Part shown: positions 1 to 64,000 of the stretch, piece after piece | Position numbering within the stretch: the first letter of the stretch is position 1 | Layout: each line of letters opens with the position of its first letter | Origin: an uncultured Christensenellaceae bacterium | Lineage (GTDB): Bacteria > Bacillota > Clostridia > Christensenellales > UBA3700 | Length of the DNA: 64,000 nucleotides | Assembly (NCBI GenBank): GCA_944380355.1 | Contig: CALWHJ010000007.1 | Span: forward strand, 8,497 to 72,496 | Direction: 5' to 3' | Position numbers and translations under genes: made by a program | The notes under the pieces: generated by a model | The model's database searches: none | What the model was told of the DNA's origin: nothing | Seen by the model: the letters and a program-made list of their open reading frames with translations, nothing else

Positions 1-365
1 GCGCTGTTGAGAGAAACGTACGAGCGCGCGTATTCCTTATCGTCTATATAGCCGTACTTCTTGCATTTATCCAACGTATATTCGACTATCATTTTGCCGT
101 AGCCCTTTTCGTAGAGCTTGTTTTTGAGTATTTTTTCGGTGGGCGTATATCTCGAAATATATGTCAACGCATAATCGAAAGCCTTGTCTTTGTCGCTGTC
201 GAAAATGACCTTGTCGAGAGTGCTCTCGTCAATCTCCGTGCCTACGGCAAGTTTGTGATTGTATACGGCAATACGGCTTACTCCCGCATAAAATTTACCG
301 TCGACAAAGAGATTTACTCTGTCGATATTCTTGGATTGCAATGTTATGTCGGTAATTATTGCCAT
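1..365 (-). CDS. recX: RecX-like regulatory protein (C-terminal part cut off by the window edge)
   Basis: Absent from the ORF track because it runs off the left edge. Reverse-strand ATG at 363-365 with a GGAGAA RBS just upstream. My translation MAIITDITLQSKNIDRVNLFVDGKFYAGVSRIAVYNHKL...LKNKLYEKGYGKMIVEYTLDKCKKYGYIDDKEYARSYV has the typical Firmicute RecX N-terminus and helical-repeat pattern. Confidence 0.7.
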   Translation of the reverse strand, partial: MAIITDITLQSKNIDRVNLFVDGKFYAGVSRIAVYNHKLAVGTEIDESTLDKVIFDSDKDKAFDYALTYISRYTPTEKILKNKLYEKGYGKMIVEYTLDKCKKYGYIDDKEYARSYVSLNS

Positions 366-416
366 ATATTCTCCGTTATCTTTGAATTATCAACGCGTTG
401 CTATGCTTTTGACTTT

Positions 417-2375
417 TTATTTTCTCTTGCCTTTATCGGTGCGCTTTGTCTTTTGTGCAAAACGACTTTTAGAATTAATTTTCTTTTCTGTAGTTTTGCC
501 GTAGACTTTTGCCGCTCTTTCCGCGACTCTGCTCTTTCCTTCTTTTGCGCGTCTTTCGTTTGCTCTTTCGGTCGCAAGCTCTTTGGTGGGTCTTATAAGA
601 CAATGTTCGTCAAAGCCTATCAAATCCTCTCTTCCCGCCTCTTTGAGAGCTTCGGCAACTATCTGATAATTATTCTTCTTTCGGTATTGCATAAGCGCAC
701 GCTGCATAGCTTTTTCGCGCTTGCTTCTTGCCACGTAAACCTCTTTCATAGTGTCGGGATTTATGCCCGTATGGTACATACAAGTTGATTTCGTGGACGG
801 CGTAGGATAAAAGTCCTGCACCTGCTCGGGCATATATCCTATAGACTTCAGATACAGCGCTAGCCTTATCGCGTCTTTGAGAGTACAGCCGGGGTGCGAC
901 GATATGAGATAAGGTACGAGATATTGTTTTTTACCCAGTTTTCTGTTGATAGCGTCAAACTTTTCCTTAAATCTCAAATATACGTCGAAAGGCGGTTTGT
1001 TCATATTCTCGAGTGCGTTGTCGCTGACGTGCTCGGGCGCAACCTTGAGTTGTCCGCTGACGTGATGTTTGATAAGCTCGCGCAAGAATTCGTCGTTTTT
1101 GTCGTACATTACGTAATCGAATCTTATACCCGAGCGTACGAAAACTTTCTTTACTCCCTCAAGCTCTCTCAAAGTCTTAAGTAAGTCGAGATATTCGCTG
1201 TGGTCTACCTGCATTGCGGGACAAGGACGGTAGCCTATGCACGACTTGTCCTTGCATATTCCCTTGCCTATTTGCTTTGCGCAAGCGGGATTTCTGAAGT
1301 TTGCCGTAGGACCGCCTACGTCGTGAATATAACCCTTGAAGTCTTTGTCATTGACAAAGATTTCCGCCTCTTTGACGATATTTTCCTTACTGCGCTTTTG
1401 TACTATTCTGCCCTGATGAAAAGCTATCGCGCAATAGTTGCACGCGCCGAAACAGCCTCTGACGGAAGTCAACGAATACTTGACCTCTTCTATCGCGGGC
1501 ACACCCTCTTTATATACAGGGTGATATGTCCTCTCGTAGGGCAATGCGTAGACTTCGTCCATTTCCTTTACGGTGAGCGGATATTGCATAGGATTTTGCA
1601 CTAAATATTTATCTCCGTGCTTTTGCAAAAGCGTCTTTCCGTAATAGGGGTCATTGTTGGCATACTGCGTCTTAAAAGCGTGCACGTACTGCATTTTGTC
1701 CTCTCTTACCTGCTCGAAAGAGGGGCAAAACTCCGCTTTGTGTTCTTCTATTTCGCTCTTGAGCTTTGCCGAAAGTTTGTCAAAACTCTCTAGATAACAC
1801 GTGCCTCTCACGTCCCTTATCTTGTCGAGAGGAACGCCTTTTTGAGCCAGTCGGAAAATTTCCTTTATAGGTCGCTCGCCCATACCGTATATAAGCAAAT
1901 CGGCTTTTGAAGATACAAGAATGCTCGGCAAAACGCAGTCTTTCCAATAATCGTAGTGCGAAAATCTTCTGAGCGACGCTTCGATTCCGCCTATTATAAT
2001 CGGGCTGTCGGGATAGAGCCTTTTTAAGTTGTTGCAATACACGTCCACGCATCTGTCGGGGCGCATACCCGTCTTTCCGCCCTCACTGTACACGTCACGG
2101 GTACGCTTGATTTTGGCTACGGTATAGTTGTTGACCATACTGTCCACAACTCCGCTGGACACCATAAAACCGTACTTAGGCACGCCGAAACGCATATAAT
2201 CGCTATCGTTTTGAGGCTGAGCGACTATGGCTACGTCCACGCCGAGAGATTGCAAAAGGCGGGACACGATTGCGTGTCCGAAAGAGGGATGGTCGACGTA
2301 CGCCTCGCCTATGACGTAGACAACGTCCACTTGCCTGCCCTGTACTTCCTCTTTGGATATAGGTAAGAATGCCAT
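417..2375 (-). CDS. ygiQ: YgiQ-family radical SAM protein (UPF0313)
   Basis: 652-aa ORF. It has the N-terminal MAFLPISKEEV...DVVYVIGEAYVDHPSFG pattern typical of YgiQ, a CxxxCxxC motif (CFGACNYC), and a Lys/Arg-rich C-terminal tail. Confidence 0.85.
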   Translation of the reverse strand: MAFLPISKEEVQGRQVDVVYVIGEAYVDHPSFGHAIVSRLLQSLGVDVAIVAQPQNDSDYMRFGVPKYGFMVSSGVVDSMVNNYTVAKIKRTRDVYSEGGKTGMRPDRCVDVYCNNLKRLYPDSPIIIGGIEASLRRFSHYDYWKDCVLPSILVSSKADLLIYGMGERPIKEIFRLAQKGVPLDKIRDVRGTCYLESFDKLSAKLKSEIEEHKAEFCPSFEQVREDKMQYVHAFKTQYANNDPYYGKTLLQKHGDKYLVQNPMQYPLTVKEMDEVYALPYERTYHPVYKEGVPAIEEVKYSLTSVRGCFGACNYCAIAFHQGRIVQKRSKENIVKEAEIFVNDKDFKGYIHDVGGPTANFRNPACAKQIGKGICKDKSCIGYRPCPAMQVDHSEYLDLLKTLRELEGVKKVFVRSGIRFDYVMYDKNDEFLRELIKHHVSGQLKVAPEHVSDNALENMNKPPFDVYLRFKEKFDAINRKLGKKQYLVPYLISSHPGCTLKDAIRLALYLKSIGYMPEQVQDFYPTPSTKSTCMYHTGINPDTMKEVYVARSKREKAMQRALMQYRKKNNYQIVAEALKEAGREDLIGFDEHCLIRPTKELATERANERRAKEGKSRVAERAAKVYGKTTEKKINSKSRFAQKTKRTDKGKRK

Positions 2376-2518
2376 AATGATTTGCCTCTCTGTATCAGCC
2401 CGCTGTGTAAATTTGTCAGATTGCTTATTTTTGTACAGTCTGTTGCCGTATTATTCAGTATATCACATTTTCGCGTTTTGCTCAATACGCTTTTAAAATA
2501 TATGTATTATTTTGATAA

Positions 2519-2539
2519 AGCCCGACGGTGGTCGGGCTT
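2519..2539 (-). terminator. GC-rich hairpin downstream of purL (weak U tract)
   Basis: AGCCCGAC-ggtg-GTCGGGCT stem about 50 nt after the purL stop. The U-run on the minus strand is short (TTTAT), so termination efficiency is uncertain. Confidence 0.4.
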
Positions 2540-2586
2540 TTGCATTGCTTAAAGCTAAAAGATTTTTACTCTTTGTCAAGGGGCTA

Positions 2587-5500
2587 TTATTTGAAGTAGT
2601 CTACGCCGCTCTCGAAGAGTTTCATATCGTAATTACCCTCGACGTTTTTGTAGAGGTCCTTATCCAAACGCTCGATGTGTCCCATCTTGCCGAGCACTCT
2701 GCCGTCGGGAGAGATAATACCTTCGATAGCGTACATGCTTCCGTTGGGGTTGAAAGGAGACTGCATAGTAGCGTTGCGCGTCATATCCACGTACTGCGTA
2801 GCTACCTGACCGTTTTTGATAATCTTGTCAAGCTCTTCTTTGCTAGCGACAAATCTTCCCTCGCCGTGGCTTACGGGTACGGTGAATACGTCGTCTACGC
2901 GCACCTTAGAAAGCCAAGGAGATTTGTTGGTAGCAATTCTTATGTTGACCATAGTGGACACGTGGCGGGATATGTTGTTGAACGTGAGCGTAGGCGCTTG
3001 GGGCGTCTGCTCTCTTATATCGCCGTAGGGTACGAGACCGAGTTTGATAAGAGCCTGGAAACCGTTGCAAATACCGAGCGCAAGACCGTCTCTCTTATAG
3101 AGAAGTTCCATAACAGCCTCTGCAATACGGGGATTTTTAAAAGTGGTTGCGATAAACTTACCGCTGCCGTCAGGCTCGTCGCCGCCGCTGAATCCGCCGG
3201 GGAAAGCGATTATCTGACTTTGAGAAAGTGCCTTGACGATTTCCTTTGCGCTGTCCTCTATGTCTTTGGACGAACGGTTTTTGATTACCAGAATATTAGC
3301 CTTTGCTCCCGCTCTCTCGAATGCTCTTGCCGTATCGTATTCGCAGTTTGTTCCGGGGAATACGGGGATAAATACCTGAGGTTTGACTATATTGCGTGCA
3401 ACGTGAGGTTGTTTTCTTGCGCAGAATATGAGATTTTGCACTTCTCCGCTCGCGGGTGCGGTCGTGGGGAATACGTTGTCGAGCGTACCCTCGAAAGATT
3501 GCGCAGCAACCTCCATTTTGAGTTCCTTTCCGCAAAGGTCAGCCGTATGAGTTCCGTTGAGGACTGCGACAAGTTGAGCGTCAAACTCTTTGAGTTTGCC
3601 TATCTCGTCGGCAAGCACTACGAAGTCGCCGAATGCAGGCGCGAACAAATCTTCGGAAAGCTCGTTCCAGTCGGTACCTTCTTTGTTACCCATACAAGCC
3701 TTGAATACGCTTGCGACTACACCGCCCTCTTCAACTACGTTGATTGCCTTGATTTTGCCTGAAGCGCACTCGTCTTTGATTGCATCGTAAAGCGCGAGAG
3801 TTTTTGCAAAATCGGGAATACCGTATTCGTCCTTAGGTATAGCGATATGCCATATATTCTTTGCTCCCGACTTATAGCCGAAAGTATTGGTAATAATCTT
3901 GGAAGCCTTGTGTATGCCCATAGCGAAAGATATGAGCGTAGGAGGTACGTCGATATGCTCGAAAGTACCGCTCATACTGTCCTTGCCGCCTATCGCGCCT
4001 ACGCCGAAACCTATCTGAGCATAGAGCGCGCCGAGGAGTGCCGCAAGAGGCTGTCCCCATCTGTCCGCATCCTGATTAAGACGCTTGAAGTATTCTTGCA
4101 AAGAAAGTCTTACTGTCTTGACGTCTACGCCGCAAGCAACCTGCTTGGAGAGCGAAAGCAATATAGAATATATTGCGCCCGTAAAAGGAGAGGACGTCAT
4201 AAGCTGAGGAGAACAACCGTAAGTCGATACGGTAGCCGTATCCGTAAAGCCTTCTACGGGAGGCTTGCTTGCCATAGCTATTGCGGGAGTAAGCTGATAT
4301 TTACCGCCGAAAGGCATAAGTACGCTTGCCGCGCCTATCGTGCCGTCAAACATTTCTCCTAAGCCCTTTGTCGAGCATACGTTGAGACGAGAAAGCTCGC
4401 TGAGTATTGCTTGGTCAAATTCTCCCTTGTCGAAAAGCTGTTCTGTCTTTTCGTTGAGCTTGTCCATATAGTTACTTACGTTGTCGTCAACGTGAGCGTT
4501 TTGTCTTTGTTTTACGCCGTTGGTATCGAGGAATTTTCTCTTAAGGTCTACGATTACGTTGCCCGCGTAGAACATTCTCATTCTGCCGTTGTCCGTAACT
4601 TCTGCGACAGCCGTAGCCTGCAAGTTTTCTTTAGCGGAAAATTCTATGAATTTTTCCACGTCGTTTTTATCGAGTACGACAGCCATTCTCTCCTGAGATT
4701 CGCTTATCGCAAGTTCCGTACCGCTCAATCCCTCGTACTTCTTGGGTACTTTGTCGAGATAAATGTCGAGACTGTCCGCAAGCTCGCCGATAGCTACGCT
4801 TACGCCGCCCGCGCCGAAGTCGTTGCACTTGACGATAAGCTGAGCAACTTCCTTATTGCGGAAAAGTCTTTGAATTTTTCTTTCCGTGGGAGGATTACCC
4901 TTTTGCACTTCTGCTCCGCACACTTCTACGGATTTTTCGGTATGCGCTTTGGAAGAGCCTGTTGCGCCGCCGCAGCCGTCTCTGCCCGTCTCGCCGCCTA
5001 AAAGTACGATAATATCGCCCTTGACGGGTTTTCTTCTCACTACGTTTTCTTTGGGTGCGCCCGCAATAACGTAACCTGTTTCGAGACGCTTAGCGCGGTA
5101 ATTCTCGTGATACATCTCAGCTACCAAACCTGTGGAAAGTCCTATCTGATTGCCGTAGCTGGAATAGCCCGCAGCCGCAGTCTTTGTGATAACTCTCTGA
5201 GGGAGTTTGCCTTTGAGAGTAGTCGATATATCCTGCGTGGGGTCGCCGCTTCCCGTAACTCTCATAGCCTGATATACGTATGTTCTGCCTGAAAGAGGGT
5301 CTCTTATCGCGCCGCCGAGACACGTAGCCGCACCGCCGAAAGGCTCGATTTCCGTAGGATGGTTGTGAGTTTCGTTTTTGAACATAATCAGCCACTTTTG
5401 AGGCTTGCCGTCTACGTCTACGTCAACCTCTACCGAACAAGCGTTGATTTCGTCGCTCACGTCGAGATTGTCGAGTTTGCCCTCTTTTTTGAGTTTCTTG

Positions 5501-6324
5501 ACGGCAATGGTAGCTATATCCATAAGACAGGGATACTTGTCCTCTCTCTTGGAATTGAACTCCTCGTATAAATCGCGGTAAAGATCGAGAGCCTTTTGTA
5601 CGTGAGGGTTGTTGCTGTCGATTTTAATATCCGTAAGCTCGGTCGCGAAAGTCGTGTGTCTGCAATGGTCCGACCAGTAAGTGTCGATTACCTTGATTTC
5701 GCTCTCGGTAGGGTTGCGCTTTTCGCCCTTGAAGTAATCTCTTACGAAAGCCAAATCCTCTTTGCTCATAGCAAATCCCGTCTTTTTGTGGTACTCTGCT
5801 ATCTCCTCGTCGCTCATATCTATAAAGCCCTCGATTACGGGTACGGTAAGATTGAGCTGTACTTCCTGCTCGAGCGTAGCGGGAATTTCCATACTGCCTT
5901 CTCTGCTCTCAACGGGGTTGATAATGTACTTCTTGATTTTCTCGAAGCCCTTATCGTCCGCACCTTTGATTGCATAGAGTTTTGCGCACTTAATCAGAGG
6001 ACGCTTTGCCATAGACAACAGCTGTACGCACTGCATCGCGCTGTCCGCTCTCTGGTCGTACTGTCCGGGAAGGTACTCGACTACGAGCAATTTATATCCC
6101 TTAAGGTCGGGCAATTCCTCGTAGAGGTTGTCTACGGGTTGTTCGCTGAAGATAGTCGTCTTTGCCTTTGCATAGACTTCTTCGTCCAAATCCTCTATAT
6201 CGTATCTTATGAATTCTCTTACTTCGTCGACGTTTATTCCTACCACGTTTTTGATGTCGGCGGTAGTTTTCTTAGCCGATACGTTGTAACCCTCTTTTTT
6301 CTCAACGAAAATTCTCTTTACCAT
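2587..6324 (-). CDS. purL: Phosphoribosylformylglycinamidine (FGAM) synthase, single-chain large form
   Basis: 1245-aa ORF with PurS-like N-terminus, PurL AIR-synthase-related repeats and a C-terminal glutamine amidotransferase domain (FPGGFSGGDEPDGSGKF, GICNGFQAL). Confidence 0.95.
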   Translation of the reverse strand: MVKRIFVEKKEGYNVSAKKTTADIKNVVGINVDEVREFIRYDIEDLDEEVYAKAKTTIFSEQPVDNLYEELPDLKGYKLLVVEYLPGQYDQRADSAMQCVQLLSMAKRPLIKCAKLYAIKGADDKGFEKIKKYIINPVESREGSMEIPATLEQEVQLNLTVPVIEGFIDMSDEEIAEYHKKTGFAMSKEDLAFVRDYFKGEKRNPTESEIKVIDTYWSDHCRHTTFATELTDIKIDSNNPHVQKALDLYRDLYEEFNSKREDKYPCLMDIATIAVKKLKKEGKLDNLDVSDEINACSVEVDVDVDGKPQKWLIMFKNETHNHPTEIEPFGGAATCLGGAIRDPLSGRTYVYQAMRVTGSGDPTQDISTTLKGKLPQRVITKTAAAGYSSYGNQIGLSTGLVAEMYHENYRAKRLETGYVIAGAPKENVVRRKPVKGDIIVLLGGETGRDGCGGATGSSKAHTEKSVEVCGAEVQKGNPPTERKIQRLFRNKEVAQLIVKCNDFGAGGVSVAIGELADSLDIYLDKVPKKYEGLSGTELAISESQERMAVVLDKNDVEKFIEFSAKENLQATAVAEVTDNGRMRMFYAGNVIVDLKRKFLDTNGVKQRQNAHVDDNVSNYMDKLNEKTEQLFDKGEFDQAILSELSRLNVCSTKGLGEMFDGTIGAASVLMPFGGKYQLTPAIAMASKPPVEGFTDTATVSTYGCSPQLMTSSPFTGAIYSILLSLSKQVACGVDVKTVRLSLQEYFKRLNQDADRWGQPLAALLGALYAQIGFGVGAIGGKDSMSGTFEHIDVPPTLISFAMGIHKASKIITNTFGYKSGAKNIWHIAIPKDEYGIPDFAKTLALYDAIKDECASGKIKAINVVEEGGVVASVFKACMGNKEGTDWNELSEDLFAPAFGDFVVLADEIGKLKEFDAQLVAVLNGTHTADLCGKELKMEVAAQSFEGTLDNVFPTTAPASGEVQNLIFCARKQPHVARNIVKPQVFIPVFPGTNCEYDTARAFERAGAKANILVIKNRSSKDIEDSAKEIVKALSQSQIIAFPGGFSGGDEPDGSGKFIATTFKNPRIAEAVMELLYKRDGLALGICNGFQALIKLGLVPYGDIREQTPQAPTLTFNNISRHVSTMVNIRIATNKSPWLSKVRVDDVFTVPVSHGEGRFVASKEELDKIIKNGQVATQYVDMTRNATMQSPFNPNGSMYAIEGIISPDGRVLGKMGHIERLDKDLYKNVEGNYDMKLFESGVDYFK

Positions 6325-6436
6325 AATGTGTTCCTTAATATATTAATTATTAATTAATCAGTATTTAATTGATGTTGTCGATTTTATTGCCTAAGGTTTG
6401 TCAAATCCGACTGTCGAAGGCAAACTTAAACCGCTT

Positions 6437-7696
6437 TTATTTCTTTATGCCTATATCCGTGCGGTAGAATGCACCCTCGAAGGAGATTTTCTTGACGTTT
6501 TTATACGCCTTTTCTCTCGCCTCGTGAATATCCTTGCCCATAGCCGTAACGCCCAGCACTCTTCCGCCGTTGGTGTAGAGTTTTCCGTCCTTGAGCTTTG
6601 TACCCGCATGGAATACGATTACGTCCTTATCTATGTCGCCGATTGTGATTTCCATACCCTTTTTGTAACTCTCGGGATAACCGCCGCTTGCCATTACTAC
6701 GCATACGCAAGCCAAATCGTTCCACTCTATATCTATCTTGTCGAGAGTGCCGTCAACGACTGCGTTGAAAATATCGTACAAATCGGTCTTAAGACGAGGC
6801 AAAACAACCTGAGTTTCGGGGTCGCCGAAACGCGCGTTGTACTCTACTACTTTTGCGCCCTCGTCGGTCAGCATAAGTCCGAAGTACAATACGCCTTTAA
6901 AGGTTCTGCCCTCTTTGTTCATTGCGTCTACGGTAGGCAAAATGATTTTGTGCAATACCTCGTCGGCTACTTCGTCGGTATAAATCGCCGAAGGCGAGAA
7001 TGTGCCCATACCGCCCGTGTTGAGTCCTTGGTCGTTGTCGTAAGCGCGCTTATGGTCTCTCGCGTTGACCATAGGCACGATAGTCTTGCCGTCGCAGAAA
7101 GAAAGAATGGATACTTCCTGTCCTACCATAAATTCTTCGACGATGACAGTCTTGCCTGCGTCCTTGAACTTGGCGTCTATCATCATATCCTTTGCCGCCT
7201 GCAATCCCTCTTCTTTGGTATTGCAGATTATTACGCCCTTGCCGAGCGCAAGTCCGTCTGCCTTGACGACAAGAGGATATTTTGCGTTTTTGAGATGTTC
7301 TACTGCCTTTTCGTAGTCGTTGAATTCCTCGTAATCAGCGGTAGGGATACCGTACTTCTTCATAAGGTATTTTGAAAAAGCCTTGCTGCCCTCGATTATA
7401 GCCGCGTTTGCTCTCGGTCCGAAAGCTCTGTGTCCTCTCTCCTCCAGTCTGTCCACAAGTCCCGCTGCCAAAGGGTCGTCGGGTGCGACTACCGTGAGAG
7501 TTATGTCCTTGTGATTGTCCACAAAATCTACGATTTTGTCAAAGTCCATTACGCCTATATCCACGCACTCGGCAATCTCGCTTATACCGCCGTTGCCGGG
7601 AAGACAATAAATTTTGTCGATTTTCTTACTCTTTGCAAGCGCCCAACAAATCGTATGCTCTCTGCCGCCGCTGCCTATTACCAAAACGCTGTTCAT
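6437..7696 (-). CDS. purD: Phosphoribosylamine-glycine ligase
   Basis: 419 aa. MNSVLVIGSGGREHTICWAL start and ATP-grasp body, within the pur operon. Confidence 0.95.
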   Translation of the reverse strand: MNSVLVIGSGGREHTICWALAKSKKIDKIYCLPGNGGISEIAECVDIGVMDFDKIVDFVDNHKDITLTVVAPDDPLAAGLVDRLEERGHRAFGPRANAAIIEGSKAFSKYLMKKYGIPTADYEEFNDYEKAVEHLKNAKYPLVVKADGLALGKGVIICNTKEEGLQAAKDMMIDAKFKDAGKTVIVEEFMVGQEVSILSFCDGKTIVPMVNARDHKRAYDNDQGLNTGGMGTFSPSAIYTDEVADEVLHKIILPTVDAMNKEGRTFKGVLYFGLMLTDEGAKVVEYNARFGDPETQVVLPRLKTDLYDIFNAVVDGTLDKIDIEWNDLACVCVVMASGGYPESYKKGMEITIGDIDKDVIVFHAGTKLKDGKLYTNGGRVLGVTAMGKDIHEAREKAYKNVKKISFEGAFYRTDIGIKK

Positions 7697-7751
7697 ATTT
7701 ATCTCCTTATCTCCTTGATTTAGGGGTGAGGTTGTTCAGTAAAATTGATTA

Positions 7752-9290
7752 TCAGTGTTTGAAGTGTCTGTCGCCGCTGAATACCATAGCAATGCCGTAC
7801 TTGTCGCAAGCGTCGATAGAGAGTTGGTCTCTGATGCTTCCGCCCGGCTGCATTATAGCCGCGATACCGCCCTCGTGTGCCGCCTCTACGCAATCGTCGA
7901 AGGGGAAGAATGCGTCGGACGCTAGCACCGCGCCCTTAGTGTCGGTAAGCGAATGCTCGATTGCCTGCTTGGTAGCTCTTATTCTGTTGACCTGTCCGCA
8001 ACCTATACCGAGTATGGTCTTGTCCTTAGCCACTACGATAGCGTTGGACTTGGTGTGTTTGACGACCTTCATTGCAAAAACCATATCTTCAAACTGCTCT
8101 TTCGTAGGTTGAGCTTTGGTTACTGTCTTGCACTTGCTCTCGTCAACTACCGTTTTGTCGTACTCCTGTACCAAAAGTCCGCCGAGTACCTTTTTCATAT
8201 CGTAGCAGTTATCGGGAATAGGCTGAGCGATTTCGGGAAGTTTCAAAAGACGGATATTTGCCTTTTGCTCGAGAATTGCCAAAGCCTCTTCGGTAAAGTC
8301 GGGAGCAACTACTATCTCTATGAATATCTTGCTTATCTGCTCTGCCGTATCTTTGTCAATCGTACGGTTGGACGCGATAATTCCTCCGAAAATGGACGTA
8401 GGGTCTGCGGCGTTTGCTTTAAAGAAAGCCTCGCTTATCGTCTTAGCGGTAGCTACGCCGCAAGGGTTTGCGTGCTTGACGGCAACTATCGTAGGCTCGG
8501 TAAATTCTCTGAGCAAATCGAGCGCGCCGTTGGTATCGTTTATATTGTTGTAAGAAAGCTCCTTGCCGTGAAGCTGAACTGCCGTAGCGAGCGAGCCTTT
8601 GACGTCGAAAGCCTCTTTATAGAATACGGCTTTTTGATGAGGATTTTCGCCGTATCTCATATCCTGCGCCTTGTCGAAAGCCATAGTAAATTTTTCGGGG
8701 AATTCGATGTCGAGTTTCTGGCGCAAGTAATTTGCGATAAGGGTATCGTAATAAGAAGTATGCTGATATACCTTGTACATAAGGTAGAATTTGGTTTCTT
8801 TCTTAATACCGCCCTCTGAAAGCTCGTCGAGTACCTTTGCGTAGTCCTGAGGGTCTACGAGTACGGCTACGTCCTGATAGTTTTTAGCCGCGCTTCTGAG
8901 CATCGTAGGTCCGCCTATATCGATATTCTCTATAGCCGTCTGCAAATCGATACCGGGCTTCTTGACTGTTTCTTTGAAAGGATAGAGGTTGACTACTACT
9001 ATGTCGATAGGGTCGATTTCCATCTTCTTCAAAAAATCCATGTGCTCCTTGTTGTCTCTCATCGCCAAAAGTCCTGCGTGTACCTTGGGGTGCAAGGTCT
9101 TTACTCTGCCGTCGAGACACTCGGGGAAACCCGTAACGGAAGATATATCCACAGCCTTTACGCCAGCCTCGTTGAGGACCTTGAGCGTACCGCCCGTAGA
9201 TATGATGTCATATCCGTATGAAGTCAGTTTTTTTGCAAAATCGACGATACCCGTTTTGTCGGATACGCTGATAAGAGCTTTCTTTGCCAT
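7752..9290 (-). CDS. purH: Bifunctional AICAR formyltransferase / IMP cyclohydrolase
   Basis: 512 aa. [20 protein letters not shown]...GGTLKVL MGS-like N-terminus and a conserved C-terminus ...[11 protein letters not shown]. Confidence 0.95.
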
Positions 9291-9514
9291 TTTTATACAC
9301 TCCTCAAAATTAATTACCTATTGAATTATTGCGATTTGATTATCGCGAGTACGCGCCGAAGCCTGACAAGTTACTCGGCATTGCGTACGCATACAATCTT
9401 TATATAAAGTCGTAAAGATAAAGCCGTCGCACGTTATTGCGCAATTGATATATCACCGCGTACAAATTGTTTTACGGTACAAACCTTTATCAAAAACCGT
9501 AACTTTTCTTCTCT

Positions 9515-10096
9515 TTATTCTCTGCAAAGTCTTGCGACCACTTCGGGAAGAAGTACGTGTTCGACCTCGAGAATACGCGCCTGAAGACTCTCGGGGCTAT
9601 CCCCTTCGAGGACGGGCACGCGTCTTTGTTCGATAATCTTGCCCGTGTCCGCGCCGTGGTCAACGTAATGCACGGTACAACCGCTCTCTTTATCTCCCGA
9701 AGCGAGTACGGATTTATGCACGTTAAGACCGTACATACCTACGCCGCAATGCTTGGGAATGAGCGAGGGATGAATATTGATAATTCTGCCCGCGTACTCG
9801 TCTACGAGTACGGGCGTAACGATAGCGAGATAGCCGGCAAGCACTATAAGGTCGATATTTTTGTCTTTGAGATAGTCGCTTATCGCCTTATCGCGAGAGA
9901 CGTTGTCCTTGTAATCGGCAAGCGTAAAAACTCTCGACTCGATATTGTGTTTTTTTGCTCTCTCGAGCGCATAGATACCCTCTTTGTTGGTAACTACCGC
10001 AACTACTCTTCCGTCAATTTTTCCGTTTTCTACGGCGTCGATAACGGACTGCATATCGCTGCCGCTGCCCGATGCGAAAACCGCTATGTTCTTCAT
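9515..10096 (-). CDS. purN: Phosphoribosylglycinamide formyltransferase
   Basis: 193 aa. MKNIAVFASGSGSDMQSVIDA and INIHPSLIP motifs. Confidence 0.9.
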   Translation of the reverse strand: MKNIAVFASGSGSDMQSVIDAVENGKIDGRVVAVVTNKEGIYALERAKKHNIESRVFTLADYKDNVSRDKAISDYLKDKNIDLIVLAGYLAIVTPVLVDEYAGRIINIHPSLIPKHCGVGMYGLNVHKSVLASGDKESGCTVHYVDHGADTGKIIEQRRVPVLEGDSPESLQARILEVEHVLLPEVVARLCRE

Positions 10097-10171
10097 ATAT
10101 TCCGTCCCGATAAAATGCCGAAAGACATAGCTTGAAAGTTATGTCTTCGGAATGCCCTTAGGGCGTTGATA

Positions 10172-11191
10172 TTAAAGTTCTACTTCGCCGTCCTTGTCGG
10201 TAACTTCACCGATTACGTACGCCTCTTCGCCGAGAGCTTTGAGCTCTTTGACTACCGCGTCTTTAATCGAAGGGTCAACCGCAAGCACCATACCTATACC
10301 CATATTGAAGGTATTGCACATCTTTCTGTCGTCGATACCCGCAATCTCCTGCAAAGCCTTGAATATTTTGGGAAGAGGATAACTCGTACGGTCGATTTTG
10401 ATACCCATACCCTTAGGTATGATTCTGGGTATGTTTTCGATAAATCCGCCGCCGGTAATATGAGCTATACCCTTGATTTCAAACTTCTCTATGAGCGCGA
10501 GAATAGTCTTGACGTAAATCTTGGTAGGCGTGAGTACGAGTTCTGCGGGAGTGCAGCCCAAAGTTTCGTTGTACTTAGTAAGGCTCTCTTTGTCCTCTCC
10601 GAAAAGTTTTCTCACGAGCGAATAGCCGTTGCTGTGAATACCGCTCGACGCGATACCTACGAGGCTGTCCCCTACTTTGATGTTTTTGCCGTTGATAATC
10701 TTGTTTTTCTTGACGATACCTACCGCAAAACCTGCAATATCGTATTCGTCCTCAGCGTAAAATCCCGGCATCTCCGCCGTTTCGCCGCCGATGAGCGCAC
10801 AGCCCGACTGACAGCAGCCTTCGCTTACGCCCTTTACTATGTCGGCTACTCTCTCGGGTATGAGTTTGGACTGAGCGATATAGTCGAGGAAGAGCAAAGG
10901 TTTTGCACCCTGACATACTATATCGTTTACGCACATAGCAACCGCGTCTATACCGATAGTATCGTGCTTGTCGAGTACGAAAGCGTATTTGAGTTTGGTA
11001 CCTACGCCGTCCGTACCGGCTACGAGACAGTCGCTGTCTTCCTTATCTCCGAGCGCGTAAAAGCCGCCGAAGCTGCCCAAATCGCCGAGCACGTTGTCGT
11101 TGTACGTCTTTTTGACGTACTCTTTCATTAGTTTGACCGCCTTGTAACCCGCCTCAACGTCTACGCCTGCGGACTTGTAATCTATTGCCAT
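10172..11191 (-). CDS. purM: Phosphoribosylformylglycinamidine cyclo-ligase (AIR synthase)
   Basis: 339 aa. [12 protein letters not shown] and GTDGVGTKL motifs. Confidence 0.95.
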
Positions 11192-11247
11192 ATTGATTTC
11201 TCCTGAATTTTAACTAGCTTGTCCGATATTGAGTGCTTAAAGAAAGA

Positions 11248-11958
11248 TTACTTGGAAAGACCCATTCTCTTCATCATCTCTCTGTAGCCCTTGTCAACGT
11301 CGTCCATATCTCTTCTGAATCTGTCTTTGTCGAGTTTCTCGCCCGTCTTAGCGTCCCAGAAACGGCAAGTATCGGGAGAAATTTCGTCTGCAAGGATAAT
11401 CTGTCCCTTGTATCTGCCGAATTCGAGCTTGAAGTCGATAAGCTCTACGCCGATTTCCATAAAGTATTCTTTGAGTACGTCGTTGACCTTGAAAGCAAGC
11501 TCCTTAATCTTTTCGATTTCTTCTTTGGTAGCAAGTCTCAAAGCGAGCGCATGATAGTCGTTGATGAGGGGGTCGCCGAGGTCGTCGTTCTTGTAGCTGA
11601 ACTCGATAATCGTCGTAGCGAGCTCAGTACCCTCGGGTACGCCGTATCTCTTGGAGAAAGAACCTGCCGCTCTATTGCGGATAATTACTTCCAAAGGTAC
11701 AATCTCGACTTTCTTTACGTAGGTTTCTCTCTCGTTGATTTCCTCTACGTAGTGAGTGGGTATGCCCTTCTCTTCCAAAAGTCTGAACAAATGATTGCTG
11801 CATACGTTGTTTACTACGCCCTTGCCGAGGATAGTACCCTTCTTAAGACCGTTGAACGCGGTAGCGTCGTCTTTGTAGGAAACGAGTACGATGTCGGGGT
11901 CGGTTGTTGCGTAAACTTTTTTAGCTTTACCTTCGTAAAGTTGAACGGTTCTTTCCAT
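11248..11958 (-). CDS. purC: SAICAR synthase
   Basis: 236 aa. [10 protein letters not shown] start motif, within the pur operon. Confidence 0.95.
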
Positions 11959-11960
11959 AG

Positions 11961-12452
11961 TTAATTTAACTCCTTTTGTAATTTTTCGTCGTCGGATTTA
12001 ATTTTTTCTGCAAGGCTTCTCTTGTAGTCCTGCATTTTTTCAATGAGTTGAGGATATTTCAAAGACAGCATCTGCACTGCAAGAAGTCCTGCGTTTTGCG
12101 AGCCGTTGATGGCAACGCACGCTACGGGAATACCCGAGGGCATCTGCACCATAGACAGCAAGCTGTCGAGACCGTCCATAGTCGAGCTCTTTACGGGCAG
12201 ACCGATGACGGGAAGAGGCGTATACGCCGCGATGACGCCGCCGAGATGAGCCGCCTTACCTGCGGCGCAAATGATAACTTCTATGTTATTCTTGAGAGCG
12301 TTGACGGCAAACTGATGCGCGTCGTCGGGCGTGCGGTGAGCGGATATAACGCGCGCTTCGACTTCCACGTCAAACTTTTTGAGAATGTCGATTGCGGGTT
12401 TTACCACGTCGAGGTCGCTCACGCTTCCCATAATAACTGCAACTTTAGGCAT
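11961..12452 (-). CDS. purE: 5-(carboxyamino)imidazole ribonucleotide mutase / AIR carboxylase catalytic subunit
   Basis: 163 aa. [10 protein letters not shown] and SAHRTP motifs. GGAGAA RBS upstream of the ATG at 12450-12452. First gene of the operon. Confidence 0.95.
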
Positions 12453-12500
12453 AATGAATTCTCCTTAAAAACATAAAAACTTTTAAAAAATTACACTAAC

Positions 12501-12530
12501 ATATTAGCACAACTATATATATAAATGCAA
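12501..12530 (-). promoter_or_regulatory. Candidate sigma-A promoter of the pur operon
   Basis: Minus strand reads TTGCAT - 18 nt - TAATAT about 50 nt upstream of the purE start. The spacer is one nt longer than optimal. Confidence 0.4.
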
Positions 12531-12610
12531 GGATTTTTGAGGCGGAAAAGTTTGCATTTTTCGGGACTGAGACAGCACGATATAGACATAACGGGTTTTG
12601 TGCATAAATT

Positions 12611-12698
12611 TTATCCACAATGCCGAAAAACGCGGGAATATGCGCAAGTTTTAGGGGTTATCCACACAGTTATCCACAGCAGCCTTGGGTTATCCACA
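12611..12698 (+). promoter_or_regulatory. Cluster of four perfect DnaA boxes (TTATCCACA)
   Basis: Exact 9-mer TTATCCACA at 12611-12619, 12658-12666, 12670-12678 and 12690-12698, all in one orientation. A very AT-rich tract (about 12700-13100) follows. Confidence 0.75.
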
Positions 12699-13111
12699 CT
12701 TTGAAAAGAAGCACATAAGACGGTTTTTAAGTTTAAATTTATTTTGAACTTGTTCAACTTTATGGACAAAACGGTATAATTTTTAATATTTTCTTATCTT
12801 TAGCTCTGCTTTTTGGAATCATTATAAAAAATATTCTGATATTTATTGTAAATAGACGGTGATTTTTGATAGATTTCAATAATTTACAATTTTAAAAATT
12901 TTCTTTTTCTCAACGTCTTAAAAAGCATTTATGTACAAAATTTGTTTTTTACAAAAAAACAGGCTTGTATTTTCCATAAAATTTCCCTGTTTGTGCGAAA
13001 AACCTGACAAATCTTTAGACAAAAGCATTGTATATTCTGCCCGACAAACATAAATTTTGGAAAATAATTCGTATTGTCACCCCGTACTCCCCCGCAATAT
13101 TTCGCTTTATT

Positions 13112-13143
13112 TTATGAAAAGCGGAGCACATAGTACTCCGCTT
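13112..13143 (-). terminator. Rho-independent terminator of icd
   Basis: Minus strand reads AAGCGGAG-uacuaugug-CUCCGCUU followed by UUCAUAAAAU, about 100 nt after the icd stop. Confidence 0.65.
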
Positions 13144-13243
13144 CCGATTAGTTTTTATTTATTATACTAACCATTTGCCATCTCTCAACAACCGTAACCT
13201 TTCCCGTTTCGAATAATATACGGGATATCGTACAGCAATTTAA

Positions 13244-14446
13244 TCAAGCAAGTCTTTTTGCTATCTCTTTGAGGAAGTCCTCTGTATTGAGTTTGACGAC
13301 CTTCTTATCGCCCTTGTAGATTGCCGCCAAATCACCCGTCATATAGCCTTCTTCTATTGTGTCGACAGTAGCTTTTTCGAGTTTTTCTCCGAAAGCTTCG
13401 AGGTCTTTGAGATTGTCGAGCTGCCCTCTCTTCTTAAGCGCGCCGCTCCATGCAAATATAGTAGCTACGGGATTCGTAGAGGTCTGCTCTCCCTTGAGAT
13501 ACTTGTAATAGTGTCTTGTAACGGTGCCGTGTGCCGCTTCGAATTCGTAGTTACCGTCGGGAGATACGAGTACGGAAGTCATCATTGCGAGCGAGCCGAA
13601 AGCCGTAGCAACCATATCGCTCATTACGTCGCCGTCATAATTCTTGCACGCCCAAATCATACCGCCGTTTGAACGGATTACTCTTGCTACCGCGTCGTCG
13701 ATAAGCGTATAGAAGTACTCTATACCCGCCTTTTCGAATTTCTCCTTGTATTCTTTTTCGAAAATCTCGTTGAATATGTCCTTAAATCTGTGGTCATAGG
13801 TCTTGGATATAGTATCTTTCGCCGCAAACCAAAGAGGTTGACGGGTATCGAGCGCGTAATTGAAACAGCTTCTTGCAAAAGACGATATGCTCTTGTCCGT
13901 GTTGTGCATACCCATAACGATACCTGCCGTCTTTGCAAAATCAAACACTTCGATTTCTCTCGTGCCGTCACAGTCTTCGAGGACGAGTTTTGCCTTGCCG
14001 CCCTGCTTTACGTAGCCCTCTACGTCCTTATATATATCGCCGTAAGCGTGTCTTGCTATCGTGATAGGGCTTGTCCACGTAGGAATATAGGGAGTAATAC
14101 CCTTGACCATTATAGGCGCTCTGAATACCGTGCCGTCGAGCACTGCTCTCACAGTACCGTTGGGGCTTTTCCACATCTGAGTAAGATTGTATTCCTTTAC
14201 TCTTTGCGCGTTGGGCGTAATAGTCGCACACTTGACGCCTACTCCGTACTTTTTGATAGCGTTGGCAGCCTCTACCGTTACGGCGTCCTTGGTCTTTTCT
14301 CTCTCGACAAGTCCGAGGTCGTAATATTCGCTCCTGAGGTCTACGAAAGGATTTATGAGAATATCCTTTATCCACGCCCAGATAAGTCTGGTCATTTCGT
14401 CGCCGTCAAGCTCTACTATCGGCGTAGTCATCTTTATTTTTTCCAT
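13244..14446 (-). CDS. icd: NADP-dependent isocitrate dehydrogenase (about 400-aa eukaryote-like dimeric type)
   Basis: 400 aa. [15 protein letters not shown], ...KCATITP... and a C-terminus typical of the IDH1/2-like subfamily. Confidence 0.9.
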
Positions 14447-14515
14447 ACGTTTCTCCGAAAAGTTATTTCTCCGCCCTTACTTAATGCGCAAGGCGCGGAG
14501 ATTTTACTTTTTAGA

Positions 14516-15658
14516 TTATACCTTTTTCGCGCCCGATTTGCAAGCGTTTGAGCCACCTTTGGCGTAATATTGCAACACTCCCGACGAGTACCCCTTCTCC
14601 TTTGCGCCGCGCTTTGTGCTTATACACTCTTCGACTGTCTCCGTAATTATTTCTTTGAGAGTCAGCCCTTTGTCGGTATAGAGATACCCCGCAAGCGAGC
14701 CGGGAATTGTATTGATTTCGTTAAAATACACTTTGCCGCTTGCCCTGTCGATAAGATAATCGCAACGCACTATTCCTTTGAGTGCGAGCGCGGCATAGAC
14801 TTTGGCAGTCATATTTTGTATATCGCAGCCTGTCTTCTCGTCGAGTTGCGCAGGAAAATCGCGTACTTTTCTGTCACCGCTTCCCTTCTTGCCCGACATA
14901 TACTTGTCTTCGAAAGAGAGAAAGTCTCGCCACACGACAGGCTCTTCGAGCGTAGACGGCAGGATTTCGTCGCCTATTTTTACGCACGCGCAATTGATTT
15001 CTCTGAAGTCGTCGAGCGCTTTTTCGATAACCGCTTTATCGTCGTATTCGTACGCCGTATCGAGAGCGTCTTCAAGCTCCTTTTCGTCCTTGCATACGTT
15101 GATGCCTATCGACGAGCCTTGCGAAGCGGGCTTCACTATAAGAGGATAGCCGAGTTTTGAAGCCTTTTTTACGACCGCCCCTCTGTCTTCGCTCTCTCGT
15201 GCCGTAACGTAGGGAAGCAGCGGAAGCGAAAGCTTTTTACAAACGGCTTTAAAAATATCCTTATCCATTCCTACCGCACACGCAAGTACGTCGGGAGATG
15301 TGTACGGAATACCCAAGGTCTGAAAATACCCCTGCAACGCTCCGTTTTCTCCCCTTCCGCCGTGAGTGCATATAAGCACGCAATCTACTTTACACAAAGG
15401 CTTTAGTTTATTCTTTTTGACGTAGCACAAAGTGTCCTTGTAAAAAACCACCTCTCTGCCTCCGTCATATTCGCTCTTTGCGTAACGCTCCAAATCTGAA
15501 TACTTATCGGGTACGTAAAATCTGTCCCCCGCGCTCCAGAATACAGGATAAACGCAATATCTTTTTTTATCGGCGGCTGCCGCCGCCTGCACTCCGGTCA
15601 ATACCGAAATATCCCTTTCGCACGACGTGCCGCCGTAAAGCACAACCAAATTTTTCAT
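14516..15658 (-). CDS. ddl: D-alanine--D-alanine ligase
   Basis: The ORF track gives 14516-15697. I prefer the internal ATG at 15656-15658 (MKNLVVLYGGTSCERDISVLTG), which has an AAGGGGGAG RBS. ATP-grasp body. Confidence 0.9.
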   Translation of the reverse strand: MKNLVVLYGGTSCERDISVLTGVQAAAAADKKRYCVYPVFWSAGDRFYVPDKYSDLERYAKSEYDGGREVVFYKDTLCYVKKNKLKPLCKVDCVLICTHGGRGENGALQGYFQTLGIPYTSPDVLACAVGMDKDIFKAVCKKLSLPLLPYVTARESEDRGAVVKKASKLGYPLIVKPASQGSSIGINVCKDEKELEDALDTAYEYDDKAVIEKALDDFREINCACVKIGDEILPSTLEEPVVWRDFLSFEDKYMSGKKGSGDRKVRDFPAQLDEKTGCDIQNMTAKVYAALALKGIVRCDYLIDRASGKVYFNEINTIPGSLAGYLYTDKGLTLKEIITETVEECISTKRGAKEKGYSSGVLQYYAKGGSNACKSGAKKV

Positions 15659-15724
15659 ATACTCCCCCTTAGCCGATTTATACTCTATTATATTCACCCG
15701 TATGCGCTATAATGTGCGCGCTTA

Positions 15725-17341
15725 TTAATAATTGTCGGGCAAATCGTTTTGTATCAAAAGCACGTCGCCGCTTTTTAACATTTTTGAAAACAAGTCTTTT
15801 GCATTGTCGAGATGCTCGACCGTATAGATATTTTTATCGCAAAAGCCTTTTGCCAGCATACCCAGTCTTATATCTTCGCGGTTTACACCTATGAGTATGG
15901 CTATATCCGCCGTTTCGGCAATGCTCTCTCCCAGTTCGAAGTTGAGTTTAATTTGCTCTCGCCCCAACTCCACAAGTCCTTGCGTAGCAACAATCTTTCT
16001 GCCCTTGAACATTTTTAAAGTCTCTACCGCAAGTTTTGCGCCCTCGTAGTTTGAATTGTAACTGTCGTCAATCACCGTTATGCCGCTTTTGAGTTTGCAT
16101 ACCTCTAGTCTGTGCTCCGTAGGAGTAAGCTTGGAAATGCCTTTTGCAATCTGTTTGATATTGAGATTGAGTTTGTATGCCATAGCTACGCACATGAGTA
16201 TGTTGGTGAGATTGTGCCGGCCTATAAGTTTTGTCTTGCACTCGATTTTATCACTGCCTATATACAGCTTGAAAGTTATGCCCTCGCTGTCATATTTAGC
16301 GTCGGATATTCTGATAAACACGCCGCCCTCGCCGTGATTTTCGCAGTGCGAAGAGGATATAAGCGTCTTTTCGCTCACTCGGCTTACGGAATACATTTTT
16401 TCGGCAAAAGCATTATCTGCGTTGAATATAACGGCTTTACCGCCGCGCGATTCTATATAATCGTTGAGTTCCTTTTTTGTCTCGTAAATATTTTCCTGCG
16501 TCTTGAATACGCCTAGATGCTGATTGCCTACTCCCGTGATTATGCCGTAGTTGGGTTTGACTATATCGCAAAGCTCGGTAATATCGCCCTTGTGTCTTGC
16601 GCCCATTTCCGCGACGAACACCTCGGTATCCTCGGGCATCTCCCCGACCGCCTTGCAAATACCCATAGGGGTATTGTAGTTGTGAGGCGTGCAATAAACT
16701 TTATACTTTTCGCTTAATATTGTAGTAAGTATGTTTTTTACGCTCGTTTTGCCGAAACTTCCCGTAATCCCTATACGCAAAAGATGCATAGATTGAAGTT
16801 TCTGTTTGCATTTTTTTACGTAGCTGTCGGCTATCGCCTTTTCCAAAGGCTTGTTGATTATGAGCGCGAGCAAAACGTATTCGGGCAAAAGAGCCATTGC
16901 AAGCGGTATAAAGATAAAGCACGCCCACACCTCTCCAGAACGTATAAAACACCCCGCCGTAACGCATAGCGCGACAGCAGCCGCCGAGACTGTGCCGTAC
17001 GTCACGATTAATCTTTTTGCGCGCGGAGTGAATACGAGCGGTTGATGCGTGCATTTGTCCCTTTCGTCGGTAAGGCTGACTAAGAGTATTACTATATAAA
17101 GCCCCTGTACCGCAAGTTGAATATACGAATTGCCTATGGCAATCGCGATAAACAAAAATAAGAGATTGCATAGCGTGATACAAAACGCTCCGCCCCGGAG
17201 CTTGAGCCTGACGGCTCTCATTTTTCTTGAATTTACCAGTTTGTATCCCTCGAGTTGAACGAGGTTTATTATTCTCAGCGACAGTACGATTGCCAAAGCA
17301 AAATACCCCGCCGCCATAAGTATTATTACAGCTAGTTGCAT
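15725..17341 (-). CDS. murF: MurF-like Mur ligase (UDP-MurNAc-tripeptide--D-Ala-D-Ala ligase) with an N-terminal multi-pass membrane domain
   Basis: 538 aa. The P-loop GITGSFGKTS at about aa 190 plus about 340 aa downstream match MurF central and C-terminal domains. It lies next to ddl. The first ~165 aa are 4-5 hydrophobic helices in place of the usual MurF N-terminal domain. Confidence 0.8.
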   Translation of the reverse strand: MQLAVIILMAAGYFALAIVLSLRIINLVQLEGYKLVNSRKMRAVRLKLRGGAFCITLCNLLFLFIAIAIGNSYIQLAVQGLYIVILLVSLTDERDKCTHQPLVFTPRAKRLIVTYGTVSAAAVALCVTAGCFIRSGEVWACFIFIPLAMALLPEYVLLALIINKPLEKAIADSYVKKCKQKLQSMHLLRIGITGSFGKTSVKNILTTILSEKYKVYCTPHNYNTPMGICKAVGEMPEDTEVFVAEMGARHKGDITELCDIVKPNYGIITGVGNQHLGVFKTQENIYETKKELNDYIESRGGKAVIFNADNAFAEKMYSVSRVSEKTLISSSHCENHGEGGVFIRISDAKYDSEGITFKLYIGSDKIECKTKLIGRHNLTNILMCVAMAYKLNLNIKQIAKGISKLTPTEHRLEVCKLKSGITVIDDSYNSNYEGAKLAVETLKMFKGRKIVATQGLVELGREQIKLNFELGESIAETADIAILIGVNREDIRLGMLAKGFCDKNIYTVEHLDNAKDLFSKMLKSGDVLLIQNDLPDNY

Positions 17342-18027
17342 ATATCCTTAAAATAGCTTTCCAGCACCGCGAGAAAAGTCGCATAATCGTCCAGATAGCT
17401 AAAGTGTCCTCCCTCTAATATAATCAAACCGCAATCCTTTATCCCTCTTTTCATTCTCTTTGCCATATACAAAGGAGTATCCTTGTCGCGTCTTCCCCAA
17501 ATCAAAAGCGCGGGACAGTCTATCTTGGGCAACAAGTCTTCGAGATAGAGATTGACCACGTTTTTGAAAGTGACTTTCATCACCTCGTCCAGTGCGCGGT
17601 AATCCTCGGAGCCGCACATAGAGGTGCTGAGCCCAAAAGCTTTGCGAAGCTTATATTTCAGTTTACGCATACTCTTTTTAAGAGTATTTTTTGGTTTCAT
17701 TCCCGCGCTGTCGACAAGTACCATGCCTTTTACGCTTTTAAACCTGCTCGCAAGCAAAATCGCCACTCTTCCTCCGAAAGAGTGACCTACAAGCACGACT
17801 TCTTTCATACCGTAAGCATCTATAATCTCTTGTATACCGTCTGCATAGTCATAAAGCGTAAGCGGTCTTTCGGCTTTGCTTTTGCCGAAACCGTAAAAAT
17901 CCACAAGAGTACAGCGGTAGCGGCCGCAAAAATACTCAGCCGCCCCTCTGAAACTCTCCGTACTGCCTCCCCAGCCGTGCAGAAAGATGATGTCTTTGCC
18001 CTGTCCTAAGATAACGTGATTTAAAAT
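17332..18027 (-). CDS. Alpha/beta-fold hydrolase (esterase-like), probable non-canonical ATT start
   Basis: The ORF track starts at GTG 17904, which would delete the HGWGG oxyanion motif. The same frame is open upstream (ILNHVILGQGKDIIFLHGWGGSTESF...) back to an ATT at 18025-18027 that follows an AAGGGAGGGGAGG RBS. Nucleophile elbow GHSFGG is present. Confidence 0.7.
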   Translation of the reverse strand: MLNHVILGQGKDIIFLHGWGGSTESFRGAAEYFCGRYRCTLVDFYGFGKSKAERPLTLYDYADGIQEIIDAYGMKEVVLVGHSFGGRVAILLASRFKSVKGMVLVDSAGMKPKNTLKKSMRKLKYKLRKAFGLSTSMCGSEDYRALDEVMKVTFKNVVNLYLEDLLPKIDCPALLIWGRRDKDTPLYMAKRMKRGIKDCGLIILEGGHFSYLDDYATFLAVLESYFKDICN

Positions 18028-18131
18028 ACGCGCCTCCCCTCCCTTAAAATATTATATTAATCAATATTCGGATATTGTTACTAAAGCTTTGTTTCTCTGT
18101 CAAACCGCGACGATAAAGCCGATAAATTAGC

Positions 18132-18155
18132 AAAAAAAGACGGCATTATGCCGTC
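18132..18155 (-). terminator. Rho-independent terminator after rimI
   Basis: Minus strand reads GACGGCA-uaa-UGCCGUC followed by UUUUUUU. Confidence 0.8.
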
Positions 18156-18274
18156 CCGTAAAATTTTCTCACTAGTACAATTTATTTTTCAGTCTTCAGG
18201 TAATATTATTGAATAAAAAATATAATTACGTTTGACTATGTTTGAAATTATTTGACTATGTCTAAAGGGAAAAA

Positions 18275-18721
18275 TCAAATATCTCTCAGCCACATAATAA
18301 GCGCGTCTTTTTTGTTTTTATAAAAGCCGTAGCGTCTTCCCTCTTCTTTAAATCCGAATTTCTCGTACAAAGCAATAGCGGCTTCGTTGCCGTCTTCGAC
18401 TTCCAAAGTAAGCGCGCTGACGCTTTCGCTCTTTGCGACGGATATCATATCCTGCATTAATTTAGTGCCGACGCCCTTATGCTGATATTCCTTGTCAACT
18501 GCAAGATTGTTTATAAATCCCTCTCCCGCGATTACGTAAAAACTGTAGTAGCAAATCACTTTGCCGTTGCAGAGTCCTACTCTCGCTCTTGCCTTTTCGT
18601 CGCAAATAAGCGAGCGTATATTTTCGTATGACCACGCTTCGAGTATGTTATCCTTTTCGATAGCGAAAACTTCGTCTGAATACTCCTCTTTCAAATCGCA
18701 AAATACAATATTTTCCAACAT
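18275..18721 (-). CDS. rimI: Ribosomal-protein-alanine N-acetyltransferase (GNAT)
   Basis: GNAT motifs (YQHKGVGTKLM). It follows tsaB as in the conserved tsaE-tsaB-rimI cluster. I chose the start at the internal ATG (MLENIVF), 8 nt after the tsaB stop. The ORF track extends to 18802. Confidence 0.8.
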   Translation of the reverse strand: MLENIVFCDLKEEYSDEVFAIEKDNILEAWSYENIRSLICDEKARARVGLCNGKVICYYSFYVIAGEGFINNLAVDKEYQHKGVGTKLMQDMISVAKSESVSALTLEVEDGNEAAIALYEKFGFKEEGRRYGFYKNKKDALIMWLRDI

Positions 18722-18728
18722 AATAATA

Positions 18729-19340
18729 TTACACCGTTTTGTCCATATTTTTTGCATCGTATTCACGCTCGGCTTGCGACTTCTTGAGATAATAAGGCAC
18801 AAGCTCAGAAAACTCGTTTGCCTGTATTTTCATCTTGGCAATCGCGATAAGTTTATCGGGGTTGCTCGCTCCGCTCTTTTTGATTACTTTGCAATTTTGC
18901 TTGCTCAATTCCTCTTCGCTAAGCTCTCCGACGAAGACGGGATTGAGAGAAGAATTTTCAAACTTAGCCACATAATACGAATTGTGTCTGCAATCTATCG
19001 CGACTGTTACTTGACTATCGTTTTCACCGTAAGCGAGTTCTTCAAAAGAAGTGATTGAAACGCACTTTTTTCCCGTCGCTAAAGCAAGCGCTTTTACCGT
19101 CGCAACTCCTATCCTTATCCCCGTAAAAGAGCCCGGTCCGACTACGCAACCGAACACGTCGATTTCGTCGATTTTAAGTCCCGCTTTTTTGAGCGTAAAA
19201 TCAACGGACGGAAGTATATTGGAATTGTGTTTTTTACTTCCGCTGTCCGGCAATGTAGAAAAGACTTTTTCTCCGTTTGAACAAGCTATGCACATTTGCT
19301 CGCTTGTAGTATCGATTATCAATATTTTAGTATTATTCAT
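18729..19340 (-). CDS. tsaB: tRNA t6A biosynthesis protein TsaB
   Basis: 203 aa. ILIIDTTSE start and GPGSFTGIRIGVATVKALA motif. Confidence 0.85.
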   Translation of the reverse strand: MNNTKILIIDTTSEQMCIACSNGEKVFSTLPDSGSKKHNSNILPSVDFTLKKAGLKIDEIDVFGCVVGPGSFTGIRIGVATVKALALATGKKCVSITSFEELAYGENDSQVTVAIDCRHNSYYVAKFENSSLNPVFVGELSEEELSKQNCKVIKKSGASNPDKLIAIAKMKIQANEFSELVPYYLKKSQAEREYDAKNMDKTV

Positions 19341-19695
19341 TATTTATCCTTACAAGGCACTTAATTATGATTTAGTGCATTTTGTATAATTATTGAGAAG
19401 TATATATTCTATTTTAAGTAAATTATTCTAACAATTGACTTAATTGAGAATAAAGTCGCTTTAACTTAGAAGTATTTCACCCCGTTTGCAAATCTCTGCA
19501 CTTTTGCACTTTTAATTTGCAGACATTCGCATATCTTCAACTGACAGAAACAGAGGCGCCCTGCGCTCCGCTTTTATGCTTCAAAAGACATCTTTCTTTG
19601 TGCCTTTTAAAAAAGCTTTTCCAGATATCGAAAAGATGCCGATATGTCTTTTCCGAGAGAATTTATTTCACCTCAAAATCTTTACTCTTTTTTAC

Positions 19696-20109
19696 TCAGA
19701 GATTTATTCCTCTGACGTCAAATTCTCTCTCCTCTTCTCCCGTCGTTTTTACGTCTATTACGATAGGATTGGGAACGCTCTCGAATTTATTCCATTCTAT
19801 GACACATACGCCGTCTGCATACAGATAGTCGCTAAGCCCGAGTTCGTACAACTCGTCCTCATCCTCTGCCCTGTACATATCGAAGTGATAAAGACTCAAT
19901 CTTCCTTTGTACTCTTTCATAAAAGTAAACGTAGGAGACGTAACTACTTCGTCAATCCCCAAAGCTTTTGCAAGACCTTTTGTAAACGTTGTCTTGCCCG
20001 CTCCGAGATTGCCGTTGAGAAGTATGACTTCCCCGCCCTTCAATCTCTCAGCAATCTTTCGGGCAAGTGCATAAGTATCTTCTACGCTCTTGGATATATA
20101 TTTTGCCAT
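19696..20109 (-). CDS. tsaE: tRNA t6A biosynthesis ATPase TsaE
   Basis: 137 aa. Walker A GNLGAGKTTFTKG and SPTFT motif. Confidence 0.9.
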   Translation of the reverse strand: MAKYISKSVEDTYALARKIAERLKGGEVILLNGNLGAGKTTFTKGLAKALGIDEVVTSPTFTFMKEYKGRLSLYHFDMYRAEDEDELYELGLSDYLYADGVCVIEWNKFESVPNPIVIDVKTTGEEEREFDVRGINL

Positions 20110-20197
20110 ACTTAAATCTCCGCCGTTTTGTCCATACGTATTTTACAGCCTTTTACCGCTTTTGAATATGTATTTTCTATGACATATTATATTACAC

Positions 20198-20226
20198 TTG
20201 ACTTATTTTTGCAATTAAATTATAAT
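20198..20226 (+). promoter_or_regulatory. Sigma-A promoter of the FMN riboswitch-ribU unit
   Basis: TTGACT (20198-20203), a 17-nt spacer, then TATAAT (20221-20226). Confidence 0.65.
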
Positions 20227-20239
20227 GTCGATAATCAAA

Positions 20240-20365
20240 TAATTCTTTGAGGGCAGGTGAAATTCCTCACCGGCGGTAAAGTCCGCAAACGCCGCAAATT
20301 TTTTATACGGCGCCGAACAAGTGTAATTCTTGTACCGACAGTATAGTCTGGATAGGAAAAGGATA
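20240..20365 (+). promoter_or_regulatory. FMN riboswitch (RFN element)
   Basis: Conserved RFN blocks are present: AGGGCAGGTGAAATTCC, ACCGGCGGTAAAGTCCGC and CCGACAGTATAGTCTGGATAGGAAAAGG. It lies immediately upstream of a RibU-type gene. The 3' strand of P1 overlaps the AAAAGGA RBS. Confidence 0.85.
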
Positions 20366-20370
20366 CTTTT

Positions 20371-21108
20371 ATGAACAATTCAATTTCTAGAAGCAAGTGG
20401 CTTGCTACCACGGCTATTCTTGCCGCTATGGCAAGTGTTCTGTATTTTTGGGAACTACCCGTACCCCTTATGCCGAGCTTTATACAGTTTGACTTTTCGC
20501 TGTTGCCTTGCCTTATAGGCAGCGTAGCGTTAGGTCCTCTGAGCGGAATTACGATTGCGCTGTTTAAAGACTTGATTCATCTTATATTCAAGGGTTTCGG
20601 CGCAACGGGCGGTATTGGAGATTTGGCAGACTTTTTCGTCTGCGCATCGATAATTCTTCCCTCTTCTCTCATCTACAAGAAAATGCCTAATATAAAAGGT
20701 CTTATCTTGGGGCTTTCGGTAGGCAGTCTAGTCAGCGGATTTTTCGCAGGACTTATTCTCAATGCGATTATCGTATATCCGCTCTACGACAAATTCCTCT
20801 TGCCTATGACGGCAATTATCGGTATGTATCAACAAATCAGACCTTCGTCAAACGGTCTTTGGGAAGTGCTTGCTATATTCAATATGCCATATACATTCCT
20901 AAAGTGCGCAATAATAAGCGTAATGGCGGTATTGATAGCAAAGCCTTTGCAAGGCGTGCTGTTAAAATATTCAAAACCCAAACAAGCACCCGACCAATCG
21001 TCTCTCGAAAAACAAGACGATGAGCCGTCAGACGATAACAACGGCGAGAATACCGCCGTCAAAAAACCCGCAAACATCGAAAACGACGAAAACGTAAAGA
21101 CAGTTTAG
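20371..21108 (+). CDS. ribU: ECF-transporter S component for riboflavin (RibU family) with a low-complexity acidic C-terminal tail
   Basis: 245 aa with about 5-6 TM helices. It sits directly behind the FMN riboswitch. The N-terminal pattern KWLATTAILAAMASVLYF resembles RibU. Confidence 0.8.
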   Translation: MNNSISRSKWLATTAILAAMASVLYFWELPVPLMPSFIQFDFSLLPCLIGSVALGPLSGITIALFKDLIHLIFKGFGATGGIGDLADFFVCASIILPSSLIYKKMPNIKGLILGLSVGSLVSGFFAGLILNAIIVYPLYDKFLLPMTAIIGMYQQIRPSSNGLWEVLAIFNMPYTFLKCAIISVMAVLIAKPLQGVLLKYSKPKQAPDQSSLEKQDDEPSDDNNGENTAVKKPANIENDENVKTV

Positions 21109-21166
21109 ATTTTTGTTTTAGCCTTATCAAATAAACGGCGTAAAAAATTATAATCAAACGAATACA

Positions 21167-21215
21167 GGCAAGGAAGTTTTTTTGAGAATTATTTGTACTT
21201 CCTTGCCTTATTTTA
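21167..21215 (+). terminator. Rho-independent terminator of ribU
   Basis: 11-bp stem GGCAAGGAAGT ... ACTTCCTTGCC followed by TTATTTTA. Confidence 0.7.
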
Positions 21216-21361
21216 TATGATTTAATATTTCTTGAATTATTATCCACTCTCTTTACTTGTCAACAATAAAACTATACCGCGAATTTCTTATCAGCGCAAT
21301 TTTCTGATTTCTTCAAAAGTCGCAAATCTTTTCCTCGATTTTTATTTATTTTCGATACGGA

Positions 21362-21715
21362 TTACCATCTTCGGTTTTTTACACTCTCGAAAAGCTCGTC
21401 AAAGCATTCTTTTGTAATATCGTCCTTAGACAATGCGTATATCACGTCCGTATCGAAAGATACGGCTACGTCGTCAAAATCGTAAAGCGCATATACGCTT
21501 TTTGCAATCTCGCGCGACAATTCTTCTCTTTCGCTTCGCGAAAACAAGGGATAAGGTATTACTCCGACGATAACGCGCGTGCCCGACACCGCTATATTGC
21601 AAAATTCTATTTTTGAGTTTTGCATAAGAGCGGACAACACTTGTTTCTCCACGTCTTTATCGCTCTGTATATCGTACATCGCGGGCTTGTAATCGGTATT
21701 TACAATATACTCCAT
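21362..21715 (-). CDS. Hypothetical small protein, possibly YhcN/YlaJ-like sporulation protein
   Basis: 117 aa with a strong GGAGGTGGAT RBS. The motif NIAVSGTRVIVGVIP loosely resembles the YhcN/YlaJ family. No signal peptide is seen. Confidence 0.6.
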   Translation of the reverse strand: MEYIVNTDYKPAMYDIQSDKDVEKQVLSALMQNSKIEFCNIAVSGTRVIVGVIPYPLFSRSEREELSREIAKSVYALYDFDDVAVSFDTDVIYALSKDDITKECFDELFESVKNRRW

Positions 21716-21810
21716 AATCCACCTCCAAATAATATTGTGTCGAATTTTGAAGAATTTATACGATTAAGCGTTTTCATAATTTTCCCTCTATAGTTCCGAT
21801 TTCCTTTGAA

Positions 21811-21838
21811 AACAAAAAAAGACCGCCTTAGCGGTCCT
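21811..21838 (-). terminator. Rho-independent terminator after rsfS
   Basis: Minus strand reads GACCGC-uaag-GCGGUC followed by UUUUUUUG. Confidence 0.8.
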
Positions 21839-21905
21839 TGTTTTATAAAATTATTACGCGACGTATTTAATATACCGCGTGCGTGTCGGAATATTTCTAA
21901 TAATA

Positions 21906-22274
21906 TTATTCTTTATTGCCGTTTACGATGCTCTCTTCCGTGCCGTAGTGCGTTACGTTGGTACCGTCAGACCAGAGTTGTTCGAGCGAATAGAGTTTTC
22001 TCGTCTCTTCGTAGAATATGTGTACGATTACGTCGCCGTAGTCGAGTACCGCCCATCTACCTTCCTGCTTGCCCTCTACTCTCAAAGGCTCGTATCCCTC
22101 TTTGGACATTCCCTCGTCAACTATATCGACAAGCGCTTTGACCTGCGTATTCGAACGCGCCGAACATATCACGAATTTATCGGCAATAATCGTCAACCCC
22201 TCTATATTTACTATCGTGATGTCCTTTGCCTTTTTCTCATCGAGCAGTTTGCAAATAAGTTGATATTTTTCCAT
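21906..22274 (-). CDS. rsfS: Ribosome silencing factor RsfS
   Basis: 122 aa. ...DITIVNIEGLTIIADKFVICSARSNTQVKAL...WAVLDYGDVIVHIF... is a canonical RsfS pattern. Confidence 0.9.
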   Translation of the reverse strand: MEKYQLICKLLDEKKAKDITIVNIEGLTIIADKFVICSARSNTQVKALVDIVDEGMSKEGYEPLRVEGKQEGRWAVLDYGDVIVHIFYEETRKLYSLEQLWSDGTNVTHYGTEESIVNGNKE

Positions 22275-22406
22275 ACTTCTCCTTAATACAATGATATCGT
22301 TATTATATTTATTATTATATATCGCGCGTAACGGTCAGAAACCCTCTTAAATCGTGCGATACGGCAAATCCTTATAAGTTTTATCGTCAAAGCTATATTT
22401 TTGATT

Positions 22407-23516
22407 TTATAAGCCTTTTGCGCCCCTTACGGCATCGAGCGTCAAATGATATATATCTCCGCCTTTATTATAAAGGTATTCGTATTGATGCAGCACGCAA
22501 TCTCTGTATCCTTCATCAAGCGATTTTTCAATGCTCTTTCTAAGTTTTTCCACGCCCTCGAATTCTCTGTTTTCCTCTAACATATCACTGCAGAATATGA
22601 GCTTTTCGATGTCGCTCATAACTTCATTGCCCGTAGTGTGATACTTTATTGCGTCAAGCACTTCTTCGTCGTTTATGCCGTAATCGCGCTTTGCGACAAC
22701 CGCTCCCAAAAACTGATGCTCGACGGGAGAGCCTACGCTGTCTGACGGCACTAAAGAAATATCGTGCGGCTCCGCGCAGAGATTTTTCGCGCAGTCGTGC
22801 AAAACTCCAGCCAGTAATACTTTATCGAAGCTTATGCCGAGTTTGAGTTTGTAATTGAGATAAAGCGCGTATTTTGCCGTCCTGAGACTATGCGCAAAAG
22901 TACGGGGCAAAAGCGTAGCTTTGAGTTTTTCTATAATATCGCCGTAAGCGTCGTAAAGTCCGTTTGCTTTGATATATTCCGCGACTTTTTGAGGAATATT
23001 CTCGTATATGCCCAGCATTGCGTTGTAACGAATAAGCGTAGAAGATATATCCTCAGGCTCGTATTTGCACACTTTAATGTCCGCACCTTTTTCTCTCCAG
23101 TATTTAAGCGCGCTTTTAAAGGCTTTGCTTTTTCCTCTCGTAAATACGTATAACGGACAAACCTTTATTATATCCTCGGGATTTTTCCACGTATGCAGCG
23201 CTTCCAGACTGTCGCCGCCTATGACAAAGGCAATATCGCCGTAAATCCTTTTTAGATAAGGCAGAGTTTCGCAAGTGTAGTGTTTGCCCTCGCCGCCGCT
23301 CTCATAGTCGCATATCTCCACGCCTTGTTTACCCTCCAGCGCAAGATTAAGCATATCTTTTCGCTGAGAATACGAGGTAGGACAACTTTTGTGCGGAGGA
23401 TTGTACGAAGGCACTAAGACGACCTTTTCGACGCCTTTGACACCCAGTAAATGCTTTATCATATTGACGTGTTCGTTGTGTACGGGATTGAATGCCCCGC
23501 CGTAAATCATTATCAT
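22407..23516 (-). CDS. nadD: Fusion protein: nicotinate-nucleotide adenylyltransferase (NadD) + HD-domain YqeK phosphohydrolase
   Basis: The N-terminal half has GGAFNPVHNEH and ISSTLIR motifs (NadD). The C-terminal half has H...HD (HSLRTA...GVLHDCAK) and the YqeK pattern KYHTTG...IFCSDMLE. I chose the start at ATG 23514-23516. The ORF track extends to 23585. Confidence 0.85.
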   Translation of the reverse strand: MIMIYGGAFNPVHNEHVNMIKHLLGVKGVEKVVLVPSYNPPHKSCPTSYSQRKDMLNLALEGKQGVEICDYESGGEGKHYTCETLPYLKRIYGDIAFVIGGDSLEALHTWKNPEDIIKVCPLYVFTRGKSKAFKSALKYWREKGADIKVCKYEPEDISSTLIRYNAMLGIYENIPQKVAEYIKANGLYDAYGDIIEKLKATLLPRTFAHSLRTAKYALYLNYKLKLGISFDKVLLAGVLHDCAKNLCAEPHDISLVPSDSVGSPVEHQFLGAVVAKRDYGINDEEVLDAIKYHTTGNEVMSDIEKLIFCSDMLEENREFEGVEKLRKSIEKSLDEGYRDCVLHQYEYLYNKGGDIYHLTLDAVRGAKGL

Positions 23517-23603
23517 ATACGCCTCGATATTATTGTACACAAATTGAGCGTAATTAGCAACAATATATTGAATAATTTGCCTCAATAAGGGAATAATCGC
23601 AGT

Positions 23604-24341
23604 ATGGCTTTCGGTGTAGATATAATTTTACTGACGGCAATAGTATTCTTAATCGCCTACATACTTTTTTCTTTTCTTTCAATGCCGTTCGCATTGCAAC
23701 TCGTTTGCGCCGCTCTTGCTACAATCGTAATAGTCGCCACCGTAAACAAATTCTTTTGCAAAGACAGAAAACGCGGTATGAATTACCGCAATTTTCTCAC
23801 GTATTTGATATGGCAAGGAGAAGATTATACCAAAGAATTACTCAAAAGCGTTGCAAAAGACAAAGTCTTCGAGGACAAAGGAGAATACGTGATGATACAG
23901 GATACGGCGGTTTTTTTGTGGACGAAATACGGCAGACTTTCCGCCGACTCGCTCGTAAGACTGTACAGAATTTGCGTAAAAGACGGAATACGTCAAGCAA
24001 AAATTCTCACCACCAATCCCGACAAGAAGTCATTGTCATTCGTAAAGCGTTTTGCAGAAGTAGTGATTACTTTCGACTCGTTCAAGCCTCTGTATAAACA
24101 ACTGAAATCTCAAAACACTCTTCCCGACTTAAAAACAGACAAAATTGACAAAAGACAGTTTTTTAAGCTGATATTAGAAAGTGCGTTTACGAGAAAAAAC
24201 GGTTTCCGTTTTGTGGGCGTAAGCGTGCTTTTGGTCGCGATAAGTTTTGTCACGCCCTTTGCGAATTATTATCTTACACTTGCCGCGATAAATCTGATAT
24301 TCGCGCTCGCGTGCGTTATAAAAAGCCTTTCGGGGAAATAA
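23604..24341 (+). CDS. Hypothetical membrane protein (2 N-terminal + 2 C-terminal TM helices around a ~130-aa soluble domain)
   Basis: 245-aa ORF, divergent from nadD, with an AAGGGA RBS and its own downstream terminator. I recognise no family. Confidence 0.55.
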   Translation: MAFGVDIILLTAIVFLIAYILFSFLSMPFALQLVCAALATIVIVATVNKFFCKDRKRGMNYRNFLTYLIWQGEDYTKELLKSVAKDKVFEDKGEYVMIQDTAVFLWTKYGRLSADSLVRLYRICVKDGIRQAKILTTNPDKKSLSFVKRFAEVVITFDSFKPLYKQLKSQNTLPDLKTDKIDKRQFFKLILESAFTRKNGFRFVGVSVLLVAISFVTPFANYYLTLAAINLIFALACVIKSLSGK

Positions 24342-24371
24342 TCAATAAACCGTAAACCCGACTAATGACAA

Positions 24372-24408
24372 CCGCCCCTTATCCGTTTGGACAAGGGGCG
24401 GTATTTTA
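24372..24408 (+). terminator. Rho-independent terminator of the 23604-24341 gene
   Basis: CCGCCCCTT ... AAGGGGCGG stem followed by TATTTTA. A second hairpin, GCCGCGGCT-caatat-AGCCGCGG-TTTTTT, follows at about 24416-24446. Confidence 0.65.
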
Positions 24409-24448
24409 AACGCAAAGCCGCGGCTCAATATAGCCGCGGTTTTTTCGA

Positions 24449-24739
24449 TTACAAAACGTGTTTGACGTTGTCTTTTTTGGATACTCTGTAAAGCGTAATC
24501 TTACTTCCTATCACTTGTACGACTTCGCTAGACGTAGCTTCGGCAAGCTCGAGCGCAACCGCACCCGCGTCTACTTCCGCGTTTTTTAGTACGGCAATCT
24601 TGATAAGCTCTCTGCTCTCGAGTTGCTCGTCAACCTGTTTTATAAGCGTATCGCTTATACCGTTTTTACCTACCTGAGTCAAAGGCTGAATATTCATAGC
24701 CAAAGACCTGAGTTTTGCTCTTGTATTACTGTTCATCAT
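24449..24739 (-). CDS. yhbY: Ribosome assembly RNA-binding protein YhbY (CRM domain)
   Basis: 96 aa. AKLRSLAMNIQPLTQVGKNGISD...ESRELIKI pattern. It lies directly downstream of obg. Confidence 0.85.
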   Translation of the reverse strand: MMNSNTRAKLRSLAMNIQPLTQVGKNGISDTLIKQVDEQLESRELIKIAVLKNAEVDAGAVALELAEATSSEVVQVIGSKITLYRVSKKDNVKHVL

Positions 24740-24750
24740 ACATCACCTCA

Positions 24751-26010
24751 CTATTCTACAAAGTCGAACTCTATATCGCCTATGCGTACCGTATCGCCCT
24801 CCTGACAGCCGTTGTTGACGAGTGCTTTTATTACACCTCTGTCCTTGAGCGTCTTTTGGAAATAACGGAAAGATTCGTAATCGTCGAGCACTACGTTTCT
24901 TACCAGCATATTGATAAGTCCGCCGTGCACTTCGTAAACCCCGTCCTCGTCTACGGTAACGATAAAGGACGTGCTGTCATTACGGTTTTCGTTGAATTCG
25001 ACGACTTCCATAGGCTCTGCCTCAGGCAACTCGTCGAGCTTTTTGCTGATAGCCGCAAGCAATTCTTTCGTACCCGTATTGGATACTGCCGACAGTCTTA
25101 TGACTTTTTGTCCGACTTTTTCTTCAAATTCTTTTATCTTGCCCTCGTCTTCGAGCAAGTCGCATTTGTTGGCTACGATTATCTGCTCGAGGGAGGCTAG
25201 TTTTGCCGAGTAACTCTCGAGTTCGTTGTTGATAGTGACATAATCTTCGTAAGGGTCTCTGCCCTCGATACCCGAAATATCAACGACGTGCACGATAAGT
25301 CGCACTCTTTCGATATGTCTTAAGAAGTTATGTCCTAATCCCGCGCCCTCGCCCGCACCCTCTATAAGTCCGGGGATATCCGCTACCACAAAGTCCTTGT
25401 CATAATACTTGACTACGCCGAGATTGGGTGTCAAGGTGGTAAAATGGTAATTGGCTATCTTGGGCTTTGCCGACGATACAACGGAAAGAATTGTCGATTT
25501 TCCTACGTTGGGGAAACCTACCAAACCTACGTCCGCTATAGTCTTGAGTTCGAGAGTGAGTTCTATCTCCTGCGTTCTCTCGCCCTTCTGACTGAATCGG
25601 GGCGCTTTACGCTGAGGGGTCGCAAAACGCGCGTTACCCTTACCGCCTAATCCGCCTTTTTGCAATACGAATTGACTGTCGTCGTAAAACATATCGGCAA
25701 GCACGTTACCCGTCTTCTTTTCCTTGATTATAGTACCCTTAGGTACTTTGATATAGAGAGGTTTTCCGCTCTTGCCTTTGCAGTTTTTCGCACCGCCGCT
25801 TTCTCCGTCCTCGGCGCGGAAATGCTTGGCAAATTTGAAGTCGATAAGAGTGGACGCATTCTTGTCCACTACAAAAATTATATCGCCTCCGTTACCGCCG
25901 TCACCGCCGTCGGGACCGCCCTGCGCAACATACTTCTCGGTATGAAAAGATACTATACCGTCACCGCCGTTGCCCGCCTTTACGAAAATGGTAGCTATAT
26001 CCAAAAACAT
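24751..26010 (-). CDS. obg: GTPase Obg/CgtA
   Basis: 419 aa. MFLDIATIFVKAGNGGDG glycine-rich Obg fold, G-domain motifs GFPNVGKST and DIPGLIEGA, and a C-terminal OCT domain. Confidence 0.95.
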   Translation of the reverse strand: MFLDIATIFVKAGNGGDGIVSFHTEKYVAQGGPDGGDGGNGGDIIFVVDKNASTLIDFKFAKHFRAEDGESGGAKNCKGKSGKPLYIKVPKGTIIKEKKTGNVLADMFYDDSQFVLQKGGLGGKGNARFATPQRKAPRFSQKGERTQEIELTLELKTIADVGLVGFPNVGKSTILSVVSSAKPKIANYHFTTLTPNLGVVKYYDKDFVVADIPGLIEGAGEGAGLGHNFLRHIERVRLIVHVVDISGIEGRDPYEDYVTINNELESYSAKLASLEQIIVANKCDLLEDEGKIKEFEEKVGQKVIRLSAVSNTGTKELLAAISKKLDELPEAEPMEVVEFNENRNDSTSFIVTVDEDGVYEVHGGLINMLVRNVVLDDYESFRYFQKTLKDRGVIKALVNNGCQEGDTVRIGDIEFDFVE

Positions 26011-26180
26011 AGTTATCTTGCCTCTCTTGTAAATCTTTTAAATCTTAATCTGCTTCAAACCGATTACGCCGTATCCGTTAAGTGCGTACGCACACGTATG
26101 CATACGCACTCCCTATACGTATTAACTTACCGCGCGAACGTTATACGCTCACGCGCAAGCGGTTTATATTTATCCGAATA

Positions 26181-27557
26181 TTAAAGCAGCTTGTCGATTA
26201 TCGCCTTTGCCGCCTTTCTGCCCGCGCCCATAGCGAGTATTACGGTTGCCGCACCGGTAACGGCGTCACCGCCCGCATAGATACCCTCGACGTTGGTAGA
26301 CATACTTTCTTCGTCTACGACTATCGTGCCCTTCTTGTTGAATTCAAGCTCCTTGCACGACTTTCTGATAAGAGGATTGGGGCTTGTGCCGAGCGCAACT
26401 ACTACTTGGTCTACGTCGATAACGAATTCGCTGCCCTCTATGGGTATAGGTCTTCTTCTGCCCGACGCGTCGGGTTCGCCGAGTTCCATCTTGACGCACT
26501 TGATACCGCACACTCTGCCTTCGTTGCCGAGAATTTCCACGGGATTGGTGAGAAGTACGAGTTTGATACCCTCTTCGACTGCGTGGTCGATTTCTTCAGC
26601 TCTCGCAGGCATCTCCTCTCTTCCTCTTCTGTAAATTATGTACACCTCTCCGCCGCCTATTCTCTTAGCCGTACGCGCCGCATCCATTGCTACGTTGCCC
26701 GCACCGATAACGGCTACGGATTTTCCGCAATAAACGGGAGTAATCGCCTCGTCCTTGTATGCCTGCATTAAGTTTACTCTCGTGAGAAGTTCGTTTGCCG
26801 ACGATACGCCGTTGAGGTTTTCGCCCTTGATGTTCATAAACATAGGAAGTCCCGCGCCCGTACCGATAAATATAGCGTCGTACTCTTCTCTGAGTTCGTC
26901 AAACGTAACGGCTTTACCGACTACGGTATTGAGCTTAAATTCCACTCCCAAAGCCTTGAGTTTGTCTATTTCTCTTGCTACTACGTCGTCTTTTGGAAGT
27001 CTGAATTCGGGGATACCGTATACGAGTACGCCGCCTGCTTTGTGGAAAGCCTCGAATATCGTAACCTTAAATCCCTTTTGAGCGCAGTCCGCAGCGCAAG
27101 CGAGTCCCGCGGGACCGCTGCCGATAACGGCTACTTTTTTGCCGTTGAAAGCGGGTGCTTTAAGTCCTGCCGTACCTTTCTTAAGACCGTAGTCGCCCAC
27201 GTATCTCTCGAGCGCGCCGATTGCTACGCTGCCGCCGAGCTTGGCTTTGCGGATACATTTGCCCTCGCACTGATTTTCCTGAGGACATACTCTTCCGCAA
27301 ATCGCGGGAAGCAATGAAGCTTCGCTGATAACCGCCAAAGCGCCGTCTTTATCGTTCTGAGTAAGGCATTTGATAAACGCGGGAATATTGATTCCTACGG
27401 GGCAACCCGTACGGCAAGGCGCGTTTTTGCAGTTGATGCATCTCGTCGCTTCTTGCATCATAAGTTCGTCGTCAAAGCCTAAGTTTACTTCGTTAAAATT
27501 GTGTATTCTCTCCTCTGCGGATTGATGCAGAGTTTTATTTCTCGGACCGTTGTTCAT
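26181..27557 (-). CDS. NfnB / GltD-like NADPH-dependent FAD oxidoreductase (glutamate synthase small-subunit family)
   Basis: 458 aa with N-terminal Cys clusters (CINCKNAPC..., CPQENQCEGKC) and two Rossmann motifs (VAVIGSGPAGLA, VAVIGAGNVAMD). It is paired with an NfnA/SudB-like gene. Confidence 0.85.
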   Translation of the reverse strand: MNNGPRNKTLHQSAEERIHNFNEVNLGFDDELMMQEATRCINCKNAPCRTGCPVGINIPAFIKCLTQNDKDGALAVISEASLLPAICGRVCPQENQCEGKCIRKAKLGGSVAIGALERYVGDYGLKKGTAGLKAPAFNGKKVAVIGSGPAGLACAADCAQKGFKVTIFEAFHKAGGVLVYGIPEFRLPKDDVVAREIDKLKALGVEFKLNTVVGKAVTFDELREEYDAIFIGTGAGLPMFMNIKGENLNGVSSANELLTRVNLMQAYKDEAITPVYCGKSVAVIGAGNVAMDAARTAKRIGGGEVYIIYRRGREEMPARAEEIDHAVEEGIKLVLLTNPVEILGNEGRVCGIKCVKMELGEPDASGRRRPIPIEGSEFVIDVDQVVVALGTSPNPLIRKSCKELEFNKKGTIVVDEESMSTNVEGIYAGGDAVTGAATVILAMGAGRKAAKAIIDKLL

Positions 27558-27558
27558 A

Positions 27559-28374
27559 TTAACCTCTCAATCTGCATTTCTCTTCCTTTTCGCGGTAGAA
27601 TCTCGACCTGTTCATAGCCTCTTCGAAATCTACCTTGTGTCCGTCAAATTCGGGACCGTCTACGCAAGCGTACTTGGTTTCTCCGCCTACCGTAAGTCTG
27701 CAACCGCCGCACATACCCGTACCGTCAACCATAATGGTATTCATAGATACGACCGTAGGGATATTGTATTTTCTGGTAAGCTCGGCTACGTTGCGCATCA
27801 TTATCATAGGACCTACTACAAGTACGCAGTCGATTTTGTCGCCCGCGTCGATTCTCTCCTGAAGTACGGTGGTTACAAAACCTTTGGTACCCAAAGAGCC
27901 GTCGTCGGTAGAGATATATACGTTTTCGCAGTTAGCCTTGAATTCGTCGATGTCAAAAAGCAAATCCTTGGTTCTTGCCCCCATAATTACGTTGCTTTTC
28001 AAGCCCTTTTGCTTGCGAAGCTTTGCCTGAGGATAGATTACCGCACAGCCTATGCCGCCGCCTACGAGCACGAGGTTTTCGTACATATCGAGGTCGGTAG
28101 GATTACCCAAAGGACCTACGAGCGCATAAAGACTGTCGCCCTCTTTAAGCTCAGCCATTTTGTGAGTGGAATAACCTACTTCCTGTACGAGAAGGGTTAT
28201 GGTCTCTTTCTCTCTGTCGTAGTCGCAGATAGTGAAAGGCACTCTTTCGCCGCCCTCGTGGACAATTACTATTACAAACTGTCCGGGCAGACAATGTTTG
28301 GATACTACGGGAGTGTGTACTACGTACTTTTTAACTCTCGGAGCTACCTCATAAATTTTTAAAAGTTCGTTCAT
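27559..28374 (-). CDS. NfnA / SudB-like FAD/NAD-binding ferredoxin reductase subunit
   Basis: 271 aa with the C-terminal [2Fe-2S] motif GTGMCGGCR. Its stop is adjacent to the start of the 26181-27557 gene. Confidence 0.85.
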   Translation of the reverse strand: MNELLKIYEVAPRVKKYVVHTPVVSKHCLPGQFVIVIVHEGGERVPFTICDYDREKETITLLVQEVGYSTHKMAELKEGDSLYALVGPLGNPTDLDMYENLVLVGGGIGCAVIYPQAKLRKQKGLKSNVIMGARTKDLLFDIDEFKANCENVYISTDDGSLGTKGFVTTVLQERIDAGDKIDCVLVVGPMIMMRNVAELTRKYNIPTVVSMNTIMVDGTGMCGGCRLTVGGETKYACVDGPEFDGHKVDFEEAMNRSRFYREKEEKCRLRG

Positions 28375-28423
28375 AAAATGTTCTCCTGACTGTTCCCTTT
28401 TTAACTTTTCGTGTATATAAACT

Positions 28424-29068
28424 TTACGTTTTCTGATTGTAATAACGGCAATATTGACAAATCGTACAACTGCCGCAATCGGGCATGCGCGAATGGCAAG
28501 TATATCTGCCGTGATGTATGAGAAGATGATGCGCGTGCGACCACTTGTCCTTGGGTATGGCTTTGTTGAGTGCTTCTTCCACTTTGACGGGGTCGCGCGT
28601 ATCGCAAAAACCTATCCTCTGGGCAAGTCTCGAAACGTGAGTATCCACGGCAATGGCATCTCCGCCGAAAGCAACGGCATACACGACGTTGGCAGTCTTC
28701 TTGCCTACGCCCGCAAGAGTCATCAGTGACTTGACGTCAGACGGCACCTGCCCGCCGTATTTAAGGCATATATCACGGCTTGCCGATATGATATTGCGTG
28801 CTTTGTTGCGGTAAAATCCGCACGAAAATATAAGCGGTTCAAGCTCGCTCTCGTCCAGCGAAGCAAACTGCTCGGGAGTATTGTATATCTTAAAGAGTTT
28901 GTCTGTAACCTGATTTACTCTCCTATCCGTACACTGTGCCGAGAGTATTACCGCTACCAAAAGCTCGAAAGGCGTCGTGTAATTAAGCTCGCATACCGCA
29001 TCGGGATGCATAGCCTCTAGCTTTTCGAGCATATCGGCAATTTGACTTTCGGTAAATTTCTTGCTCAT
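28424..29068 (-). CDS. nth: Endonuclease III
   Basis: 214 aa. HhH-GPD motif (LAGVGKKTANVV) and C-terminal 4Fe-4S cluster loop CHSRMPDCGSCTICQYC. Confidence 0.9.
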   Translation of the reverse strand: MSKKFTESQIADMLEKLEAMHPDAVCELNYTTPFELLVAVILSAQCTDRRVNQVTDKLFKIYNTPEQFASLDESELEPLIFSCGFYRNKARNIISASRDICLKYGGQVPSDVKSLMTLAGVGKKTANVVYAVAFGGDAIAVDTHVSRLAQRIGFCDTRDPVKVEEALNKAIPKDKWSHAHHLLIHHGRYTCHSRMPDCGSCTICQYCRYYNQKT

Positions 29069-29101
29069 TGTATTATTTGCGTATTGCTTGTTTTTATCTG
29101 A

Positions 29102-30391
29102 TTATTTGATTTTGCTCTCTTTCATTACTACGTACTCTTCACGCTCTGCGCCGACGGATACGTAAGTGATAGGACAACCTACGGCCTTTTCGATATATTC
29201 AATGTATTTTCTAGCCGCTTCAGGCAAATCCTCGGGCTTTCTGCACTTGGATATGTCGCAATTCCAGCCGTCCATATATTCGATTACGGGTTTTGCAATT
29301 CTCAAAGCCTCGCCGCTGGGGAAACTCGTAGTCTTCTTGCCGTCTACGGTATATGCCGTACATACGGGAATTTTCTTCATATAAGAGAGTACGTCAAGCT
29401 TCGTGAGCGCAAGCTCTGTCGCGCCCTGCATCTCTACGCCGTATTTGGAAGCTACCACGTCGAAAGGACCTACTCTTCTGGGTCTTCCCGTAGCCGCGCC
29501 GTACTCGCCGCCTGCCTTACGGAGCTCTTCTGCCTCATCGCCGAACATCTCAACGGTAAAAGGTCCTTCGCCTACGCAGGTGCTGTACGCTTTCATAATA
29601 CCGAATACGTTGTCAAGCTGATATTTGGGTATGCCCGCACCTATAGGCGCGTATGCCGCAATCGTATTGGAAGAAGAAGTATAAGGATTGATACCGAAGT
29701 CGATATCTCTCAATGCGCCGAGCTGAGCTTCGAATACGACCTTCTTGCCTGCCTTGAGACACTCGTCGAGATATTCTCCCGTATTGCACACGAAAGGCTT
29801 GAGTTTGTCGCCGTACTCCTTGAGCCACTTCATAATTTCTTCTACTTCTATCTTATCGGAACCGTAAGCCTTTTCGATAAAGAGGTTTTTCCATTCTACT
29901 ATGCTCTCGATACGCTTTCTCAAAGCCTCGGGATAGAACAAATCTCCCATCATAATGACTTTTTTGAGGTACTTATCACCGTATACGGGCGCAATACCTC
30001 TTCTCGTCGAACCGTACTTGGCGTCACCCAGTCTGTCTTCTTCGAGACAATCCTGTCTTACGTGGTAAGGCATACAGATAACCGCTCTGGAGCTGATTTT
30101 GAGATTTTCGGGAGTAATCTTTACGCCCTTTTCCGTCAATCTGCCCATTTCGCCGACAAGGTGCTGCATATCTATTACCATACCGTTGCCCATTACGTTG
30201 ACTACTTCGGGACGAAGAATACCCGAAGGAATAAGGTTGAGAATAAACTTGCCCAAATGATTAATTACGGTATGTCCTGCGTTGTTACCGCCCTGATACC
30301 TTACGACAACGTCGTAATCGCTGGACACAAGGTCTACCATTCTGCCTTTGCCTTCGTCGCCCCAGTTGATTCCTACAATTGCTGTTAACAT
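29102..30391 (-). CDS. purA: Adenylosuccinate synthase
   Basis: INWGDEGKGRMVD and GGNNAGHT motifs. I prefer the ATG at 30389-30391 (MLTAIVG...), which has a GGAGATAAAG RBS. The ORF track extends to 30490. Confidence 0.95.
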   Translation of the reverse strand: MLTAIVGINWGDEGKGRMVDLVSSDYDVVVRYQGGNNAGHTVINHLGKFILNLIPSGILRPEVVNVMGNGMVIDMQHLVGEMGRLTEKGVKITPENLKISSRAVICMPYHVRQDCLEEDRLGDAKYGSTRRGIAPVYGDKYLKKVIMMGDLFYPEALRKRIESIVEWKNLFIEKAYGSDKIEVEEIMKWLKEYGDKLKPFVCNTGEYLDECLKAGKKVVFEAQLGALRDIDFGINPYTSSSNTIAAYAPIGAGIPKYQLDNVFGIMKAYSTCVGEGPFTVEMFGDEAEELRKAGGEYGAATGRPRRVGPFDVVASKYGVEMQGATELALTKLDVLSYMKKIPVCTAYTVDGKKTTSFPSGEALRIAKPVIEYMDGWNCDISKCRKPEDLPEAARKYIEYIEKAVGCPITYVSVGAEREEYVVMKESKIK

Positions 30392-30435
30392 CTTTATCTC
30401 CTTTAACTTTTGAATGTTATATAAATTTATTTTAT

Positions 30436-30487
30436 CGTGTTTGTGTAGCGGTGCGCCTCTGCGTGTTTGTGTAGCGGTGCGCGTCTG
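30436..30487. repeat. 26-bp tandem direct repeat x2 upstream of purA
   Basis: cgtgtttgtgtagcggtgcgcCtctg (30436-30461) is followed immediately by cgtgtttgtgtagcggtgcgcGtctg (30462-30487), with one mismatch. Confidence 0.9.
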
Positions 30488-30625
30488 CACCTCTTAATCT
30501 TTAGTCGTATCAGAACCGTTTTCCAGTTAATAACGGTTTGCCTACCGCCCCTCGCATACTGCGCCTATTGATTGCCGCCTCAACGCATACCGCATAATCG
30601 GTTTTCTCTCGTCCGACAAGTATTG

Positions 30626-33600
30626 TTATTTTTTGTTGTCAAAACGGTTGAGAAACTCTTTTGCTCTGTCCTTTTCTCTCTGTATAAAGCCCTTTGTCTC
30701 TTTAAACAATGCCTTGAACGCTTCTATCTCCACGCGCATAAACGCCATTATAGGGATTATGCACAGCATAATGATTACGAGTTTTACCACCATATCGGGA
30801 TAGAGCGATACGAGCGTAAACATTTCGCTGAGGAAAGGATTGCTTACCGCGAAAATGAACGCTACGAACAAAAGCGCAAGCATAAATATCTTGTCTTTCG
30901 TGTAAGGCATACATACCTGCATAAGGACTATGAACGATACGCACGCCGTGATATAAACGCTCATCGTAGATATCTGAGGACTTACGTCAAAACCGATATC
31001 GTTGTAAATCCAACATATCAGCGTTATAGCAAACGCTACGGTAAGTCCCGCCGGCAACGCTCGCTTGAATACCTTGCTCAGGAAGTTGCCTTTTACGCGT
31101 CTGTCGTTAGGCTCGAGCGCGAGAATGAACGAAGGTATACCTACGAACAAAGTGTTTATCAACGTGAGCTGTATAGGCTCGAAAGGATACGTCGAAAGCT
31201 GGAATATAATAAGCAACAACGACAGTACCGCGCTGAACGTAGTTTTTACGAGGAAGAGCGAAGCCGCTCTCTCGATGTTGTTGATAACTCTTCTGCCCTC
31301 TGCTACTACGCTCGGCAAAGCCGAGAAGTCGCTGTCGAGAAGTACCAGCTGAGATACGTTACGGCTTGCATCCGAACCGCTTGCCATTGCTATCGAACAG
31401 TCCGCTTCCTTGAGTGCCATTACGTCGTTGACGCCGTCTCCCGTCATACCTACGGTGTGACCGTGCGCCTTAAGCGCGGCAATAAGTTCCTTTTTCTGCG
31501 AGGGAGAAACTCTTCCGAATACGGTATACTTCTCTGCCGCTTCGTAAATCTTATCGGGAGTATCCAAATCCACGGACGCGTCCACATACTTTTCTGCATT
31601 TTTAAGTCCCGCTCTTTCCGCTACCTTGGAAACCGTCAAAGGATTGTCTCCCGAGATAACCTTGAGCTGAACGCCCTGTTTTTCAAAATAATCGAAAGTC
31701 GCTTTCGCGGTACTTCTTATCTTGTCGCTCAATACTATAAGCGCAATTATCTTCATCTTCTCGGTAGACATATCGCCGTCTTTCAACACCTCGCCGGTCT
31801 TCACCAGTACAAGGACTCTGAAGCCCTGAGAAGCGTATTCCTTGACGTCGCGGTCAACCATATAATATCTGTCTTTGAGCACGAATTCGGGCGCGCCTAC
31901 GATAAACGTGCCTGCGTCCTTAAAACTTGCTCCGCTCCACTTTCTTGCCGACGAGAAAGGCATCAGTTTGAGCACCTCGTATCTCTCATTTGATGAGAAA
32001 TAATTAGCGCACGCCTCAAAAGTCGCGTTGTTTTGTCCGAGCGCGCTTACAAGATTTGCCATTATATCGTCTACCGAGCCGAGACGAGAAGAATATACGT
32101 GTACGTTTTCAACCTGCATCGTACCCTCGGTAATCGTACCCGTCTTGTCGAGACACAGCGTGTCTACTCTCGCAAGCGTTTCTATCGAGTACAAATCCTG
32201 TACGAGCGTACGTCTTTTTGCAAGACGAATAATACCCAAAGCCAGCGCGATTGACGTGAGCATTACCAGACCTTCGGGTATCATACCTATTACCGACGAA
32301 ACGGTAGCGGTAACGGCACTCGAAACGCTGGCAGCGTACGTCATATTAGTCTTGAACATCAATATTCCGAGAGGGAAAATGATAATCGTCGCGATACGGA
32401 TAATCCAGTTAATGGAGCGCATGAGTTCGGATTTTGACTTTTTGAACTTCTTTGCTTCACTCATAAGCTTGGAAGCATAAGTGTCGTCTCCTACCGCGAT
32501 AACCCTTGCCTTACACGTACCCGACTGCACAAAACTACCCGACATCATTCTGTCGCCGTTTTGTTTGTGGATATCGTCCTGTTCGCCCGTAAGAAGCGAT
32601 TCGTTGACTTCGCATTCTCCGTCGACGACGATACAGTCCGTAGGTATCTGACTTCCTTGTTTGAGAATTATTATATCGTCGATTACAATCTCGCTTGTGG
32701 GCAAACTGACCTTCTCTCCGCTTCTCATAACTTCGATAGACGGCGCGGATACAAGCGACAGCTTGTCGAGTGCGACTTTCGAACGTATCTCTTGCACTAT
32801 ACCTATTACGAGGTTGACGATTGCGATTATCGCAAACAACATATTCTTGACCTGTCCGTTGAAGATGAGTATCATCGCGGCAAGGAATACGTTGACGATA
32901 TTAAACAGTGTGAATATGTTGGTGGTAAATATCTTGAGATAGGATTTTGAGATTGCGTCGGACTTGAAGTTGACCATATTGCGCAATACTCTTTCTTCTA
33001 CTTGCTCTTTGTCGAGACCCGCATCAGGGTCGGCGTATACGTTGATAAAAGGCGTATCCTTGAGTGCTTTAGCCTTTTCCTTGTTTACGGCTCGCAAATC
33101 CTTATAGAGATTTCTGCGCTTTTTGCTCGTCTTTATCTTAGGCTGTTTTGCCTTCTTGTGTTTTTTATCCTCTTCTTTTTTGTCGTTTTGCTCGTCTATT
33201 TTTTCCATTTCGAGCGCAAAATTACTCTCGAAAGAAACTTCTCTCTCTTCTTCTGCCTGATTGTCGCCGTCTTTTTTGCCTTTTGACTTTTTGACGGCTA
33301 TGGTCTTGACTTCAAGAGTTTTTTCGGATTGAATTTTTTCGTGACTTTTCTTTGAAGCCTTGACTTCTTTTGACTTGGTCTTTTTGTCTGCGTGTTTTTC
33401 CTGCGCATTTTCCCCGTCGGCAATTTCCTGCGCATCTTCGACCTTAGACAGGGAATCTTCCTTGTCTTTTAACTGAGCGGGACCTCTATCCTGTTTTGAC
33501 AAAGCGGAAATTGCTTTGCCGCCGGATTTGCTGTCACCCCTATCCTTCGCCAAAACGTCTGACGCACTCAAATCGGCAAGGCTTTCGGGAATATCCGCAA

Positions 33601-33748
33601 GCATCTCGCCCTGCGATTTTTTAGATGCACTCTTTCTGCTTCCGGAAGGTCTCGGACTTCTGCCCTGAGACTTAACCGTCTGCACAGGCTCAACGTCCGA
33701 AAGAGTAAGCTGCTCGTTTTGACTGTCCTTTTTAGATTTTCCTGCCAT
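30626..33748 (-). CDS. Cation-translocating P-type ATPase (P2-like) with a long Lys/Ser/Glu-rich N-terminal extension
   Basis: DKTGTITEG, PEGL and TGDGVNDVMALKEAD motifs with about 8-10 TM helices. I chose the start at ATG 33746-33748 (MAGKSKK), which has an AAGGA RBS. The first ~230 aa are low-complexity. Confidence 0.9.
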   Translation of the reverse strand: MAGKSKKDSQNEQLTLSDVEPVQTVKSQGRSPRPSGSRKSASKKSQGEMLADIPESLADLSASDVLAKDRGDSKSGGKAISALSKQDRGPAQLKDKEDSLSKVEDAQEIADGENAQEKHADKKTKSKEVKASKKSHEKIQSEKTLEVKTIAVKKSKGKKDGDNQAEEEREVSFESNFALEMEKIDEQNDKKEEDKKHKKAKQPKIKTSKKRRNLYKDLRAVNKEKAKALKDTPFINVYADPDAGLDKEQVEERVLRNMVNFKSDAISKSYLKIFTTNIFTLFNIVNVFLAAMILIFNGQVKNMLFAIIAIVNLVIGIVQEIRSKVALDKLSLVSAPSIEVMRSGEKVSLPTSEIVIDDIIILKQGSQIPTDCIVVDGECEVNESLLTGEQDDIHKQNGDRMMSGSFVQSGTCKARVIAVGDDTYASKLMSEAKKFKKSKSELMRSINWIIRIATIIIFPLGILMFKTNMTYAASVSSAVTATVSSVIGMIPEGLVMLTSIALALGIIRLAKRRTLVQDLYSIETLARVDTLCLDKTGTITEGTMQVENVHVYSSRLGSVDDIMANLVSALGQNNATFEACANYFSSNERYEVLKLMPFSSARKWSGASFKDAGTFIVGAPEFVLKDRYYMVDRDVKEYASQGFRVLVLVKTGEVLKDGDMSTEKMKIIALIVLSDKIRSTAKATFDYFEKQGVQLKVISGDNPLTVSKVAERAGLKNAEKYVDASVDLDTPDKIYEAAEKYTVFGRVSPSQKKELIAALKAHGHTVGMTGDGVNDVMALKEADCSIAMASGSDASRNVSQLVLLDSDFSALPSVVAEGRRVINNIERAASLFLVKTTFSAVLSLLLIIFQLSTYPFEPIQLTLINTLFVGIPSFILALEPNDRRVKGNFLSKVFKRALPAGLTVAFAITLICWIYNDIGFDVSPQISTMSVYITACVSFIVLMQVCMPYTKDKIFMLALLFVAFIFAVSNPFLSEMFTLVSLYPDMVVKLVIIMLCIIPIMAFMRVEIEAFKALFKETKGFIQREKDRAKEFLNRFDNKK

Positions 33749-33795
33749 CAAAGTATCCTTATAACACAAAAATATAGCTTAATTAAAGCAACTAA

Positions 33796-33824
33796 ATAAT
33801 ATCACAGCAAGCCGTAATTGTCAA
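33796..33824 (-). promoter_or_regulatory. Candidate sigma-A promoter of the P-type ATPase gene
   Basis: Minus strand reads TTGACA - 17 nt - TATTAT, about 50 nt upstream of the start codon. Confidence 0.55.
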
Positions 33825-34141
33825 ATATATTTATATTATTACACAGGCGCAAAACAATAATCATTATTCACAAAAACCTTTCGCAAAATCGTAATTCGCA
33901 AACAATATAGTATCAATTACCTTGATAATTCTTTACCGGCATTTAAAATTTGCAAATACGCCACAAATCCTTATTCGCTTTTCTCGTCAATCTTTTTCAC
34001 ATAAACAATTTTACAATTCCTCTCAAAGCAATTCTCTCAATGTTTTCCTCAGCCTGGAGTAATCAAATTTTCACGTTTGATTTGCATAACACCCGTATAA
34101 GCTTCTTCTTCAATAGTTTGTTATCTGACTACTCTTTCAAT

Positions 34142-34203
34142 ATTATTTTCCAACTGAATTATTTTCCAACTGACTGTATTCACTAACTGACCGTATTCCC
34201 TAA
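34142..34203. repeat. Two adjacent short tandem duplications
   Basis: attattttccaactga occurs twice, perfect, at 34142-34157 and 34158-34173. It overlaps ctgacYgtattcMctaa, which occurs twice at 34170-34186 and 34187-34203. Confidence 0.85.
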
Positions 34204-34237
34204 TCGCATACCTGCCGCTAATTCCCGCTTAAATTAC

Positions 34238-34258
34238 GATTTGAACATTGTTCAGTTT
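34238..34258. repeat. 21-bp repeat copy A containing palindrome TGAACA-T-TGTTCA
   Basis: gatttgaacattgttcagttt, identical to 34761-34781. A partial third copy, tgttcagtttta, lies at 34859-34870. Confidence 0.9.
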
Positions 34259-34760
34259 TATTATATATGTGCAATATATGCACTGAATACATACTCACAC
34301 TTTTATAACTAATCCGTAATCAAACCGACAAAACAAACTTTTGATAACGCAGATTTAAAGCGTTAATGCCTGATCTACTCCCCATGCCATCATTACTCAT
34401 TTTGTCGAGATTTAACTAATAAATAGGCTTAGAAACATTTCGAAAGATAATGTAGATAATGTATTTATATAATTAAAAGCAACACTTTCGCTATAAAGAC
34501 TTATAACTGTCTGGCTATTGCCATTTCAGTTCATTTTTTGTTCAAATATGAGTTTTAACTCATATAAAGCATTTTGTTGCTATATTCATTTTATACTTTT
34601 ACACCTTTTTTCAACGCGTTTCAAAATATAAACATACAAATATACCCCTCGTCTATCCCCTTCGTCAATCGGCAATCTTCAAATTCGGATATCTCAGCTC
34701 CGACAAATAAACACATTCCCCCGTTGGCAACAAACAATTATTATTATCATTAAAAACAAG

Positions 34761-34781
34761 GATTTGAACATTGTTCAGTTT
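34761..34781. repeat. 21-bp repeat copy B containing palindrome TGAACA-T-TGTTCA
   Basis: Identical 21-mer, 523 bp from copy A, inside the same gene-free AT-rich region. Confidence 0.9.
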
Positions 34782-35030
34782 ATAAATTATGCTTAGTATG
34801 ATAATAGTATATCCTGAGCATTTCATACTCGTTGCTTGCCGCATACAAAATTATACACTGTTCAGTTTTAATTAAAAACAATACGCAAAAACGATATCCT
34901 TATCCGCTTCTCATATTTAAAAATCCTATACACACTCCTGCATAAATTGAAGAATCACCATAAGCTGACACCCCCATATAATTTAATACATAGCACGCCT
35001 ACACCTCTTTATTTTGCAAAAAGCTTTTAT

Positions 35031-35071
35031 CAAATACAAAAGCCGCTTCCCATAGACAGGAAAAGCGGCTT
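35031..35071 (-). terminator. Rho-independent terminator of the aromatic operon (after tyrA)
   Basis: Minus strand reads AAGCCGCUU ... AAGCGGCUU followed by UUGUAUUUGAU. Confidence 0.7.
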
Positions 35072-35201
35072 TGTTATGAACATTATTAACTTTATGATTA
35101 TAAAATGTTTTCAACAAAATGAATTAAACCTTTAGAATATAATTCTATCAGGTTGACGCAATCAGGTTTGAGAAGATTTTTATAGTACAAATATATCTTG
35201 C

Positions 35202-36065
35202 TTATTTATCACTCTTTTTCTTCTCAAGACCTATTCTTCTGGCAGTAGATTTGACAAACAATTCTTTTAACGTTTTATCGTCATTATCCTCAACTGCCTT
35301 TTTCAAAAGCGAAAGCTGATTTTCAAAAGACGTTATGGAATGCAAAAGATTTTGCTTATTACCCATAAAAAGTTCGCTCCACAAGTCCTCATTGATATTG
35401 GCTATTCTCGTCAGATCTCTGTAACTGTCTCCTATATAACTTGCAGTCTCGCTGTTTTCGTCGTCGCTGTTGATTAAGGATACCGCTATCGCGTGAGGAA
35501 GCTGCGAAGTGTATGCTATAACTTTATCGTGAGTAGCCGCATCGGTAATACGCACATTGCCGAAACCTATATCTTTGACAAGCTTAGTCATTCTGCAAAT
35601 TGCGTCTTCAGAGGTATTTTCTGTCTTGACTATAAGGAAGTTTGCACCTTGCAATACCTTATCGTCCGCATACTTAAAACCGCGCTTTTCTCTGCCCGCC
35701 ATAGGATGACAGAACAAAAACTCACAACCGTCAGGCACATTCGCATTGATTTTATCGACAAACATACTCTTTATGCCGGCAACGTCGCTTATCAAACAGC
35801 CTTTTTTGATATACTTTCCGTATTTTTCCAGATAGTCGATAATTTGATTAGGATAAAGCGCGATTATTATAATATCACTTTTTTCAAAAAACTTTTCGGG
35901 AGTATGCGCCCCCTCTTTTATTGCACCCGCTTGCAAAGCAAGGTCAAGTCCTTCTTTGGACCTGTTTACTCCGTAAACGGTATAGCCTTTTTTGGACAGT
36001 GCGATTGCGTACGAACCGCCTACAACACCCAGTCCGACTATTGTTATTACTTTATCCTCTTTCAT
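35202..36065 (-). CDS. tyrA: Prephenate dehydrogenase
   Basis: 287 aa. Rossmann motif ITIVGLGVVGGSYA and CHPMAGRE motif. Confidence 0.85.
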   Translation of the reverse strand: MKEDKVITIVGLGVVGGSYAIALSKKGYTVYGVNRSKEGLDLALQAGAIKEGAHTPEKFFEKSDIIIIALYPNQIIDYLEKYGKYIKKGCLISDVAGIKSMFVDKINANVPDGCEFLFCHPMAGREKRGFKYADDKVLQGANFLIVKTENTSEDAICRMTKLVKDIGFGNVRITDAATHDKVIAYTSQLPHAIAVSLINSDDENSETASYIGDSYRDLTRIANINEDLWSELFMGNKQNLLHSITSFENQLSLLKKAVEDNDDKTLKELFVKSTARRIGLEKKKSDK

Positions 36066-36176
36066 ACCTACCTCATATCGCGACGAATTAACGATTTAGC
36101 GATTTACAATCTGTTATCATTTCATTTACTCCGCCGCGTACTATCAATACCGTTTTATTCTTGCTTCAAATATTGA

Positions 36177-36620
36177 TTACGCCTTGTTGTTCTTGAGCAA
36201 CATTTCCACCGCTTCTACGTAGCCGTCTATGCCTTTACCGACAATCTGTCCGACACAAGCGGGAGCTGTTACGGAAACGCGCCTGAAAGCTTCTCTTTCG
36301 TCGATTTTTGAGATATGCACCTCGACTACGGGCAACGGCGCAATCGCCTTTATAGCGTCAAAAAGCGCATAGCTGTAATGCGTATACGCACCGGGATTAA
36401 TTACAATTCCGTCAAATTTATCAAAATAACACTTGTGCAGACAATCTACAAGCGCACCCTCGCAGTTAGACTGATAGAAAGACAACTCTGCGCCCGTATC
36501 CTTGCACTTATCTTCAATATATTTGCACATCCCGGCGTAATCCATAGTGCCGTATATGTCTTTTTCGCGTATTCCCAGCATATTTAGGTTTACGCCGTTG
36601 ACAATCATAATTTTTTTCAT
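36177..36620 (-). CDS. aroQ: Type II 3-dehydroquinate dehydratase
   Basis: 147 aa. NGVNLNMLGIRE, INPGAYTHYSYA and EVHISKI motifs. Confidence 0.9.
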   Translation of the reverse strand: MKKIMIVNGVNLNMLGIREKDIYGTMDYAGMCKYIEDKCKDTGAELSFYQSNCEGALVDCLHKCYFDKFDGIVINPGAYTHYSYALFDAIKAIAPLPVVEVHISKIDEREAFRRVSVTAPACVGQIVGKGIDGYVEAVEMLLKNNKA

Positions 36621-36776
36621 ATATACCTCTTTAATTTATACCGCATTACCGTTTTTGCATTAAAATTCTTATTTTAGAATTTTCGCAATACCGAACACGT
36701 AATACTCTATGCTATTTATCCCGTCAGCCGCTTTAGCTCAATACAAAAGCGACTTAGCAAATTATAAACCTATACT

Positions 36777-38060
36777 TTATTTTATTACGTTGACAATATC
36801 TTTTACAGTCTTATAGATATCGTACTCGTAACTCTTTACCGCAACGTCGCAAGTCGCATAATACCTGTCTTTACGCGCTTCGTATATGCTCACGAGTTTA
36901 TCTTTGCCGTCTTTGAGAAGGGGTCTGGTATCGGTATTGATACCGTTGAGAATATCTTCGATATTTCTCTCGATAAGCACTATAATACCGCTGAGTTTCA
37001 TAGCACTGACGTTTTCGTCTTTGAGTATCGCGCCGCCGCCTGTCGCAACCACTATATTCTTGCGTAGCGACAACTCGTACATTGCCTTAGACTCCCACTT
37101 TCTGAATACGTGTTCACCCTCGGCAAAAAGCTGCTTTACCGTACGTCCCGATATCTTCTCTATATACTCGTCCGCGTCTATGAATTCCCAGCCCAAAGTA
37201 CGCGCTACGCGCTTGCCTTTTACCGTCTTTCCGCACGACATAATGCCCGTAAGATAGATATTTCCGCCGTTTTTCTGAAAGTATTCTTTCATAAGCGCGT
37301 TGTAAATATCCACATAAAGCTCTTTGTCGGTAATTTTCTTTTGCCATATCTCCTCAGACTTCATAGCCTGCGCGACAAGCATATACAGACCGCCTACGGC
37401 TTTTTTACCCAGCCTTACAGCAGCCTTAAGAAGCTCGGTATATACGGGATTGTAGACTATATCTACAACCGTATCGAAATTTGCTATTACGTTTTCGCTT
37501 ACGGGGCAATTGTCAACGTTGGGATACATACCCACGGGAGTTGTATTGACCAGCACATCTCCTCTAAAGCTTTCAAGCGCGGAATAAGTCATATATCCTT
37601 CTTCTGAAGTATCTTTTCGCGTAACCACAATCACTTTTTTAGCACCGCGTTTTTTGAGGATATAGCATACAGATTTGCTTGCGCCGCCGCTTCCCAGCAC
37701 AACGAAAACTTTGTCTTTTATCGCAACGTCATTATGAATTAACAGGCTTTCAAAGCCGAAAGGGTCGGTATTAAAACCGTACATATCTCCGCCTTGATTT
37801 ACCACGGTATTGACCGCACCTATCTCTTTAGCTTCATCCGACGTACCGTTCAAATACTTGAGTACTTTTTCTTTATAAGGTACGGTGACGTTAAATCCGT
37901 CATACTCTTTAAGCAAACCGCTGCAATCTCCCAGCATATCCTCCATAGGTATCTGAGTAATTACGTAAGTTGAGTCCTGCTTGTAGTAATCAAAATAACG
38001 TTTATGTATCTGAGGCGACATAGAATGAGTAAGTTTTTCGCCTATAACGCAATATTTCAT
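36777..38060 (-). CDS. aroE: Bifunctional shikimate dehydrogenase (AroE) / shikimate kinase (AroK) fusion
   Basis: The N-terminal ~260 aa have the AroE pattern (SMSPQIH, NVTVPYK, GSGGASKS). The C-terminal ~165 aa have the AroK P-loop GIMSCGKT and the GGG motif ATGGGAI. Confidence 0.85.
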   Translation of the reverse strand: MKYCVIGEKLTHSMSPQIHKRYFDYYKQDSTYVITQIPMEDMLGDCSGLLKEYDGFNVTVPYKEKVLKYLNGTSDEAKEIGAVNTVVNQGGDMYGFNTDPFGFESLLIHNDVAIKDKVFVVLGSGGASKSVCYILKKRGAKKVIVVTRKDTSEEGYMTYSALESFRGDVLVNTTPVGMYPNVDNCPVSENVIANFDTVVDIVYNPVYTELLKAAVRLGKKAVGGLYMLVAQAMKSEEIWQKKITDKELYVDIYNALMKEYFQKNGGNIYLTGIMSCGKTVKGKRVARTLGWEFIDADEYIEKISGRTVKQLFAEGEHVFRKWESKAMYELSLRKNIVVATGGGAILKDENVSAMKLSGIIVLIERNIEDILNGINTDTRPLLKDGKDKLVSIYEARKDRYYATCDVAVKSYEYDIYKTVKDIVNVIK

Positions 38061-38081
38061 CTTTTCACTTCCTTAATGATA

Positions 38082-39221
38082 TCAATCTCTGCCGTTGATA
38101 TTGCCCTTTTTATACTCTCCCACTACTTCGAAAAACGTCGATATCGACTTGACGTAGCCTAGTGCCTCATTGAGTTTTGGAGAATTGCACGCATACTCGA
38201 GGTCTGTATAAAAATAATAAGTCTCGGGTGCGTTTTCCACGGGGCGAGATTCGATATTGAGCAAATTTATACCGTTTTTAGCAAAGTATTTAAGCGCGTT
38301 AAACAGCGCACCGGGCTGAGAATTGAGCGCAAATACAATACTTGTTTTATCATTGTTTTCGTCTTCTATCATATACTTAGATACGACAATAAACCTCGTA
38401 CAGTTGCACGATTGCGACTGAATATTTTCTTCGATAACGTCGAGATTGTAAAGCTTTGCGTTTACCTTGGACGCAATTGCCGCTTTCGTAACATCTCCCG
38501 TCTCGGCTACGAGTTTTGCCGACGATGCGGTGGATTTGTAAGGCACTATTTTCCACTTGCCTTCAGACAAAAATTCGTCGCATTGCGTGATTGCCTGATG
38601 ATGTGAATACACTTCCTTTATATCCTTAAGCTTCGCGCCTTTGACGCCCAAAAGACAATGATTTATGCTTACCCATTGTTCTCCCGCGATAAAATAATCG
38701 TACTTTCTCAACAAATCGTAAACTTCGGTTATTGCACCTGTCGACGAATTTTCGATAGGAACCACACCGTATTCGATTTCACCGCACTTAATCGCTTTGA
38801 ACACATCCTCGAAAGTAGGATAACTCTTACCGTCATTATTGCCGAAAAAGTCAACCATTGCCTTTTCGGAGTTACTTCCTCTGTCTCCGTAAAAGCCTTT
38901 TCGCGCACTCTTGTCGAGAGGCAGTCTCTTGTATTTGTCAAGTACGGATTTATATGATATTTTACTGTTTTGCAAGTCCTTGCTGAGCGTCATCATCTCG
39001 TTCATCAGCTGTTTTACGTAAGGAGCGTAAGCCTTATCCTTGAGATTGTCTACCGCCTTTTGCAAAACTTCAGCCTCTCTTGACGTTTGCAATACGCCCG
39101 TATTGTGCGTTTTTTTGTATTCGGCTACGCCGAGCACAACGTCCATTCTCTTTTCGAAAAGCCCTACGATTTGCTTATCTATTTCGTCAATTCTTTCTCT
39201 TAATTTCTTCAGTTCTTCCAT
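38082..39221 (-). CDS. pheA: Bifunctional chorismate mutase / prephenate dehydratase (P-protein)
   Basis: The N-terminal CM helix is LRERIDEIDKQIVGLFEKRM. It is followed by a PDT domain and a C-terminal ACT domain (ESRP motif). Start at ATG 39219-39221 with an AGGAGA RBS. Confidence 0.85.
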   Translation of the reverse strand: MEELKKLRERIDEIDKQIVGLFEKRMDVVLGVAEYKKTHNTGVLQTSREAEVLQKAVDNLKDKAYAPYVKQLMNEMMTLSKDLQNSKISYKSVLDKYKRLPLDKSARKGFYGDRGSNSEKAMVDFFGNNDGKSYPTFEDVFKAIKCGEIEYGVVPIENSSTGAITEVYDLLRKYDYFIAGEQWVSINHCLLGVKGAKLKDIKEVYSHHQAITQCDEFLSEGKWKIVPYKSTASSAKLVAETGDVTKAAIASKVNAKLYNLDVIEENIQSQSCNCTRFIVVSKYMIEDENNDKTSIVFALNSQPGALFNALKYFAKNGINLLNIESRPVENAPETYYFYTDLEYACNSPKLNEALGYVKSISTFFEVVGEYKKGNINGRD

Positions 39222-39271
39222 TTTTCTCCTGCCCAAGCAAACTCAAAAGTCTTCTTTTGCTGATTTATTTA

Positions 39272-40339
39272 TTACAGCAAATCGTACAATGCGATAGCGC
39301 AAACCGCCTCGATTACGGGCACGGCTCTTACAACTATGCAACTGTCGTGTCTTCCCTTAAGTGACAGTACTGTATTTTCTTTAGCTGCTACGTCTATCGT
39401 GTTTTGCTGAATGAAAATCGAAGGCGTAGGCTTGATTGCCACATTAAAGACAATCGGCATACCCGTAGAAAGTCCGCCCAGTATTCCGCCGTTGTTATTG
39501 GTAGAAGTTATGACTTTATCACCCTCGTATCTGAAAGGGTCGTTTGCTTCGCTGCCGTACATCTTTGTAAGGTCGTAGCCTTTGCCGAATTGCACGCCCT
39601 TGACTGCGGGCACGCTGAATAAAAGGCTCGCTAAGTGTGATTCTATGCTGTCGAAGAAAGGCTCGCCTACGCCGCCCTTTAGTCCTACCGCCGCACATTC
39701 GATAACGCCGCCTACGCTGTCGCCCTCTTCGCGCGCGGAAAGTATTGTTTCGCGCATTTTATCAAACAAACTCTCGTCAATGAGCGGAAAAGGTTTGTAT
39801 GTCAACGCGCTAAGCTCGGCGGGATTGATTTCCACACCGAAAGGCTTGTCCTTTATATCTTTAATAGACAAAATATGCGCACCTATCTCTACACCTTTTT
39901 GCCTTAAAAGCTGCTTACATATCGCGCCTGCGAATACGAGCGTTGCGGTAAGTCTGCCCGAGGAGTGTCCGCCGCCGCGGTAGTCGTTGTTGCCGCCGCT
40001 CTTCAGATAATAGCCGTAATCGCTGTGTCCCGGTCTGAATACGCTCTTGAGTTGAGCATAGTCCGAAGACTTGGTATTGGTATTGCGAATAATACCGCAA
40101 AGAGGCGTGCCCGTCGTTTTATCGTCAAAATATCCGCTGACGATTTCCACTTTGTCACCCTCTTTCCTCGGCGTGGAAAACTCGCCGCCGTTGGGAGCGC
40201 GGCGCGCCATTTCTCTCTCTATCTCTGCCATATCGAGCTTTACGCCCGCGGGAAGATTGTCGATAACGACACCCATTGCCTCGCTGTGCGATTCTCCGAA
40301 AACAGTTAATTTGATTTTATTGCCCCAAACAGTGCTCAT
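39272..40339 (-). CDS. aroC: Chorismate synthase
   Basis: 355 aa. FGESHS, RPGHSD and GGGHSSGR motifs. It overlaps the aroA stop by 4 nt. Confidence 0.95.
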   Translation of the reverse strand: MSTVWGNKIKLTVFGESHSEAMGVVIDNLPAGVKLDMAEIEREMARRAPNGGEFSTPRKEGDKVEIVSGYFDDKTTGTPLCGIIRNTNTKSSDYAQLKSVFRPGHSDYGYYLKSGGNNDYRGGGHSSGRLTATLVFAGAICKQLLRQKGVEIGAHILSIKDIKDKPFGVEINPAELSALTYKPFPLIDESLFDKMRETILSAREEGDSVGGVIECAAVGLKGGVGEPFFDSIESHLASLLFSVPAVKGVQFGKGYDLTKMYGSEANDPFRYEGDKVITSTNNNGGILGGLSTGMPIVFNVAIKPTPSIFIQQNTIDVAAKENTVLSLKGRHDSCIVVRAVPVIEAVCAIALYDLL

Positions 40340-41586
40340 ACTGCCTCCTCTTTTATCTCTCCGCCGAGTTTGGTATACACCTCGTAAAAATCGGGGTAAG
40401 ATTTAGACACGCATTCCGCATCTTTTATCCTGACTTCGCTCTCACATACGGTAGCCGCAATTGCGAGCGTCATTGCCATTCTGTGGTCTTTGTGCGAATC
40501 AACCTTTCCACCCTTAAGCTTGTATACTCCGTCGATAACTATCGTTTCGTTATATTCCTCTATATTTGCACCCAGCTTTTTAAGCTCTTCTACGGTTGAA
40601 TGAAGTCTGTCGCATTCCTTTATCCTCAGTCGCGATACGTTGACGATCTGCGTCTTGCCTATTCGCAAACAGCACGCCAGCGCGAATACGGGGATTATGT
40701 CGGGACAGTTTCCGCCGTCGAATACCAATGTTTCGTCGGGAGAAGAATCTTTGAGTTTTTGCAAAAACTCCGTTATTACCTTATCTCCCTGCAAAGACTC
40801 TTTGTTGAGTCCTATTATATCCACACCGCTTCCCAGATAATTCGCTACCTCGAAGAAAGCCGCCTGAGAATAATCTCCCTCTACGTAACTGTCGTGATTG
40901 AGATATTTCTGATTGCCTTTGACATACAGCACGTTCCCTTCTTTCTGAACGTCGATACCGTAATTTTTAAGCGCGCACAAAGTCAAATCGAGATAACCCG
41001 AAGATTGAAGATTACCCTCTATGAAAATTCTGCTGTCCCCCTGAAGAAGAGGGAGCGCAAACAGTAGTCCCGATATAAACTGCGAGCTTACCCCGCCGTC
41101 GATATAAAAATCTCCGCTCTTCAATTCTCCCTGTACGCTCAAATCGAGAAAATGGTCGGGATTATCCGCGCTGTTGTCGATATACTCTATACCTTGACCC
41201 AGGCATATATCGCGGTAAATCTCCATAGGCCTTTTGCCGAGTTTTCCTTTGCCGACAAATTTATTCTTACCGTTGTTGAGTACAAGCGCGAGAGGAAGTA
41301 AAAATCGCAAAGTCGAACCCGACTCGTTGCACTCGAATACGATATATGACGTGCGCTTTTCTGCGTGTCCGTCTACCTCGATATTGTCGGGATTATCCTT
41401 AATGTATGCGCCGAGTGAGCGCATACAGCTTATGGTCGCAATTATATCGTCGCTGTAAGCTATGTTGGCAATTCTGCTCTTTCCCTCTGCAAGCGACGCG
41501 CATATTATCTCTCTGTGCGCCATACTCTTGGACGGAGGAATTACCACTTTGCCCGAAAGTTTTTTGGGGGTAATTACAATATTCAT
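40336..41586 (-). CDS. aroA: 3-phosphoshikimate 1-carboxyvinyltransferase (EPSP synthase)
   Basis: 416 aa. PPSKSMAHR and DHRMAM motifs. Confidence 0.95.
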   Translation of the reverse strand: MNIVITPKKLSGKVVIPPSKSMAHREIICASLAEGKSRIANIAYSDDIIATISCMRSLGAYIKDNPDNIEVDGHAEKRTSYIVFECNESGSTLRFLLPLALVLNNGKNKFVGKGKLGKRPMEIYRDICLGQGIEYIDNSADNPDHFLDLSVQGELKSGDFYIDGGVSSQFISGLLFALPLLQGDSRIFIEGNLQSSGYLDLTLCALKNYGIDVQKEGNVLYVKGNQKYLNHDSYVEGDYSQAAFFEVANYLGSGVDIIGLNKESLQGDKVITEFLQKLKDSSPDETLVFDGGNCPDIIPVFALACCLRIGKTQIVNVSRLRIKECDRLHSTVEELKKLGANIEEYNETIVIDGVYKLKGGKVDSHKDHRMAMTLAIAATVCESEVRIKDAECVSKSYPDFYEVYTKLGGEIKEEAV

Positions 41587-41593
41587 ACTCGCC

Positions 41594-42640
41594 TCACTTT
41601 AAGAAAAATTCCGCGTTTGTAGGATACGTAAAGCTCTCGCCTATTTCTTTCAAAAGTACGACAAAAAGCTTTTTGCCCATATTCTTTTTATCGCTGAGCA
41701 TAGCGGATATGAGCTCTTTCGCAGGGGTAGGGTCACTTGTAGGCAAGCCGTAATTTTTGAGGATATTTTCTATCCTTTCGGCGCAGCCTTTTTTTGTCAA
41801 CCCGAGCTTTTCGCTTATTTTCGTGATAAACACCATACCTATCGCAACCGCCTGTCCGTGGGTATAGCCTTGGAATTTATAATACTTTTCGATAGCGTGT
41901 CCGTAGGTGTGTCCGAAGTTGAGAAGCATTCTCTCTCCCGTATCCCTCTCGTCCACCTCTACGACTTTGCGCTTGATATCGCAACACGTATATACTATAT
42001 CCTCGACCTTTTGCATAAATTCTTCTCTCGACTTAATACCCTCGAGAGTTTCAAAAAGTTCTTTATCCTTTATACAGCCGTATTTGATAATCTCCGCCAT
42101 ACCGTCGATATAGAATCGGTCAGGCAAATCATACAGCACGTCGGTATCGATGAATACCAGCTTGGGCTGATAAAAACTTCCTACAAGATTTTTACCCTCA
42201 GGCAAATCCACTGCGACTTTACCGCCGACCGAGCTGTCTACCTGAGCAAGCAATGACGTAGGCACTTGCACGAAAGATACGCCCCTCAAATAAGTAGACG
42301 CCACGAAACCGCCGAGGTCGCCTATCACGCCGCCGCCCAGGGTGACAATCAAATCTTTGCGAGTGAGATTGAATGCGAGCATGGACGAGTACAAAGGCTC
42401 GATAGACTTAATGCTCTTTGTCGGCTCTCCCGCCTCGAGCACGTGCAATTTACACTCGTAGCCTTTTGCGAGCAAACTGTCCGTTACGGTATTGGCAAAA
42501 ATCGGCGCTACGTTGGTATCGCTTATAACAAAGATTTTACCGCCGTCACTCTTGACGTAATCACCTATTTTATCGAGAATTTTACTGCCTATGATTATGT
42601 CGTAACTGTTTTCACCCAGATTTACTCTCAAAGATTTCAT
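41594..42640 (-). CDS. aroB: 3-dehydroquinate synthase
   Basis: 348 aa. GGGVIGDLGGF and FGHTYGHA motifs. First gene of the aro operon. Confidence 0.95.
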   Translation of the reverse strand: MKSLRVNLGENSYDIIIGSKILDKIGDYVKSDGGKIFVISDTNVAPIFANTVTDSLLAKGYECKLHVLEAGEPTKSIKSIEPLYSSMLAFNLTRKDLIVTLGGGVIGDLGGFVASTYLRGVSFVQVPTSLLAQVDSSVGGKVAVDLPEGKNLVGSFYQPKLVFIDTDVLYDLPDRFYIDGMAEIIKYGCIKDKELFETLEGIKSREEFMQKVEDIVYTCCDIKRKVVEVDERDTGERMLLNFGHTYGHAIEKYYKFQGYTHGQAVAIGMVFITKISEKLGLTKKGCAERIENILKNYGLPTSDPTPAKELISAMLSDKKNMGKKLFVVLLKEIGESFTYPTNAEFFLK

Positions 42641-42671
42641 TTATACCTCTTTTAACCGCCCTCAAACGCGC

Positions 42672-42698
42672 GCAAAACAACGCATAATCAATGCGTTT
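42672..42698 (-). terminator. Hairpin + U tract between the MATE gene and aroB
   Basis: Minus strand reads AACGCA-uugauua-UGCGUU followed by GUUUUG. A TTGAAA-17-TAATAT promoter-like motif (42708-42736) lies just upstream. It could therefore be the MATE terminator or a leader structure of the aro operon. Confidence 0.5.
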
Positions 42699-42815
42699 TA
42701 TATTATTATATTACTATAAAACAAGAGACTTTTCAAGTATATAATAATATTTAAGCCGTCTTTAAAAGCGTTTTGAAAGATTTTTTATAAATTTACTCGC
42801 TTTAACGTTTACAAT

Positions 42816-44321
42816 TCAGTCTTTATCGTCGCCGTCTTCTTTTAAATCCGAATACTCCCACAGCGTTTCGCTATCGTTTGCGCTTTTATTATCTTGCGCG
42901 CCGTTTTCTTCCGAAGTCGCGCCGTCGCTCTCTTCAGCCGTTTTACAAGAAAGCTCTTCTTCACTCTCCTTTACGGCAAGAGGTAACAGCTTTTTGCGAT
43001 ATGCAATCATCATACATATAAAGCAATAAGTCCCGCCTATAACCCAGCTTGCCGTAGGCGCCCAATACATACCGTCTATTCCCCATTTGTAATCGAAAAG
43101 ATAGGAAAACGCTATGCGGAAAATAATCGACGTAAAAGTGGATATTACGAAAGTTTTCAAAAGTCCTATGCCCTTGAATACGCCTTGACTCTGCACGATA
43201 ATACACATAAGAAAATAGCCCCAGCCTATCGCGACGGTATATCCCGTACCTGTGGCAATAACTTCGGGATTATCGTCAAAGAGCGAAACCATCCATTTTG
43301 CGCAAAGCACGGTAAAAGCCGTCGCAACGACGGAATAAACAGCCACGAATATCCAGCTTGCCTTGTACCCCTCTATCACGCGCTTATACTTATGCGCGCC
43401 GTAATTCTGCGCCGTGTAGGTAGTCAGCGCATTGACGTAACCTCGCATAGGCGTCTGTAACAACGAATCGAGGCGCGTGCCTATGTTTATACCCGCTACC
43501 GAGTTGAGAGGATAGGTATTGACCAGTCCTTGAATTGCAATTCTGCCCACGTACACGAATACTTGCTGTATGGACATGGACAGCGAATAGGAAGTGATTT
43601 CCATAACTATTTTTTTGTCAATCCTTATATCCTTGATACTCATTTTCAAGAGTTTGTATTTTTTGTTTGTGTATATAATACACAACACGGAAGACAGAGC
43701 CTGCGCAAGTACGGTCGCAAACGCCGTACCCTCTACGCCCCACTTGAATACCACGACGAAAAGAATATCCAGTACGGCATTGAAAGCTACGGACACAAAC
43801 AAAAACATAAGCGGCGTAAAGGAGTCGCCTATCGCGCGTATAGAAAAACAATAAAAGTTGTAAAGATAAGTGAAAATAGCACCCGCAAAGACTATCTTCA
43901 AGTAGTTGTCGGTATCAGTAAGAATACTTTCTTTAGTGTTGAGAAGTCTCAAAAAAGGCTTGGAAAAAGCTATGCTCGCAACACTCAAAACAAGAGTAAA
44001 TATAAGTCCTATCGCAAGAGCCGTACTCATCGTATGGCGCACTTTTTCGTCTTCGTTTGCGCCGTAATACCTCGACATAACGACACCGCCGCCCATAGCG
44101 AAACCTATAAGCAAAAAAACTACGATATTCATTACGGGCGCAGCCGAGCCGAGCGCAGCCAAAGCGTCCGTGCTGATAAATCTGCCCGCGATAATACTGT
44201 CAACAGCATTATAAAGCTGTTGACAAAAATCGCCTATTATCAAAGGCACGGAAAACTTGAGTATGGAGCTGAAAGGCTTGCCCTCTCGAAGCATATTTTT
44301 TGCGTTGATATGTGCGTGCAT
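42816..44321 (-). CDS. MATE-family efflux transporter with an acidic C-terminal tail
   Basis: 501 aa, 12-TM pattern. The start ...ILKFSVPLIIGDFCQQLYNAVDSIIAGRF is typical of MATE. Confidence 0.85.
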   Translation of the reverse strand: MHAHINAKNMLREGKPFSSILKFSVPLIIGDFCQQLYNAVDSIIAGRFISTDALAALGSAAPVMNIVVFLLIGFAMGGGVVMSRYYGANEDEKVRHTMSTALAIGLIFTLVLSVASIAFSKPFLRLLNTKESILTDTDNYLKIVFAGAIFTYLYNFYCFSIRAIGDSFTPLMFLFVSVAFNAVLDILFVVVFKWGVEGTAFATVLAQALSSVLCIIYTNKKYKLLKMSIKDIRIDKKIVMEITSYSLSMSIQQVFVYVGRIAIQGLVNTYPLNSVAGINIGTRLDSLLQTPMRGYVNALTTYTAQNYGAHKYKRVIEGYKASWIFVAVYSVVATAFTVLCAKWMVSLFDDNPEVIATGTGYTVAIGWGYFLMCIIVQSQGVFKGIGLLKTFVISTFTSIIFRIAFSYLFDYKWGIDGMYWAPTASWVIGGTYCFICMMIAYRKKLLPLAVKESEEELSCKTAEESDGATSEENGAQDNKSANDSETLWEYSDLKEDGDDKD

Positions 44322-44393
44322 AATTACCTTAATATACTATACGCCAAAAGACAGGTTTTGTTAAACGAAAACACGCGCTAATTTAAATAAAAA

Positions 44394-44419
44394 CGGAAAA
44401 AGCGGACTTTTGCCCGCTT
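44394..44419 (-). terminator. Rho-independent terminator of leuA (bidirectional-looking)
   Basis: Minus strand reads AGCGGGC-aaaa-GUCCGCU followed by UUUUUCCGUUUUU. Confidence 0.7.
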
Positions 44420-44453
44420 TTTGTTTTTAAGTGCGCATTAACCGTCAATTACG

Positions 44454-46115
44454 TTATTTCATATTTCTGTTGATTGCCGATACGAGTGCCTTGACGCTCG
44501 CTTCGATAATATCGTTGTGAATACCAACGCCCCATACGATTTTGCCCGTCTTGTTGTCCTCGATACATACGTATGCAGCCGCTTGCGATTGCGATGTCTT
44601 GGAGAGTGCGTGCTCTTGGTATTCGACTATATGATAATCTATGTCAATAGCCTTTTTCAAAGCGTTGCTGACCGCGTCGAGTCTGCCGTTGCCGTGTGCC
44701 TCGGACGTGAAAGTCTTGCCGTTGTACTCAACGGTAATAGTCGTGTCGATACCGTCAATCTGCTTGTAGTGATGCTCTATGATATTCAAAGGCTTGTCGA
44801 TATTGACGTAGTTATCCTCGAATACCTTGTATACCTCGGAGGGCTTGAGTTCCTTGTGAGCGTGGTCGGATACGCTCTTTACCTCGTAGCCGAAAGCTTC
44901 GCGCATCTTCATAGGAAGGACTACGCCGAATTGTTGTTCCATCAAGAAACCTATTCCGCCCTTACCCGACTGACTGTTGATTCTTATTACGTCGCCCTCG
45001 TACTCTCTGCCGATGTCCTTGGGGTCGATAGGAAGATAAGGCACCGTCCAGTGGTCGGGATGCTTTGCCGTGCGCCACTTCATACCCTTTGCGATAGCGT
45101 CCTGATGCGAACCCGAGAATGCCGCAAATACCAATCTTCCCGAATAGGGCTGTCTTTCGTAAACTTTCATACCCGTAACCTTTTCGTATTCTTCGACTAT
45201 TGCGGGAATATCCGAAAAATCGAGTCCGGGGTCAACGCCGTGCGAATACATATTGAGCGCGAGAGTGATTATATCCACGTTACCCGTACGCTCGCCGTTG
45301 CCGAACAAAGTTCCCTCTATTCTGTCTCCGCCTGCCAAAATACCCAGTTCACTGTCTGCAATCGCACAACCTCTGTCATTGTGAGGGTGCAAAGATATAA
45401 TGAGGTTTTGTCTGTCAATCAGGCTCTTGCACATATACTCGACCTGACTTGCATAGATGTGAGGCATAGACATAGATACCGTTACGGGCAAGTTGATAAT
45501 GACTTTCTTTTCGGGGGTAGGTTGCCATATTTTGATAACCTCGTTGCAAATATCTCTCGCAAACTCCATTTCAGTACCCGTAAAAGACTCGGGAGAATAC
45601 TCGAACAAATACTCTCCTTCTGCCTTAGCGGCATATTCCATACAGAGTTTTGCGCCGAATTTAGCAATATCGATAATCTCTTCCTTGGACTTTTTGAACA
45701 CCTGTTCACGCTGAGCGTAAGACGTAGAATTGTAGAGATGCACAACAGCCCTCTTGACGCCCTTCAAAGCCTCAAAAGTCTTTGCGATAATATGCTCTCT
45801 GGACTGCGTGAGTACCTGTATCGTTACGTCATCGGGGATAAGATTTTTTTCAATCAAAGTCCTCACAAACGTATATTCCGTCTCGCTCGCAGCGGGAAAA
45901 CCTACTTCTATCTCCTTGAATCCTACCTTACAAAGGAAAGTGAAAAACTCCAGCTTCTGCTCGAGACTCATAGGTACAACCAATGCCTGGTTGCCGTCTC
46001 TCAAATCGACGCTGCACCATATAGGAGCTTTGTCGATATACTCTTTCTTCGTCCAGTCGTTGCACTCAAAGGGAGGCATATAATATCCTCTCGTGTACTT
46101 GTCAAAGTTTTTCAT
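44454..46115 (-). CDS. leuA: 2-isopropylmalate synthase (long LeuA type with C-terminal regulatory domain)
   Basis: 553 aa. DLRDGNQ and HPHNDRG motifs, plus a LeuA dimerisation/allosteric C-terminal region. Confidence 0.9.
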   Translation of the reverse strand: MKNFDKYTRGYYMPPFECNDWTKKEYIDKAPIWCSVDLRDGNQALVVPMSLEQKLEFFTFLCKVGFKEIEVGFPAASETEYTFVRTLIEKNLIPDDVTIQVLTQSREHIIAKTFEALKGVKRAVVHLYNSTSYAQREQVFKKSKEEIIDIAKFGAKLCMEYAAKAEGEYLFEYSPESFTGTEMEFARDICNEVIKIWQPTPEKKVIINLPVTVSMSMPHIYASQVEYMCKSLIDRQNLIISLHPHNDRGCAIADSELGILAGGDRIEGTLFGNGERTGNVDIITLALNMYSHGVDPGLDFSDIPAIVEEYEKVTGMKVYERQPYSGRLVFAAFSGSHQDAIAKGMKWRTAKHPDHWTVPYLPIDPKDIGREYEGDVIRINSQSGKGGIGFLMEQQFGVVLPMKMREAFGYEVKSVSDHAHKELKPSEVYKVFEDNYVNIDKPLNIIEHHYKQIDGIDTTITVEYNGKTFTSEAHGNGRLDAVSNALKKAIDIDYHIVEYQEHALSKTSQSQAAAYVCIEDNKTGKIVWGVGIHNDIIEASVKALVSAINRNMK

Positions 46116-46162
46116 ATTTATCTCCTTTTAAAATTATTATCTTTTTATCTTAGCACCTAATA

Positions 46163-46408
46163 AAAAAGTCCCTTGCAAACAGCAAGAGACGAAATCTATC
46201 CGTGGTACCACTCTTTTTCGTATCTACGGCCAACACCGATTTACGATACCTTGACGCTATAACGGGCTTACCCGACACTCTCTTACTGTGATTGGGAGAG
46301 GCGACTCAAAGGCGAGTTGGCTTATCTGTCCTGTTGTCTCACACCTACCGACAACTCTCTGCAAAGACTTCAAAGTTAGTATTCCTTGTCGTAGTCTTTA
46401 GATATTAT
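46163..46408 (-). promoter_or_regulatory. T-box riboswitch leader of leuA
   Basis: The minus strand contains an AGAGA-type motif near the 5' end and the T-box sequence AAAAAGAGUGGUACCACGG. The terminator GUCUCUUGC-uguuu-GCAAGGGAC-UUUUUU follows (46163-46190). The 5' arm of that terminator can alternatively pair with the T-box. Confidence 0.8.
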
Positions 46409-46414
46409 GGATAT

Positions 46415-46443
46415 ATTCTATAACAAGTTTTTTCTTTTGTCAA
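46415..46443 (-). promoter_or_regulatory. Sigma-A promoter of the leuA T-box leader
   Basis: Minus strand reads TTGACA - 17 nt - TAGAAT. Confidence 0.6.
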
Positions 46444-46453
46444 GCATTTTTTT

Positions 46454-46770
46454 GCGACCGCATATATCAGCACATATTTGCGATTTTGCGCGAGCAGTTA
46501 CACTCGGTCACGTACGGCAAGTACGCTCCGCTCGTGAACTCTCTTCAAAATCGCAACTCTGCACTAATCTCTGCGGTCGCAAGTCATTTAATTTTTGCTA
46601 GTTTGGAAAAAGCAAAAATCGCACCTCTCTCCGCGCTCGCACTAAGTTTTATTATCTTCATTTAGATTTTGAAAGCAGAATACTTTATTTTGCGGTCGCG
46701 CCTTTCGTTTTTTTTACAATTTAGTATGCGCCTGTCGCGCTCGTCTGGAAAAGACAAACTCTGCACTGTT
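46454..46770 (+). repeat. Left inverted copy of the modular GC-rich hairpin repeat (complement of 51459-51753)
   Basis: 46488-46545, 46615-46642 and 46724-46766 match the reverse complement of 51662-51719, 51625-51652 and 51533-51576 respectively, in colinear order. A nested long hairpin is formed by GCGACCGCA (46454-62)/TGCGGTCGC (46572-80) and TTGCGATTTT (46478-87)/AAAATCGCAA (46547-56). Confidence 0.85.
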
Positions 46771-46776
46771 CGCTCA

Positions 46777-47183
46777 CCTCGACAAAATACCCACGCTTCC
46801 GAAGTGTCGAAAGCGTAAGGCAAAATGTCGGGTTCGCTCTATACCGACCAAACGAAACGGTGTATATTCGACAAGCGAATAAAACCGTTTGTCGGTACTA
46901 TCTTCAAGCGGATTACGGATTTGACAGCCTCGACAAAATACCCACGCTTCCGAAGTATCGAAAGCGTAAGGCAAAACGTCGGGTTCGCTCTATACCGACA
47001 AAGCCGTAATAGAGTGGTAAGGATAACGGCTTTTTGAGATTGATTGCGAAGGGCGCATACTTTGCGTATGTAACCGAGCAAGAATATCGCAATAAAAGGC
47101 GCTAGGCGTGCCGCTATATTACGGCGCAAACGAAACGGTGTATATTCGACAAGCAAATAAAACCGTTTGTCGGTACTATCTTC
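46777..47183 (+). repeat. Duplicated hairpin units A (72 nt x2) and B (57 nt x2)
   Basis: A1 46777-46848 vs A2 46928-46999 has 2 mismatches. B1 46849-46905 vs B2 47127-47183 has 1 mismatch. Each unit contains internal stems: ACGCTT...AAGCGT in A, and CCGAC(C)AAACG..AACGG...CCGTTTGTCGG in B. Confidence 0.9.
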
Positions 47184-47346
47184 GTGCGACCGCAGAGATT
47201 AATCGTTACTAACCACCACGCGAGCGCGGAGAGTGGTGTGATTTTGTGAATTTTAAGAGAGTTCGCGAGGGCGCGTACTTGCCGTACGTAACCGAGCGTA
47301 ACTGCTCGCGAAAATTCGCAAAGGCGCGCTGCTATACGCGCTCGCC
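47184..47346 (+). repeat. Internal direct copy (D1) of the modular hairpin repeat, flush with the DUF47 gene stop codon
   Basis: 47220-47346 aligns with 51627-51753 at about 90 percent identity by eye. It ends at 47346, one nt before the TAA stop (47347-47349, minus strand). Confidence 0.9.
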
Positions 47347-47958
47347 TTATAGCGAATTTAGGATATCAAGAAGATAATCCATCGCCACATCCGCCTCATC
47401 TGCCGTAGTATTCAAGTGACGGTAAACTTCCCTGTACTTGAAAATTGCGGATACGTTGTTGCTGTCAAAAAGTTTTGCAAGCGCTTTGTAATAGTTGGCA
47501 CCCATTTTGTTTTCGAGACTCTTGACCTTGATAGCCTCGTCCTTTGCGATTGCCTTGTGCTTTTCCATACTAGCTACGGCTTTCTGGATATGCTCGGTAA
47601 TCTCGTAGAGAATACCGACAAGGCGCACCATATCGGAATTAGGGCTGATTTTGAAAAGGCGCATTTCGTCAACCGCCGTCTTTGCGTAGTCGAGAATTTC
47701 GTCAAGCTGACGGGACAGGTCGAATATGTCGTTACGCTCCATAGGCGTGATAAAGGTACGGTTGAGTTCGTCGATAAGAATACGTCTTGCCATATCGCCT
47801 TCGTCTTCTATCTTGATTACCTCGTCACCGTATGCTTCGTGATTTTCTTCACCTACGCTGCTGCAATATTTGTACAGTGCTTCCATACCTCTTTTGGTAA
47901 TCTCGCTCTGCTTTGCAAGCAAATCAAAAAAGTTTACTTTTTTTCTGAAAAGTTTCAT
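47347..47958 (-). CDS. DUF47 / PhoU-like phosphate transport regulator (TIGR00153 family)
   Basis: 203 aa, all-helical. It follows a PiT transporter gene, the usual pairing for this family. Confidence 0.85.
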   Translation of the reverse strand: MKLFRKKVNFFDLLAKQSEITKRGMEALYKYCSSVGEENHEAYGDEVIKIEDEGDMARRILIDELNRTFITPMERNDIFDLSRQLDEILDYAKTAVDEMRLFKISPNSDMVRLVGILYEITEHIQKAVASMEKHKAIAKDEAIKVKSLENKMGANYYKALAKLFDSNNVSAIFKYREVYRHLNTTADEADVAMDYLLDILNSL

Positions 47959-47971
47959 ATACTGCCCTCCG

Positions 47972-49000
47972 TCACACGAAAATCGCTCTCAATATCAAGC
48001 ATATCACCGCACCTATTGCCATTGCAACAGGAAAAGTGAAAATCCAGCTGGAAAAAATCTTTTTAGCGCGTCCCCAGCGCACCGCGCTTATTCTGTCGGC
48101 GATACCTACGCCGATAATACTCGAAGAAACCACCTGACCCGTGCTTACGGGAATACCTGTAAACGAGCAAGTGAGTGCAACCGTGGCCGTCGAAAGCTGT
48201 GCGACGTACGACTGAAGCGTACCTACCCTGTATATTCTCTTGCCGACGGTATAGATAAGTTTGTAACCTCCAAACAACAGACCTGCCATTATCGCCACGG
48301 ACAATACGGCAACCGTCCAGAAATCAAAGGTATAAGTCTGAGTGTCCTGCCCCTTGCATACGGCAAGAGCGAGAAGGTAAATACCCATAGATTTTTGCAC
48401 GTTGTTGATAGATATGGAGGTACTCAGAAGCACTACGTTGAAGACCTGAGCCCCCTTGAAAAACTTCTTGACACTCCTGTCCATTCTGTAACAGATAACG
48501 TGAAAAAGCTTGCTGAGCAAAAAGCCTACCGCCATACAAACCAGCGGTGTAGCAAATACCATAAGAATGACTTTGAGTCCGACCAAATTCCAGTTGATAT
48601 TTCCAAAACCGAAACTGGCAAGACCCGCGCCTACCAGACCTCCGAGCAACGTATGCGAAGTACTGTTGGGTACCGAGGTAAGCACGCTTACAGTCGACCA
48701 CGAAAGCGTAGCAAGCATAGTGGACAAAAGGAAAATAAATCCCTCTTTTTCGCTTATGCCGACAAAAGCTTCTTCCTTGACGAGATTACCTACCGTGCGC
48801 GCAACGCTGTCGCTTTTGAGCAAAAAGCAAATTATAATCGGTGCGATAAGTTTGGTTGCTCCCGAAATAACGATTGCATACTGAGGCTTAATGGCGCGTG
48901 TCGCAACGCAAGTAGCGACGGCGTTTGCTCCGTCGGAAAAACCCATATAAAACGTGTAGGCTATCGCCAAAATGAAGATAACTACTATGTATGCGTCCAT
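47972..49000 (-). CDS. pit: Inorganic phosphate transporter, PiT family
   Basis: 342 aa, multi-TM. GFSDGANAVATCVATR and GQVVSSSIIGVG signature repeats. Confidence 0.9.
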   Translation of the reverse strand: MDAYIVVIFILAIAYTFYMGFSDGANAVATCVATRAIKPQYAIVISGATKLIAPIIICFLLKSDSVARTVGNLVKEEAFVGISEKEGFIFLLSTMLATLSWSTVSVLTSVPNSTSHTLLGGLVGAGLASFGFGNINWNLVGLKVILMVFATPLVCMAVGFLLSKLFHVICYRMDRSVKKFFKGAQVFNVVLLSTSISINNVQKSMGIYLLALAVCKGQDTQTYTFDFWTVAVLSVAIMAGLLFGGYKLIYTVGKRIYRVGTLQSYVAQLSTATVALTCSFTGIPVSTGQVVSSSIIGVGIADRISAVRWGRAKKIFSSWIFTFPVAMAIGAVICLILRAIFV

Positions 49001-49331
49001 ACCGCCTCTTTATACAAAATACGGCAAAACCGACGCTTTGCCGAGTAATTTCGCTTATGATATAATATCTTACTATATAATATTATAATATTTCAATGCA
49101 AAATGCAATATTTTTTATGGATTTTTTATGTATGTTTATGTCGACTTTTTCCAGAGTATTATAATCATAATTTATTACTTACGCTCTATATAAATAAAAA
49201 TTGAGTATATTTTAACAAAATTATTTGATATTTTATTCATTGCTCTATTTGTCATAAATTCCGTTTTATTCAAAAAACAGTATAATTTAAAGCTTATCTT
49301 CCGGGAAGTTTGCTATCGAATAAAACCTAGC

Positions 49332-50564
49332 TCAGTTGTAATAATCAAGCACTATCCGCTGAATCGTATTGTACATTATATTGTAATTAATGACTACATT
49401 CCCCTCTTCGTCAACAGTTTCTTCCCCATCTATCTCGGGAAGCTCGACATATGAGCCTGTACCATCCTCCTGTCCTTGCAATTTGAGATACAAATCATTG
49501 AAAAAATTGCCTACTACTGTCATAAAATCGTGTTCGTCCCACCACTTTCTGCAATACTCTTTCTCTATTCTGTATGCACTGTGAGTGGGATAGTTGACGG
49601 TGTAGTAATTAGGGTCTACGTTGTAACATATAAAGGTAAAGAGAAATCCCATATTATCCAGATAAAAACTGTATTTGAGATAGGGGTCGCCGCTGTTGAG
49701 AAGCACGTATGCCGCAAGCGCGTTTGCCTCGTCCTCTCTCATTACGCCGTGAATATGAGCAAATTCATGCGCTATAGTAGACGCTTTTTCTACCATAGGC
49801 ATATCCTTGTTGTAGCCCGCTTCCGCCGTAGGTACAAACGATATACCCATTATTCCGAAGCTGGCCATAATACCGCTGGAGATTACAGGTTTTGCCTTGG
49901 CGGTATAATCGAAATAATAATCGTCCGTCACAAGTCTTTCGTAAGCGTCGCGAATAACTTCCCTTAGCTGTTTGTCCGTATAAGGACAAATCGCGCGACC
50001 GTCGGGATAGGTGCCGAGCTGCTCTACCGTCGAGTTGAAGTCCTCAATTGCCGCGATATAGGTATTGACGGCGACTTCGGTTGACGCCGTTTTACTCTCG
50101 TAGACGGGTATGGGCGCACGCTCTCTGTTGTAAGCAAACCCCGCAACGAATATGTACAGGTTTGCCACCCAAACTGCGGCTATTGCTATAACTATAAGCA
50201 CGCGGCGCGAATACGCTCCGTACTTCTTGCAAAAAAGTACAATCGACGCTACGATACCGCCTATCACTCCTATCACGCAGAGAGTGGCAAGTACCTCGAA
50301 TACGTTAAAACCGACTACGGAATAAAACCTGCCTGCTACGCTTACGTAGGCATTGACCAAAGTCCTGCAAATCCTCTCGCACACCGCGCTATTCGTACGG
50401 AAAATCAGCAAAATACACAGCCACAGCACAAGTACGCCCAAAGTCAACAGCATTACAAAAGTAGTGCCGCTGATTTTTACTTTTTTATTATCGGCCGTGT
50501 CTGTCTGCGCTGCTTTCTCTTGCAAATATTGTTCTTGTTCGCACTGTTGAATTTGCTCGTCCAT
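49332..50564 (-). CDS. DUF3810-like membrane protein with an HExxH metalloprotease-like motif
   Basis: 410 aa with 3 N-terminal TM helices and an AHEFAHIHG motif. The overall layout is as I recall for DUF3810 in Clostridia. Confidence 0.7.
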   Translation of the reverse strand: MDEQIQQCEQEQYLQEKAAQTDTADNKKVKISGTTFVMLLTLGVLVLWLCILLIFRTNSAVCERICRTLVNAYVSVAGRFYSVVGFNVFEVLATLCVIGVIGGIVASIVLFCKKYGAYSRRVLIVIAIAAVWVANLYIFVAGFAYNRERAPIPVYESKTASTEVAVNTYIAAIEDFNSTVEQLGTYPDGRAICPYTDKQLREVIRDAYERLVTDDYYFDYTAKAKPVISSGIMASFGIMGISFVPTAEAGYNKDMPMVEKASTIAHEFAHIHGVMREDEANALAAYVLLNSGDPYLKYSFYLDNMGFLFTFICYNVDPNYYTVNYPTHSAYRIEKEYCRKWWDEHDFMTVVGNFFNDLYLKLQGQEDGTGSYVELPEIDGEETVDEEGNVVINYNIMYNTIQRIVLDYYN

Positions 50565-50762
50565 ATCTATATTTTAGCATAAAAGAATAACCCTTTTCAA
50601 TAGCAAAAGCTTTTTTATATCTACCTTTTACGTTTCACCACGCAAGTTATGCAAGCATATAATGTAGCGGTACGCATAACGTACCCCGCCCTTTAGAGCA
50701 ACTCAGTACATACCCGCTAAGGCAACTCTTGAACTTTCGGGTAAAACACAAAGGAGACTAAT

Positions 50763-51326
50763 ATGTTCTGTTATAATCATTGTTTAAACAACAGCACAAA
50801 CTTCAACAATCAAAGTTTCTCTTCGTGGAGCAGAACAAACTACGGTTGCGGCTGGTACTGCTGTCCCAACTGTTGTTATGCATTCGCAAACAACTCTGTA
50901 AGCACTCTGCCCGCTCCGGCATCCAACACCGCTGTACAGAATATCGCATATTTTACAAATCCGACGGCTACGGATATAGCTGCCGATGCGGTTATTCCCG
51001 TTAACCTCTCCAAACAAATCGGTAATGCGATTACTTCAAGCGGTACGGGCGTATTGCTCCAATCGGGCACATATAAAGTTACGTATTCCCTGACCGGTAA
51101 CCCTCAAACGACCGGCACATCGACCGTAGGAGTACAGCTCAACGGTACGACACAGCCCTTGTTTTCTCAGTCCGAGCAGGTATCCGCTGCGGGCGATAAC
51201 TACAATCTCTCGGCAAGCGGACTTGTAACCGTAACTTCCGACAACAGCATACTCACACTCAACAACCTCGGAGCAAACGCTCAGAATTTCTCCAACGTAA
51301 ACCTCGTTGTACAGAAAGCAGCGTAA
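50763..51326 (+). CDS. Cys-rich N-terminus + BclA C-terminal (TNF/C1q-like) domain protein; probable spore-surface protein
   Basis: 187 aa with an AAAGGAGA RBS and a strong terminator downstream. The C-terminal ~135 aa parallel the B. anthracis BclA CTD block by block: AYF.., IPVN, GNAITS, GTYKVTYSL, VQLNGT and the ending LVVQKAA. There are no collagen GXX repeats. The N-terminus has 7 Cys in 38 aa. Confidence 0.65.
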   Translation: MFCYNHCLNNSTNFNNQSFSSWSRTNYGCGWYCCPNCCYAFANNSVSTLPAPASNTAVQNIAYFTNPTATDIAADAVIPVNLSKQIGNAITSSGTGVLLQSGTYKVTYSLTGNPQTTGTSTVGVQLNGTTQPLFSQSEQVSAAGDNYNLSASGLVTVTSDNSILTLNNLGANAQNFSNVNLVVQKAA

Positions 51327-51351
51327 TGTAAATCACTCCGAAATAAATACG

Positions 51352-51378
51352 CCGTCCCACTAAGTGGGACGGTTTTTG
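51352..51378 (+). terminator. Rho-independent terminator of the BclA-CTD gene
   Basis: CCGTCCCAC-taa-GTGGGACGG followed by TTTTTG. Confidence 0.85.
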
Positions 51379-51458
51379 TTTAGTACTCCATTTGTGTATA
51401 TGTTTCACCACTCTGTTTATCAACTTTGCTCTATAGTAATATTAACTATTACTAGCTA

Positions 51459-51753
51459 CGTGCAAGCGCGGAGATTGGTACAGAGTTGCGATTATAAATT
51501 CATTGCTAAACTTTGTGCAAGCGCGGAGAGTGGTGTAGAGTTTGTCTTTTCCGGACCGAGCGCGACAGGCGCATACTTTGCGTATGTAACCGAGCGCGAG
51601 TGTACCGCTAATATTACATACTTCGTGCGAGCGCGGAGAGTGGTGTGATTTTGCGAATTTTAAGAGAGTTCGCGAGCGGAGCGTACTTGCCGTACGTGAC
51701 CGAGCGTAACTGCTCGCAAAAATTCGTAAAGGCGCGCCGCTATACGCGCTTGC
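51459..51753 (+). repeat. Right copy of the modular GC-rich hairpin repeat (D2), flush with the spoIVA stop codon
   Basis: It contains three GTGCRAGCGCGGAGAKTGGT modules (51459, 51515, 51625) and the 127-nt block 51627-51753, which is shared with 47220-47346. It ends at 51753, one nt before the TAG stop of spoIVA. Confidence 0.9.
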
Positions 51754-53232
51754 CTATAAAAGGATGCACAAAACCCCACCCTTACCTTCATTGACAATGC
51801 GTGTAACCGTCTTGCGAAGCTTTCCTCTTACGTCTTCGGGCATTGCCATAAGCTTGTTGTTCAAGCCTTCTTTTGCGATTACGTTGAGAGACTTGCCGAA
51901 CATATTGGTATTCCAAATATCCTGACCGTCTTCGCCGAATTCGTCGAGCCATGCGCGAAGGTTGTCTTCGCTCTGCATATCGCTGTTGATTACGGGATTG
52001 ACTTCGGTTTCGACGTCAACGCGCATGATATGCATTGCGGGAGCGGACGCTTTGAGTTTTATGCCGTATCGCGAGCCTTTTTTGACGATTTGAGGTTGCT
52101 GAAGCTGTAAGTCGTCGAGCGTAGGCGTAACTACTCCGTAACCGTACTTTTCTACGTCCTCGAGAGCTTGTTTGACTTTGTTATACTTTTCCTTAGCCTC
52201 GGCAAATTCTTTGATATATGCGACAAGCTGACACTCGTCGGCAATCTCTACGCCGCACTGCATGGAAAGCACTTTGTAGAAAAGCTCGGGACGAGGCGAA
52301 GTCTTTATCATGCACTTGCCCGTGCCGTAATCTACGGATACCTGAGAATCTTTTTGCAAATATTCGTCGTCTTCGAAAAGGCTGACAAGACGCTTGTAGT
52401 CGCCCATGACCTTCATATCGTTGACTACCGAAACCACCTTGTCGATGATATGCGAAATAACCTCGCTCGTACGAGGCAATGCCTGCATCCAAGTAGGCAT
52501 ATCTATATCCACGCTTCTCAAAGGGAATTGCAAGAGTACGCTTTCGAGAAGTTCCGTCATCTCCTGAGCATTCATTTCCTGCACGTTTTTAAGAAGTACG
52601 GGTATACCGTATTCGTCGGCAAGTCTGTCGCGAAGTCTTATGCTTTCGGTATCCTGAGGATGGCGGGAATTGAGGAGCATTACGAAAGGTTTGTCGAGTT
52701 CTTTCATCTCTCTCACTACTCTTCTCTCGGCTACTTCATATCCCTCTCTCGGCAAATCGAGAACAGAGCCGTCGCTGGACACTAATACGCCGATAGTAGA
52801 ATGGTCGGTGATTACCTTGCTTGTGCCGTATTCAGCCGCCTCGGTAAAAGGCATTTGCTCATCACTCCAAGGTGTATTGACAAGTCTGTCATTGTCCCCC
52901 TCTTCAAAGCCCTGCGCTCCCGCAAAGGGATAGCCGACGCAATCGACGAGTCTCAATTTTGCTCTGCACTCGGGAGCAAGCTCGACTTCTACTCCGCCGT
53001 CAGGCACGAATTTGGGCTGAGTGGTCATAACCGTTTTGCCGTCTGCCGACTGAGGCAATTCGTCGATAATTCTCTCCTTATGGTAGTCCTCTTGGAGATT
53101 AGGCAATACCATAGTCTGCATAAACTTAGTGATAAAAGTCGATTTACCGCTTCTTACGGGACCGACTACTCCTATATAAATGTTTCCTTGAGTACGTGTA
53201 GAGATATCCTGATAAAGATTTGATTTTTCCAT
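51754..53232 (-). CDS. spoIVA: Stage IV sporulation protein A (spore coat morphogenetic ATPase)
   Basis: MEKSNLYQDISTRTQGNIYIGVVGPVRSGKSTFITKFM closely parallels the B. subtilis SpoIVA N-terminus. Start at ATG 53230-53232 with a GGAGGAG RBS. The ORF track extends to 53274. Confidence 0.9.
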   Translation of the reverse strand: MEKSNLYQDISTRTQGNIYIGVVGPVRSGKSTFITKFMQTMVLPNLQEDYHKERIIDELPQSADGKTVMTTQPKFVPDGGVEVELAPECRAKLRLVDCVGYPFAGAQGFEEGDNDRLVNTPWSDEQMPFTEAAEYGTSKVITDHSTIGVLVSSDGSVLDLPREGYEVAERRVVREMKELDKPFVMLLNSRHPQDTESIRLRDRLADEYGIPVLLKNVQEMNAQEMTELLESVLLQFPLRSVDIDMPTWMQALPRTSEVISHIIDKVVSVVNDMKVMGDYKRLVSLFEDDEYLQKDSQVSVDYGTGKCMIKTSPRPELFYKVLSMQCGVEIADECQLVAYIKEFAEAKEKYNKVKQALEDVEKYGYGVVTPTLDDLQLQQPQIVKKGSRYGIKLKASAPAMHIMRVDVETEVNPVINSDMQSEDNLRAWLDEFGEDGQDIWNTNMFGKSLNVIAKEGLNNKLMAMPEDVRGKLRKTVTRIVNEGKGGVLCILL

Positions 53233-53408
53233 AAACTCCTCCATTTTTTGTTCGCTAAAATATATGCCGTACAATACGAGGATATTACAAAAAAAATACT
53301 GACTTAAAAAAAGCGCGAATAAACAAACTCGCGTATTTATATAAATATTATTTTATCGTATTAAAAAGACTAACAACATTATGATAAGATTATTGATTTT
53401 GCAAATCG

Positions 53409-53437
53409 TAAAACAAAGGCGGACTAAAAATCCGCCT
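53409..53437 (-). terminator. Rho-independent terminator after the lipoprotein gene
   Basis: Minus strand reads AGGCGGA-uuuuuag-UCCGCCU followed by UUGUUUUAC. Confidence 0.75.
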
Positions 53438-53459
53438 TTTGTATCGATTAATTATAAAA

Positions 53460-54560
53460 TCAATTATCTATTAATTCTGCCGTCAAGGTCAAGCCGTCCG
53501 CGGTGTAGGATATAATGTAAACTCCCGTATCTCTGTCCGTACTTATACCCGTAAAGAAACCTGCCTCTGCGCCGGGCAATACGACATTCATTATTGCAAA
53601 ATTCTTATATAGATACATTTGTCTGTCTTCGTCATAGTATTCGTAACCTACCGCAATAGTAAATTCGTGGTCGTGAGTATACTTGAATTCGTACTCAAAA
53701 GTAGTATTCTCAGCAGAATACACAAAGTCGGCAAACTGCGTTTCCTTGTACACGCTGCCTATCTGATAATCGTTGTCGGTAATCCATATCCTGAGATTTT
53801 CATACTCTCCCGTCAATTTGGACATATCGACGACTACTTTTTCGGTATAGAGATTTTCGGGAGTAACCTCACCGAAATCTACGACTTCCAATGTCTTGAC
53901 AAGCGCTCTCGTCCCCTCTTTGAACACCAACCTCGCCGTTCCTTCGCTAATCTTGGTGAGATCTATATCGAAAGTTGCGCCGGTGGCACACCAACCGCTG
54001 ACTACCGTCGTCGCTTTTGCTCCCGAAATTGCCTCGTTGGGAATCACGTCGGGATTGAGAGAATATATCTCGACCTCGGTCATATATCCTTCGACGTTCG
54101 TAGTGTTGGTAACGCCGTCTGTACCGAAATCCACCTCAAAAGTCTGAGAGGTGTTGATAGTATCGTCGCCGTCTTCCACCGCGGCTAATTGTTCACAGAC
54201 TTTACTCCAAACCATCGTATCCGACTCGTCCACATCGGGAGACGCTTTGAGCGTAACGGAAACAGTGACGTTCTGCGCGGGCATGGTAAACTCGTACTTG
54301 CCGCTTGTATTGAGAGTACAAGCCGTGCCGTTTGCCGTAACGCTGTCAATTGCAAAGAATTCTTCTGCCGTTACGGTAAGAACTACATTGTCTCCCGCCT
54401 TAGCGTTTTTGTGCGAGCATACAACGCTGAAGTTATCGCCGCTATTGAGGGTAATATCGTAATAAGTCGGCTCTGTGCTAGTACCGCCGCAAGCGGCAAA
54501 AGCGACAAGCGCGGTAACCAAAACGAGCGACAAAGCGATTGCAATACATAATTTTTTCAT
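53460..54560 (-). CDS. Putative lipoprotein with an N-terminal divergent InlB-B-repeat-like Ig domain
   Basis: Signal peptide plus lipobox (MKKLCIAIALSLVLVTALVAFAACGG). The segment YDITLNSGDNFSVV...AGDNVVLTVTAEEFFAIDSVTANG...FTMPAQNVTVSVTLK fits the B-repeat pattern. Start at ATG 54558-54560 with an AGGAGAG RBS. Confidence 0.7.
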   Translation of the reverse strand: MKKLCIAIALSLVLVTALVAFAACGGTSTEPTYYDITLNSGDNFSVVCSHKNAKAGDNVVLTVTAEEFFAIDSVTANGTACTLNTSGKYEFTMPAQNVTVSVTLKASPDVDESDTMVWSKVCEQLAAVEDGDDTINTSQTFEVDFGTDGVTNTTNVEGYMTEVEIYSLNPDVIPNEAISGAKATTVVSGWCATGATFDIDLTKISEGTARLVFKEGTRALVKTLEVVDFGEVTPENLYTEKVVVDMSKLTGEYENLRIWITDNDYQIGSVYKETQFADFVYSAENTTFEYEFKYTHDHEFTIAVGYEYYDEDRQMYLYKNFAIMNVVLPGAEAGFFTGISTDRDTGVYIISYTADGLTLTAELIDN

Positions 54561-54704
54561 AATCTCTCCTTTAGCTGCGTACAAAAAGCTCAAAACAGTA
54601 AAATTTGCTTAAACGCGGTATTTGAATGCCTATCTTTAGACGCAGCAAACATCTTACTATTATTTTAACGCATACTTACGTTTTTGTCAATGCCGTCGCA
54701 TACG

Positions 54705-54733
54705 ACAAAAGGCGCGTCCTTTTCGAACGCGCC
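54705..54733 (-). terminator. Rho-independent terminator after the hydrogenase-like gene
   Basis: Minus strand reads GGCGCGU-ucgaaaagg-ACGCGCC followed by UUUUGUCG. Confidence 0.75.
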
Positions 54734-54764
54734 TTATTAATTTATCGTAAAATTATTCTGTCTT

Positions 54765-56204
54765 TTACTCTTTATTTTCCTTAAGGCTCTCTTCGTACCA
54801 CGCTACCGCGGTGTCTATATCCTTATAAGTAGCGGCATTGGAATATCTGTCTATCTCTACGCTATTTTTGATATTGTCGTGATGCAACGAGAGTGCGCCG
54901 TTGAGGCAGCCTCCGTCGCAAGCCATACCCTCGAAGAAGTTTGCGGTAGTCTTGTTGAACTTGAGTTTGAGCAAGTTTGCTCTTATATCGTCAATACCGC
55001 TCATAGCCACAGGCTCGACTTTCTTTTCGCCCTTGACGAGTTTAGAAATATCTGCGGATATGCCGCCGCACTTAGCGAATACTCTTCCCATCGTGGAAGC
55101 TTCGTCGATATTGGTTTCTTCAAGCGTAAGCAAATCGACCCCTCTTGCATCCAAAAATGCCTGCAACTCTTCAAAGGAAATTGCATTGTCAACCGCTCCC
55201 TTTGTCTTATCCATTCTGTACTCGAGCTTTTTGCTGGTGCAAGGTCCGATAAATACTGTCTTGATTCCGAGGAATTTTCTCTTGAGGAACATAGCCGTTT
55301 CGACCATAGGAGAAGGCGAAGAGGATATGTACTTTGCAAGTTCGGGGAAATTCTTTTCTACGAACATTACGAAGGAAGGACAGCACGAAGTCGTCATAAG
55401 TCCTTTTTCTTCAAACTCTTTTGCCTCTTTGTAAAGCGTGATGTCCGCACCGAGAGCCGCTTCGTATACCTTGCTGAAACCGAGCTTTTTGATACCCGTA
55501 ACAAGCTGTCCGAAAGTAGCGGGCTTGAACTGGCTGGCAATCGCGGGAGCGATTATTGCGTAGACTTTGGTACCCTTTTCCTTGCTCTCTTTGAGCAGAT
55601 TGAGAGTATCGAGAATATAGGATTTGTCTACTATTGCGCCGAAAGGACAGTTATACACGCACGCGCCGCACGCAATACATTTATCGTTGTCGATTTTTGC
55701 TCTGTCGTACTCGTCCATAGATATAGCCTTTACTTTACAGCTCTTTATGCAAGGACGGGACTGCTCTATTATCGCGTCGTAAGGACAAGCCTTTGCGCAG
55801 CGTCCGCACTTGATGCACTTGTCCATATCAATCACGGGCTTGTTGTCCACTATAGTAATAGCGTCCTTAGGGCAAGCTTCCTTACACTTATGGACAATAC
55901 AGCCACGGCAAGCGGGAGTAATATACATACCGCTGATAGGACATGAGTCGCATGCAGCCTCGATAACCTCCACGATATTGGGGTTATCCTTATTGCCGCC
56001 GAGAGCAAGTTTTATTCTCTCCTGGACGATAGCGCGCTCCTTATAGATACAGCATCTGAAGCTGGGCTTGGGTCCGGGGGAAATTGACTTGGGGATATCC
56101 ATATAGATATTGGACATATCGCCCTTGTCGTATGCCTCTATAATCTGTTTTAAAACTTCGTATTTGAGTTCTTGTACTTTTGTGTCGAATTTACTGTTGC
56201 TCAT
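54765..56204 (-). CDS. Monomeric [FeFe]-hydrogenase-like protein (ferredoxin-type clusters + H-cluster domain)
   Basis: 479 aa. Two CxxCxxCxxxCP ferredoxin motifs and the H-cluster signatures TSCCPSF, GPCTSKKLE and EGMACDGGCLNG. Confidence 0.8.
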   Translation of the reverse strand: MSNSKFDTKVQELKYEVLKQIIEAYDKGDMSNIYMDIPKSISPGPKPSFRCCIYKERAIVQERIKLALGGNKDNPNIVEVIEAACDSCPISGMYITPACRGCIVHKCKEACPKDAITIVDNKPVIDMDKCIKCGRCAKACPYDAIIEQSRPCIKSCKVKAISMDEYDRAKIDNDKCIACGACVYNCPFGAIVDKSYILDTLNLLKESKEKGTKVYAIIAPAIASQFKPATFGQLVTGIKKLGFSKVYEAALGADITLYKEAKEFEEKGLMTTSCCPSFVMFVEKNFPELAKYISSSPSPMVETAMFLKRKFLGIKTVFIGPCTSKKLEYRMDKTKGAVDNAISFEELQAFLDARGVDLLTLEETNIDEASTMGRVFAKCGGISADISKLVKGEKKVEPVAMSGIDDIRANLLKLKFNKTTANFFEGMACDGGCLNGALSLHHDNIKNSVEIDRYSNAATYKDIDTAVAWYEESLKENKE

Positions 56205-56235
56205 ATATACCTCGCGTTGTGCAATAGTTGTTGAA

Positions 56236-56775
56236 TTATTTTATTTGTTTGGAGTCGATTAAATTACCGTCGATATCCTTCAGGCACAGAAGTCCTTTGT
56301 CGAGAGTGAGATAGCTCGAAGGCGTATTGTCTTTAGGGAGCGAAACGGAGCCTGCGTTGGCTACCGTAACATTGTCAACCTCTGTGATAAAGCCCGTATG
56401 GAAATGCCCGTAGCAAAGCAAATCACCCGCATTGCAAGGCATATTGTCCTTGTTGTACTTATGTCCGTGAGTGAGCGTAACCTTTACGCCGTCGGCGCAA
56501 AGCTGTGCAAACTCAACAAAGTCGAATTCGCTTATCATCTGGTCAACTTCGCTGTCGCAGTTGCCTTTGACGACGAGAAGTTTGCTTTTCATAGCGTTGA
56601 AAATCTTTGCGACTTCCATAGGCGCATAGTCCTTGGGAAAAGGATTTCTCGGTCCGTGGTAATATATATCTCCCAGCAAAACGAGTAATTGCCCGCCTTC
56701 TCTTTCAAAAGCTTCTTTGACTTTATTCGCATAATAGGACGAGCCGTGCACGTCCGACGCAATAACAATTTTCAT
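56236..56775 (-). CDS. yfcE: YfcE-family metallophosphoesterase
   Basis: 179 aa. MKIVIASDVHGS, LGDIYYHGPRNP, GNCD and GHFH motifs. Confidence 0.85.
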   Translation of the reverse strand: MKIVIASDVHGSSYYANKVKEAFEREGGQLLVLLGDIYYHGPRNPFPKDYAPMEVAKIFNAMKSKLLVVKGNCDSEVDQMISEFDFVEFAQLCADGVKVTLTHGHKYNKDNMPCNAGDLLCYGHFHTGFITEVDNVTVANAGSVSLPKDNTPSSYLTLDKGLLCLKDIDGNLIDSKQIK

Positions 56776-56857
56776 ACTGTCTCCCTAGTTTAACAAGCCT
56801 TATGTATATCTATATATCGGTATAATGTCTGCTTTTTTATAGTCAAACTGCCCGATA

Positions 56858-58120
56858 TCAGTCTTCGAGAAGTTTTTCGGTGCAAGCGAGTTTTACGCAG
56901 CATACGAGAATTTGCGTAGCAACCTGCAAGTCGCTGTCCGACGTAAACGTAGGAGCAATTCTCAAAACGCTGTCGCTTACGTCCTTGCCGTAAGGGAAAG
57001 GCGCGCCCGCAGGAGTAAGCGTAAGTCCTGCCGCCTTGCAGAGGTTGTATACTCTCGTAGCGCAGTTGTCCATTACTTTGAGCGTAATGAAATATCCGCC
57101 GTTGGGATTGGTCCAAGTAGCTATACCGCTGTCCTCACCGAGATTGTCAACGAAAGCGTTGACGATAGCGTCGAATTTGGGTTTGATAACCGCTCTCTGC
57201 TTAGCCATAATAGCCTTGATATTGTCTACGCTCTTGAGGTAGAGGAAGTGTATGTACTGCCATACTTTGTTGTAGCTTATAGTCTGCATAGTCATATGCG
57301 AGAGAATATCCTTGACGTTGTTGACAGAGGCTGCAACACAGCTTACACCGCTACCCGCATAGGTAATCTTGGAAGTGGAAGTAAACTCGTATACTCTATC
57401 GGGGTTACCCGCTTTTTTGCAAAGTTCCATAATATTTGCAAGATGGTCGGTTTCGTCAAGCAAATCGTGTACTACGTAAGCATTATCCCAGAAAATTCTG
57501 AAGTCGCTTGCCTTGGTCTTCATAGAAGCAAGTCTTTCGACTACTCTGTCAGAATAAGTAATACCCGTAGGGTTGGAATACTTGGGCACGCACCACATAC
57601 CCTTGATGCTTTCGTCGTTAGCAACGAGTTGTTCTACCAAATCCATATTGGGACCTTCCTCGTCCATAGGTACGTTTATCATCTCGATTCCGAAGTGTTC
57701 GCAGATTGCAAAATGTCTGTCGTATCCGGGTACGGGACAGAGGAATTTCGCACCGACCTTGTTCCAGGGCTCGCCGCCGCATACGCCGAACTGCAAGTTT
57801 CTCTGAATAGTGTCGTACATAAGATTGAGCGAACTGCTTCCACCCATAATAACTTCACCGGCATCTACGCCGAGGATTTGCGCAAAGAGATTTTTCATCT
57901 CGGGAATACCGTCGAGCATACCGTAGTTGCGGTAACTCTTGGGCATATTCTCTATACCTTCGAGTTTGAGCATTTCGTTGGTAATGTCGAGCTGTTCGTT
58001 GCAAGGCTTACCTCTTGCGATATCTACCTTGTAGCCCTGAGATACGATAGAGTCGTACTCTGCTTTCTGACGGTTGTAGATTTGTTGAAGTTCTTCTTTT
58101 GATAACTGCTTAAAATTCAT
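56858..58120 (-). CDS. Class I/II PLP-dependent aminotransferase
   Basis: 420 aa. The fold-type I pattern and the SKITYAGSG segment (probable PLP-lysine region) are present. Substrate is not assignable from sequence alone. Confidence 0.8.
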   Translation of the reverse strand: MNFKQLSKEELQQIYNRQKAEYDSIVSQGYKVDIARGKPCNEQLDITNEMLKLEGIENMPKSYRNYGMLDGIPEMKNLFAQILGVDAGEVIMGGSSSLNLMYDTIQRNLQFGVCGGEPWNKVGAKFLCPVPGYDRHFAICEHFGIEMINVPMDEEGPNMDLVEQLVANDESIKGMWCVPKYSNPTGITYSDRVVERLASMKTKASDFRIFWDNAYVVHDLLDETDHLANIMELCKKAGNPDRVYEFTSTSKITYAGSGVSCVAASVNNVKDILSHMTMQTISYNKVWQYIHFLYLKSVDNIKAIMAKQRAVIKPKFDAIVNAFVDNLGEDSGIATWTNPNGGYFITLKVMDNCATRVYNLCKAAGLTLTPAGAPFPYGKDVSDSVLRIAPTFTSDSDLQVATQILVCCVKLACTEKLLED

Positions 58121-58362
58121 ATATTCACCTTCTGAGTATAAAATTTGTTTACTGTTTCAATCTTTAATATTTTATCACAATCGCATAGCGGTGGCAAGTT
58201 TATAAATAAACAATTTCTTCCACACGCGCGCTTATATGTACGCGCTTTAAGATAATAGATAATCGCCTGAAATATGTCGATTATTATCCTTCTGACAGTT
58301 GCGCTCCTTGTGCGGTATTGCGTTATGTTGTACTTTGCCCGTCCGATAGCGAACGCTTTACG

Positions 58363-59676
58363 TCAGTTTTCTTCCTTTCTGTTGCGCACCACAAGTCTTA
58401 TCGGCGTACCCTTGAATTCAAAGGTCTTTCTCAGAGTGTTTTCAAGATAACGCTGATAACTGAAGTGCATCAGTTTTGCATCGTTGACGAAAAATACGAA
58501 AGTGGGAGGACATACCCCGCTCTGCGTAACGTAATACACTTTGAGTTTTTTGCCGTTGTGAGAAGGAGGCTCGACAGCCACGATTGCATCGGTGATTACG
58601 TCGTTCAGCACGCCCGTAGCCACGCGCTTGGTAGCTTGCGCATATACCTCGAGAGCGAGAGAAAGTATCTTGTCTACTCTTTGACCCGTAAGCGCGGATA
58701 CGTATACGGGAACAAGATAGTCCATAAACTTCAAATCGCCCTGCATTTTCTTGTTGAAAGTATTTACGGTATAAGTATCTTTTTCGACAGCGTCCCACTT
58801 GTTCATAACAATTACGCTGGGCTTGCCTTGCTCGTGCACGTAACCGCAAATCTTTATATCCTGTTCGCTCATACCCTCTGCGGCGTCAACCACTATAAGC
58901 ACCACGTCGGCGCGACGTATTGCCGCAAGCGAACGCAATACAGAATACTGCTCTACTCCCTCGTCGACCGCACTTTTTTTGCGTATGCCGGCAGTATCGA
59001 TGATATTGAATTTATTCGAGTTCCACTCGAACGCCGTATCTATCGCGTCTCTCGTAGTACCTGCGATATCGCTGACTATTACTCTCTCGTATCCCAACAG
59101 CTTGTTGGTAAGACTGCTCTTACCCGCGTTAGGCTTGCCTACGATTGCGACGTCTATGACGTCGTCCTCTTGCTCGGCTTGTATTTTAGGCAGATTTTCC
59201 ACTACCAAATCGAGCAAATCTCCTATTCCTTTGGATTGCTCCGCCGATATTCCTACCACGTCGCCCACTCCCAAAGAATAGAAATCGTAAAGATTATCCT
59301 GTTCGTTATTGTCGAGTTTGTTTACCGCGACTATCACGGGCTTTTTGCTGGTGCGCAAAAAGTCTGCCACCTCCATATCGTTGGCGGTCATTCCCGCTTT
59401 GCCGTCCACGACAAAGATAACCTCTTCGGCTATCTCCACGGCTATTCTTGCCTGCTCGCGGATATGTCGCCACATCTTGTCTTCGCTCTTTATCTCCAGT
59501 CCGCCCGTATCTATAAGCGTAAAATTGAAACCGCACCACTCTGCATCGCAGTACAATCTGTCGCGCGTAACTCCTTCATAGTCTTCGACTATGCTTACTT
59601 TTTTTCCTACTATTCGGTTGAAAAGCGTAGACTTGCCTACGTTGGGTCTGCCTACTATCGCAACTAACGGTTTCAC
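58363..59676 (-). CDS. der: Ribosome biogenesis GTPase Der (EngA)
   Basis: 437 aa with two tandem G domains (GRPNVGKST and GKPNAGKSS) and a KH-like C-terminus. Confidence 0.95.
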   Translation of the reverse strand: MKPLVAIVGRPNVGKSTLFNRIVGKKVSIVEDYEGVTRDRLYCDAEWCGFNFTLIDTGGLEIKSEDKMWRHIREQARIAVEIAEEVIFVVDGKAGMTANDMEVADFLRTSKKPVIVAVNKLDNNEQDNLYDFYSLGVGDVVGISAEQSKGIGDLLDLVVENLPKIQAEQEDDVIDVAIVGKPNAGKSSLTNKLLGYERVIVSDIAGTTRDAIDTAFEWNSNKFNIIDTAGIRKKSAVDEGVEQYSVLRSLAAIRRADVVLIVVDAAEGMSEQDIKICGYVHEQGKPSVIVMNKWDAVEKDTYTVNTFNKKMQGDLKFMDYLVPVYVSALTGQRVDKILSLALEVYAQATKRVATGVLNDVITDAIVAVEPPSHNGKKLKVYYVTQSGVCPPTFVFFVNDAKLMHFSYQRYLENTLRKTFEFKGTPIRLVVRNRKEEN

Positions 59677-61001
59677 TTTGCCTTGCTCCTTTTGTTTTGG
59701 GGTTTATTTTGTTTTTCTTTGCACAGTCTGTCGATTATCTTCACGTAATCCTCTCCGCCGTGCGATACGACAATATGCGTACCGAGGGCTTTTTCAAGCT
59801 CGCTTACCGTAATGCCGTCGAGAAAAGTATCGGTAAATTCTCTGAGCATATTGGAAGGAATTATCGTATATTCGGGTGCGTCTTTGAATTGTTTTATTAT
59901 GTCGCCCGCGGTGATAAGTCCCGCCACCGTAATGCTTCTGCCGAAAAAGTCGTTGTAAATATCCTTGACGCGCAAATTGACGTTGGGATACTTGTCCTTC
60001 AGTTTTTCGCACAAGCTTTTGAGTATGTCTTTGAAAGACTGACCTGTGACGGACGCGATATTTAGCTCGGCTTTGCTTCCCCCGACTTCGTCGAGCGCGC
60101 TTAAAAATTCCTCTTCGAATTCCGCGCAAAGTCCCACGCCGTTTTCTATCTGGTCAAAATCTCCGTAACTTTCGTATGGCGGTAATTGCTTTTCGGCTTT
60201 TATATAGAACTCGTCGCTGCACCAGCAGAATTCCCCGCCCGCTTTTTTGTTGAAATCCTCTACCTGTGCAATAACCTTTACGGCGTCTTCCTTGCCGAAA
60301 CTCTCCAAAGGATAAAGCTTCTGTCTGTGTCCCGTAAGTCCCACGGGTATCACCGCTACCGTCTTGACCGAAGGATAGCGTTTGTACAATTCCTCGAGCG
60401 TCTTATCCAGCACTTTTCCGTCATTTAGATTTTTGCACAATACTATCTGCGTATGCATAGTAATGCCGTGATTTGCAAGAAAATCCATCTTATCGAAGAC
60501 TTTCGCACTCTCGGGATTGGATACAAGCTTTGTCTTTATCTCTCTGTCAAAAGCGTGTACGGATATATACAGCGGACTAAGTCTGAGTTTTGCTATTCTG
60601 TCAAGTTCTTTTTGACCTATATTGCTGAGCGTCACGTAATTGCCGCTGACAAAACTCAGTCTGTAATCGTCGTCCTTCACGTAAAGCGTATCGCGCATAC
60701 CCTTGGGAAGCTGGTCGACGAAGCAGAAAAGGCACTTGTTTTTGCATCGCATAGGCTCGAGCTGAACGCTCTCGTCAAGCTCCAATCCCAAAGATTCGTC
60801 CTCTTCTTTTTCTATGTCTATATCGACCTTTTCGCCCTGCTTGGTGCGCAGGTTGAGAGTAAACTCCTCTTGCGAATCGTAAAAAGCGTAGTCAAGCACG
60901 TCAACGATTTGCTCACCGTTGAAGCCTAAGAGTTCGTCGCCGATTTCCATTCCTAATTCTTCGCCTATTCCGCCTTTCTGAACGGCAATGATTTTAGCCA
61001 T
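59673..61001 (-). CDS. DUF512 radical-SAM-related protein with an N-terminal PDZ-like domain
   Basis: 442 aa. CKNKCLFC (CxxxCxxC) motif and PDZ-like start MAKIIAVQKGGIGEELGMEIGDELLGFNG. It overlaps the der start by 4 nt, a common Clostridial pairing. Confidence 0.8.
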   Translation of the reverse strand: MAKIIAVQKGGIGEELGMEIGDELLGFNGEQIVDVLDYAFYDSQEEFTLNLRTKQGEKVDIDIEKEEDESLGLELDESVQLEPMRCKNKCLFCFVDQLPKGMRDTLYVKDDDYRLSFVSGNYVTLSNIGQKELDRIAKLRLSPLYISVHAFDREIKTKLVSNPESAKVFDKMDFLANHGITMHTQIVLCKNLNDGKVLDKTLEELYKRYPSVKTVAVIPVGLTGHRQKLYPLESFGKEDAVKVIAQVEDFNKKAGGEFCWCSDEFYIKAEKQLPPYESYGDFDQIENGVGLCAEFEEEFLSALDEVGGSKAELNIASVTGQSFKDILKSLCEKLKDKYPNVNLRVKDIYNDFFGRSITVAGLITAGDIIKQFKDAPEYTIIPSNMLREFTDTFLDGITVSELEKALGTHIVVSHGGEDYVKIIDRLCKEKQNKPQNKRSKAK

Positions 61002-61103
61002 ATAGCCTCCGTTTTCTCCAATTATTATATATTAACGCGCGCCGTATGTAAAGTATTTGTCGCAACTTCTCATATTACGCGCGAATAGGCACATAACAAA
61101 GTT

Positions 61104-61652
61104 ATGGTAGTTTTGCCCGCGCTTTTGACGCTGTACTTTGTTTTTACGTATATATCGTCGCTCAGACTCTTTGTAAAAAGAGCCGTGCTTGCCGTAATTG
61201 CTTTTTGGTGTACTTCGGCAGACGTTATATCTAACGGCGCGGTGATTACCTCGCTTTTTCTGACCGTATATTCGGTAATGTTACTGATTAGCACTCCCGT
61301 CAAGGCAAGCGATTGGCTGATGTTTTTGACAGGACTTTTTGCTTGCGTCTTTTTCCTCTCGATGAGCGAATTCAAAGACGGTTATGCACTCTCGCACGTA
61401 GCAGTATCCGTGGCAATAGCAATATATTCTTTTGCCGCTTTTACCCCCTCTTCTCGTCAGTCGATGGCTGTAATAATGCTCTGCGCTTGCTTATTGCTCA
61501 CCTCTTCTAGCGGTATTCCTCTTAGAGCGTACGAATTGCTTACGGCTTTTTTCGTAGTATTCGCATTGACGGAGAATTATCAAAACCACGAAAGATTTTA
61601 CCTCTTTTCCAAAGGAAACGTGCTCCCTCTTTTTTCTCAGTCAGCACTTTGA
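61104..61652 (+). CDS. Hypothetical multi-pass membrane protein (weak call)
   Basis: 182-aa ORF with about 5 hydrophobic helices and a hairpin with T-run downstream. No convincing RBS. The competing minus-strand ORF 61070-61375 looks less protein-like. Confidence 0.4.
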   Translation: MVVLPALLTLYFVFTYISSLRLFVKRAVLAVIAFWCTSADVISNGAVITSLFLTVYSVMLLISTPVKASDWLMFLTGLFACVFFLSMSEFKDGYALSHVAVSVAIAIYSFAAFTPSSRQSMAVIMLCACLLLTSSSGIPLRAYELLTAFFVVFALTENYQNHERFYLFSKGNVLPLFSQSAL

Positions 61653-61661
61653 CTCATTTAT

Positions 61662-61695
61662 TAAAAACGCGGGATAATCTGTACGATTTCCCGCA
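61662..61695 (-). terminator. Rho-independent terminator after ppiB (bidirectional)
   Basis: Minus strand reads GCGGGA-aaucguacagauua-UCCCGC followed by GUUUUUAAU. The plus strand has AUUUUCU after the same stem. Confidence 0.7.
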
Positions 61696-61753
61696 TTTTC
61701 TATACGTTATTCCGCGCCGAATCTCAATAAGAGTTTTTGGCAGTAAAGAGCTA

Positions 61754-62248
61754 TTACGCTCTTACGATTTGTTTGATTACGATAGGGTCGTAAGGCACGT
61801 CATCGTAATATCCTACGCTTACTGTCTTTACTTTTGAGATATCTACGGCAACTTTTATGCTCTCCTCGTCCGTAAGTTCGCCGAAAGCTGCATATTGTCC
61901 GTCAAGAAACGAGCAATCTTCTACACAAATAAAAAACTGCGAAGAAGCACTGTCGGGTACGTTGGTACGCGCCATAGAAAGAGTACCTACCTTGTGCTCT
62001 AAAGGATTGTTTACGCCGTTGGCTCTGAACTCACCCTTTATTGCTTTTGTGTCCTTAGGACACAATGAAGCGTCCATACCGCCTCCCTGAATCATAAATC
62101 CGGGAATTACTCTGTGAAAAATAAGTCCGTTGAAAAAGCTTTTGTCGATAAGCTTGAGAAAGTTATCGACCGTAACGGGTGCCGCACTCTCGTCCAAAGA
62201 AGCGTTCATAACCCTGCCGTCTGTAAGTTGAATTTGTATTTTTACCAT
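61754..62248 (-). CDS. ppiB: Cyclophilin-type peptidyl-prolyl cis-trans isomerase
   Basis: 164 aa. FHRVIPGFMIQGG and SQFFI motifs. Confidence 0.9.
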   Translation of the reverse strand: MVKIQIQLTDGRVMNASLDESAAPVTVDNFLKLIDKSFFNGLIFHRVIPGFMIQGGGMDASLCPKDTKAIKGEFRANGVNNPLEHKVGTLSMARTNVPDSASSQFFICVEDCSFLDGQYAAFGELTDEESIKVAVDISKVKTVSVGYYDDVPYDPIVIKQIVRA

Positions 62249-62569
62249 ATATCCTCCGAGTCGCAGCCTAAAGGCTTTGACTAATTTAGCTTGGATTTTA
62301 TTTTTGTACAGTCTAGCAACTTCATCTTGAACTTTAAGTTCTCAAAATTTGTCCTGCTATCACTTTTTCGTTTTCTTCTGTTCCCCCTAAACTCTATCAT
62401 CTCTACCGCAAAACGCGGCGAGAGCATGGCGATAAGCGCGAGATTTTTTGATTATTTTCGTCGAGGAAGAAGAGGTAATACTTGCCGTATTACGATGATG
62501 ACGAGTCGAAAAGAGCGGAAAAGATACGCTTAGCGACTGCTTGAGCCGCGCTTTTGCGGTATCAAAAAA

Positions 62570-62857
62570 TCAATACTGATAATCTACGCTGTGAGATTTC
62601 TCGACTACGCTTTTTACGTATTCCATTACGGGCAAATGTACGGGGTGTACTCTGTATTTTTCCAAATCTTCCATTGATTTGAATTCGCACACGAGTACCA
62701 CGTCAAAACTTCTGTCCGACTTAATCTCGTCTACTCCCGACTGTATGTCGACAAGCAAATCAATCTTGCCTTTCATAGACAAAAACTTTTCTTTCAAAGC
62801 CTGCTTGTTGATTTCGGTAGGCTCTTTGAGTTTGTACATAACGATATGCTTTACCAT
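62570..62857 (-). CDS. Dabb (stress-responsive alpha/beta barrel) family protein
   Basis: 95 aa. The MVKHIVMYKL start and the size fit the Dabb domain. Confidence 0.75.
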   Translation of the reverse strand: MVKHIVMYKLKEPTEINKQALKEKFLSMKGKIDLLVDIQSGVDEIKSDRSFDVVLVCEFKSMEDLEKYRVHPVHLPVMEYVKSVVEKSHSVDYQY

Positions 62858-62858
62858 A

Positions 62859-64000
62859 TTAACCTCTGCCTCTTCTTTTATGTTTTTCGTCTTTGATTTC
62901 GATTTCTACTATATCGTCCTCGTCGCTCTTGATTTTATCTTCCAAAGCGTTGGGATTGACGCCGGCGTCAATCATATCGAGTATCTGCAAAAACTTCTCG
63001 CAACCGTCATTGGTAAATCGGTTTTCGCAGTGCTTTATCCACGTCTTGAGGTCTTTGAGATAACCTGCCATAGCTATCTTTATTCTCTCGTTGCTTATAC
63101 CCGAATACGCATAACCACCCGATACGAGATACTTGCTGTTTTTGGTCTCCACGTTGTTTACGCTGTCCATAAGTATGAGAGGTATCTTTCGCATTATCGC
63201 TTCGAAACAAATCGTCGCGGTAGGCGCGGCAATGAGATAGTCGGTAATGCGGTATACGGAATTAAGCCCTTTGACGTTGTCGGCAAAGTAAATATTTCCC
63301 GTACACTCGTTTTTCTTGCTCCACTTGGAGAATTTTCTGTATATGGACTTGTTGCCGTTGGTGATAACGAGTATATTGCAGTCCTTAAACTGCGCTACGT
63401 CTTTGAGTGCGTTGTAAGTGTACTTAGAGCCGTATCTGCCGCCCAAAACGGTTATTACGGGAAGCTTGTTGCGGATATTAAACTTATTGCGGATATCCTC
63501 TGCGCTTTCGTGAATCTCTGCTACCGCGACGTCCTTATTCTGCACGCCTTCTTCACCGCTATCGCTCTTTTTGGAGATTTTGACCTTGTTTTTAGTCTTA
63601 TCGCTTTCCATCGTCTCGTCCAGATCGACGGGCATATTTATGAGATAAATCTTGTCCTCGGATATTCCTCTCTCCATAAGAGCGGCTCTTGTCTTTTCGG
63701 TAATGACGAAATAGCCGTCCACGTAGATATTGATAAAGTTATGCTGAAGGTCGTAGTCTGTAATCAATGCAAAAATCTTACCGCTGAGATTATATTTTTC
63801 TCTCGCAAGTATTGCCCTTTTGATTGCGTATTGAGACGTACAAACGGTATATTCCGCGTCATAGCGCATACAAATATTTTCGAGTTTTCTCAAACGCGCA
63901 AAATGCTCGGACGTAGGCTTGAAGTTGACTTCGTTGCCGTCGCTGTCCTTTTTTCTTTCCACTTCCGCCGACGGCCAGTTGACCAAAAGGTTGTTGAAAA
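62859..64000 (-). CDS. GT28-type glycosyltransferase (MGDG synthase / UgtP-like), N-terminus outside the window
   Basis: The frame stays open to the window edge (…FNNLLVNWPSAEV…). The C-terminal Rossmann domain has the pattern ...ITDYLIAAPTATICFEAIMRKIPLIL..., a Lys-rich linker and a charged C-terminal tail. Confidence 0.65.
   Translation of the reverse strand, partial: FNNLLVNWPSAEVERKKDSDGNEVNFKPTSEHFARLRKLENICMRYDAEYTVCTSQYAIKRAILAREKYNLSGKIFALITDYDLQHNFINIYVDGYFVITEKTRAALMERGISEDKIYLINMPVDLDETMESDKTKNKVKISKKSDSGEEGVQNKDVAVAEIHESAEDIRNKFNIRNKLPVITVLGGRYGSKYTYNALKDVAQFKDCNILVITNGNKSIYRKFSKWSKKNECTGNIYFADNVKGLNSVYRITDYLIAAPTATICFEAIMRKIPLILMDSVNNVETKNSKYLVSGGYAYSGISNERIKIAMAGYLKDLKTWIKHCENRFTNDGCEKFLQILDMIDAGVNPNALEDKIKSDEDDIVEIEIKDEKHKRRGRG

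Follow-up and report, generated by a model that had tools for sequence, protein, structure and literature searches.

In the 64-kb stretch of DNA analysed here, referred to as the window, the first gene of a purine operon and icd are separated by a gap of 791 bp (12453-13243), bounded by the purE start at 12452 (minus strand) and the icd stop at 13244. NCBIfam annotation identifies purE, purC, purM, purN, purH and purD to one side of the gap and icd, ddl and murF to the other; all of these are minus-strand genes, as the first-pass annotation of this DNA had stated for the genes of both flanks. The operon runs in the order purE-purC-purM-purN-purH-purD-purL on the minus strand, the next downstream ORF (2587-6324) being the large FGAM synthase gene purL, as deduced from Pfam families of the same gene on related contigs. 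The gap had been described as gene-free over about 790 bp, which holds at its exact length: a credible ORF was not found in it, and a permissive Rfam scan of the gap up to E = 10 returned no family but only noise. A second gene-free stretch in the window (33770-35201) likewise contains neither an RNA family nor significant repeats. Besides, the window also carries SpoIVA, a T-box and an FMN riboswitch, pointing to a spore-forming Firmicute. The features of the gap and its purE border are the following.

11961..12452, minus strand: purE, first gene of the operon and presumed regulated target (NCBIfam TIGR01162, E = 2e-59)
12461..12466, minus strand: purE ribosome-binding site AAGGAG, read from the sequence
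12501..12509, minus strand: predicted extended -10 element TGCTAATAT, 18-nt spacer to the -35; columns invariant in a 20-species alignment
12525..12530, minus strand: predicted -35 element TTGCAT; TTG invariant in the same 20-species alignment
12551..12561, minus strand: conserved A/T block AAAAATGCAAA (purE strand), just 5' of the -35; kept in closer species
12581..12594, plus strand: second motif, proximal copy TATAGACATAACGG; kept in 17/17 sequences of the icd-linked subclade
12599..12607, minus strand: near-consensus box in inverted orientation, TTATGCACA, separated from box 1 by 3 bp; fits the relaxed consensus TTWTNCACA
12611..12619, plus strand: DnaA box 1 TTATCCACA, accessory and closer to the promoter; exact consensus
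12658..12666, plus strand: DnaA box 2 TTATCCACA, promoter-proximal box of the triad; exact consensus
12670..12678, plus strand: DnaA box 3 TTATCCACA, middle box of the triad, 12 bp start-to-start from box 2
12690..12698, plus strand: DnaA box 4 TTATCCACA, distal box of the triad, 20 bp start-to-start from box 3
12700..13100, no strand: AT-rich tract, 73% A+T versus 55.5% in the window, with weak box-like words; lineage-specific
12761..12774, plus strand: second motif, distal copy TATGGACAAAACGG; kept in 15/17 sequences of the icd-linked subclade and overlapping the box-like word TTATGGACA
13117..13145, minus strand: intrinsic terminator hairpin of icd, 13 bp, -18.8 kcal/mol, z = -4.55, followed by UUUUCAU

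The four exact, co-oriented copies of the DnaA box lie precisely where the first-pass annotation had placed them, and its judgement that they exceed chance is confirmed: only 0.35 copies of TTATCCACA are expected in the 64-kb window, none is present elsewhere in it, and four copies were reached in 0/100 shuffles. All four span 88 bp, and the cluster stays within 100 bp when one relaxed-consensus box is added. Boxes fitting the relaxed consensus are likewise enriched in the gap, with 15 found, 10 of them on the plus strand, versus 3.9 +/- 2.0 expected.

Between the boxes and purE, the candidate promoter previously proposed at 12501-12530 is supported and could be refined to TTGCAT plus the extended -10 listed above, as a pattern TTGnnn-N17/18-TGnTAnnnT occurs in 33/33 sequences at 77-113 bp upstream of the ATG. 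With a predicted transcription start near 12494, the box centres would be placed at about -121, -168, -180 and -200. The A/T block preceding the -35 is possibly an UP-like element, and the purE ribosome-binding site falls within a conserved CTCCTT block (alignment window positions 9-14) of which C11 and T13 are invariant. At the opposite end of the gap, the icd terminator, previously noted at 13112-13143, is a real hairpin that is kept at strain level and shields the promoter region of the pur operon against transcription coming from icd.

For comparison, related loci were taken from species-representative genomes, and strain-level copies were obtained by exact-protein look-ups on gut metagenome contigs. 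By this comparison the window belongs to uncultured Christensenellaceae (Christensenellales, Clostridia). The related loci include L012, whose PurE is 100% identical to that of the window, and L038, which derives from a complete 1.815-Mb chromosome (OZ006985.1). Alignment of the icd-purE region, as suggested in the first-pass annotation, revealed boxes conserved in about 32 species, and the absence or scrambling that had been named there as speaking against the claim was not seen. Specifically, 2-4 exact boxes are present 195-330 bp upstream of purE in 32/32 species-level loci, that is, all those with a PurE at least 77% identical and with upstream sequence available. Without exception they occupy the strand opposite to that coding for purE, with start-to-start distances of 12+20 or 32 bp, and no other exact box was found in these 32 loci, which together comprise about 0.5 Mb. 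If TTTTCCACA is accepted as the middle box or TTGTCCACA as the proximal one, the full triad is present in 31/32 loci. Box 2 is nearly invariant across these 31 species, its sole variant TTGTCCACA being found in L035; box 3 is TTATCCACA or TTTTCCACA in 31/31 triad-bearing species, and box 4 is invariant in 31/31 triad sequences. Box 1 is exact only in the window species and in L012, L013, L017, L022 and L023 and degenerate in other species, while the inverted box is seen in the window species and those nearest to it only. In the more distant relatives, an exact box was not found within 1.2 kb upstream of purE.

This conservation is selective. Over the 31 unique sequences, the boxes hold 1.96 bits per position versus 0.64 for the spacers and 0.61 for the flanks. 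In the 20-species alignment, covering 360 nt upstream of purE at a mean identity of 46%, the invariant columns are essentially those of the ribosome-binding site, the -10, the -35 and boxes 2-4. At strain level, the four boxes are invariant among eight sequences that differ in the 11 nt separating box 3 from box 4. The box cluster is, on this comparative evidence, an element under selection.

The AT-rich tract has a different history. It had been noted as lying immediately beside the boxes, and its presence and composition stand, but not a role as a conserved part of the element: the gap is shortened to about 380-480 bp in many box-keeping relatives, and the tract aligns only partially with that of L013, the closest other species, and not at all with the sequences of L022 or L023, which also have long gaps. 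Judged from these alignments, the tract is not a conserved companion of the boxes and is to be dropped from the model.

This bears on whether the region might be a chromosomal origin, a second origin or an origin relic, with the boxes and the AT-rich tract forming an unwinding element. Such a reading could draw on the perfect boxes adjoining a 400-bp tract of 73% A+T, on the enrichment of weak box-like words throughout the gap and on the occurrence of the triad just upstream of dnaA in another lineage (see below). However, across the 64 kb almost all 2-kb segments have a negative GC skew, the cumulative skew falls steadily without an extremum near 12.6 kb, and to either side of the boxes the minus strand carries nearly all long ORFs. 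The sign of the skew is also the same on both sides of the boxes in 26/26 related loci; hence, the GC-skew analysis proposed in the first-pass annotation gives no switch at the boxes, neither in the 64-kb window nor in the relatives. A domain search of the long ORFs of the window detected neither DnaA nor DnaN, in agreement with the earlier statement that dnaA and dnaN are absent here. In a basal unwinding system, a DnaA box is followed, after a spacer not exceeding 16 bp, by at least three NAN trios (PMC8287927). The purE locus resembles it in having tandem consensus boxes 3 bp apart and, in the window species, AT-rich DNA nearby, but differs in lacking a conserved DnaA-trio run, AT-rich element and skew switch. 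A four-trio run, GAA AAG AAG CAC, does exist beside box 4 in the window and is not conserved; a conserved DnaA-trio array was not found, since runs of at least four NAN trios by the outer boxes occur in at most 3/28 species, equal to the chance rate of 11%. Together with the AT-rich tract being missing or unalignable in most box-keeping species, these results lead us to reject the oriC reading in any of its forms, which is already largely refuted and in our estimation has hardly any chance of being correct. The first-pass annotation had preferred an accessory DnaA-binding cluster to a classical oriC, and the skew, strand, gene content, trio and conservation data side with it on both points.

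For such an accessory cluster, two roles had been envisaged, titration of DnaA or direct control of purine synthesis, and the genomic context of the triad in the relatives discriminates between them to some degree. icd is the direct upstream neighbour of the cluster in only part of the clade; it is about 6 kb away in L039-L041 and L089, and it is absent within 10 kb in L028-L036, L038, L042 and L043. In several of the icd-less loci the nearest upstream long ORF is apparently divergent, as far as the crude ORF picking can tell. Despite this change of upstream neighbour, the triad retains its strand and its distance to purE. Measured to the conserved -35, the distance is 111-169 bp, always with the same strand, in 33/33 sequences, and the proximal triad box falls into distance classes of 111-113, 135-136, 144-147, 154-157 and 168-169 bp. 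These classes are about one helical turn apart, and the phasing of the triad relative to the promoter has a circular resultant of R = 0.78 at a period of 11-11.5 bp, with a naive p = 0.003 that becomes p = 0.07 after collapse to five indel classes, the species not being independent; helical phasing is thus suggestive only. As the loss of icd as a neighbour leaves the cluster next to purE, the comparative data favour the second of the two roles, control of purine synthesis.

A cluster acting purely as a DnaA sink that restrains initiation, with no purE-specific effect and with a historical adjacency to purE, has several points in its favour. High-affinity co-oriented boxes must bind DnaA, and as the related sequence, about 0.5 Mb, has no further exact boxes, those at purE would rank among the strongest sites of the genome. 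In B. subtilis, clusters outside oriC delay initiation even when moved (PMC3245932), and the essential boxes of E. coli datA are co-oriented, as they are here (PMC5742627). What a sink does not account for is that strand and the distance of 195-330 bp to purE are kept in about 32 species irrespective of the upstream neighbour, and that the cluster-promoter distance changes in steps of about one helical turn. The likeness to datA is one of layout, both being intergenic, non-origin arrays of co-oriented boxes implying head-to-tail DnaA oligomers (PMC5742627). For its action, the stimulated hydrolysis of DnaA-bound ATP, datA depends on an IHF site that separates its boxes 2 and 3, whereas the IHF consensus WATCAANNNNTTR was not found in 12453-13243. 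As Firmicutes moreover are without IHF and Hda (PMC13220808), a datA-like mechanism was rejected. Titration as the sole function is disfavoured because it leaves the strict purE link unexplained, and we regard it as unlikely.

The arrangement of the three boxes is not itself peculiar to purE. A metagenome scan with the pattern TTATCCACA-N3-TTWTCCACA-N11-TTATCCACA gave matches at 79 loci, five of which are purE loci of the Christensenellaceae clade. In at least eight loci of an organism with about 55% GC, the triad is located 57-98 bp upstream of dnaA, the identity of which is established by the Pfam domains Bac_DnaA, Bac_DnaA_C and DnaA_N. Further triads neighbour a replication-initiation gene of the DnaB_2/DnaD type or belong to phage-like contigs. 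The idea of a purE-specific triad geometry was therefore rejected; judged from these occurrences, the geometry is generic and by itself says nothing on purines. Co-oriented exact boxes in sampled viral clusters show spacing peaks at 11-12, 21-22 and about 33 bp and thus tend to one helix face. Compared with these, the 12-bp step of the purE triad falls in the main peak and the 20-bp step on the shoulder of the second, with the 32-bp span corresponding to about three turns. The spacing and the dnaA-proximal triads support a putative cooperative head-to-tail binding of DnaA at the triad.

Among characterized systems, the closest match are the non-origin DnaA-box clusters and DnaA-regulated promoters of B. 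subtilis (PMC3245932, PMC4447404), the clusters being those at sda, ywlC, yydA-yycS, ywcI-vpr, gcp-ydiF and trmE-jag. Like the purE cluster, these comprise several consensus boxes that are intergenic, outside oriC and near promoters in a Firmicute. From them, DnaA activates sda and represses ywlC and yydA, and the clusters restrain initiation (PMC3245932, PMC4447404). The pur operon, however, is not among the known sites in B. subtilis, and the purE cluster is smaller, with three core boxes; it is also locked to one gene family-wide, whereas the Bacillus clusters swap neighbours between species. In E. coli, DnaA represses the gua operon (guaBA) and regulates nrdAB by activation or repression (PMC8203912), and the purE locus would be similar in that the replication initiator serves, via its boxes, as a transcription factor for nucleotide-supply genes. 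Differences are the phylum, the target, here early de novo purine genes, and the position of the boxes, which in E. coli are at or within the promoter or transcribed region, whereas the purE triad is more than 100 bp upstream of the -35. With DARS1 and DARS2 of E. coli, the purE locus shares a three-box core outside oriC. The DARS core, however, requires box I to be inverted versus boxes II and III in a head-to-head arrangement (PMC5742627), whereas the conserved purE triad is entirely on one strand, and only the window species and its nearest relatives have the inverted box (12599-12607); a DARS layout was consequently discarded.

Other modes of control of purE were considered as well. The first-pass annotation had reported that a purine riboswitch could not be found in the purE leader, and the Rfam scans bear this out: neither a purine nor a ZTP riboswitch was detected at gathering score in the window or up to E = 10 in the gap, and both were absent from the box-bearing relatives tested (0/7). 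A role of the DnaA boxes as substitute for a riboswitch is unsupported, a purine riboswitch being present upstream of purE in only 1/7 box-less relatives (L049). For the PurR PurBox AWWWCCGAACWWT, the best match reaches 10/13 positions, and its CCGAAC core is not conserved in the relatives, as judged by eye and not by a formal scan; this candidate was dismissed.

A further conserved sequence is present in the icd-linked subclade. There, the triad has a second motif, TATrGAyAwAAyrG, on either side, in each case on the strand that carries the boxes. The distance from its proximal copy to the triad is usually about 77 bp (mostly 76-78) and 89 bp in L024, L026 and L027. At the position of the distal copy, distant species have a true box, TTATCCACA or TTTTCCACA, in the alignment. 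The window holds five matches versus 0.23 expected, and conserved copies of the motif further occur in the tsaE leader and at the tsaB/rimI junction. It may represent a weak variant of the DnaA box (TTATG[C/G/T]ACA) or the site of another factor. The latter would allow for the repeats being bound by a protein other than DnaA, or for the real regulator reading TATrGAyAwAAyrG, with the likeness of the repeats to DnaA boxes being incidental. Conservation of the motif on both sides of the triad as well as at the tsaE and tsaB/rimI sites agrees with this. Opposed to it are the identity of the conserved 9-mer, which is the high-affinity DnaA box at three positions in about 31 species, the identical triad found elsewhere in front of dnaA itself, and the more distant triad-keeping species, from which the second motif is absent. 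In either form, this reading is in our view quite improbable.

Taken by a small balance of probability, the non-origin cluster is best read as a module that would regulate the pur promoter from upstream, titration of some DnaA being a by-product. Its core would be the three co-oriented consensus boxes, 12 + 20 bp apart and spanning about three helical turns, on which DnaA is expected to oligomerize cooperatively, head to tail, along one helix face. Lineage-specific weaker boxes, namely box 1, the inverted box and words of the TTATGNACA type, surround this core. The promoter, of a conserved and rather weak extended -10 type, has its -35 at a distance of 111-169 bp downstream of the module. DnaA occupancy would track free active DnaA, hence the replication status, and would modulate transcription of purE-C-M-N-H-D-L, so that purine supply would be tied to replication. 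In part, DnaA would also be sequestered by these high-affinity sites as an unavoidable side effect.

As to the sign of the effect, we lean towards activation, because all boxes precede the promoter, which is of a weak extended -10 type and has a spacer of 18 nt, like at B. subtilis sda, where DnaA activates from upstream boxes (PMC4447404). Repression would be equally precedented, by the repressed B. subtilis targets and by E. coli gua (PMC8203912). Several observations count against a model in which DnaA acts on pur: the boxes are distant, with centres at about -120 to -200, none overlapping the promoter and at a distance varying over 111-169 bp; the phasing signal is weakened by collapse to indel classes; the second conserved motif flanks the triad in the closer species, so that another factor could be the real regulator; and the triad also occurs in many contexts unrelated to purines, for instance on phage-like contigs.

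A more far-reaching version of the regulatory module is conceivable, although we would put it at somewhat below even chances. DnaA would then be the primary direct regulator of the de novo purine operon family-wide, replacing the usual PurR or purine riboswitch, with one and the same cassette employed at dnaA and at purE. A feedback loop would be part of it: when replication is imminent or stalled for nucleotides, free active DnaA would rise, the triad would be filled and purine synthesis would increase.

In bacteria, the matching of nucleotide supply to replication is only partly understood. To our knowledge, only a few promoters of proteobacteria (guaBA, nrdAB) supply direct evidence for a coupling of supply and replication. 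In a literature search, DnaA boxes were not found connected with purE or the pur operon in any paper. Most likely, the locus described here reflects a link between DnaA and purine supply that is new for Firmicutes, with DnaA tuning the latter. It provides a naturally replicated test case in this phylum, with a three-box module under strong purifying selection at one metabolic operon in about 30 species of gut Christensenellaceae, and it suggests that DnaA regulons of uncultured gut Clostridia are readable by comparative genomics. If DnaA indeed controls the pur operon, pur expression in metatranscriptomes could report the replication status of Christensenellaceae.

The three-box geometry found upstream of purE (the DnaA triad, co-oriented DnaA boxes spaced 12 and 20 bp apart at window 12658-12698, + strand) recurs identically 57-98 bp ahead of a Pfam-confirmed dnaA in metagenome loci with a GC content of about 55% (L096, L099, L116, L136, L137, L143, L158, and L169), where it reads:

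dnaA coding strand, metagenome loci, dnaA-linked triad: TTATCCACA tgg TTATCCACA aatgtggatgg TTATCCACA

Hence, the gene of the initiator itself is equipped with the same cassette in another gut lineage. Arrays of co-oriented DnaA boxes are also carried by many phage-like contigs, and in the DnaA-box clusters of viral contigs L171-L260 the start-to-start spacing of co-oriented exact boxes has three sharp peaks (11-12 bp, 21-22 bp, and about 33 bp), which is a helical periodicity.

In two strains of the same species (L005 and L009), the icd-proximal 240 bp of the 791-bp icd-purE intergenic gap (window 12453-13243) are swapped for sequence not homologous to window 13000-13243, and despite this replacement the box region and the adjoining 12700-13000 segment are nearly identical to the window. 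Two other strains (L010 and L011) have gained one additional TTATCCAC word in the icd-proximal gap segment (window 13000-13243). A second motif, TATrGAyAwAAyrG, is found five times in the whole window at an expectation of 0.23 matches:

Window 12581-12594, + strand, copy on a flank of the DnaA triad
Window 12761-12774, + strand, copy on a flank of the DnaA triad
Window 18734-18747, - strand, motif match
Window 20123-20136, - strand, motif match
Window 55889-55902, + strand, motif match

Across species, this motif is kept on both flanks of the triad, in the 5' leader of tsaE directly ahead of the RBS, and at the 3' end of tsaB directly ahead of rimI. It may be a variant of the DnaA box with weak affinity, or a different regulator may bind there.

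Over the whole 64 kb, one-mismatch DnaA-box words are in overall excess (29 found versus 11.7 ± 3.9 expected), and relaxed boxes (matches to TTWTNCACA) outside the gap favor the + strand (131 versus 81), which is probably a compositional or strand-bias effect. Two relaxed words, at 33864 and 33993, fall within a gene-free stretch adjoining a P-type ATPase gene:

Window 33770-35201, gene-free stretch of 1.43 kb between the P-type ATPase gene and tyrA
Window 30626-33769, - strand, P-type ATPase ORF (coordinates from the listed TTG start)

The stretch has a GC content of about 35%, a strongly negative GC skew (about -0.25) and only short and weak tandem repeats, and neither a credible ORF nor a significant Rfam match was found in it. 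When read from the listed TTG start, the ATPase bears a low-complexity, Lys-, Glu-, and Ser-rich N-terminal extension of about 250 residues before its E1-E2 ATPase domains.

Two leader elements of the window are ordinary:

Window 20239-20367, + strand, FMN riboswitch upstream of a gene that is divergent from tsaE and encodes an ECF-type (RibU-like) transporter
Window 46182-46401, - strand, T-box leader upstream of a leuA-like 2-isopropylmalate synthase gene

In an unrelated low-GC organism (32-34% GC), the triad lies 160 bp past the 3' end of a purE/SAICAR-synthase (purC-like) gene pair:

L123, about 1640, triad (orientation used for analysis)
L152, about 1066, triad (orientation used for analysis)

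This second co-occurrence of the triad with purine genes may be due to chance.

Among relatives lacking exact DnaA boxes upstream of purE, L049 possesses a purine riboswitch at 9239-9341 (+), about 660-760 bp upstream of purE, while none was detected in the six other box-less relatives tested or in any of the seven box-bearing species tested. Consequently, control of the pur operon varies widely within the order.

Follow-up and report, generated by a model that had tools for sequence, protein, structure and literature searches.

A modular, strain-variable long-hairpin repeat at gene boundaries of an uncultured Christensenellaceae bacterium

Here we describe a new family of intergenic repeats, of a familiar bacterial kind, in the genome of an uncultured Christensenellaceae bacterium. 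Five small hairpins in the window (the whole 64-kb stretch of DNA that was analysed) are the apices of paralogous units of ~128 nt and not independent hairpins. On balance we lean towards reading the repeat as a non-coding, interspersed element like BOX, ERIC and REPIN, kept as a folded single strand and spread via a single-stranded DNA (ssDNA) intermediate. Its behaviour is closest to BOX, whereas its size and fold are closest to ERIC and REPIN. A sequence-only reading of the same DNA had presented the motif as a recurrent small hairpin with a folded RNA or ssDNA structure under selection; we describe it here not as a stand-alone small RNA hairpin but as the apex of a modular, strain-variable interspersed repeat.

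Self-comparison of the window showed that the intergenic regions 46400-47346 and 51380-51754 are made of ~128-nt units, which are 67-94% identical to one another and each of which also matches its own reverse complement (BLAST, self-comparison). Positions 47220-47347 and 51627-51755 share 94% identity, 46447-46581 holds the same unit type on the opposite strand, and the units at 47001-47128 and 51515-51626 are more divergent. When the 64-kb window was searched with a covariance model of the unit (R1), full units were found in two intergenic regions only. The repeat units and the two other hairpin repeats lie as follows.

46453..46580, minus strand: unit C, full, subtype 2 (GCGACCGCA/TGCGGTCGC), tip 46511-46525; R1 146 bits versus 52 on the other strand
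46606..46649, minus strand: left-arm fragment (half-unit), from BLAST and inverted-repeat matches to 51508-51552 and 47220-47245
46723..46766, minus strand: D-type left arm, truncated at the tip and abutting element 2; 93% identity to the reverse complement of 51533-51577
46767-46910 and 46928-47002 + 47120-47188: element 2, a second repeat family with two hairpin modules
47001..47128, plus strand: unit E, subtype 3 (GCCGTAA/TTACGGC), tip CATAC-TTTGC-GTATG at 47056-47070; R1 55 bits
47184..47219, plus strand: truncated left arm (GTGCGACCGCAGAGATTA) with a TTAC-containing linker into unit A, from the sequence and a flank table
47220..47346, plus strand: unit A, full, subtype 1 (GCGAGCGCG/CGCGCTCGC), tip 47274-47288; R1 140 bits
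51458..51514, plus strand: 55-nt half-unit of the repeat family, a left arm with linker ATAAATTCATTGCTAAACTT; one to three tandem copies in other strains
51515..51626, plus strand: unit D, tip CATAC-TTTGC-GTATG at 51572-51586
51627..51754, plus strand: unit B, full, subtype 1, tip 51682-51696; R1 145 bits versus 46 on the other strand
62404..62562, plus strand: element 3, a different long-hairpin repeat with arms CCGCAAAACGCGGC/GCCGCGCTTTTGCGG; -63.9 kcal/mol versus -52.4 on the other strand

The genes neighbouring these repeats include leuA behind a T-box, a PhoU_div/PHO4 pair, DUF3810 and SpoIVA, the homologues of which indicate an uncultured Clostridia host, possibly one of the Christensenellales. 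In unit D, the TTAC-N9 leader of the following unit takes the place of the right basal arm. This leader, in which TTAC stands 9-10 nt upstream of the hairpin base, is present in 12 of the 18 subtype 1 and 2 units, all leaders being related by descent, and it recalls the ends of IS200/IS605 elements; no TnpA gene is known from this host. Conserved A/T-rich motifs resembling a -10 box (TGCTAAACT, TATAAAT) lie 5-9 nt upstream of many units. On the plus strand of the 55-nt half-unit, an extended -10-like TGCTAAACT directly precedes the next unit, and on its minus strand a promoter-like TGCACA-17-TATAAT (51491-51519) has 10 of 12 matches.

We searched the window for the tip as a pattern. CRTAC-TTKSC-GTAYG has five exact matches, namely the five tips listed above, compared with 0.09 expected from dinucleotide-preserving shuffles. 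The generic form of the pattern (a perfect 5-bp stem with a TTKSC loop) matches seven sites against 0.59 expected; one of these, GTCTT-TTTGC-AAGAC at 32212-32226, is unrelated to the repeats and is probably a chance match, which fits the ~0.6 expected. Six copies had been reported from the bare sequence, and five of them lie where they were placed. The sixth, GTAATAC-TTGCC-GTATTAC, is really at 62475-62493 instead of 62486-62504 and forms the tip of element 3, which has no R1 match and shares only TAC-TTGCC-GTA with the main family.

The sequence-only reading had further proposed a conserved loop on a stem with compensatory changes, and neither part held up beyond the window. Over strain variants and other loci we counted nine 5-nt loops (TTGCC, TTTGC, TAGAT, TAAAC, TTGTC, TAAGC, TTACC, TTAGC and TAGGC), making the loop the most variable part of the structure; a table of loops per strain also ruled out that the loop is homogenised within each genome. 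The tip stem is CGTAC/GTACG in all fetched loci, with CATAC/GTATG in one subfamily, and in the six-pair tip helix of 17 distinct units only one pair varies, being G-C in 13 and A-U in 4. The compensatory changes thus amount to one pair in two states with the A-U state confined to one subfamily and, since that state is carried by related repeat copies, the switch represents a single event. With the loop so variable and the stem almost invariant apart from this one switch, the covariation proposed for the tip is therefore weak. Constant half-sites around a spacer of fixed length and variable sequence would suit a duplex-DNA operator, CGTAC-N5-GTACG, bound by a dimeric protein. We consider such an operator very improbable, as it leaves the 128-nt hairpin, its strand asymmetry and the covariation of distant stems unexplained, and the sites have no consistent position relative to promoters.

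It is the whole unit that carries the structural signal. A longer imperfect hairpin around the tip had been noted before, and its ATTGCGA...TCGCAAT stem is indeed present at 47043-47093, the full length being ~128 nt. For unit A the fold is a single continuous hairpin at -71.8 kcal/mol (z -7.2), compared with -47.0 kcal/mol (z -2.2) for its complement, the values being -36.8 versus -26.8 when DNA parameters are used. From base to tip, the fold comprises a 9-bp basal stem, a 3x3 internal loop GAG/ATA, a 9-bp stem with U.G wobbles, variable stems and the conserved apex GG(C/A)G-CGTAC-N5-GTACG-T(G/A)ACCGAG. The 9-bp basal stem acts as a terminal inverted repeat whose sequence differs per subtype with its complementarity kept (GCGAGCGCG/CGCGCTCGC, GCGACCGCA/TGCGGTCGC, GCCGTAA/TTACGGC and GCCCTTG/CAAGGGC). 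Fixed across the subtypes are the GAG/ATA loop, the apex and the wobbles U15.G117, U18.G114 and G58.U74.

We then scored the pairing across 17 distinct units. Standard pairs made up 89.1% of cells and 25 of 49 pairs had changed on both sides; pairing fell to 29-49% in a control in which the 3' partners were slid by 1-3 columns. The covariation score of 0.342 compared with 0.158 in shuffles and was matched by none of 500, and RNAalifold, run on 12 units, gave compensatory changes in 17 of 36 pairs. These counts have to be read with the relatedness of the copies in mind: the 17 units belong to few subfamilies, one of which supplied the structure used in the test, and independent compensatory events are therefore far fewer than the cells counted. 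G.U cells outnumber A.C cells by 104 to 21 in the consensus structure and by 91 to 13 in well-aligned helices. Moreover, the same strand is the better-folding one in each of the 17 units, its advantage averaging -20.7 kcal/mol under RNA and -9.1 kcal/mol under DNA parameters, and R1 scores 140-147 bits on the well-folding strand against 46-60 on the other. This polarity is kept by copies in both genomic orientations and is therefore a property of the family, not of a local mutation bias; the well-folding strand is the C-rich one in ~11-12 of 15 units, which are not independent of one another. Together, covariation, G.U excess and one-strand folding support the maintenance of a single-strand structure rather than of plain duplex sequence. 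Selection on a folded RNA or ssDNA, which had been argued from the tip, finds its support in the 128-nt hairpin and not in the tip.

Complementarity might, however, persist with no selection on structure at all, if all copies descend from a palindromic founder and their arms were held complementary by template switching or gene conversion from one arm to the other, so that the apparent covariation would be inherited subfamily structure. There are indeed few subfamilies, many compensatory cells record an event that others also record, recombination clearly exchanges modules, and related sequences can exceed every shuffle without any structure. Yet conversion from arm to arm should erase mismatches, whereas almost every subfamily retains the same G.T wobbles, and in the well-aligned helices changes on one side only gave G.T in 91 cells and A.C in 13. 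In addition, four or five unrelated basal stems all pair around fixed loop motifs, and the same polarity is seen in element 3 and in two loci described below (L054 and L010). An origin of the pattern by copying alone is therefore unlikely in our view.

The units are placed in a distinctive way with respect to genes. The last unit of each cluster has its 3' end towards a gene boundary, and this end is often the source of the convergent gene's stop codon, the unit end ...GCC(T)TA being TAG or TAA on the opposite strand. Units are flush with, or supply, the convergent stop codon in five cases (PhoU_div, SpoIVA, DUF711, SpoU methylase and RecR); the codon is supplied by the unit for SpoIVA, RecR, SpoU methylase and, in some strains, PhoU_div. 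In the window, the 3' end of unit A lies 1 nt from the TAA stop of the convergent PhoU_div gene (47347-47958, minus strand; Pfam), and the last C of unit B with the following TA makes up the TAG stop of the convergent SpoIVA gene (51754-53232, minus strand; Pfam, translation). Placement at a gene end recurs in L054 (a gene), in L010 (an OmpA-like gene) and in element 3, where an A6 run separates the 3' end from the stop codon of the convergent Dabb gene. The C-termini of genes with repeat-supplied stops are unchanged compared with a sister species. Such stop codons have a precedent in Firmicutes, since BOX repeats (boxA-boxB(n)-boxC) of S. pneumoniae encode the stop codon of 36 genes without truncating the protein (Croucher et al. 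2011, PMC3049150).

Other units face promoters or start codons. In two cases (leuA and an acyltransferase-like gene) the unit is followed by an A-tract and the -35 box of a co-directional promoter; for unit C, an A7 run follows the 3' end, 10 nt upstream of the -35 box of the leuA T-box promoter (promoter scan). Two units have a start codon within 8-10 nt downstream. Lying flush with gene ends and just upstream of promoters, the hairpins could be taken for intrinsic terminators or insulators. A terminator scan at the units found no U-tract after the hairpin on either strand, the 3' flanks being A-rich; an A-tract in place of a U-tract, the two units directly before start codons and the canonical terminators already present in the same spacers (at 51351-51378 and within element 2) make this function highly improbable.

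Several observations were made beside these gene boundaries. Directly downstream of unit C is a near-consensus promoter, TTGACA-17-TAGAAT (46443-46415, minus strand), and the T-box leader at 46182-46401 (minus strand, 99 bits) precedes leuA (44454-46115). One module of element 2 resembles an intrinsic terminator on the minus strand (46819-46790, 46970-46941). The start codons that follow units at 8-10 nt belong to unrelated SpoU-type methylases, at L051 1118-1131 and L040 10367-10377, and in both the subtype-3 unit is joined to the start by a linker AA(W)AGAATA; no Shine-Dalgarno sequence lies between unit and start, and a GGAG stands upstream of the unit.

To compare strains, we retrieved nine variants of the locus from ENA metagenome assemblies via the exact PhoU_div protein. 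The flanking proteins are identical and the spacers variable, at 538-1358 nt between PhoU and leuA and 358-839 nt on the SpoIVA side. Each spacer is a mosaic of full units, 55-nt left-arm half-units (one to three in tandem), linkers and two other hairpin repeats; the clusters are intergenic, hold units in either orientation and are nested with these two other families. In the sister species (SpoIVA 82% identical), gene order is kept and the spacers are short; R1 found no unit at the syntenic sites, where the positions of the stop codons are unchanged. L051 and L052 differ by the tandem duplication of a unit with its linker, by the presence or lack of a 78-nt module and by a swap of unit type at one and the same site. 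Chimeric and truncated, poorly folding units are common. Most strain differences look like recombination between modules.

The other two repeats also vary. Each module of element 2 comes and goes between strains independently of the other (L051 versus L052). Element 3 is polymorphic in the Dabb-ppiB spacer (L041-L046): its arms are duplicated in L041 and L045, and L046 has a 48-nt short hairpin without the inner ~113 nt, a part bounded by a CTCGC direct repeat. Unit E is inserted in element 2 (intact ..ccgac-caaacg.., interrupted ..ccgac[AAAGCC..GGCG]caaacg..), and at this sole clean nested insertion no target duplication was seen. Conversely, one strain (L026) has a copy of element 2 within the tip of a unit. 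TA follows many units, with a matching 5' TA only inconsistently. Among the strain variants we found no clean pair of filled and empty sites for a single unit; the fetched loci showed neither a transposase or RAYT gene nor a parent insertion sequence, and their gene tables (~150 kb of host genome) list no Y1_Tnp gene. A composite transposon bounded by the 135-nt inverted arms 46447-46581 and 51626-51760 was considered and rejected, because the genes between the arms are syntenic in the sister species. A CRISPR-like array was likewise dismissed, as the 'spacers' between its 28-nt repeats, at a spacing of 55 or 110 nt, are identical linkers.

Strain variation also bears on a further reading, in which the units are functional structured RNAs, either small RNA genes in many copies with a promoter in the 5' linker or cis-acting UTR elements. 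A protein would then bind the apex and the GAG/AUA loop, and repetition and strain variability would be secondary. The covarying stems, the conserved internal loop, apex and wobbles and the one-strand fold with RNA parameters all agree with this, as does L054, in which entirely different stems bear the apex and GAG/AUA loop. The -10-like motifs just upstream of the hairpin base would make transcription of the units themselves possible, and the two units that end 8-10 nt before start codons must belong to those mRNAs. No terminator follows the units, however, and their orientation to neighbouring transcription is mixed, with the weakly folding strand in the mRNA beside stop codons. Poorly folding chimeric or truncated units are frequent, there is no Rfam match, and both presence and unit type vary between strains beside the same housekeeping gene, which is hard to square with a fixed regulatory role. 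We therefore regard structured RNAs as a genuine but minority possibility.

The reading that we prefer is that of a non-autonomous BOX/ERIC/REPIN-like element. The units would spread and be reshuffled by way of a folded single strand, most likely ssDNA on which an enzyme acts, and recombination between copies would reshuffle them as well. The apex and the GAG/ATA loop may serve as the recognition features, whereas the basal stems would need only to pair. Effects on neighbouring genes, such as supplied stop codons and structured UTRs, would be by-products.

Known repeats each share part of this picture. Like BOX (PMC3049150), the family is a Firmicute intergenic repeat that is modular, has tandem sub-modules, is extensively base-paired and varies between strains. 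As in BOX, the repeat often overlaps the extreme 3' end of a gene and supplies its stop without truncation, a likeness in behaviour. Unlike in BOX, the unit here is a single continuous 128-nt hairpin, clearly strand-asymmetric, in which the apex and the GAG/ATA loop are conserved, and its host belongs to the uncultured Clostridia, at 45% G+C, whereas that of BOX is S. pneumoniae. With REPINs and REP-BIMEs, which RAYT transposases mobilise (Bertels & Rainey 2011, PMC3116915; PMC3733652), it shares ~100-nt hairpins predicted for ssDNA or mRNA, compensatory changes, extragenic mosaic clusters, an unpaired 5' tail, differences at the strain level and, at the one clean nested insertion, the lack of a target duplication. 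In REPINs, however, the ends are conserved (REPs with GTAG or CGTC tags) and the middle is free, whereas in the present family it is the apex that is conserved and the ends that vary; unit ends have neither GTAG nor CGTC as a consistent tag. In MITEs and REPINs the ends are what the transposase recognises, and ends that covary around a conserved apex are more typical of a structured RNA. The hosts in a 2013 survey of REPs (Di Nocera et al., PMC3733652) come from other phyla, and its text never names Firmicutes or Clostridia.

ERIC and Correia elements are imperfect palindromes of ~127-150 bp found in transcribed intergenic DNA in either orientation, with orientation-dependent effects on mRNA (summarised in PMC3049150). 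The units here are imperfect palindromes of similar size, also intergenic and in either orientation. ERIC and Correia elements belong to Proteobacteria and have defined terminal repeats and TA target duplications; a TA duplication could not be shown for the units. Integron attC sites, for example the 123-126-bp repeats of Vibrio cholerae, are imperfect palindromes of ~125 nt that fold on one strand only. They consist of paired boxes with an internal loop and a variable distal part and lie after a stop codon, with the active strand antisense to the gene. The units resemble them in their size, their strand-biased fold, their paired boxes with an internal loop, their variable part and their position adjoining stop codons. 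An attC reading was nevertheless rejected: the units have no RYYYAAC/GTTRRRY core sites, their ends being GCGAGCGCG...CGCGCTCGCC, the neighbours are housekeeping genes that are syntenic in the unit-free sister species, and no integrase was seen.

Database searches agreed with the view of the sequence-only reading that the motif belongs to no known RNA family. In Rfam 15 the units had no match at the gathering score, and even at E values up to 10 the segments 46380-47400, 51330-51780 and 62240-62620 returned only noise. Plasmid and phage BLAST gave no match to the repeat, nor did viral contigs scanned with the correct patterns. As for its being a known element, the repeat is of a familiar kind but matched no catalogued one.

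R1 also identified full units in five additional intergenic regions, from this genome or from close relatives of it. Further loci were reached by searching a protein collection with spurious open reading frames translated from the repeat, which yielded six proteins and four new loci. The loci are as follows.

L040: units adjoining DUF711 and SpoU methylase
L051 and L052: units before a trmL-like gene and an acyltransferase-like gene
L053 and L055: units adjoining RecR, on the scaffold of the window and ~20 kb to its left
L054: a contig from another sample, in which all stems differ, with the basal stem UUAAACGCA/UGCGUUUAA

In L054 the GAG/AUA loop and the 29-nt apex are identical to those of unit A, and the polarity is kept (-57.4 versus -46.0 kcal/mol). 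A more distant likeness was found in L010, a metagenome-assembled genome of Sandaracinaceae, where a 135-nt hairpin at 3924-4049 (minus strand; R1 E = 0.019; -81.3 versus -72.4 kcal/mol) has the apex CGAGGGAGCGCTAC-TTCCC-GTAGCGTGACCGAGAGCG on a stem 1 bp longer; its 3' end overlaps the TGA stop of the convergent OmpA-like gene. The scans of genome and metagenome contigs had used TACTTNNCGTANNGTRACCGAG, which has one base more than the matching part of the element, and nearly all their matches were chance ones within a conserved coding sequence; L010 surfaced through this pattern, whose extra base fits its longer tip stem, and the correct apex pattern is TACTTNNCGTANNTRACCGAG. We take this cross-phylum likeness, a single instance, as a lead.

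If the lead is followed, the apex GAG-CGG-A-GCGUAC-N5-GUACGU-GA-CCG-AG with its long hairpin might be a strand-specific RNA or ssDNA 'gene-end' element with a trans-acting partner, shared by Clostridia and Myxococcota. We think this rather unlikely; were it true, the family would be a widespread element at stop codons, on the antisense strand, instead of a selfish repeat specific to one lineage. A real cross-phylum apex would point to a conserved recognition module.

Hairpin repeats have been well studied in Proteobacteria and streptococci and hardly in uncultured gut Clostridia. The present family is an unusually clear case of single-strand constraint, with its covarying stems and its fixed wobbles and internal loop, and it combines this constraint with a content that turns over very fast from strain to strain and with a recurrent position at stop codons. 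Its clusters generate spurious open reading frames, could mislead searches for RNA motifs and could serve as strain markers.

Some smaller observations complete the survey. A metagenome contig (L022) has a similar apex, GCTAC-TTCTC-GTAGCGTGACCGAG, and in L016 a similar apex occurs without the hairpin. Downstream of SpoIVA in the sister species (L034, 11590-11625), a terminator hairpin, GGAGCGTAC-CTTGCGA-TACGCTCC, resembles the apex GGAGCGTAC-TTGCC-GTACG, which may be a coincidence or a hint at the origin of the apex. Elsewhere in the window, an FMN riboswitch (20239-20367, plus strand, 98.7 bits) lies upstream of the open reading frame 20371-21108. Finally, runs of N at L053 9826-9924 and L055 21056-21155 are scaffold gaps that fall inside repeat clusters, from which it follows that the repeats break metagenome assemblies.

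Follow-up and report, generated by a model that had tools for sequence, protein, structure and literature searches.

A strand-asymmetric family of palindromic hairpin repeats at gene ends in uncultured Christensenella-like gut bacteria

Hairpin repeats of other bacteria and the new family

Palindromic repeats of the REP and REPIN type are well studied in Proteobacteria but, to our knowledge, have hardly been described in Clostridia. Many E. coli REPs lie close to stop codons, and BIME motifs bind gyrase or IHF. Elsewhere, Correia/NEMIS in Neisseria, ERIC/IRU in enterobacteria, and BOX, RUP and SPRITE in Streptococcus pneumoniae are hairpin-forming MITEs; we know of none among them that has been reported systematically at the stop codon in one orientation. 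REPINs have conserved ends with a variable, compensating spacer, and in their putative intermediate the 5' side bears a single-stranded tail; excision leaves about 6 bp from the 3' end in place (PMC3116915).

Here we describe a previously uncatalogued family of palindromic repeats, about 130 bases long, of uncultured Christensenella-like gut bacteria; a literature search for Christensenella repeats or MITEs returned nothing relevant. In several respects the family resembles REPINs. Two inverted conserved units and a spacer make up one long hairpin (~100 nt) with conserved ends and compensatory changes in the variable spacer. The repeats are extragenic, lineage-restricted and vertically inherited, they number tens or more copies per genome, and they form ordered tandem clusters and leave decayed singlets or stubs; the putative mobile unit would likewise have a 5' single-stranded tail, with a few bases of the 3' end left (PMC3116915). 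The family departs from REPINs in that its host is a Firmicute (Christensenellales), in that conservation falls on an internal loop and an apical hairpin and not on a pair of short REP palindromes, and in that it has no GTAG-type 5' tetranucleotide, the conserved flank being a 17-nt tail on one side only. Its strict orientation and nucleotide-exact junction with the stop codon also set it apart, and no RAYT was found in the ~0.7 Mb sampled.

With the REPs and BIMEs of E. coli the family shares a location at the 3' ends of genes and operons and an occurrence in mosaic clusters with other repeat modules, but the REP unit is 35–40 nt long and its proximity to stops is statistical, not flush. The hairpin-forming MITEs named above are similar in size (100–170 nt), in forming long RNA or DNA hairpins and in being co-transcribed with their neighbours; BOX is also modular in composition, and a further parallel is with the orientation-dependent effects of ERIC. 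Those MITEs, however, have terminal inverted repeats and a duplication of TA or another target, some with a parent IS, and none of this was seen here; the combination of terminal inverted repeats and direct target duplication by which classical DDE-derived MITEs are recognized is likewise missing. Finally, a G+C-rich stem downstream of a gene recalls an intrinsic terminator, from which the unit differs in having no U-tract, in the length of its stem-loop (~127 nt) and in the presence of terminator-like hairpins further downstream.

With moderate confidence, we explain these repeats as a REPIN/MITE-like palindromic family that is kept by insertion and recombination at the DNA level and is passively co-transcribed into 3' UTRs. 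Other explanations are weighed below alongside the evidence that bears on them.

Copies in the window and structure of the unit

The window, by which we mean the whole 64,000-nucleotide stretch of DNA analysed, from an uncultured Christensenellaceae bacterium, contains two copies of the repeat, A and B, in the same orientation (Table 1). An initial annotation of this DNA had described them as direct repeats about 90% identical and flush against two stop codons. Both points hold: identity is 93.8% across 129 nt, and A follows the TAA of the DUF47/PhoU_div gene (which itself comes after a PHO4-family phosphate transporter gene) with 1 nt between, while B directly follows the TAG of spoIVA. Read in the direction of the gene, the junction is CTA TAA, a single G and then GCGAGCGCG at the DUF47 gene, and TTA TAG and then GCAAGCGCG at spoIVA. 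The 19-mer GCGAGCGCGGAGAGTGGTG from the repeat end occurs five times in the window at up to three mismatches, and not once in 100 shuffles. The observation behind that annotation is real, its peripheral claims (taken up below) excepted.

Table 1. Repeat copies, fragments and adjoining features in the window
Feature	Position	Core or model match	Strand	Details
Copy C	46448..46597	core 46454-46580	-	Inverted relative to A and B, ~80% identical to both; -69.5 kcal/mol on minus strand (z -8.9); covariance model 149.6 bits; basal stem GCGACCGCA/TGCGGTCGC has compensatory changes relative to A and B; directly upstream of leuA promoter, ending 10 nt short of its -35 box
5'-arm stub	46615..46645		-	GTGCGAGCGCGGAGAGAGGTGCGATTTTTGC; distal to copy C
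127-nt block with decayed interior fragment of the family	46641..46767	46697-46765	-	Weak match, 12.4 bits
Second repeat family	46768-46913, 46928-47002, 47120-47188			Three window copies
Fourth full-length copy	46984..47133		+	Divergent; 77.2 bits, E 4e-18
Stub with C-type 5' arm	47186..47205		+	GCGACCGCAGAGATTA; just distal to copy A
Copy A	47202..47351	core 47220-47346	+	Diverged 5' extension; -71.8 kcal/mol on + (z -6.8), -47 on -; covariance model 148.6 bits on +, 38.8 on -; sense-3' end 1 nt from TAA stop of minus-strand DUF47 gene
DUF47/PhoU_div gene	47347-47958		-	TAA stop 47347..47349, adjoined by copy A
Bidirectional terminator-like hairpin	51351..51373		.	Distal to repeat array
55-nt stub unit	51447..51501 (truncated copy at 51462-51498)		+	5'-arm fragment GCAAGCGCGGAGATTGGTACAGAGTTGCGAT plus spacer
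Older array member	51517..51610	51550-51609	+	Other interior subfamily; model match 35 bits
Copy B	51610..51759	core 51627-51753	+	Core preceded by 17-nt 5' extension AATATTACATACTTCGT; -71.4 kcal/mol on + (z -7.5), -45 on mRNA strand; covariance model 166.6 bits; sense-3' end flush with spoIVA TAG stop
spoIVA	51754-53274		-	TAG stop 51754..51756, adjoined by copy B

Copy C, a divergent fourth copy and several truncated copies had been overlooked. The gene beside copy C, leuA, is controlled by a T-box. The fourth copy, which was absent from the training set of the covariance model, has the GCATAC/GTATGT variant of the apex and sits between units of a second repeat family. Next to copy B, the older array member is cut on its gene-proximal (sense-3') side at ...CCGCTA, where the 5' extension of copy B starts, and the 55-nt stub unit is found as one to three tandem copies in other strains. 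The 127-nt block that carries the decayed interior fragment is present in the window and missing from a relative that is 93–95% identical. As for the second repeat family, its copies are 95–99% identical between genomes, and at one locus (L006) a hairpin unit contains it, nested within the apex, the same junction being found at four loci.

A covariance model built from 18 family members recovered copies A, B and C at 149–167 bits on the sense strand versus 39–42 bits on the antisense strand. Two stretches that had been put forward as related modules, at 26128–26165 and 14486–14505, matched neither this model (filters off, E <= 10) nor any family sequence by BLAST (E <= 1).

Each copy folds into a single long imperfect hairpin, with z-scores of -6 to -9. 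This replaces the anatomy of three hairpins first proposed, of which the CACCAC...GUGGUG hairpin, thought to be general, is present solely in copy A. The unit has a 5' tail of 17 nt, whose consensus in this species is ATATTACnnACTTCGT, and a hairpin of ~127 nt. The basal stem is G+C-rich and 9–11 bp long (GCGAGCGCG/CGCGCTCGC, with covarying variants that include GCGACCGCA/TGCGGTCGC and CCCTTG/CAAGGG). The internal loop, GGAGAG opposite GCTATAC, is invariant in our alignment of about 20 copies from the window and related genomes; on the basis of its sequence we rejected both a K-turn and an attC reading of this loop. Two middle stem modules each exist in at least four versions, which are freely combined, both arms always matching, and the conserved apical hairpin (GCGTACT-nnnn-GTACGTRAC) covaries with GCATAC/GTATGT. 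Pairing on the RNAalifold structure extends to 96.0% of cells, versus 82.7% after shuffling and 25–53% with the partners slid, and double-sided changes are seen in 19 of the 35 stem pairs.

The two strands of the unit are far from equivalent. Wobble cells (G-U or U-G) number 97 in the alignment and A-C cells 7, and the wobbles occupy fixed positions (U-G in 17/18 and 16/18 sequences, G-U in 18/18), from which it follows that the structure is strand-specific. Strand-biased deamination was considered as a source of this asymmetry and rejected, as the C-to-T bias of transcription and that of replication (judged by GC skew) would both favour the opposite strand at A and B. The sense strand is the better folder in 77 of the 79 distinct copies, at a mean of -65.3 versus -48.3 kcal/mol, and at A and B it is the + strand, antisense to both genes. 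The structured strand had implicitly been taken to be that of the mRNA; it is instead the complementary strand that folds better, by ~17 kcal/mol.

Such features raise the possibility of a functional structured RNA made from the sense strand, with the repeats as copies of its gene and not as selfish DNA. It could take the form of a cis-antisense sRNA that runs toward the 3' end of the adjacent gene or, where co-oriented, of a 5'-leader element, with the conserved internal loop and the apical hairpin as putative sites of protein binding. In its favour, the wobbles at fixed positions leave only the sense strand fully paired, conservation is found mainly in the loops while the stems covary, and some eight sense-oriented copies immediately precede a ribosome-binding site (RBS), a location in which transcription would yield sense RNA. 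We nevertheless judge this reading unlikely, though with an appreciable chance of being right. No conserved promoter precedes the unit (a scan found none on the sense strand at either A or B, and conservation in the alignment does not extend upstream of the 5' tail), and no terminator follows it. Against Rfam, the elements gave no match at E <= 10 and none at the gathering threshold, at which the window matched only a T-box and an FMN riboswitch, both elsewhere. Copy numbers in the tens per genome, stubs, nested insertions and swapping between strains, moreover, are the behaviour of repeats rather than of RNA genes.

Nor do the units look like terminators. A simple terminator scan found no hairpin followed by a T-run on either strand inside 47202–47351 or 51610–51759, and the 'GC hairpin plus U-rich tract' on which the terminator reading had been based scores as a terminator on neither strand. 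The real candidates lie outside the two copies: sites at 46941–46970 and 46790–46819 fall inside the second repeat family, beyond copy A, and the bidirectional hairpin at 51351..51373 is likely the real 3' end of the transcripts of spoIVA and of a 187-aa gene. With no terminator and no conserved promoter in or at the units, both a terminator cassette and a self-promoted sRNA were rejected as primary readings.

Distribution and position at gene ends

Scanning one genome per species for the exact G+C-rich 19-mer gave 40 loci, about 19 of which belong to Christensenella or Christensenellaceae and uncultured Clostridia MAGs; the remainder are in high-GC organisms, in about the number expected by chance. 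A structure-aware pattern yielded 66 more loci with full-length matches, from gut, rumen and similar metagenomes, and found no copy in viral contigs; BLAST found none in plasmids. The genome of uncultured Christensenella sp. CASERZ01, which is 93–95% identical to the window over 38965–54688, has many more full copies at unrelated loci. The repeats are dispersed over many loci in several species, and are not the merely local duplication that their confinement to one locus would have implied.

We examined the position of 79 distinct full-length copies relative to genes, counting a convergent ORF if it had at least 90 codons or reached the contig end. In 51–54 of the 79, the stop codon of a convergent gene lies 4–13 nt before the loop motif, that is, at or within the hairpin base, and no such association with stop codons exists on the other side of the element. 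Occurring thus at gene 3' ends at many loci and in several species, the repeats bear out the proposal in the initial annotation of a propagating cassette akin to REP or BOX elements, as opposed to independent terminators. In about eight further copies (including those at loci L003, L009, L090, L104, L108 and L114) the element is in sense orientation and its 3' end is followed within a few bases by an RBS and ATG. Taken together, the copies that abut stops and those upstream of an RBS mean that the same end of the element always faces a gene.

The type of stop sets the spacing. The stem begins immediately after TAA and TAG (d = 8–11), and TGA stops are placed five bases from the loop motif, within the stem; there the distal arm pairs on average with 2.9 of the 3 bases of the stop and with 2.6 of the 3 coding bases before it. 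Full pairing of the stop occurs in 15 of 50 copies, versus 4.7 +/- 1.7 when the arms are permuted among copies, and the distal arm copies the stop codon together with up to 13 coding bases. Species with 81–82% SpoIVA identity have the same gene order and no member of the family across 21 kb. The C-termini of the proteins are the same with or without the element (GVLCILL and ILNSL, each followed by the stop), and it follows that the element is situated exactly after the native stop and leaves the protein unaltered.

About two thirds of copies are placed exactly at the stop codon, which argues for an mRNA 3'-end module, that is, a hairpin at the stop that blocks 3'-to-5' exonucleases or that stalls or modulates the terminating ribosome, and whose flush position is kept by selection. 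Effects of this kind have reportedly been found for E. coli REPs close to stop codons (Newbury 1987; Liang, Rudd and Deutscher 2015). The same reading is favoured by the pairing of TGA stops and their three preceding coding bases within the stem and by the excess of fully paired stops, by the occupation of both sites in all nine strains compared below despite a changing occupant, and by the mRNA-strand hairpin, which still amounts to ~-48 kcal/mol. Yet in 77 of the 79 copies the mRNA has the weaker-folding strand, the opposite of what selection for an mRNA hairpin predicts. There is also no U-tract, the corresponding genes of related species lack the element, and truncated stubs and nested junk pile up beside the copies. 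On balance, we consider a 3'-end function to be rather unlikely as the reason for which the repeats are kept.

Turnover between strains and mode of spread

We compared nine metagenome-assembled strains whose DUF47 proteins are identical and whose pit-duf47 DNA is 98.7–100% identical. Among them, the DUF47-leuA spacer is 538, 697, 1133, 1231 or 1358 nt long and the spacer downstream of spoIVA 358–839 nt. Both sites are occupied in all nine strains, by different subfamilies according to the strain: a full unit is flush with the spoIVA stop in nine of nine and with the DUF47 stop in seven of nine, and the sense copy before the leuA promoter is found in every one. The last two codons and the stop co-vary with the occupant, reading TCG CTA TAA G versus TCT TTG TAA, or TAG, up to the junction. 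At greater distance, the 93–95% identical relative has a member only 70% identical at its spoIVA stop, and in an rlmB-like leader two species have the basal stem in common and differ in the interior. Recombination alone could explain the differences between strains. Among the nine there is no clean case of a filled versus an empty site within the species, and for that reason transposition as such is something that we infer.

The arrays are polar, with a complete unit beside the gene and older units farther out. In five of six junctions the older units start at (T)AGCGG, which corresponds to a cut within the loop motif GTA^TAG (sense CCGCTA^TAC). At loci L016, L035, L003, L006 and L132, 4–14 nt of an earlier unit survive as stubs that separate the stop from the full unit, most clearly at the last, where TAG is followed by GCGACCGCGTATAG and then by GCGACCGCA.

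The polarity of the arrays and their recurrent breakpoint inside the loop motif are also consistent with attC-like folded single-strand recombination sites, at which a site-specific recombinase would cross over inside the CTA^TAC motif, so that ORF-less units would be added gene-proximally and their last ~11 nt left resident. The L132 stub has the structure expected of an insertion after TATAG, the rlmB leader has retained its basal stem in two species with a different interior, and the strand-specific structure has conserved unpaired bases. The sequences, however, contain no R-box consensus of the integron type (R''/R', RYYYAAC...GTTRRRY), the alignment ends GCGAGCGCG...CGCGCTCGC being devoid of a GTT core. 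No integrase or other tyrosine recombinase is found near the arrays, and there are no cassette ORFs, the adjacent genes being housekeeping genes. In addition, the distal arm matches the site-specific basal sequences too, which simple cassette insertion does not predict. We regard recombination of this kind as very improbable.

The search for an enzyme that might mobilize the repeats was likewise negative within its scope. Using IS200 TnpA and E. coli RAYT queries, phmmer gave no match at E <= 10 among 3754 ORFs (the window plus the loci, ~0.7 Mb of Christensenellales). Clustering of multi-copy ORFs returned a sole recurrent transposase, an IS110-family gene (PF01548 plus PF02371) at four syntenic loci. 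We considered the hairpin as its bridge or seek RNA or as its target, and rejected IS110 as the cognate system, as the IS has a conserved upstream leader of its own and as the hairpin stays with the stop of the neighbouring gene where the transposase lies elsewhere (L086); the link looks coincidental. Around the unit there is no consistent target-site duplication, but at most an ambiguous TA or CTA, and its outer boundaries show no terminal inverted repeats, the 5' tail having no inverted counterpart at the other end. Insertion with duplication of TA, as by IS630-like elements, was accordingly set aside: some copies have flanks that would fit TA or CTA at either side, but terminal inverted repeats are missing. 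At A and B the better-folding strand is, judging from GC skew, the leading-strand template, contrary to the lagging-strand-template model of IS608-type elements.

Under the explanation we favour, a REPIN/MITE-like family, the units would live at the DNA level on the boundary between gene and intergenic spacer, with the sense-3' end toward the gene, and the occupancy of a site would be stable while its occupant is exchanged. New or converted units would arrive gene-proximally and push older ones outward, and these would be cut at the recurrent point inside the loop motif. The conserved segments may double as recombination anchors, which would give rise to arm-symmetric mosaics. The most likely engine would be cutting and joining that acts specifically on single strands and depends on the hairpin, as has been proposed for REPINs and for IS200/IS605-type elements; combined with ectopic and inter-strain homologous recombination, it could account for both propagation and homogenization. 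In RNA, the units would be co-transcribed in long 3' UTRs, forming a hairpin of ~-48 kcal/mol that starts from the stop codon, and would not bring about termination. We infer both that the units move and that their consequences in RNA are secondary.

By itself, a model of selfish DNA gives no reason for docking to the exact nucleotide at stop codons and RBSs, for the mirroring of the stop and adjacent coding bases by the distal arm, or for the fact that the better-folding strand is the one opposite the mRNA (and, at A and B, not the lagging-strand template either). It is on account of these three features that we keep alive the readings as sense RNA, as a functional 3' UTR and as attC-like sites. 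A further thought, which we hold to be improbable, is that some process reads the end of the ORF itself and either places the element or is the means of its selection. It is suggested by the junction, which tracks the stop to the nucleotide whichever base of the element is joined, by the distal arm with its copy of the stop and up to 13 coding bases, and by the docking of the same element end at ribosome-binding sites. If true, this could represent a new kind of gene-boundary-seeking mobile hairpin, for instance one that recombines on the template of its gene-proximal arm or one with translation- or transcription-coupled insertion; another possibility is a device, made of sense-strand RNA or of single-stranded DNA, for pairing with the regions around stop codons.

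What the family adds to the known repeats is a set of REPIN/MITE-like hairpins in an under-studied clade, with an unusually strict rule of placement at gene boundaries. Its unusually clean rule of position (contact with a stop in one orientation, for about two thirds of copies), strand-specific structure and turnover between strains at 99% identity make it a good system in which to study how palindromic repeats find and hold gene ends, and it permits tests of the effects of such repeats on translation termination or mRNA decay. The arrays are also hypervariable markers for typing strains of the Christensenellaceae, a family of interest in the gut microbiome, and are likely break points in metagenome assemblies.

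Leaders and small inverted repeats in the window

The window carries two Rfam-matched regulatory leaders, a T-box preceding leuA (44454–46115) and an FMN riboswitch (Table), and the -35 box of the T-box promoter lies 10 nt beyond the end of copy C, an inverted hairpin unit. Two small G+C-rich inverted repeats had been linked by the initial annotation to the hairpin family, the ~127-nt palindromic repeats adjoining stop codons, and the loop of one of them (26130–26165), GTATAA, resembles the GTATAG motif of that family. The covariance model built from the family detects neither repeat, and thus each may be a hairpin unrelated to the family or a heavily decayed remnant of it.

Table. Coordinates of leaders, repeats and the transposase gene
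Feature	Location	Strand	Details
T-box leader	window 46182–46401	-	Rfam RF00230, 99.4 bits
T-box leader promoter	window 46415–46443		TTGACA-17-TAGAAT
FMN riboswitch	window 20239–20367	+	Rfam RF00050, 98.7 bits
Small G+C-rich inverted repeat	window 26130–26165		20 nt past stop of 458-aa gene (26181–27557)
Small G+C-rich inverted repeat	window 14468–14505		TCTCCGCCCTTAC...GCGCAAGGCGCGGAGA, then T-run on + strand
Family 2 repeats	window 46768–46913, 46928–47002, 47120–47188	-	
IS110-family transposase gene	L010, L036, L072, L086; e.g. L072 2936–4174	- (L072)	PF01548 + PF02371
55-nt unit	window 51447–51501; also L126, L127, L130, L131		terminal part of element arm + its tail

A second repeat family and an IS110-family transposase

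A second repeat family (family 2), unrelated to the hairpin family, has a unit of ~146 nt made up of two hairpins, the second of which, with TATTTTGTCG, gives a terminator-like score on the minus strand. Judged by sequence identity, family 2 looks recently active, because its copies in the window share 95–99% identity with those at six unrelated loci in the related uncultured Christensenella sp. genome CASERZ01. The two families also meet: at one locus in a related genome or metagenome (L006, 1160–1430), the apex of a hairpin unit is replaced by ~270 nt of family 2, and the resulting junction, GCGAGCGGAG|TATTTTTATCYATCCGATTAAAA, is found again in L006:7370, L035 and L023.

In three of four syntenic loci, a hairpin unit lies within 50–150 nt of an IS110-family transposase gene, upstream of which are a conserved promoter and a structured leader. 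Palindromic repeats are known targets of IS110-family elements, and so the hairpin units may be an insertion target of this one.

Spacer variation among closely related strains

Among strains ~99% identical in the flanking genes (loci L117–L134), the spacer at window 46402–47346 ranges from 538 to 1358 nt and that at 51327–51753 from 358 to 839 nt, differences due solely to the number and type of repeat units. The spoIVA arrays carry, at their distal end, one to three tandem copies of a 55-nt unit, and this strain-dependent copy number suggests slippage or unequal exchange. In two strains (L117/L126 and L120/L129), the unit at the DUF47 stop is a recombinant: ~50 nt past the stop, its gene-proximal arm is joined to arm sequence of opposite orientation at a common GCGATTTTG segment, as would be expected if a palindrome had recombined internally or with another palindrome. 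Both intergenic spacers are potential strain markers, and assemblies are likely to break within them.
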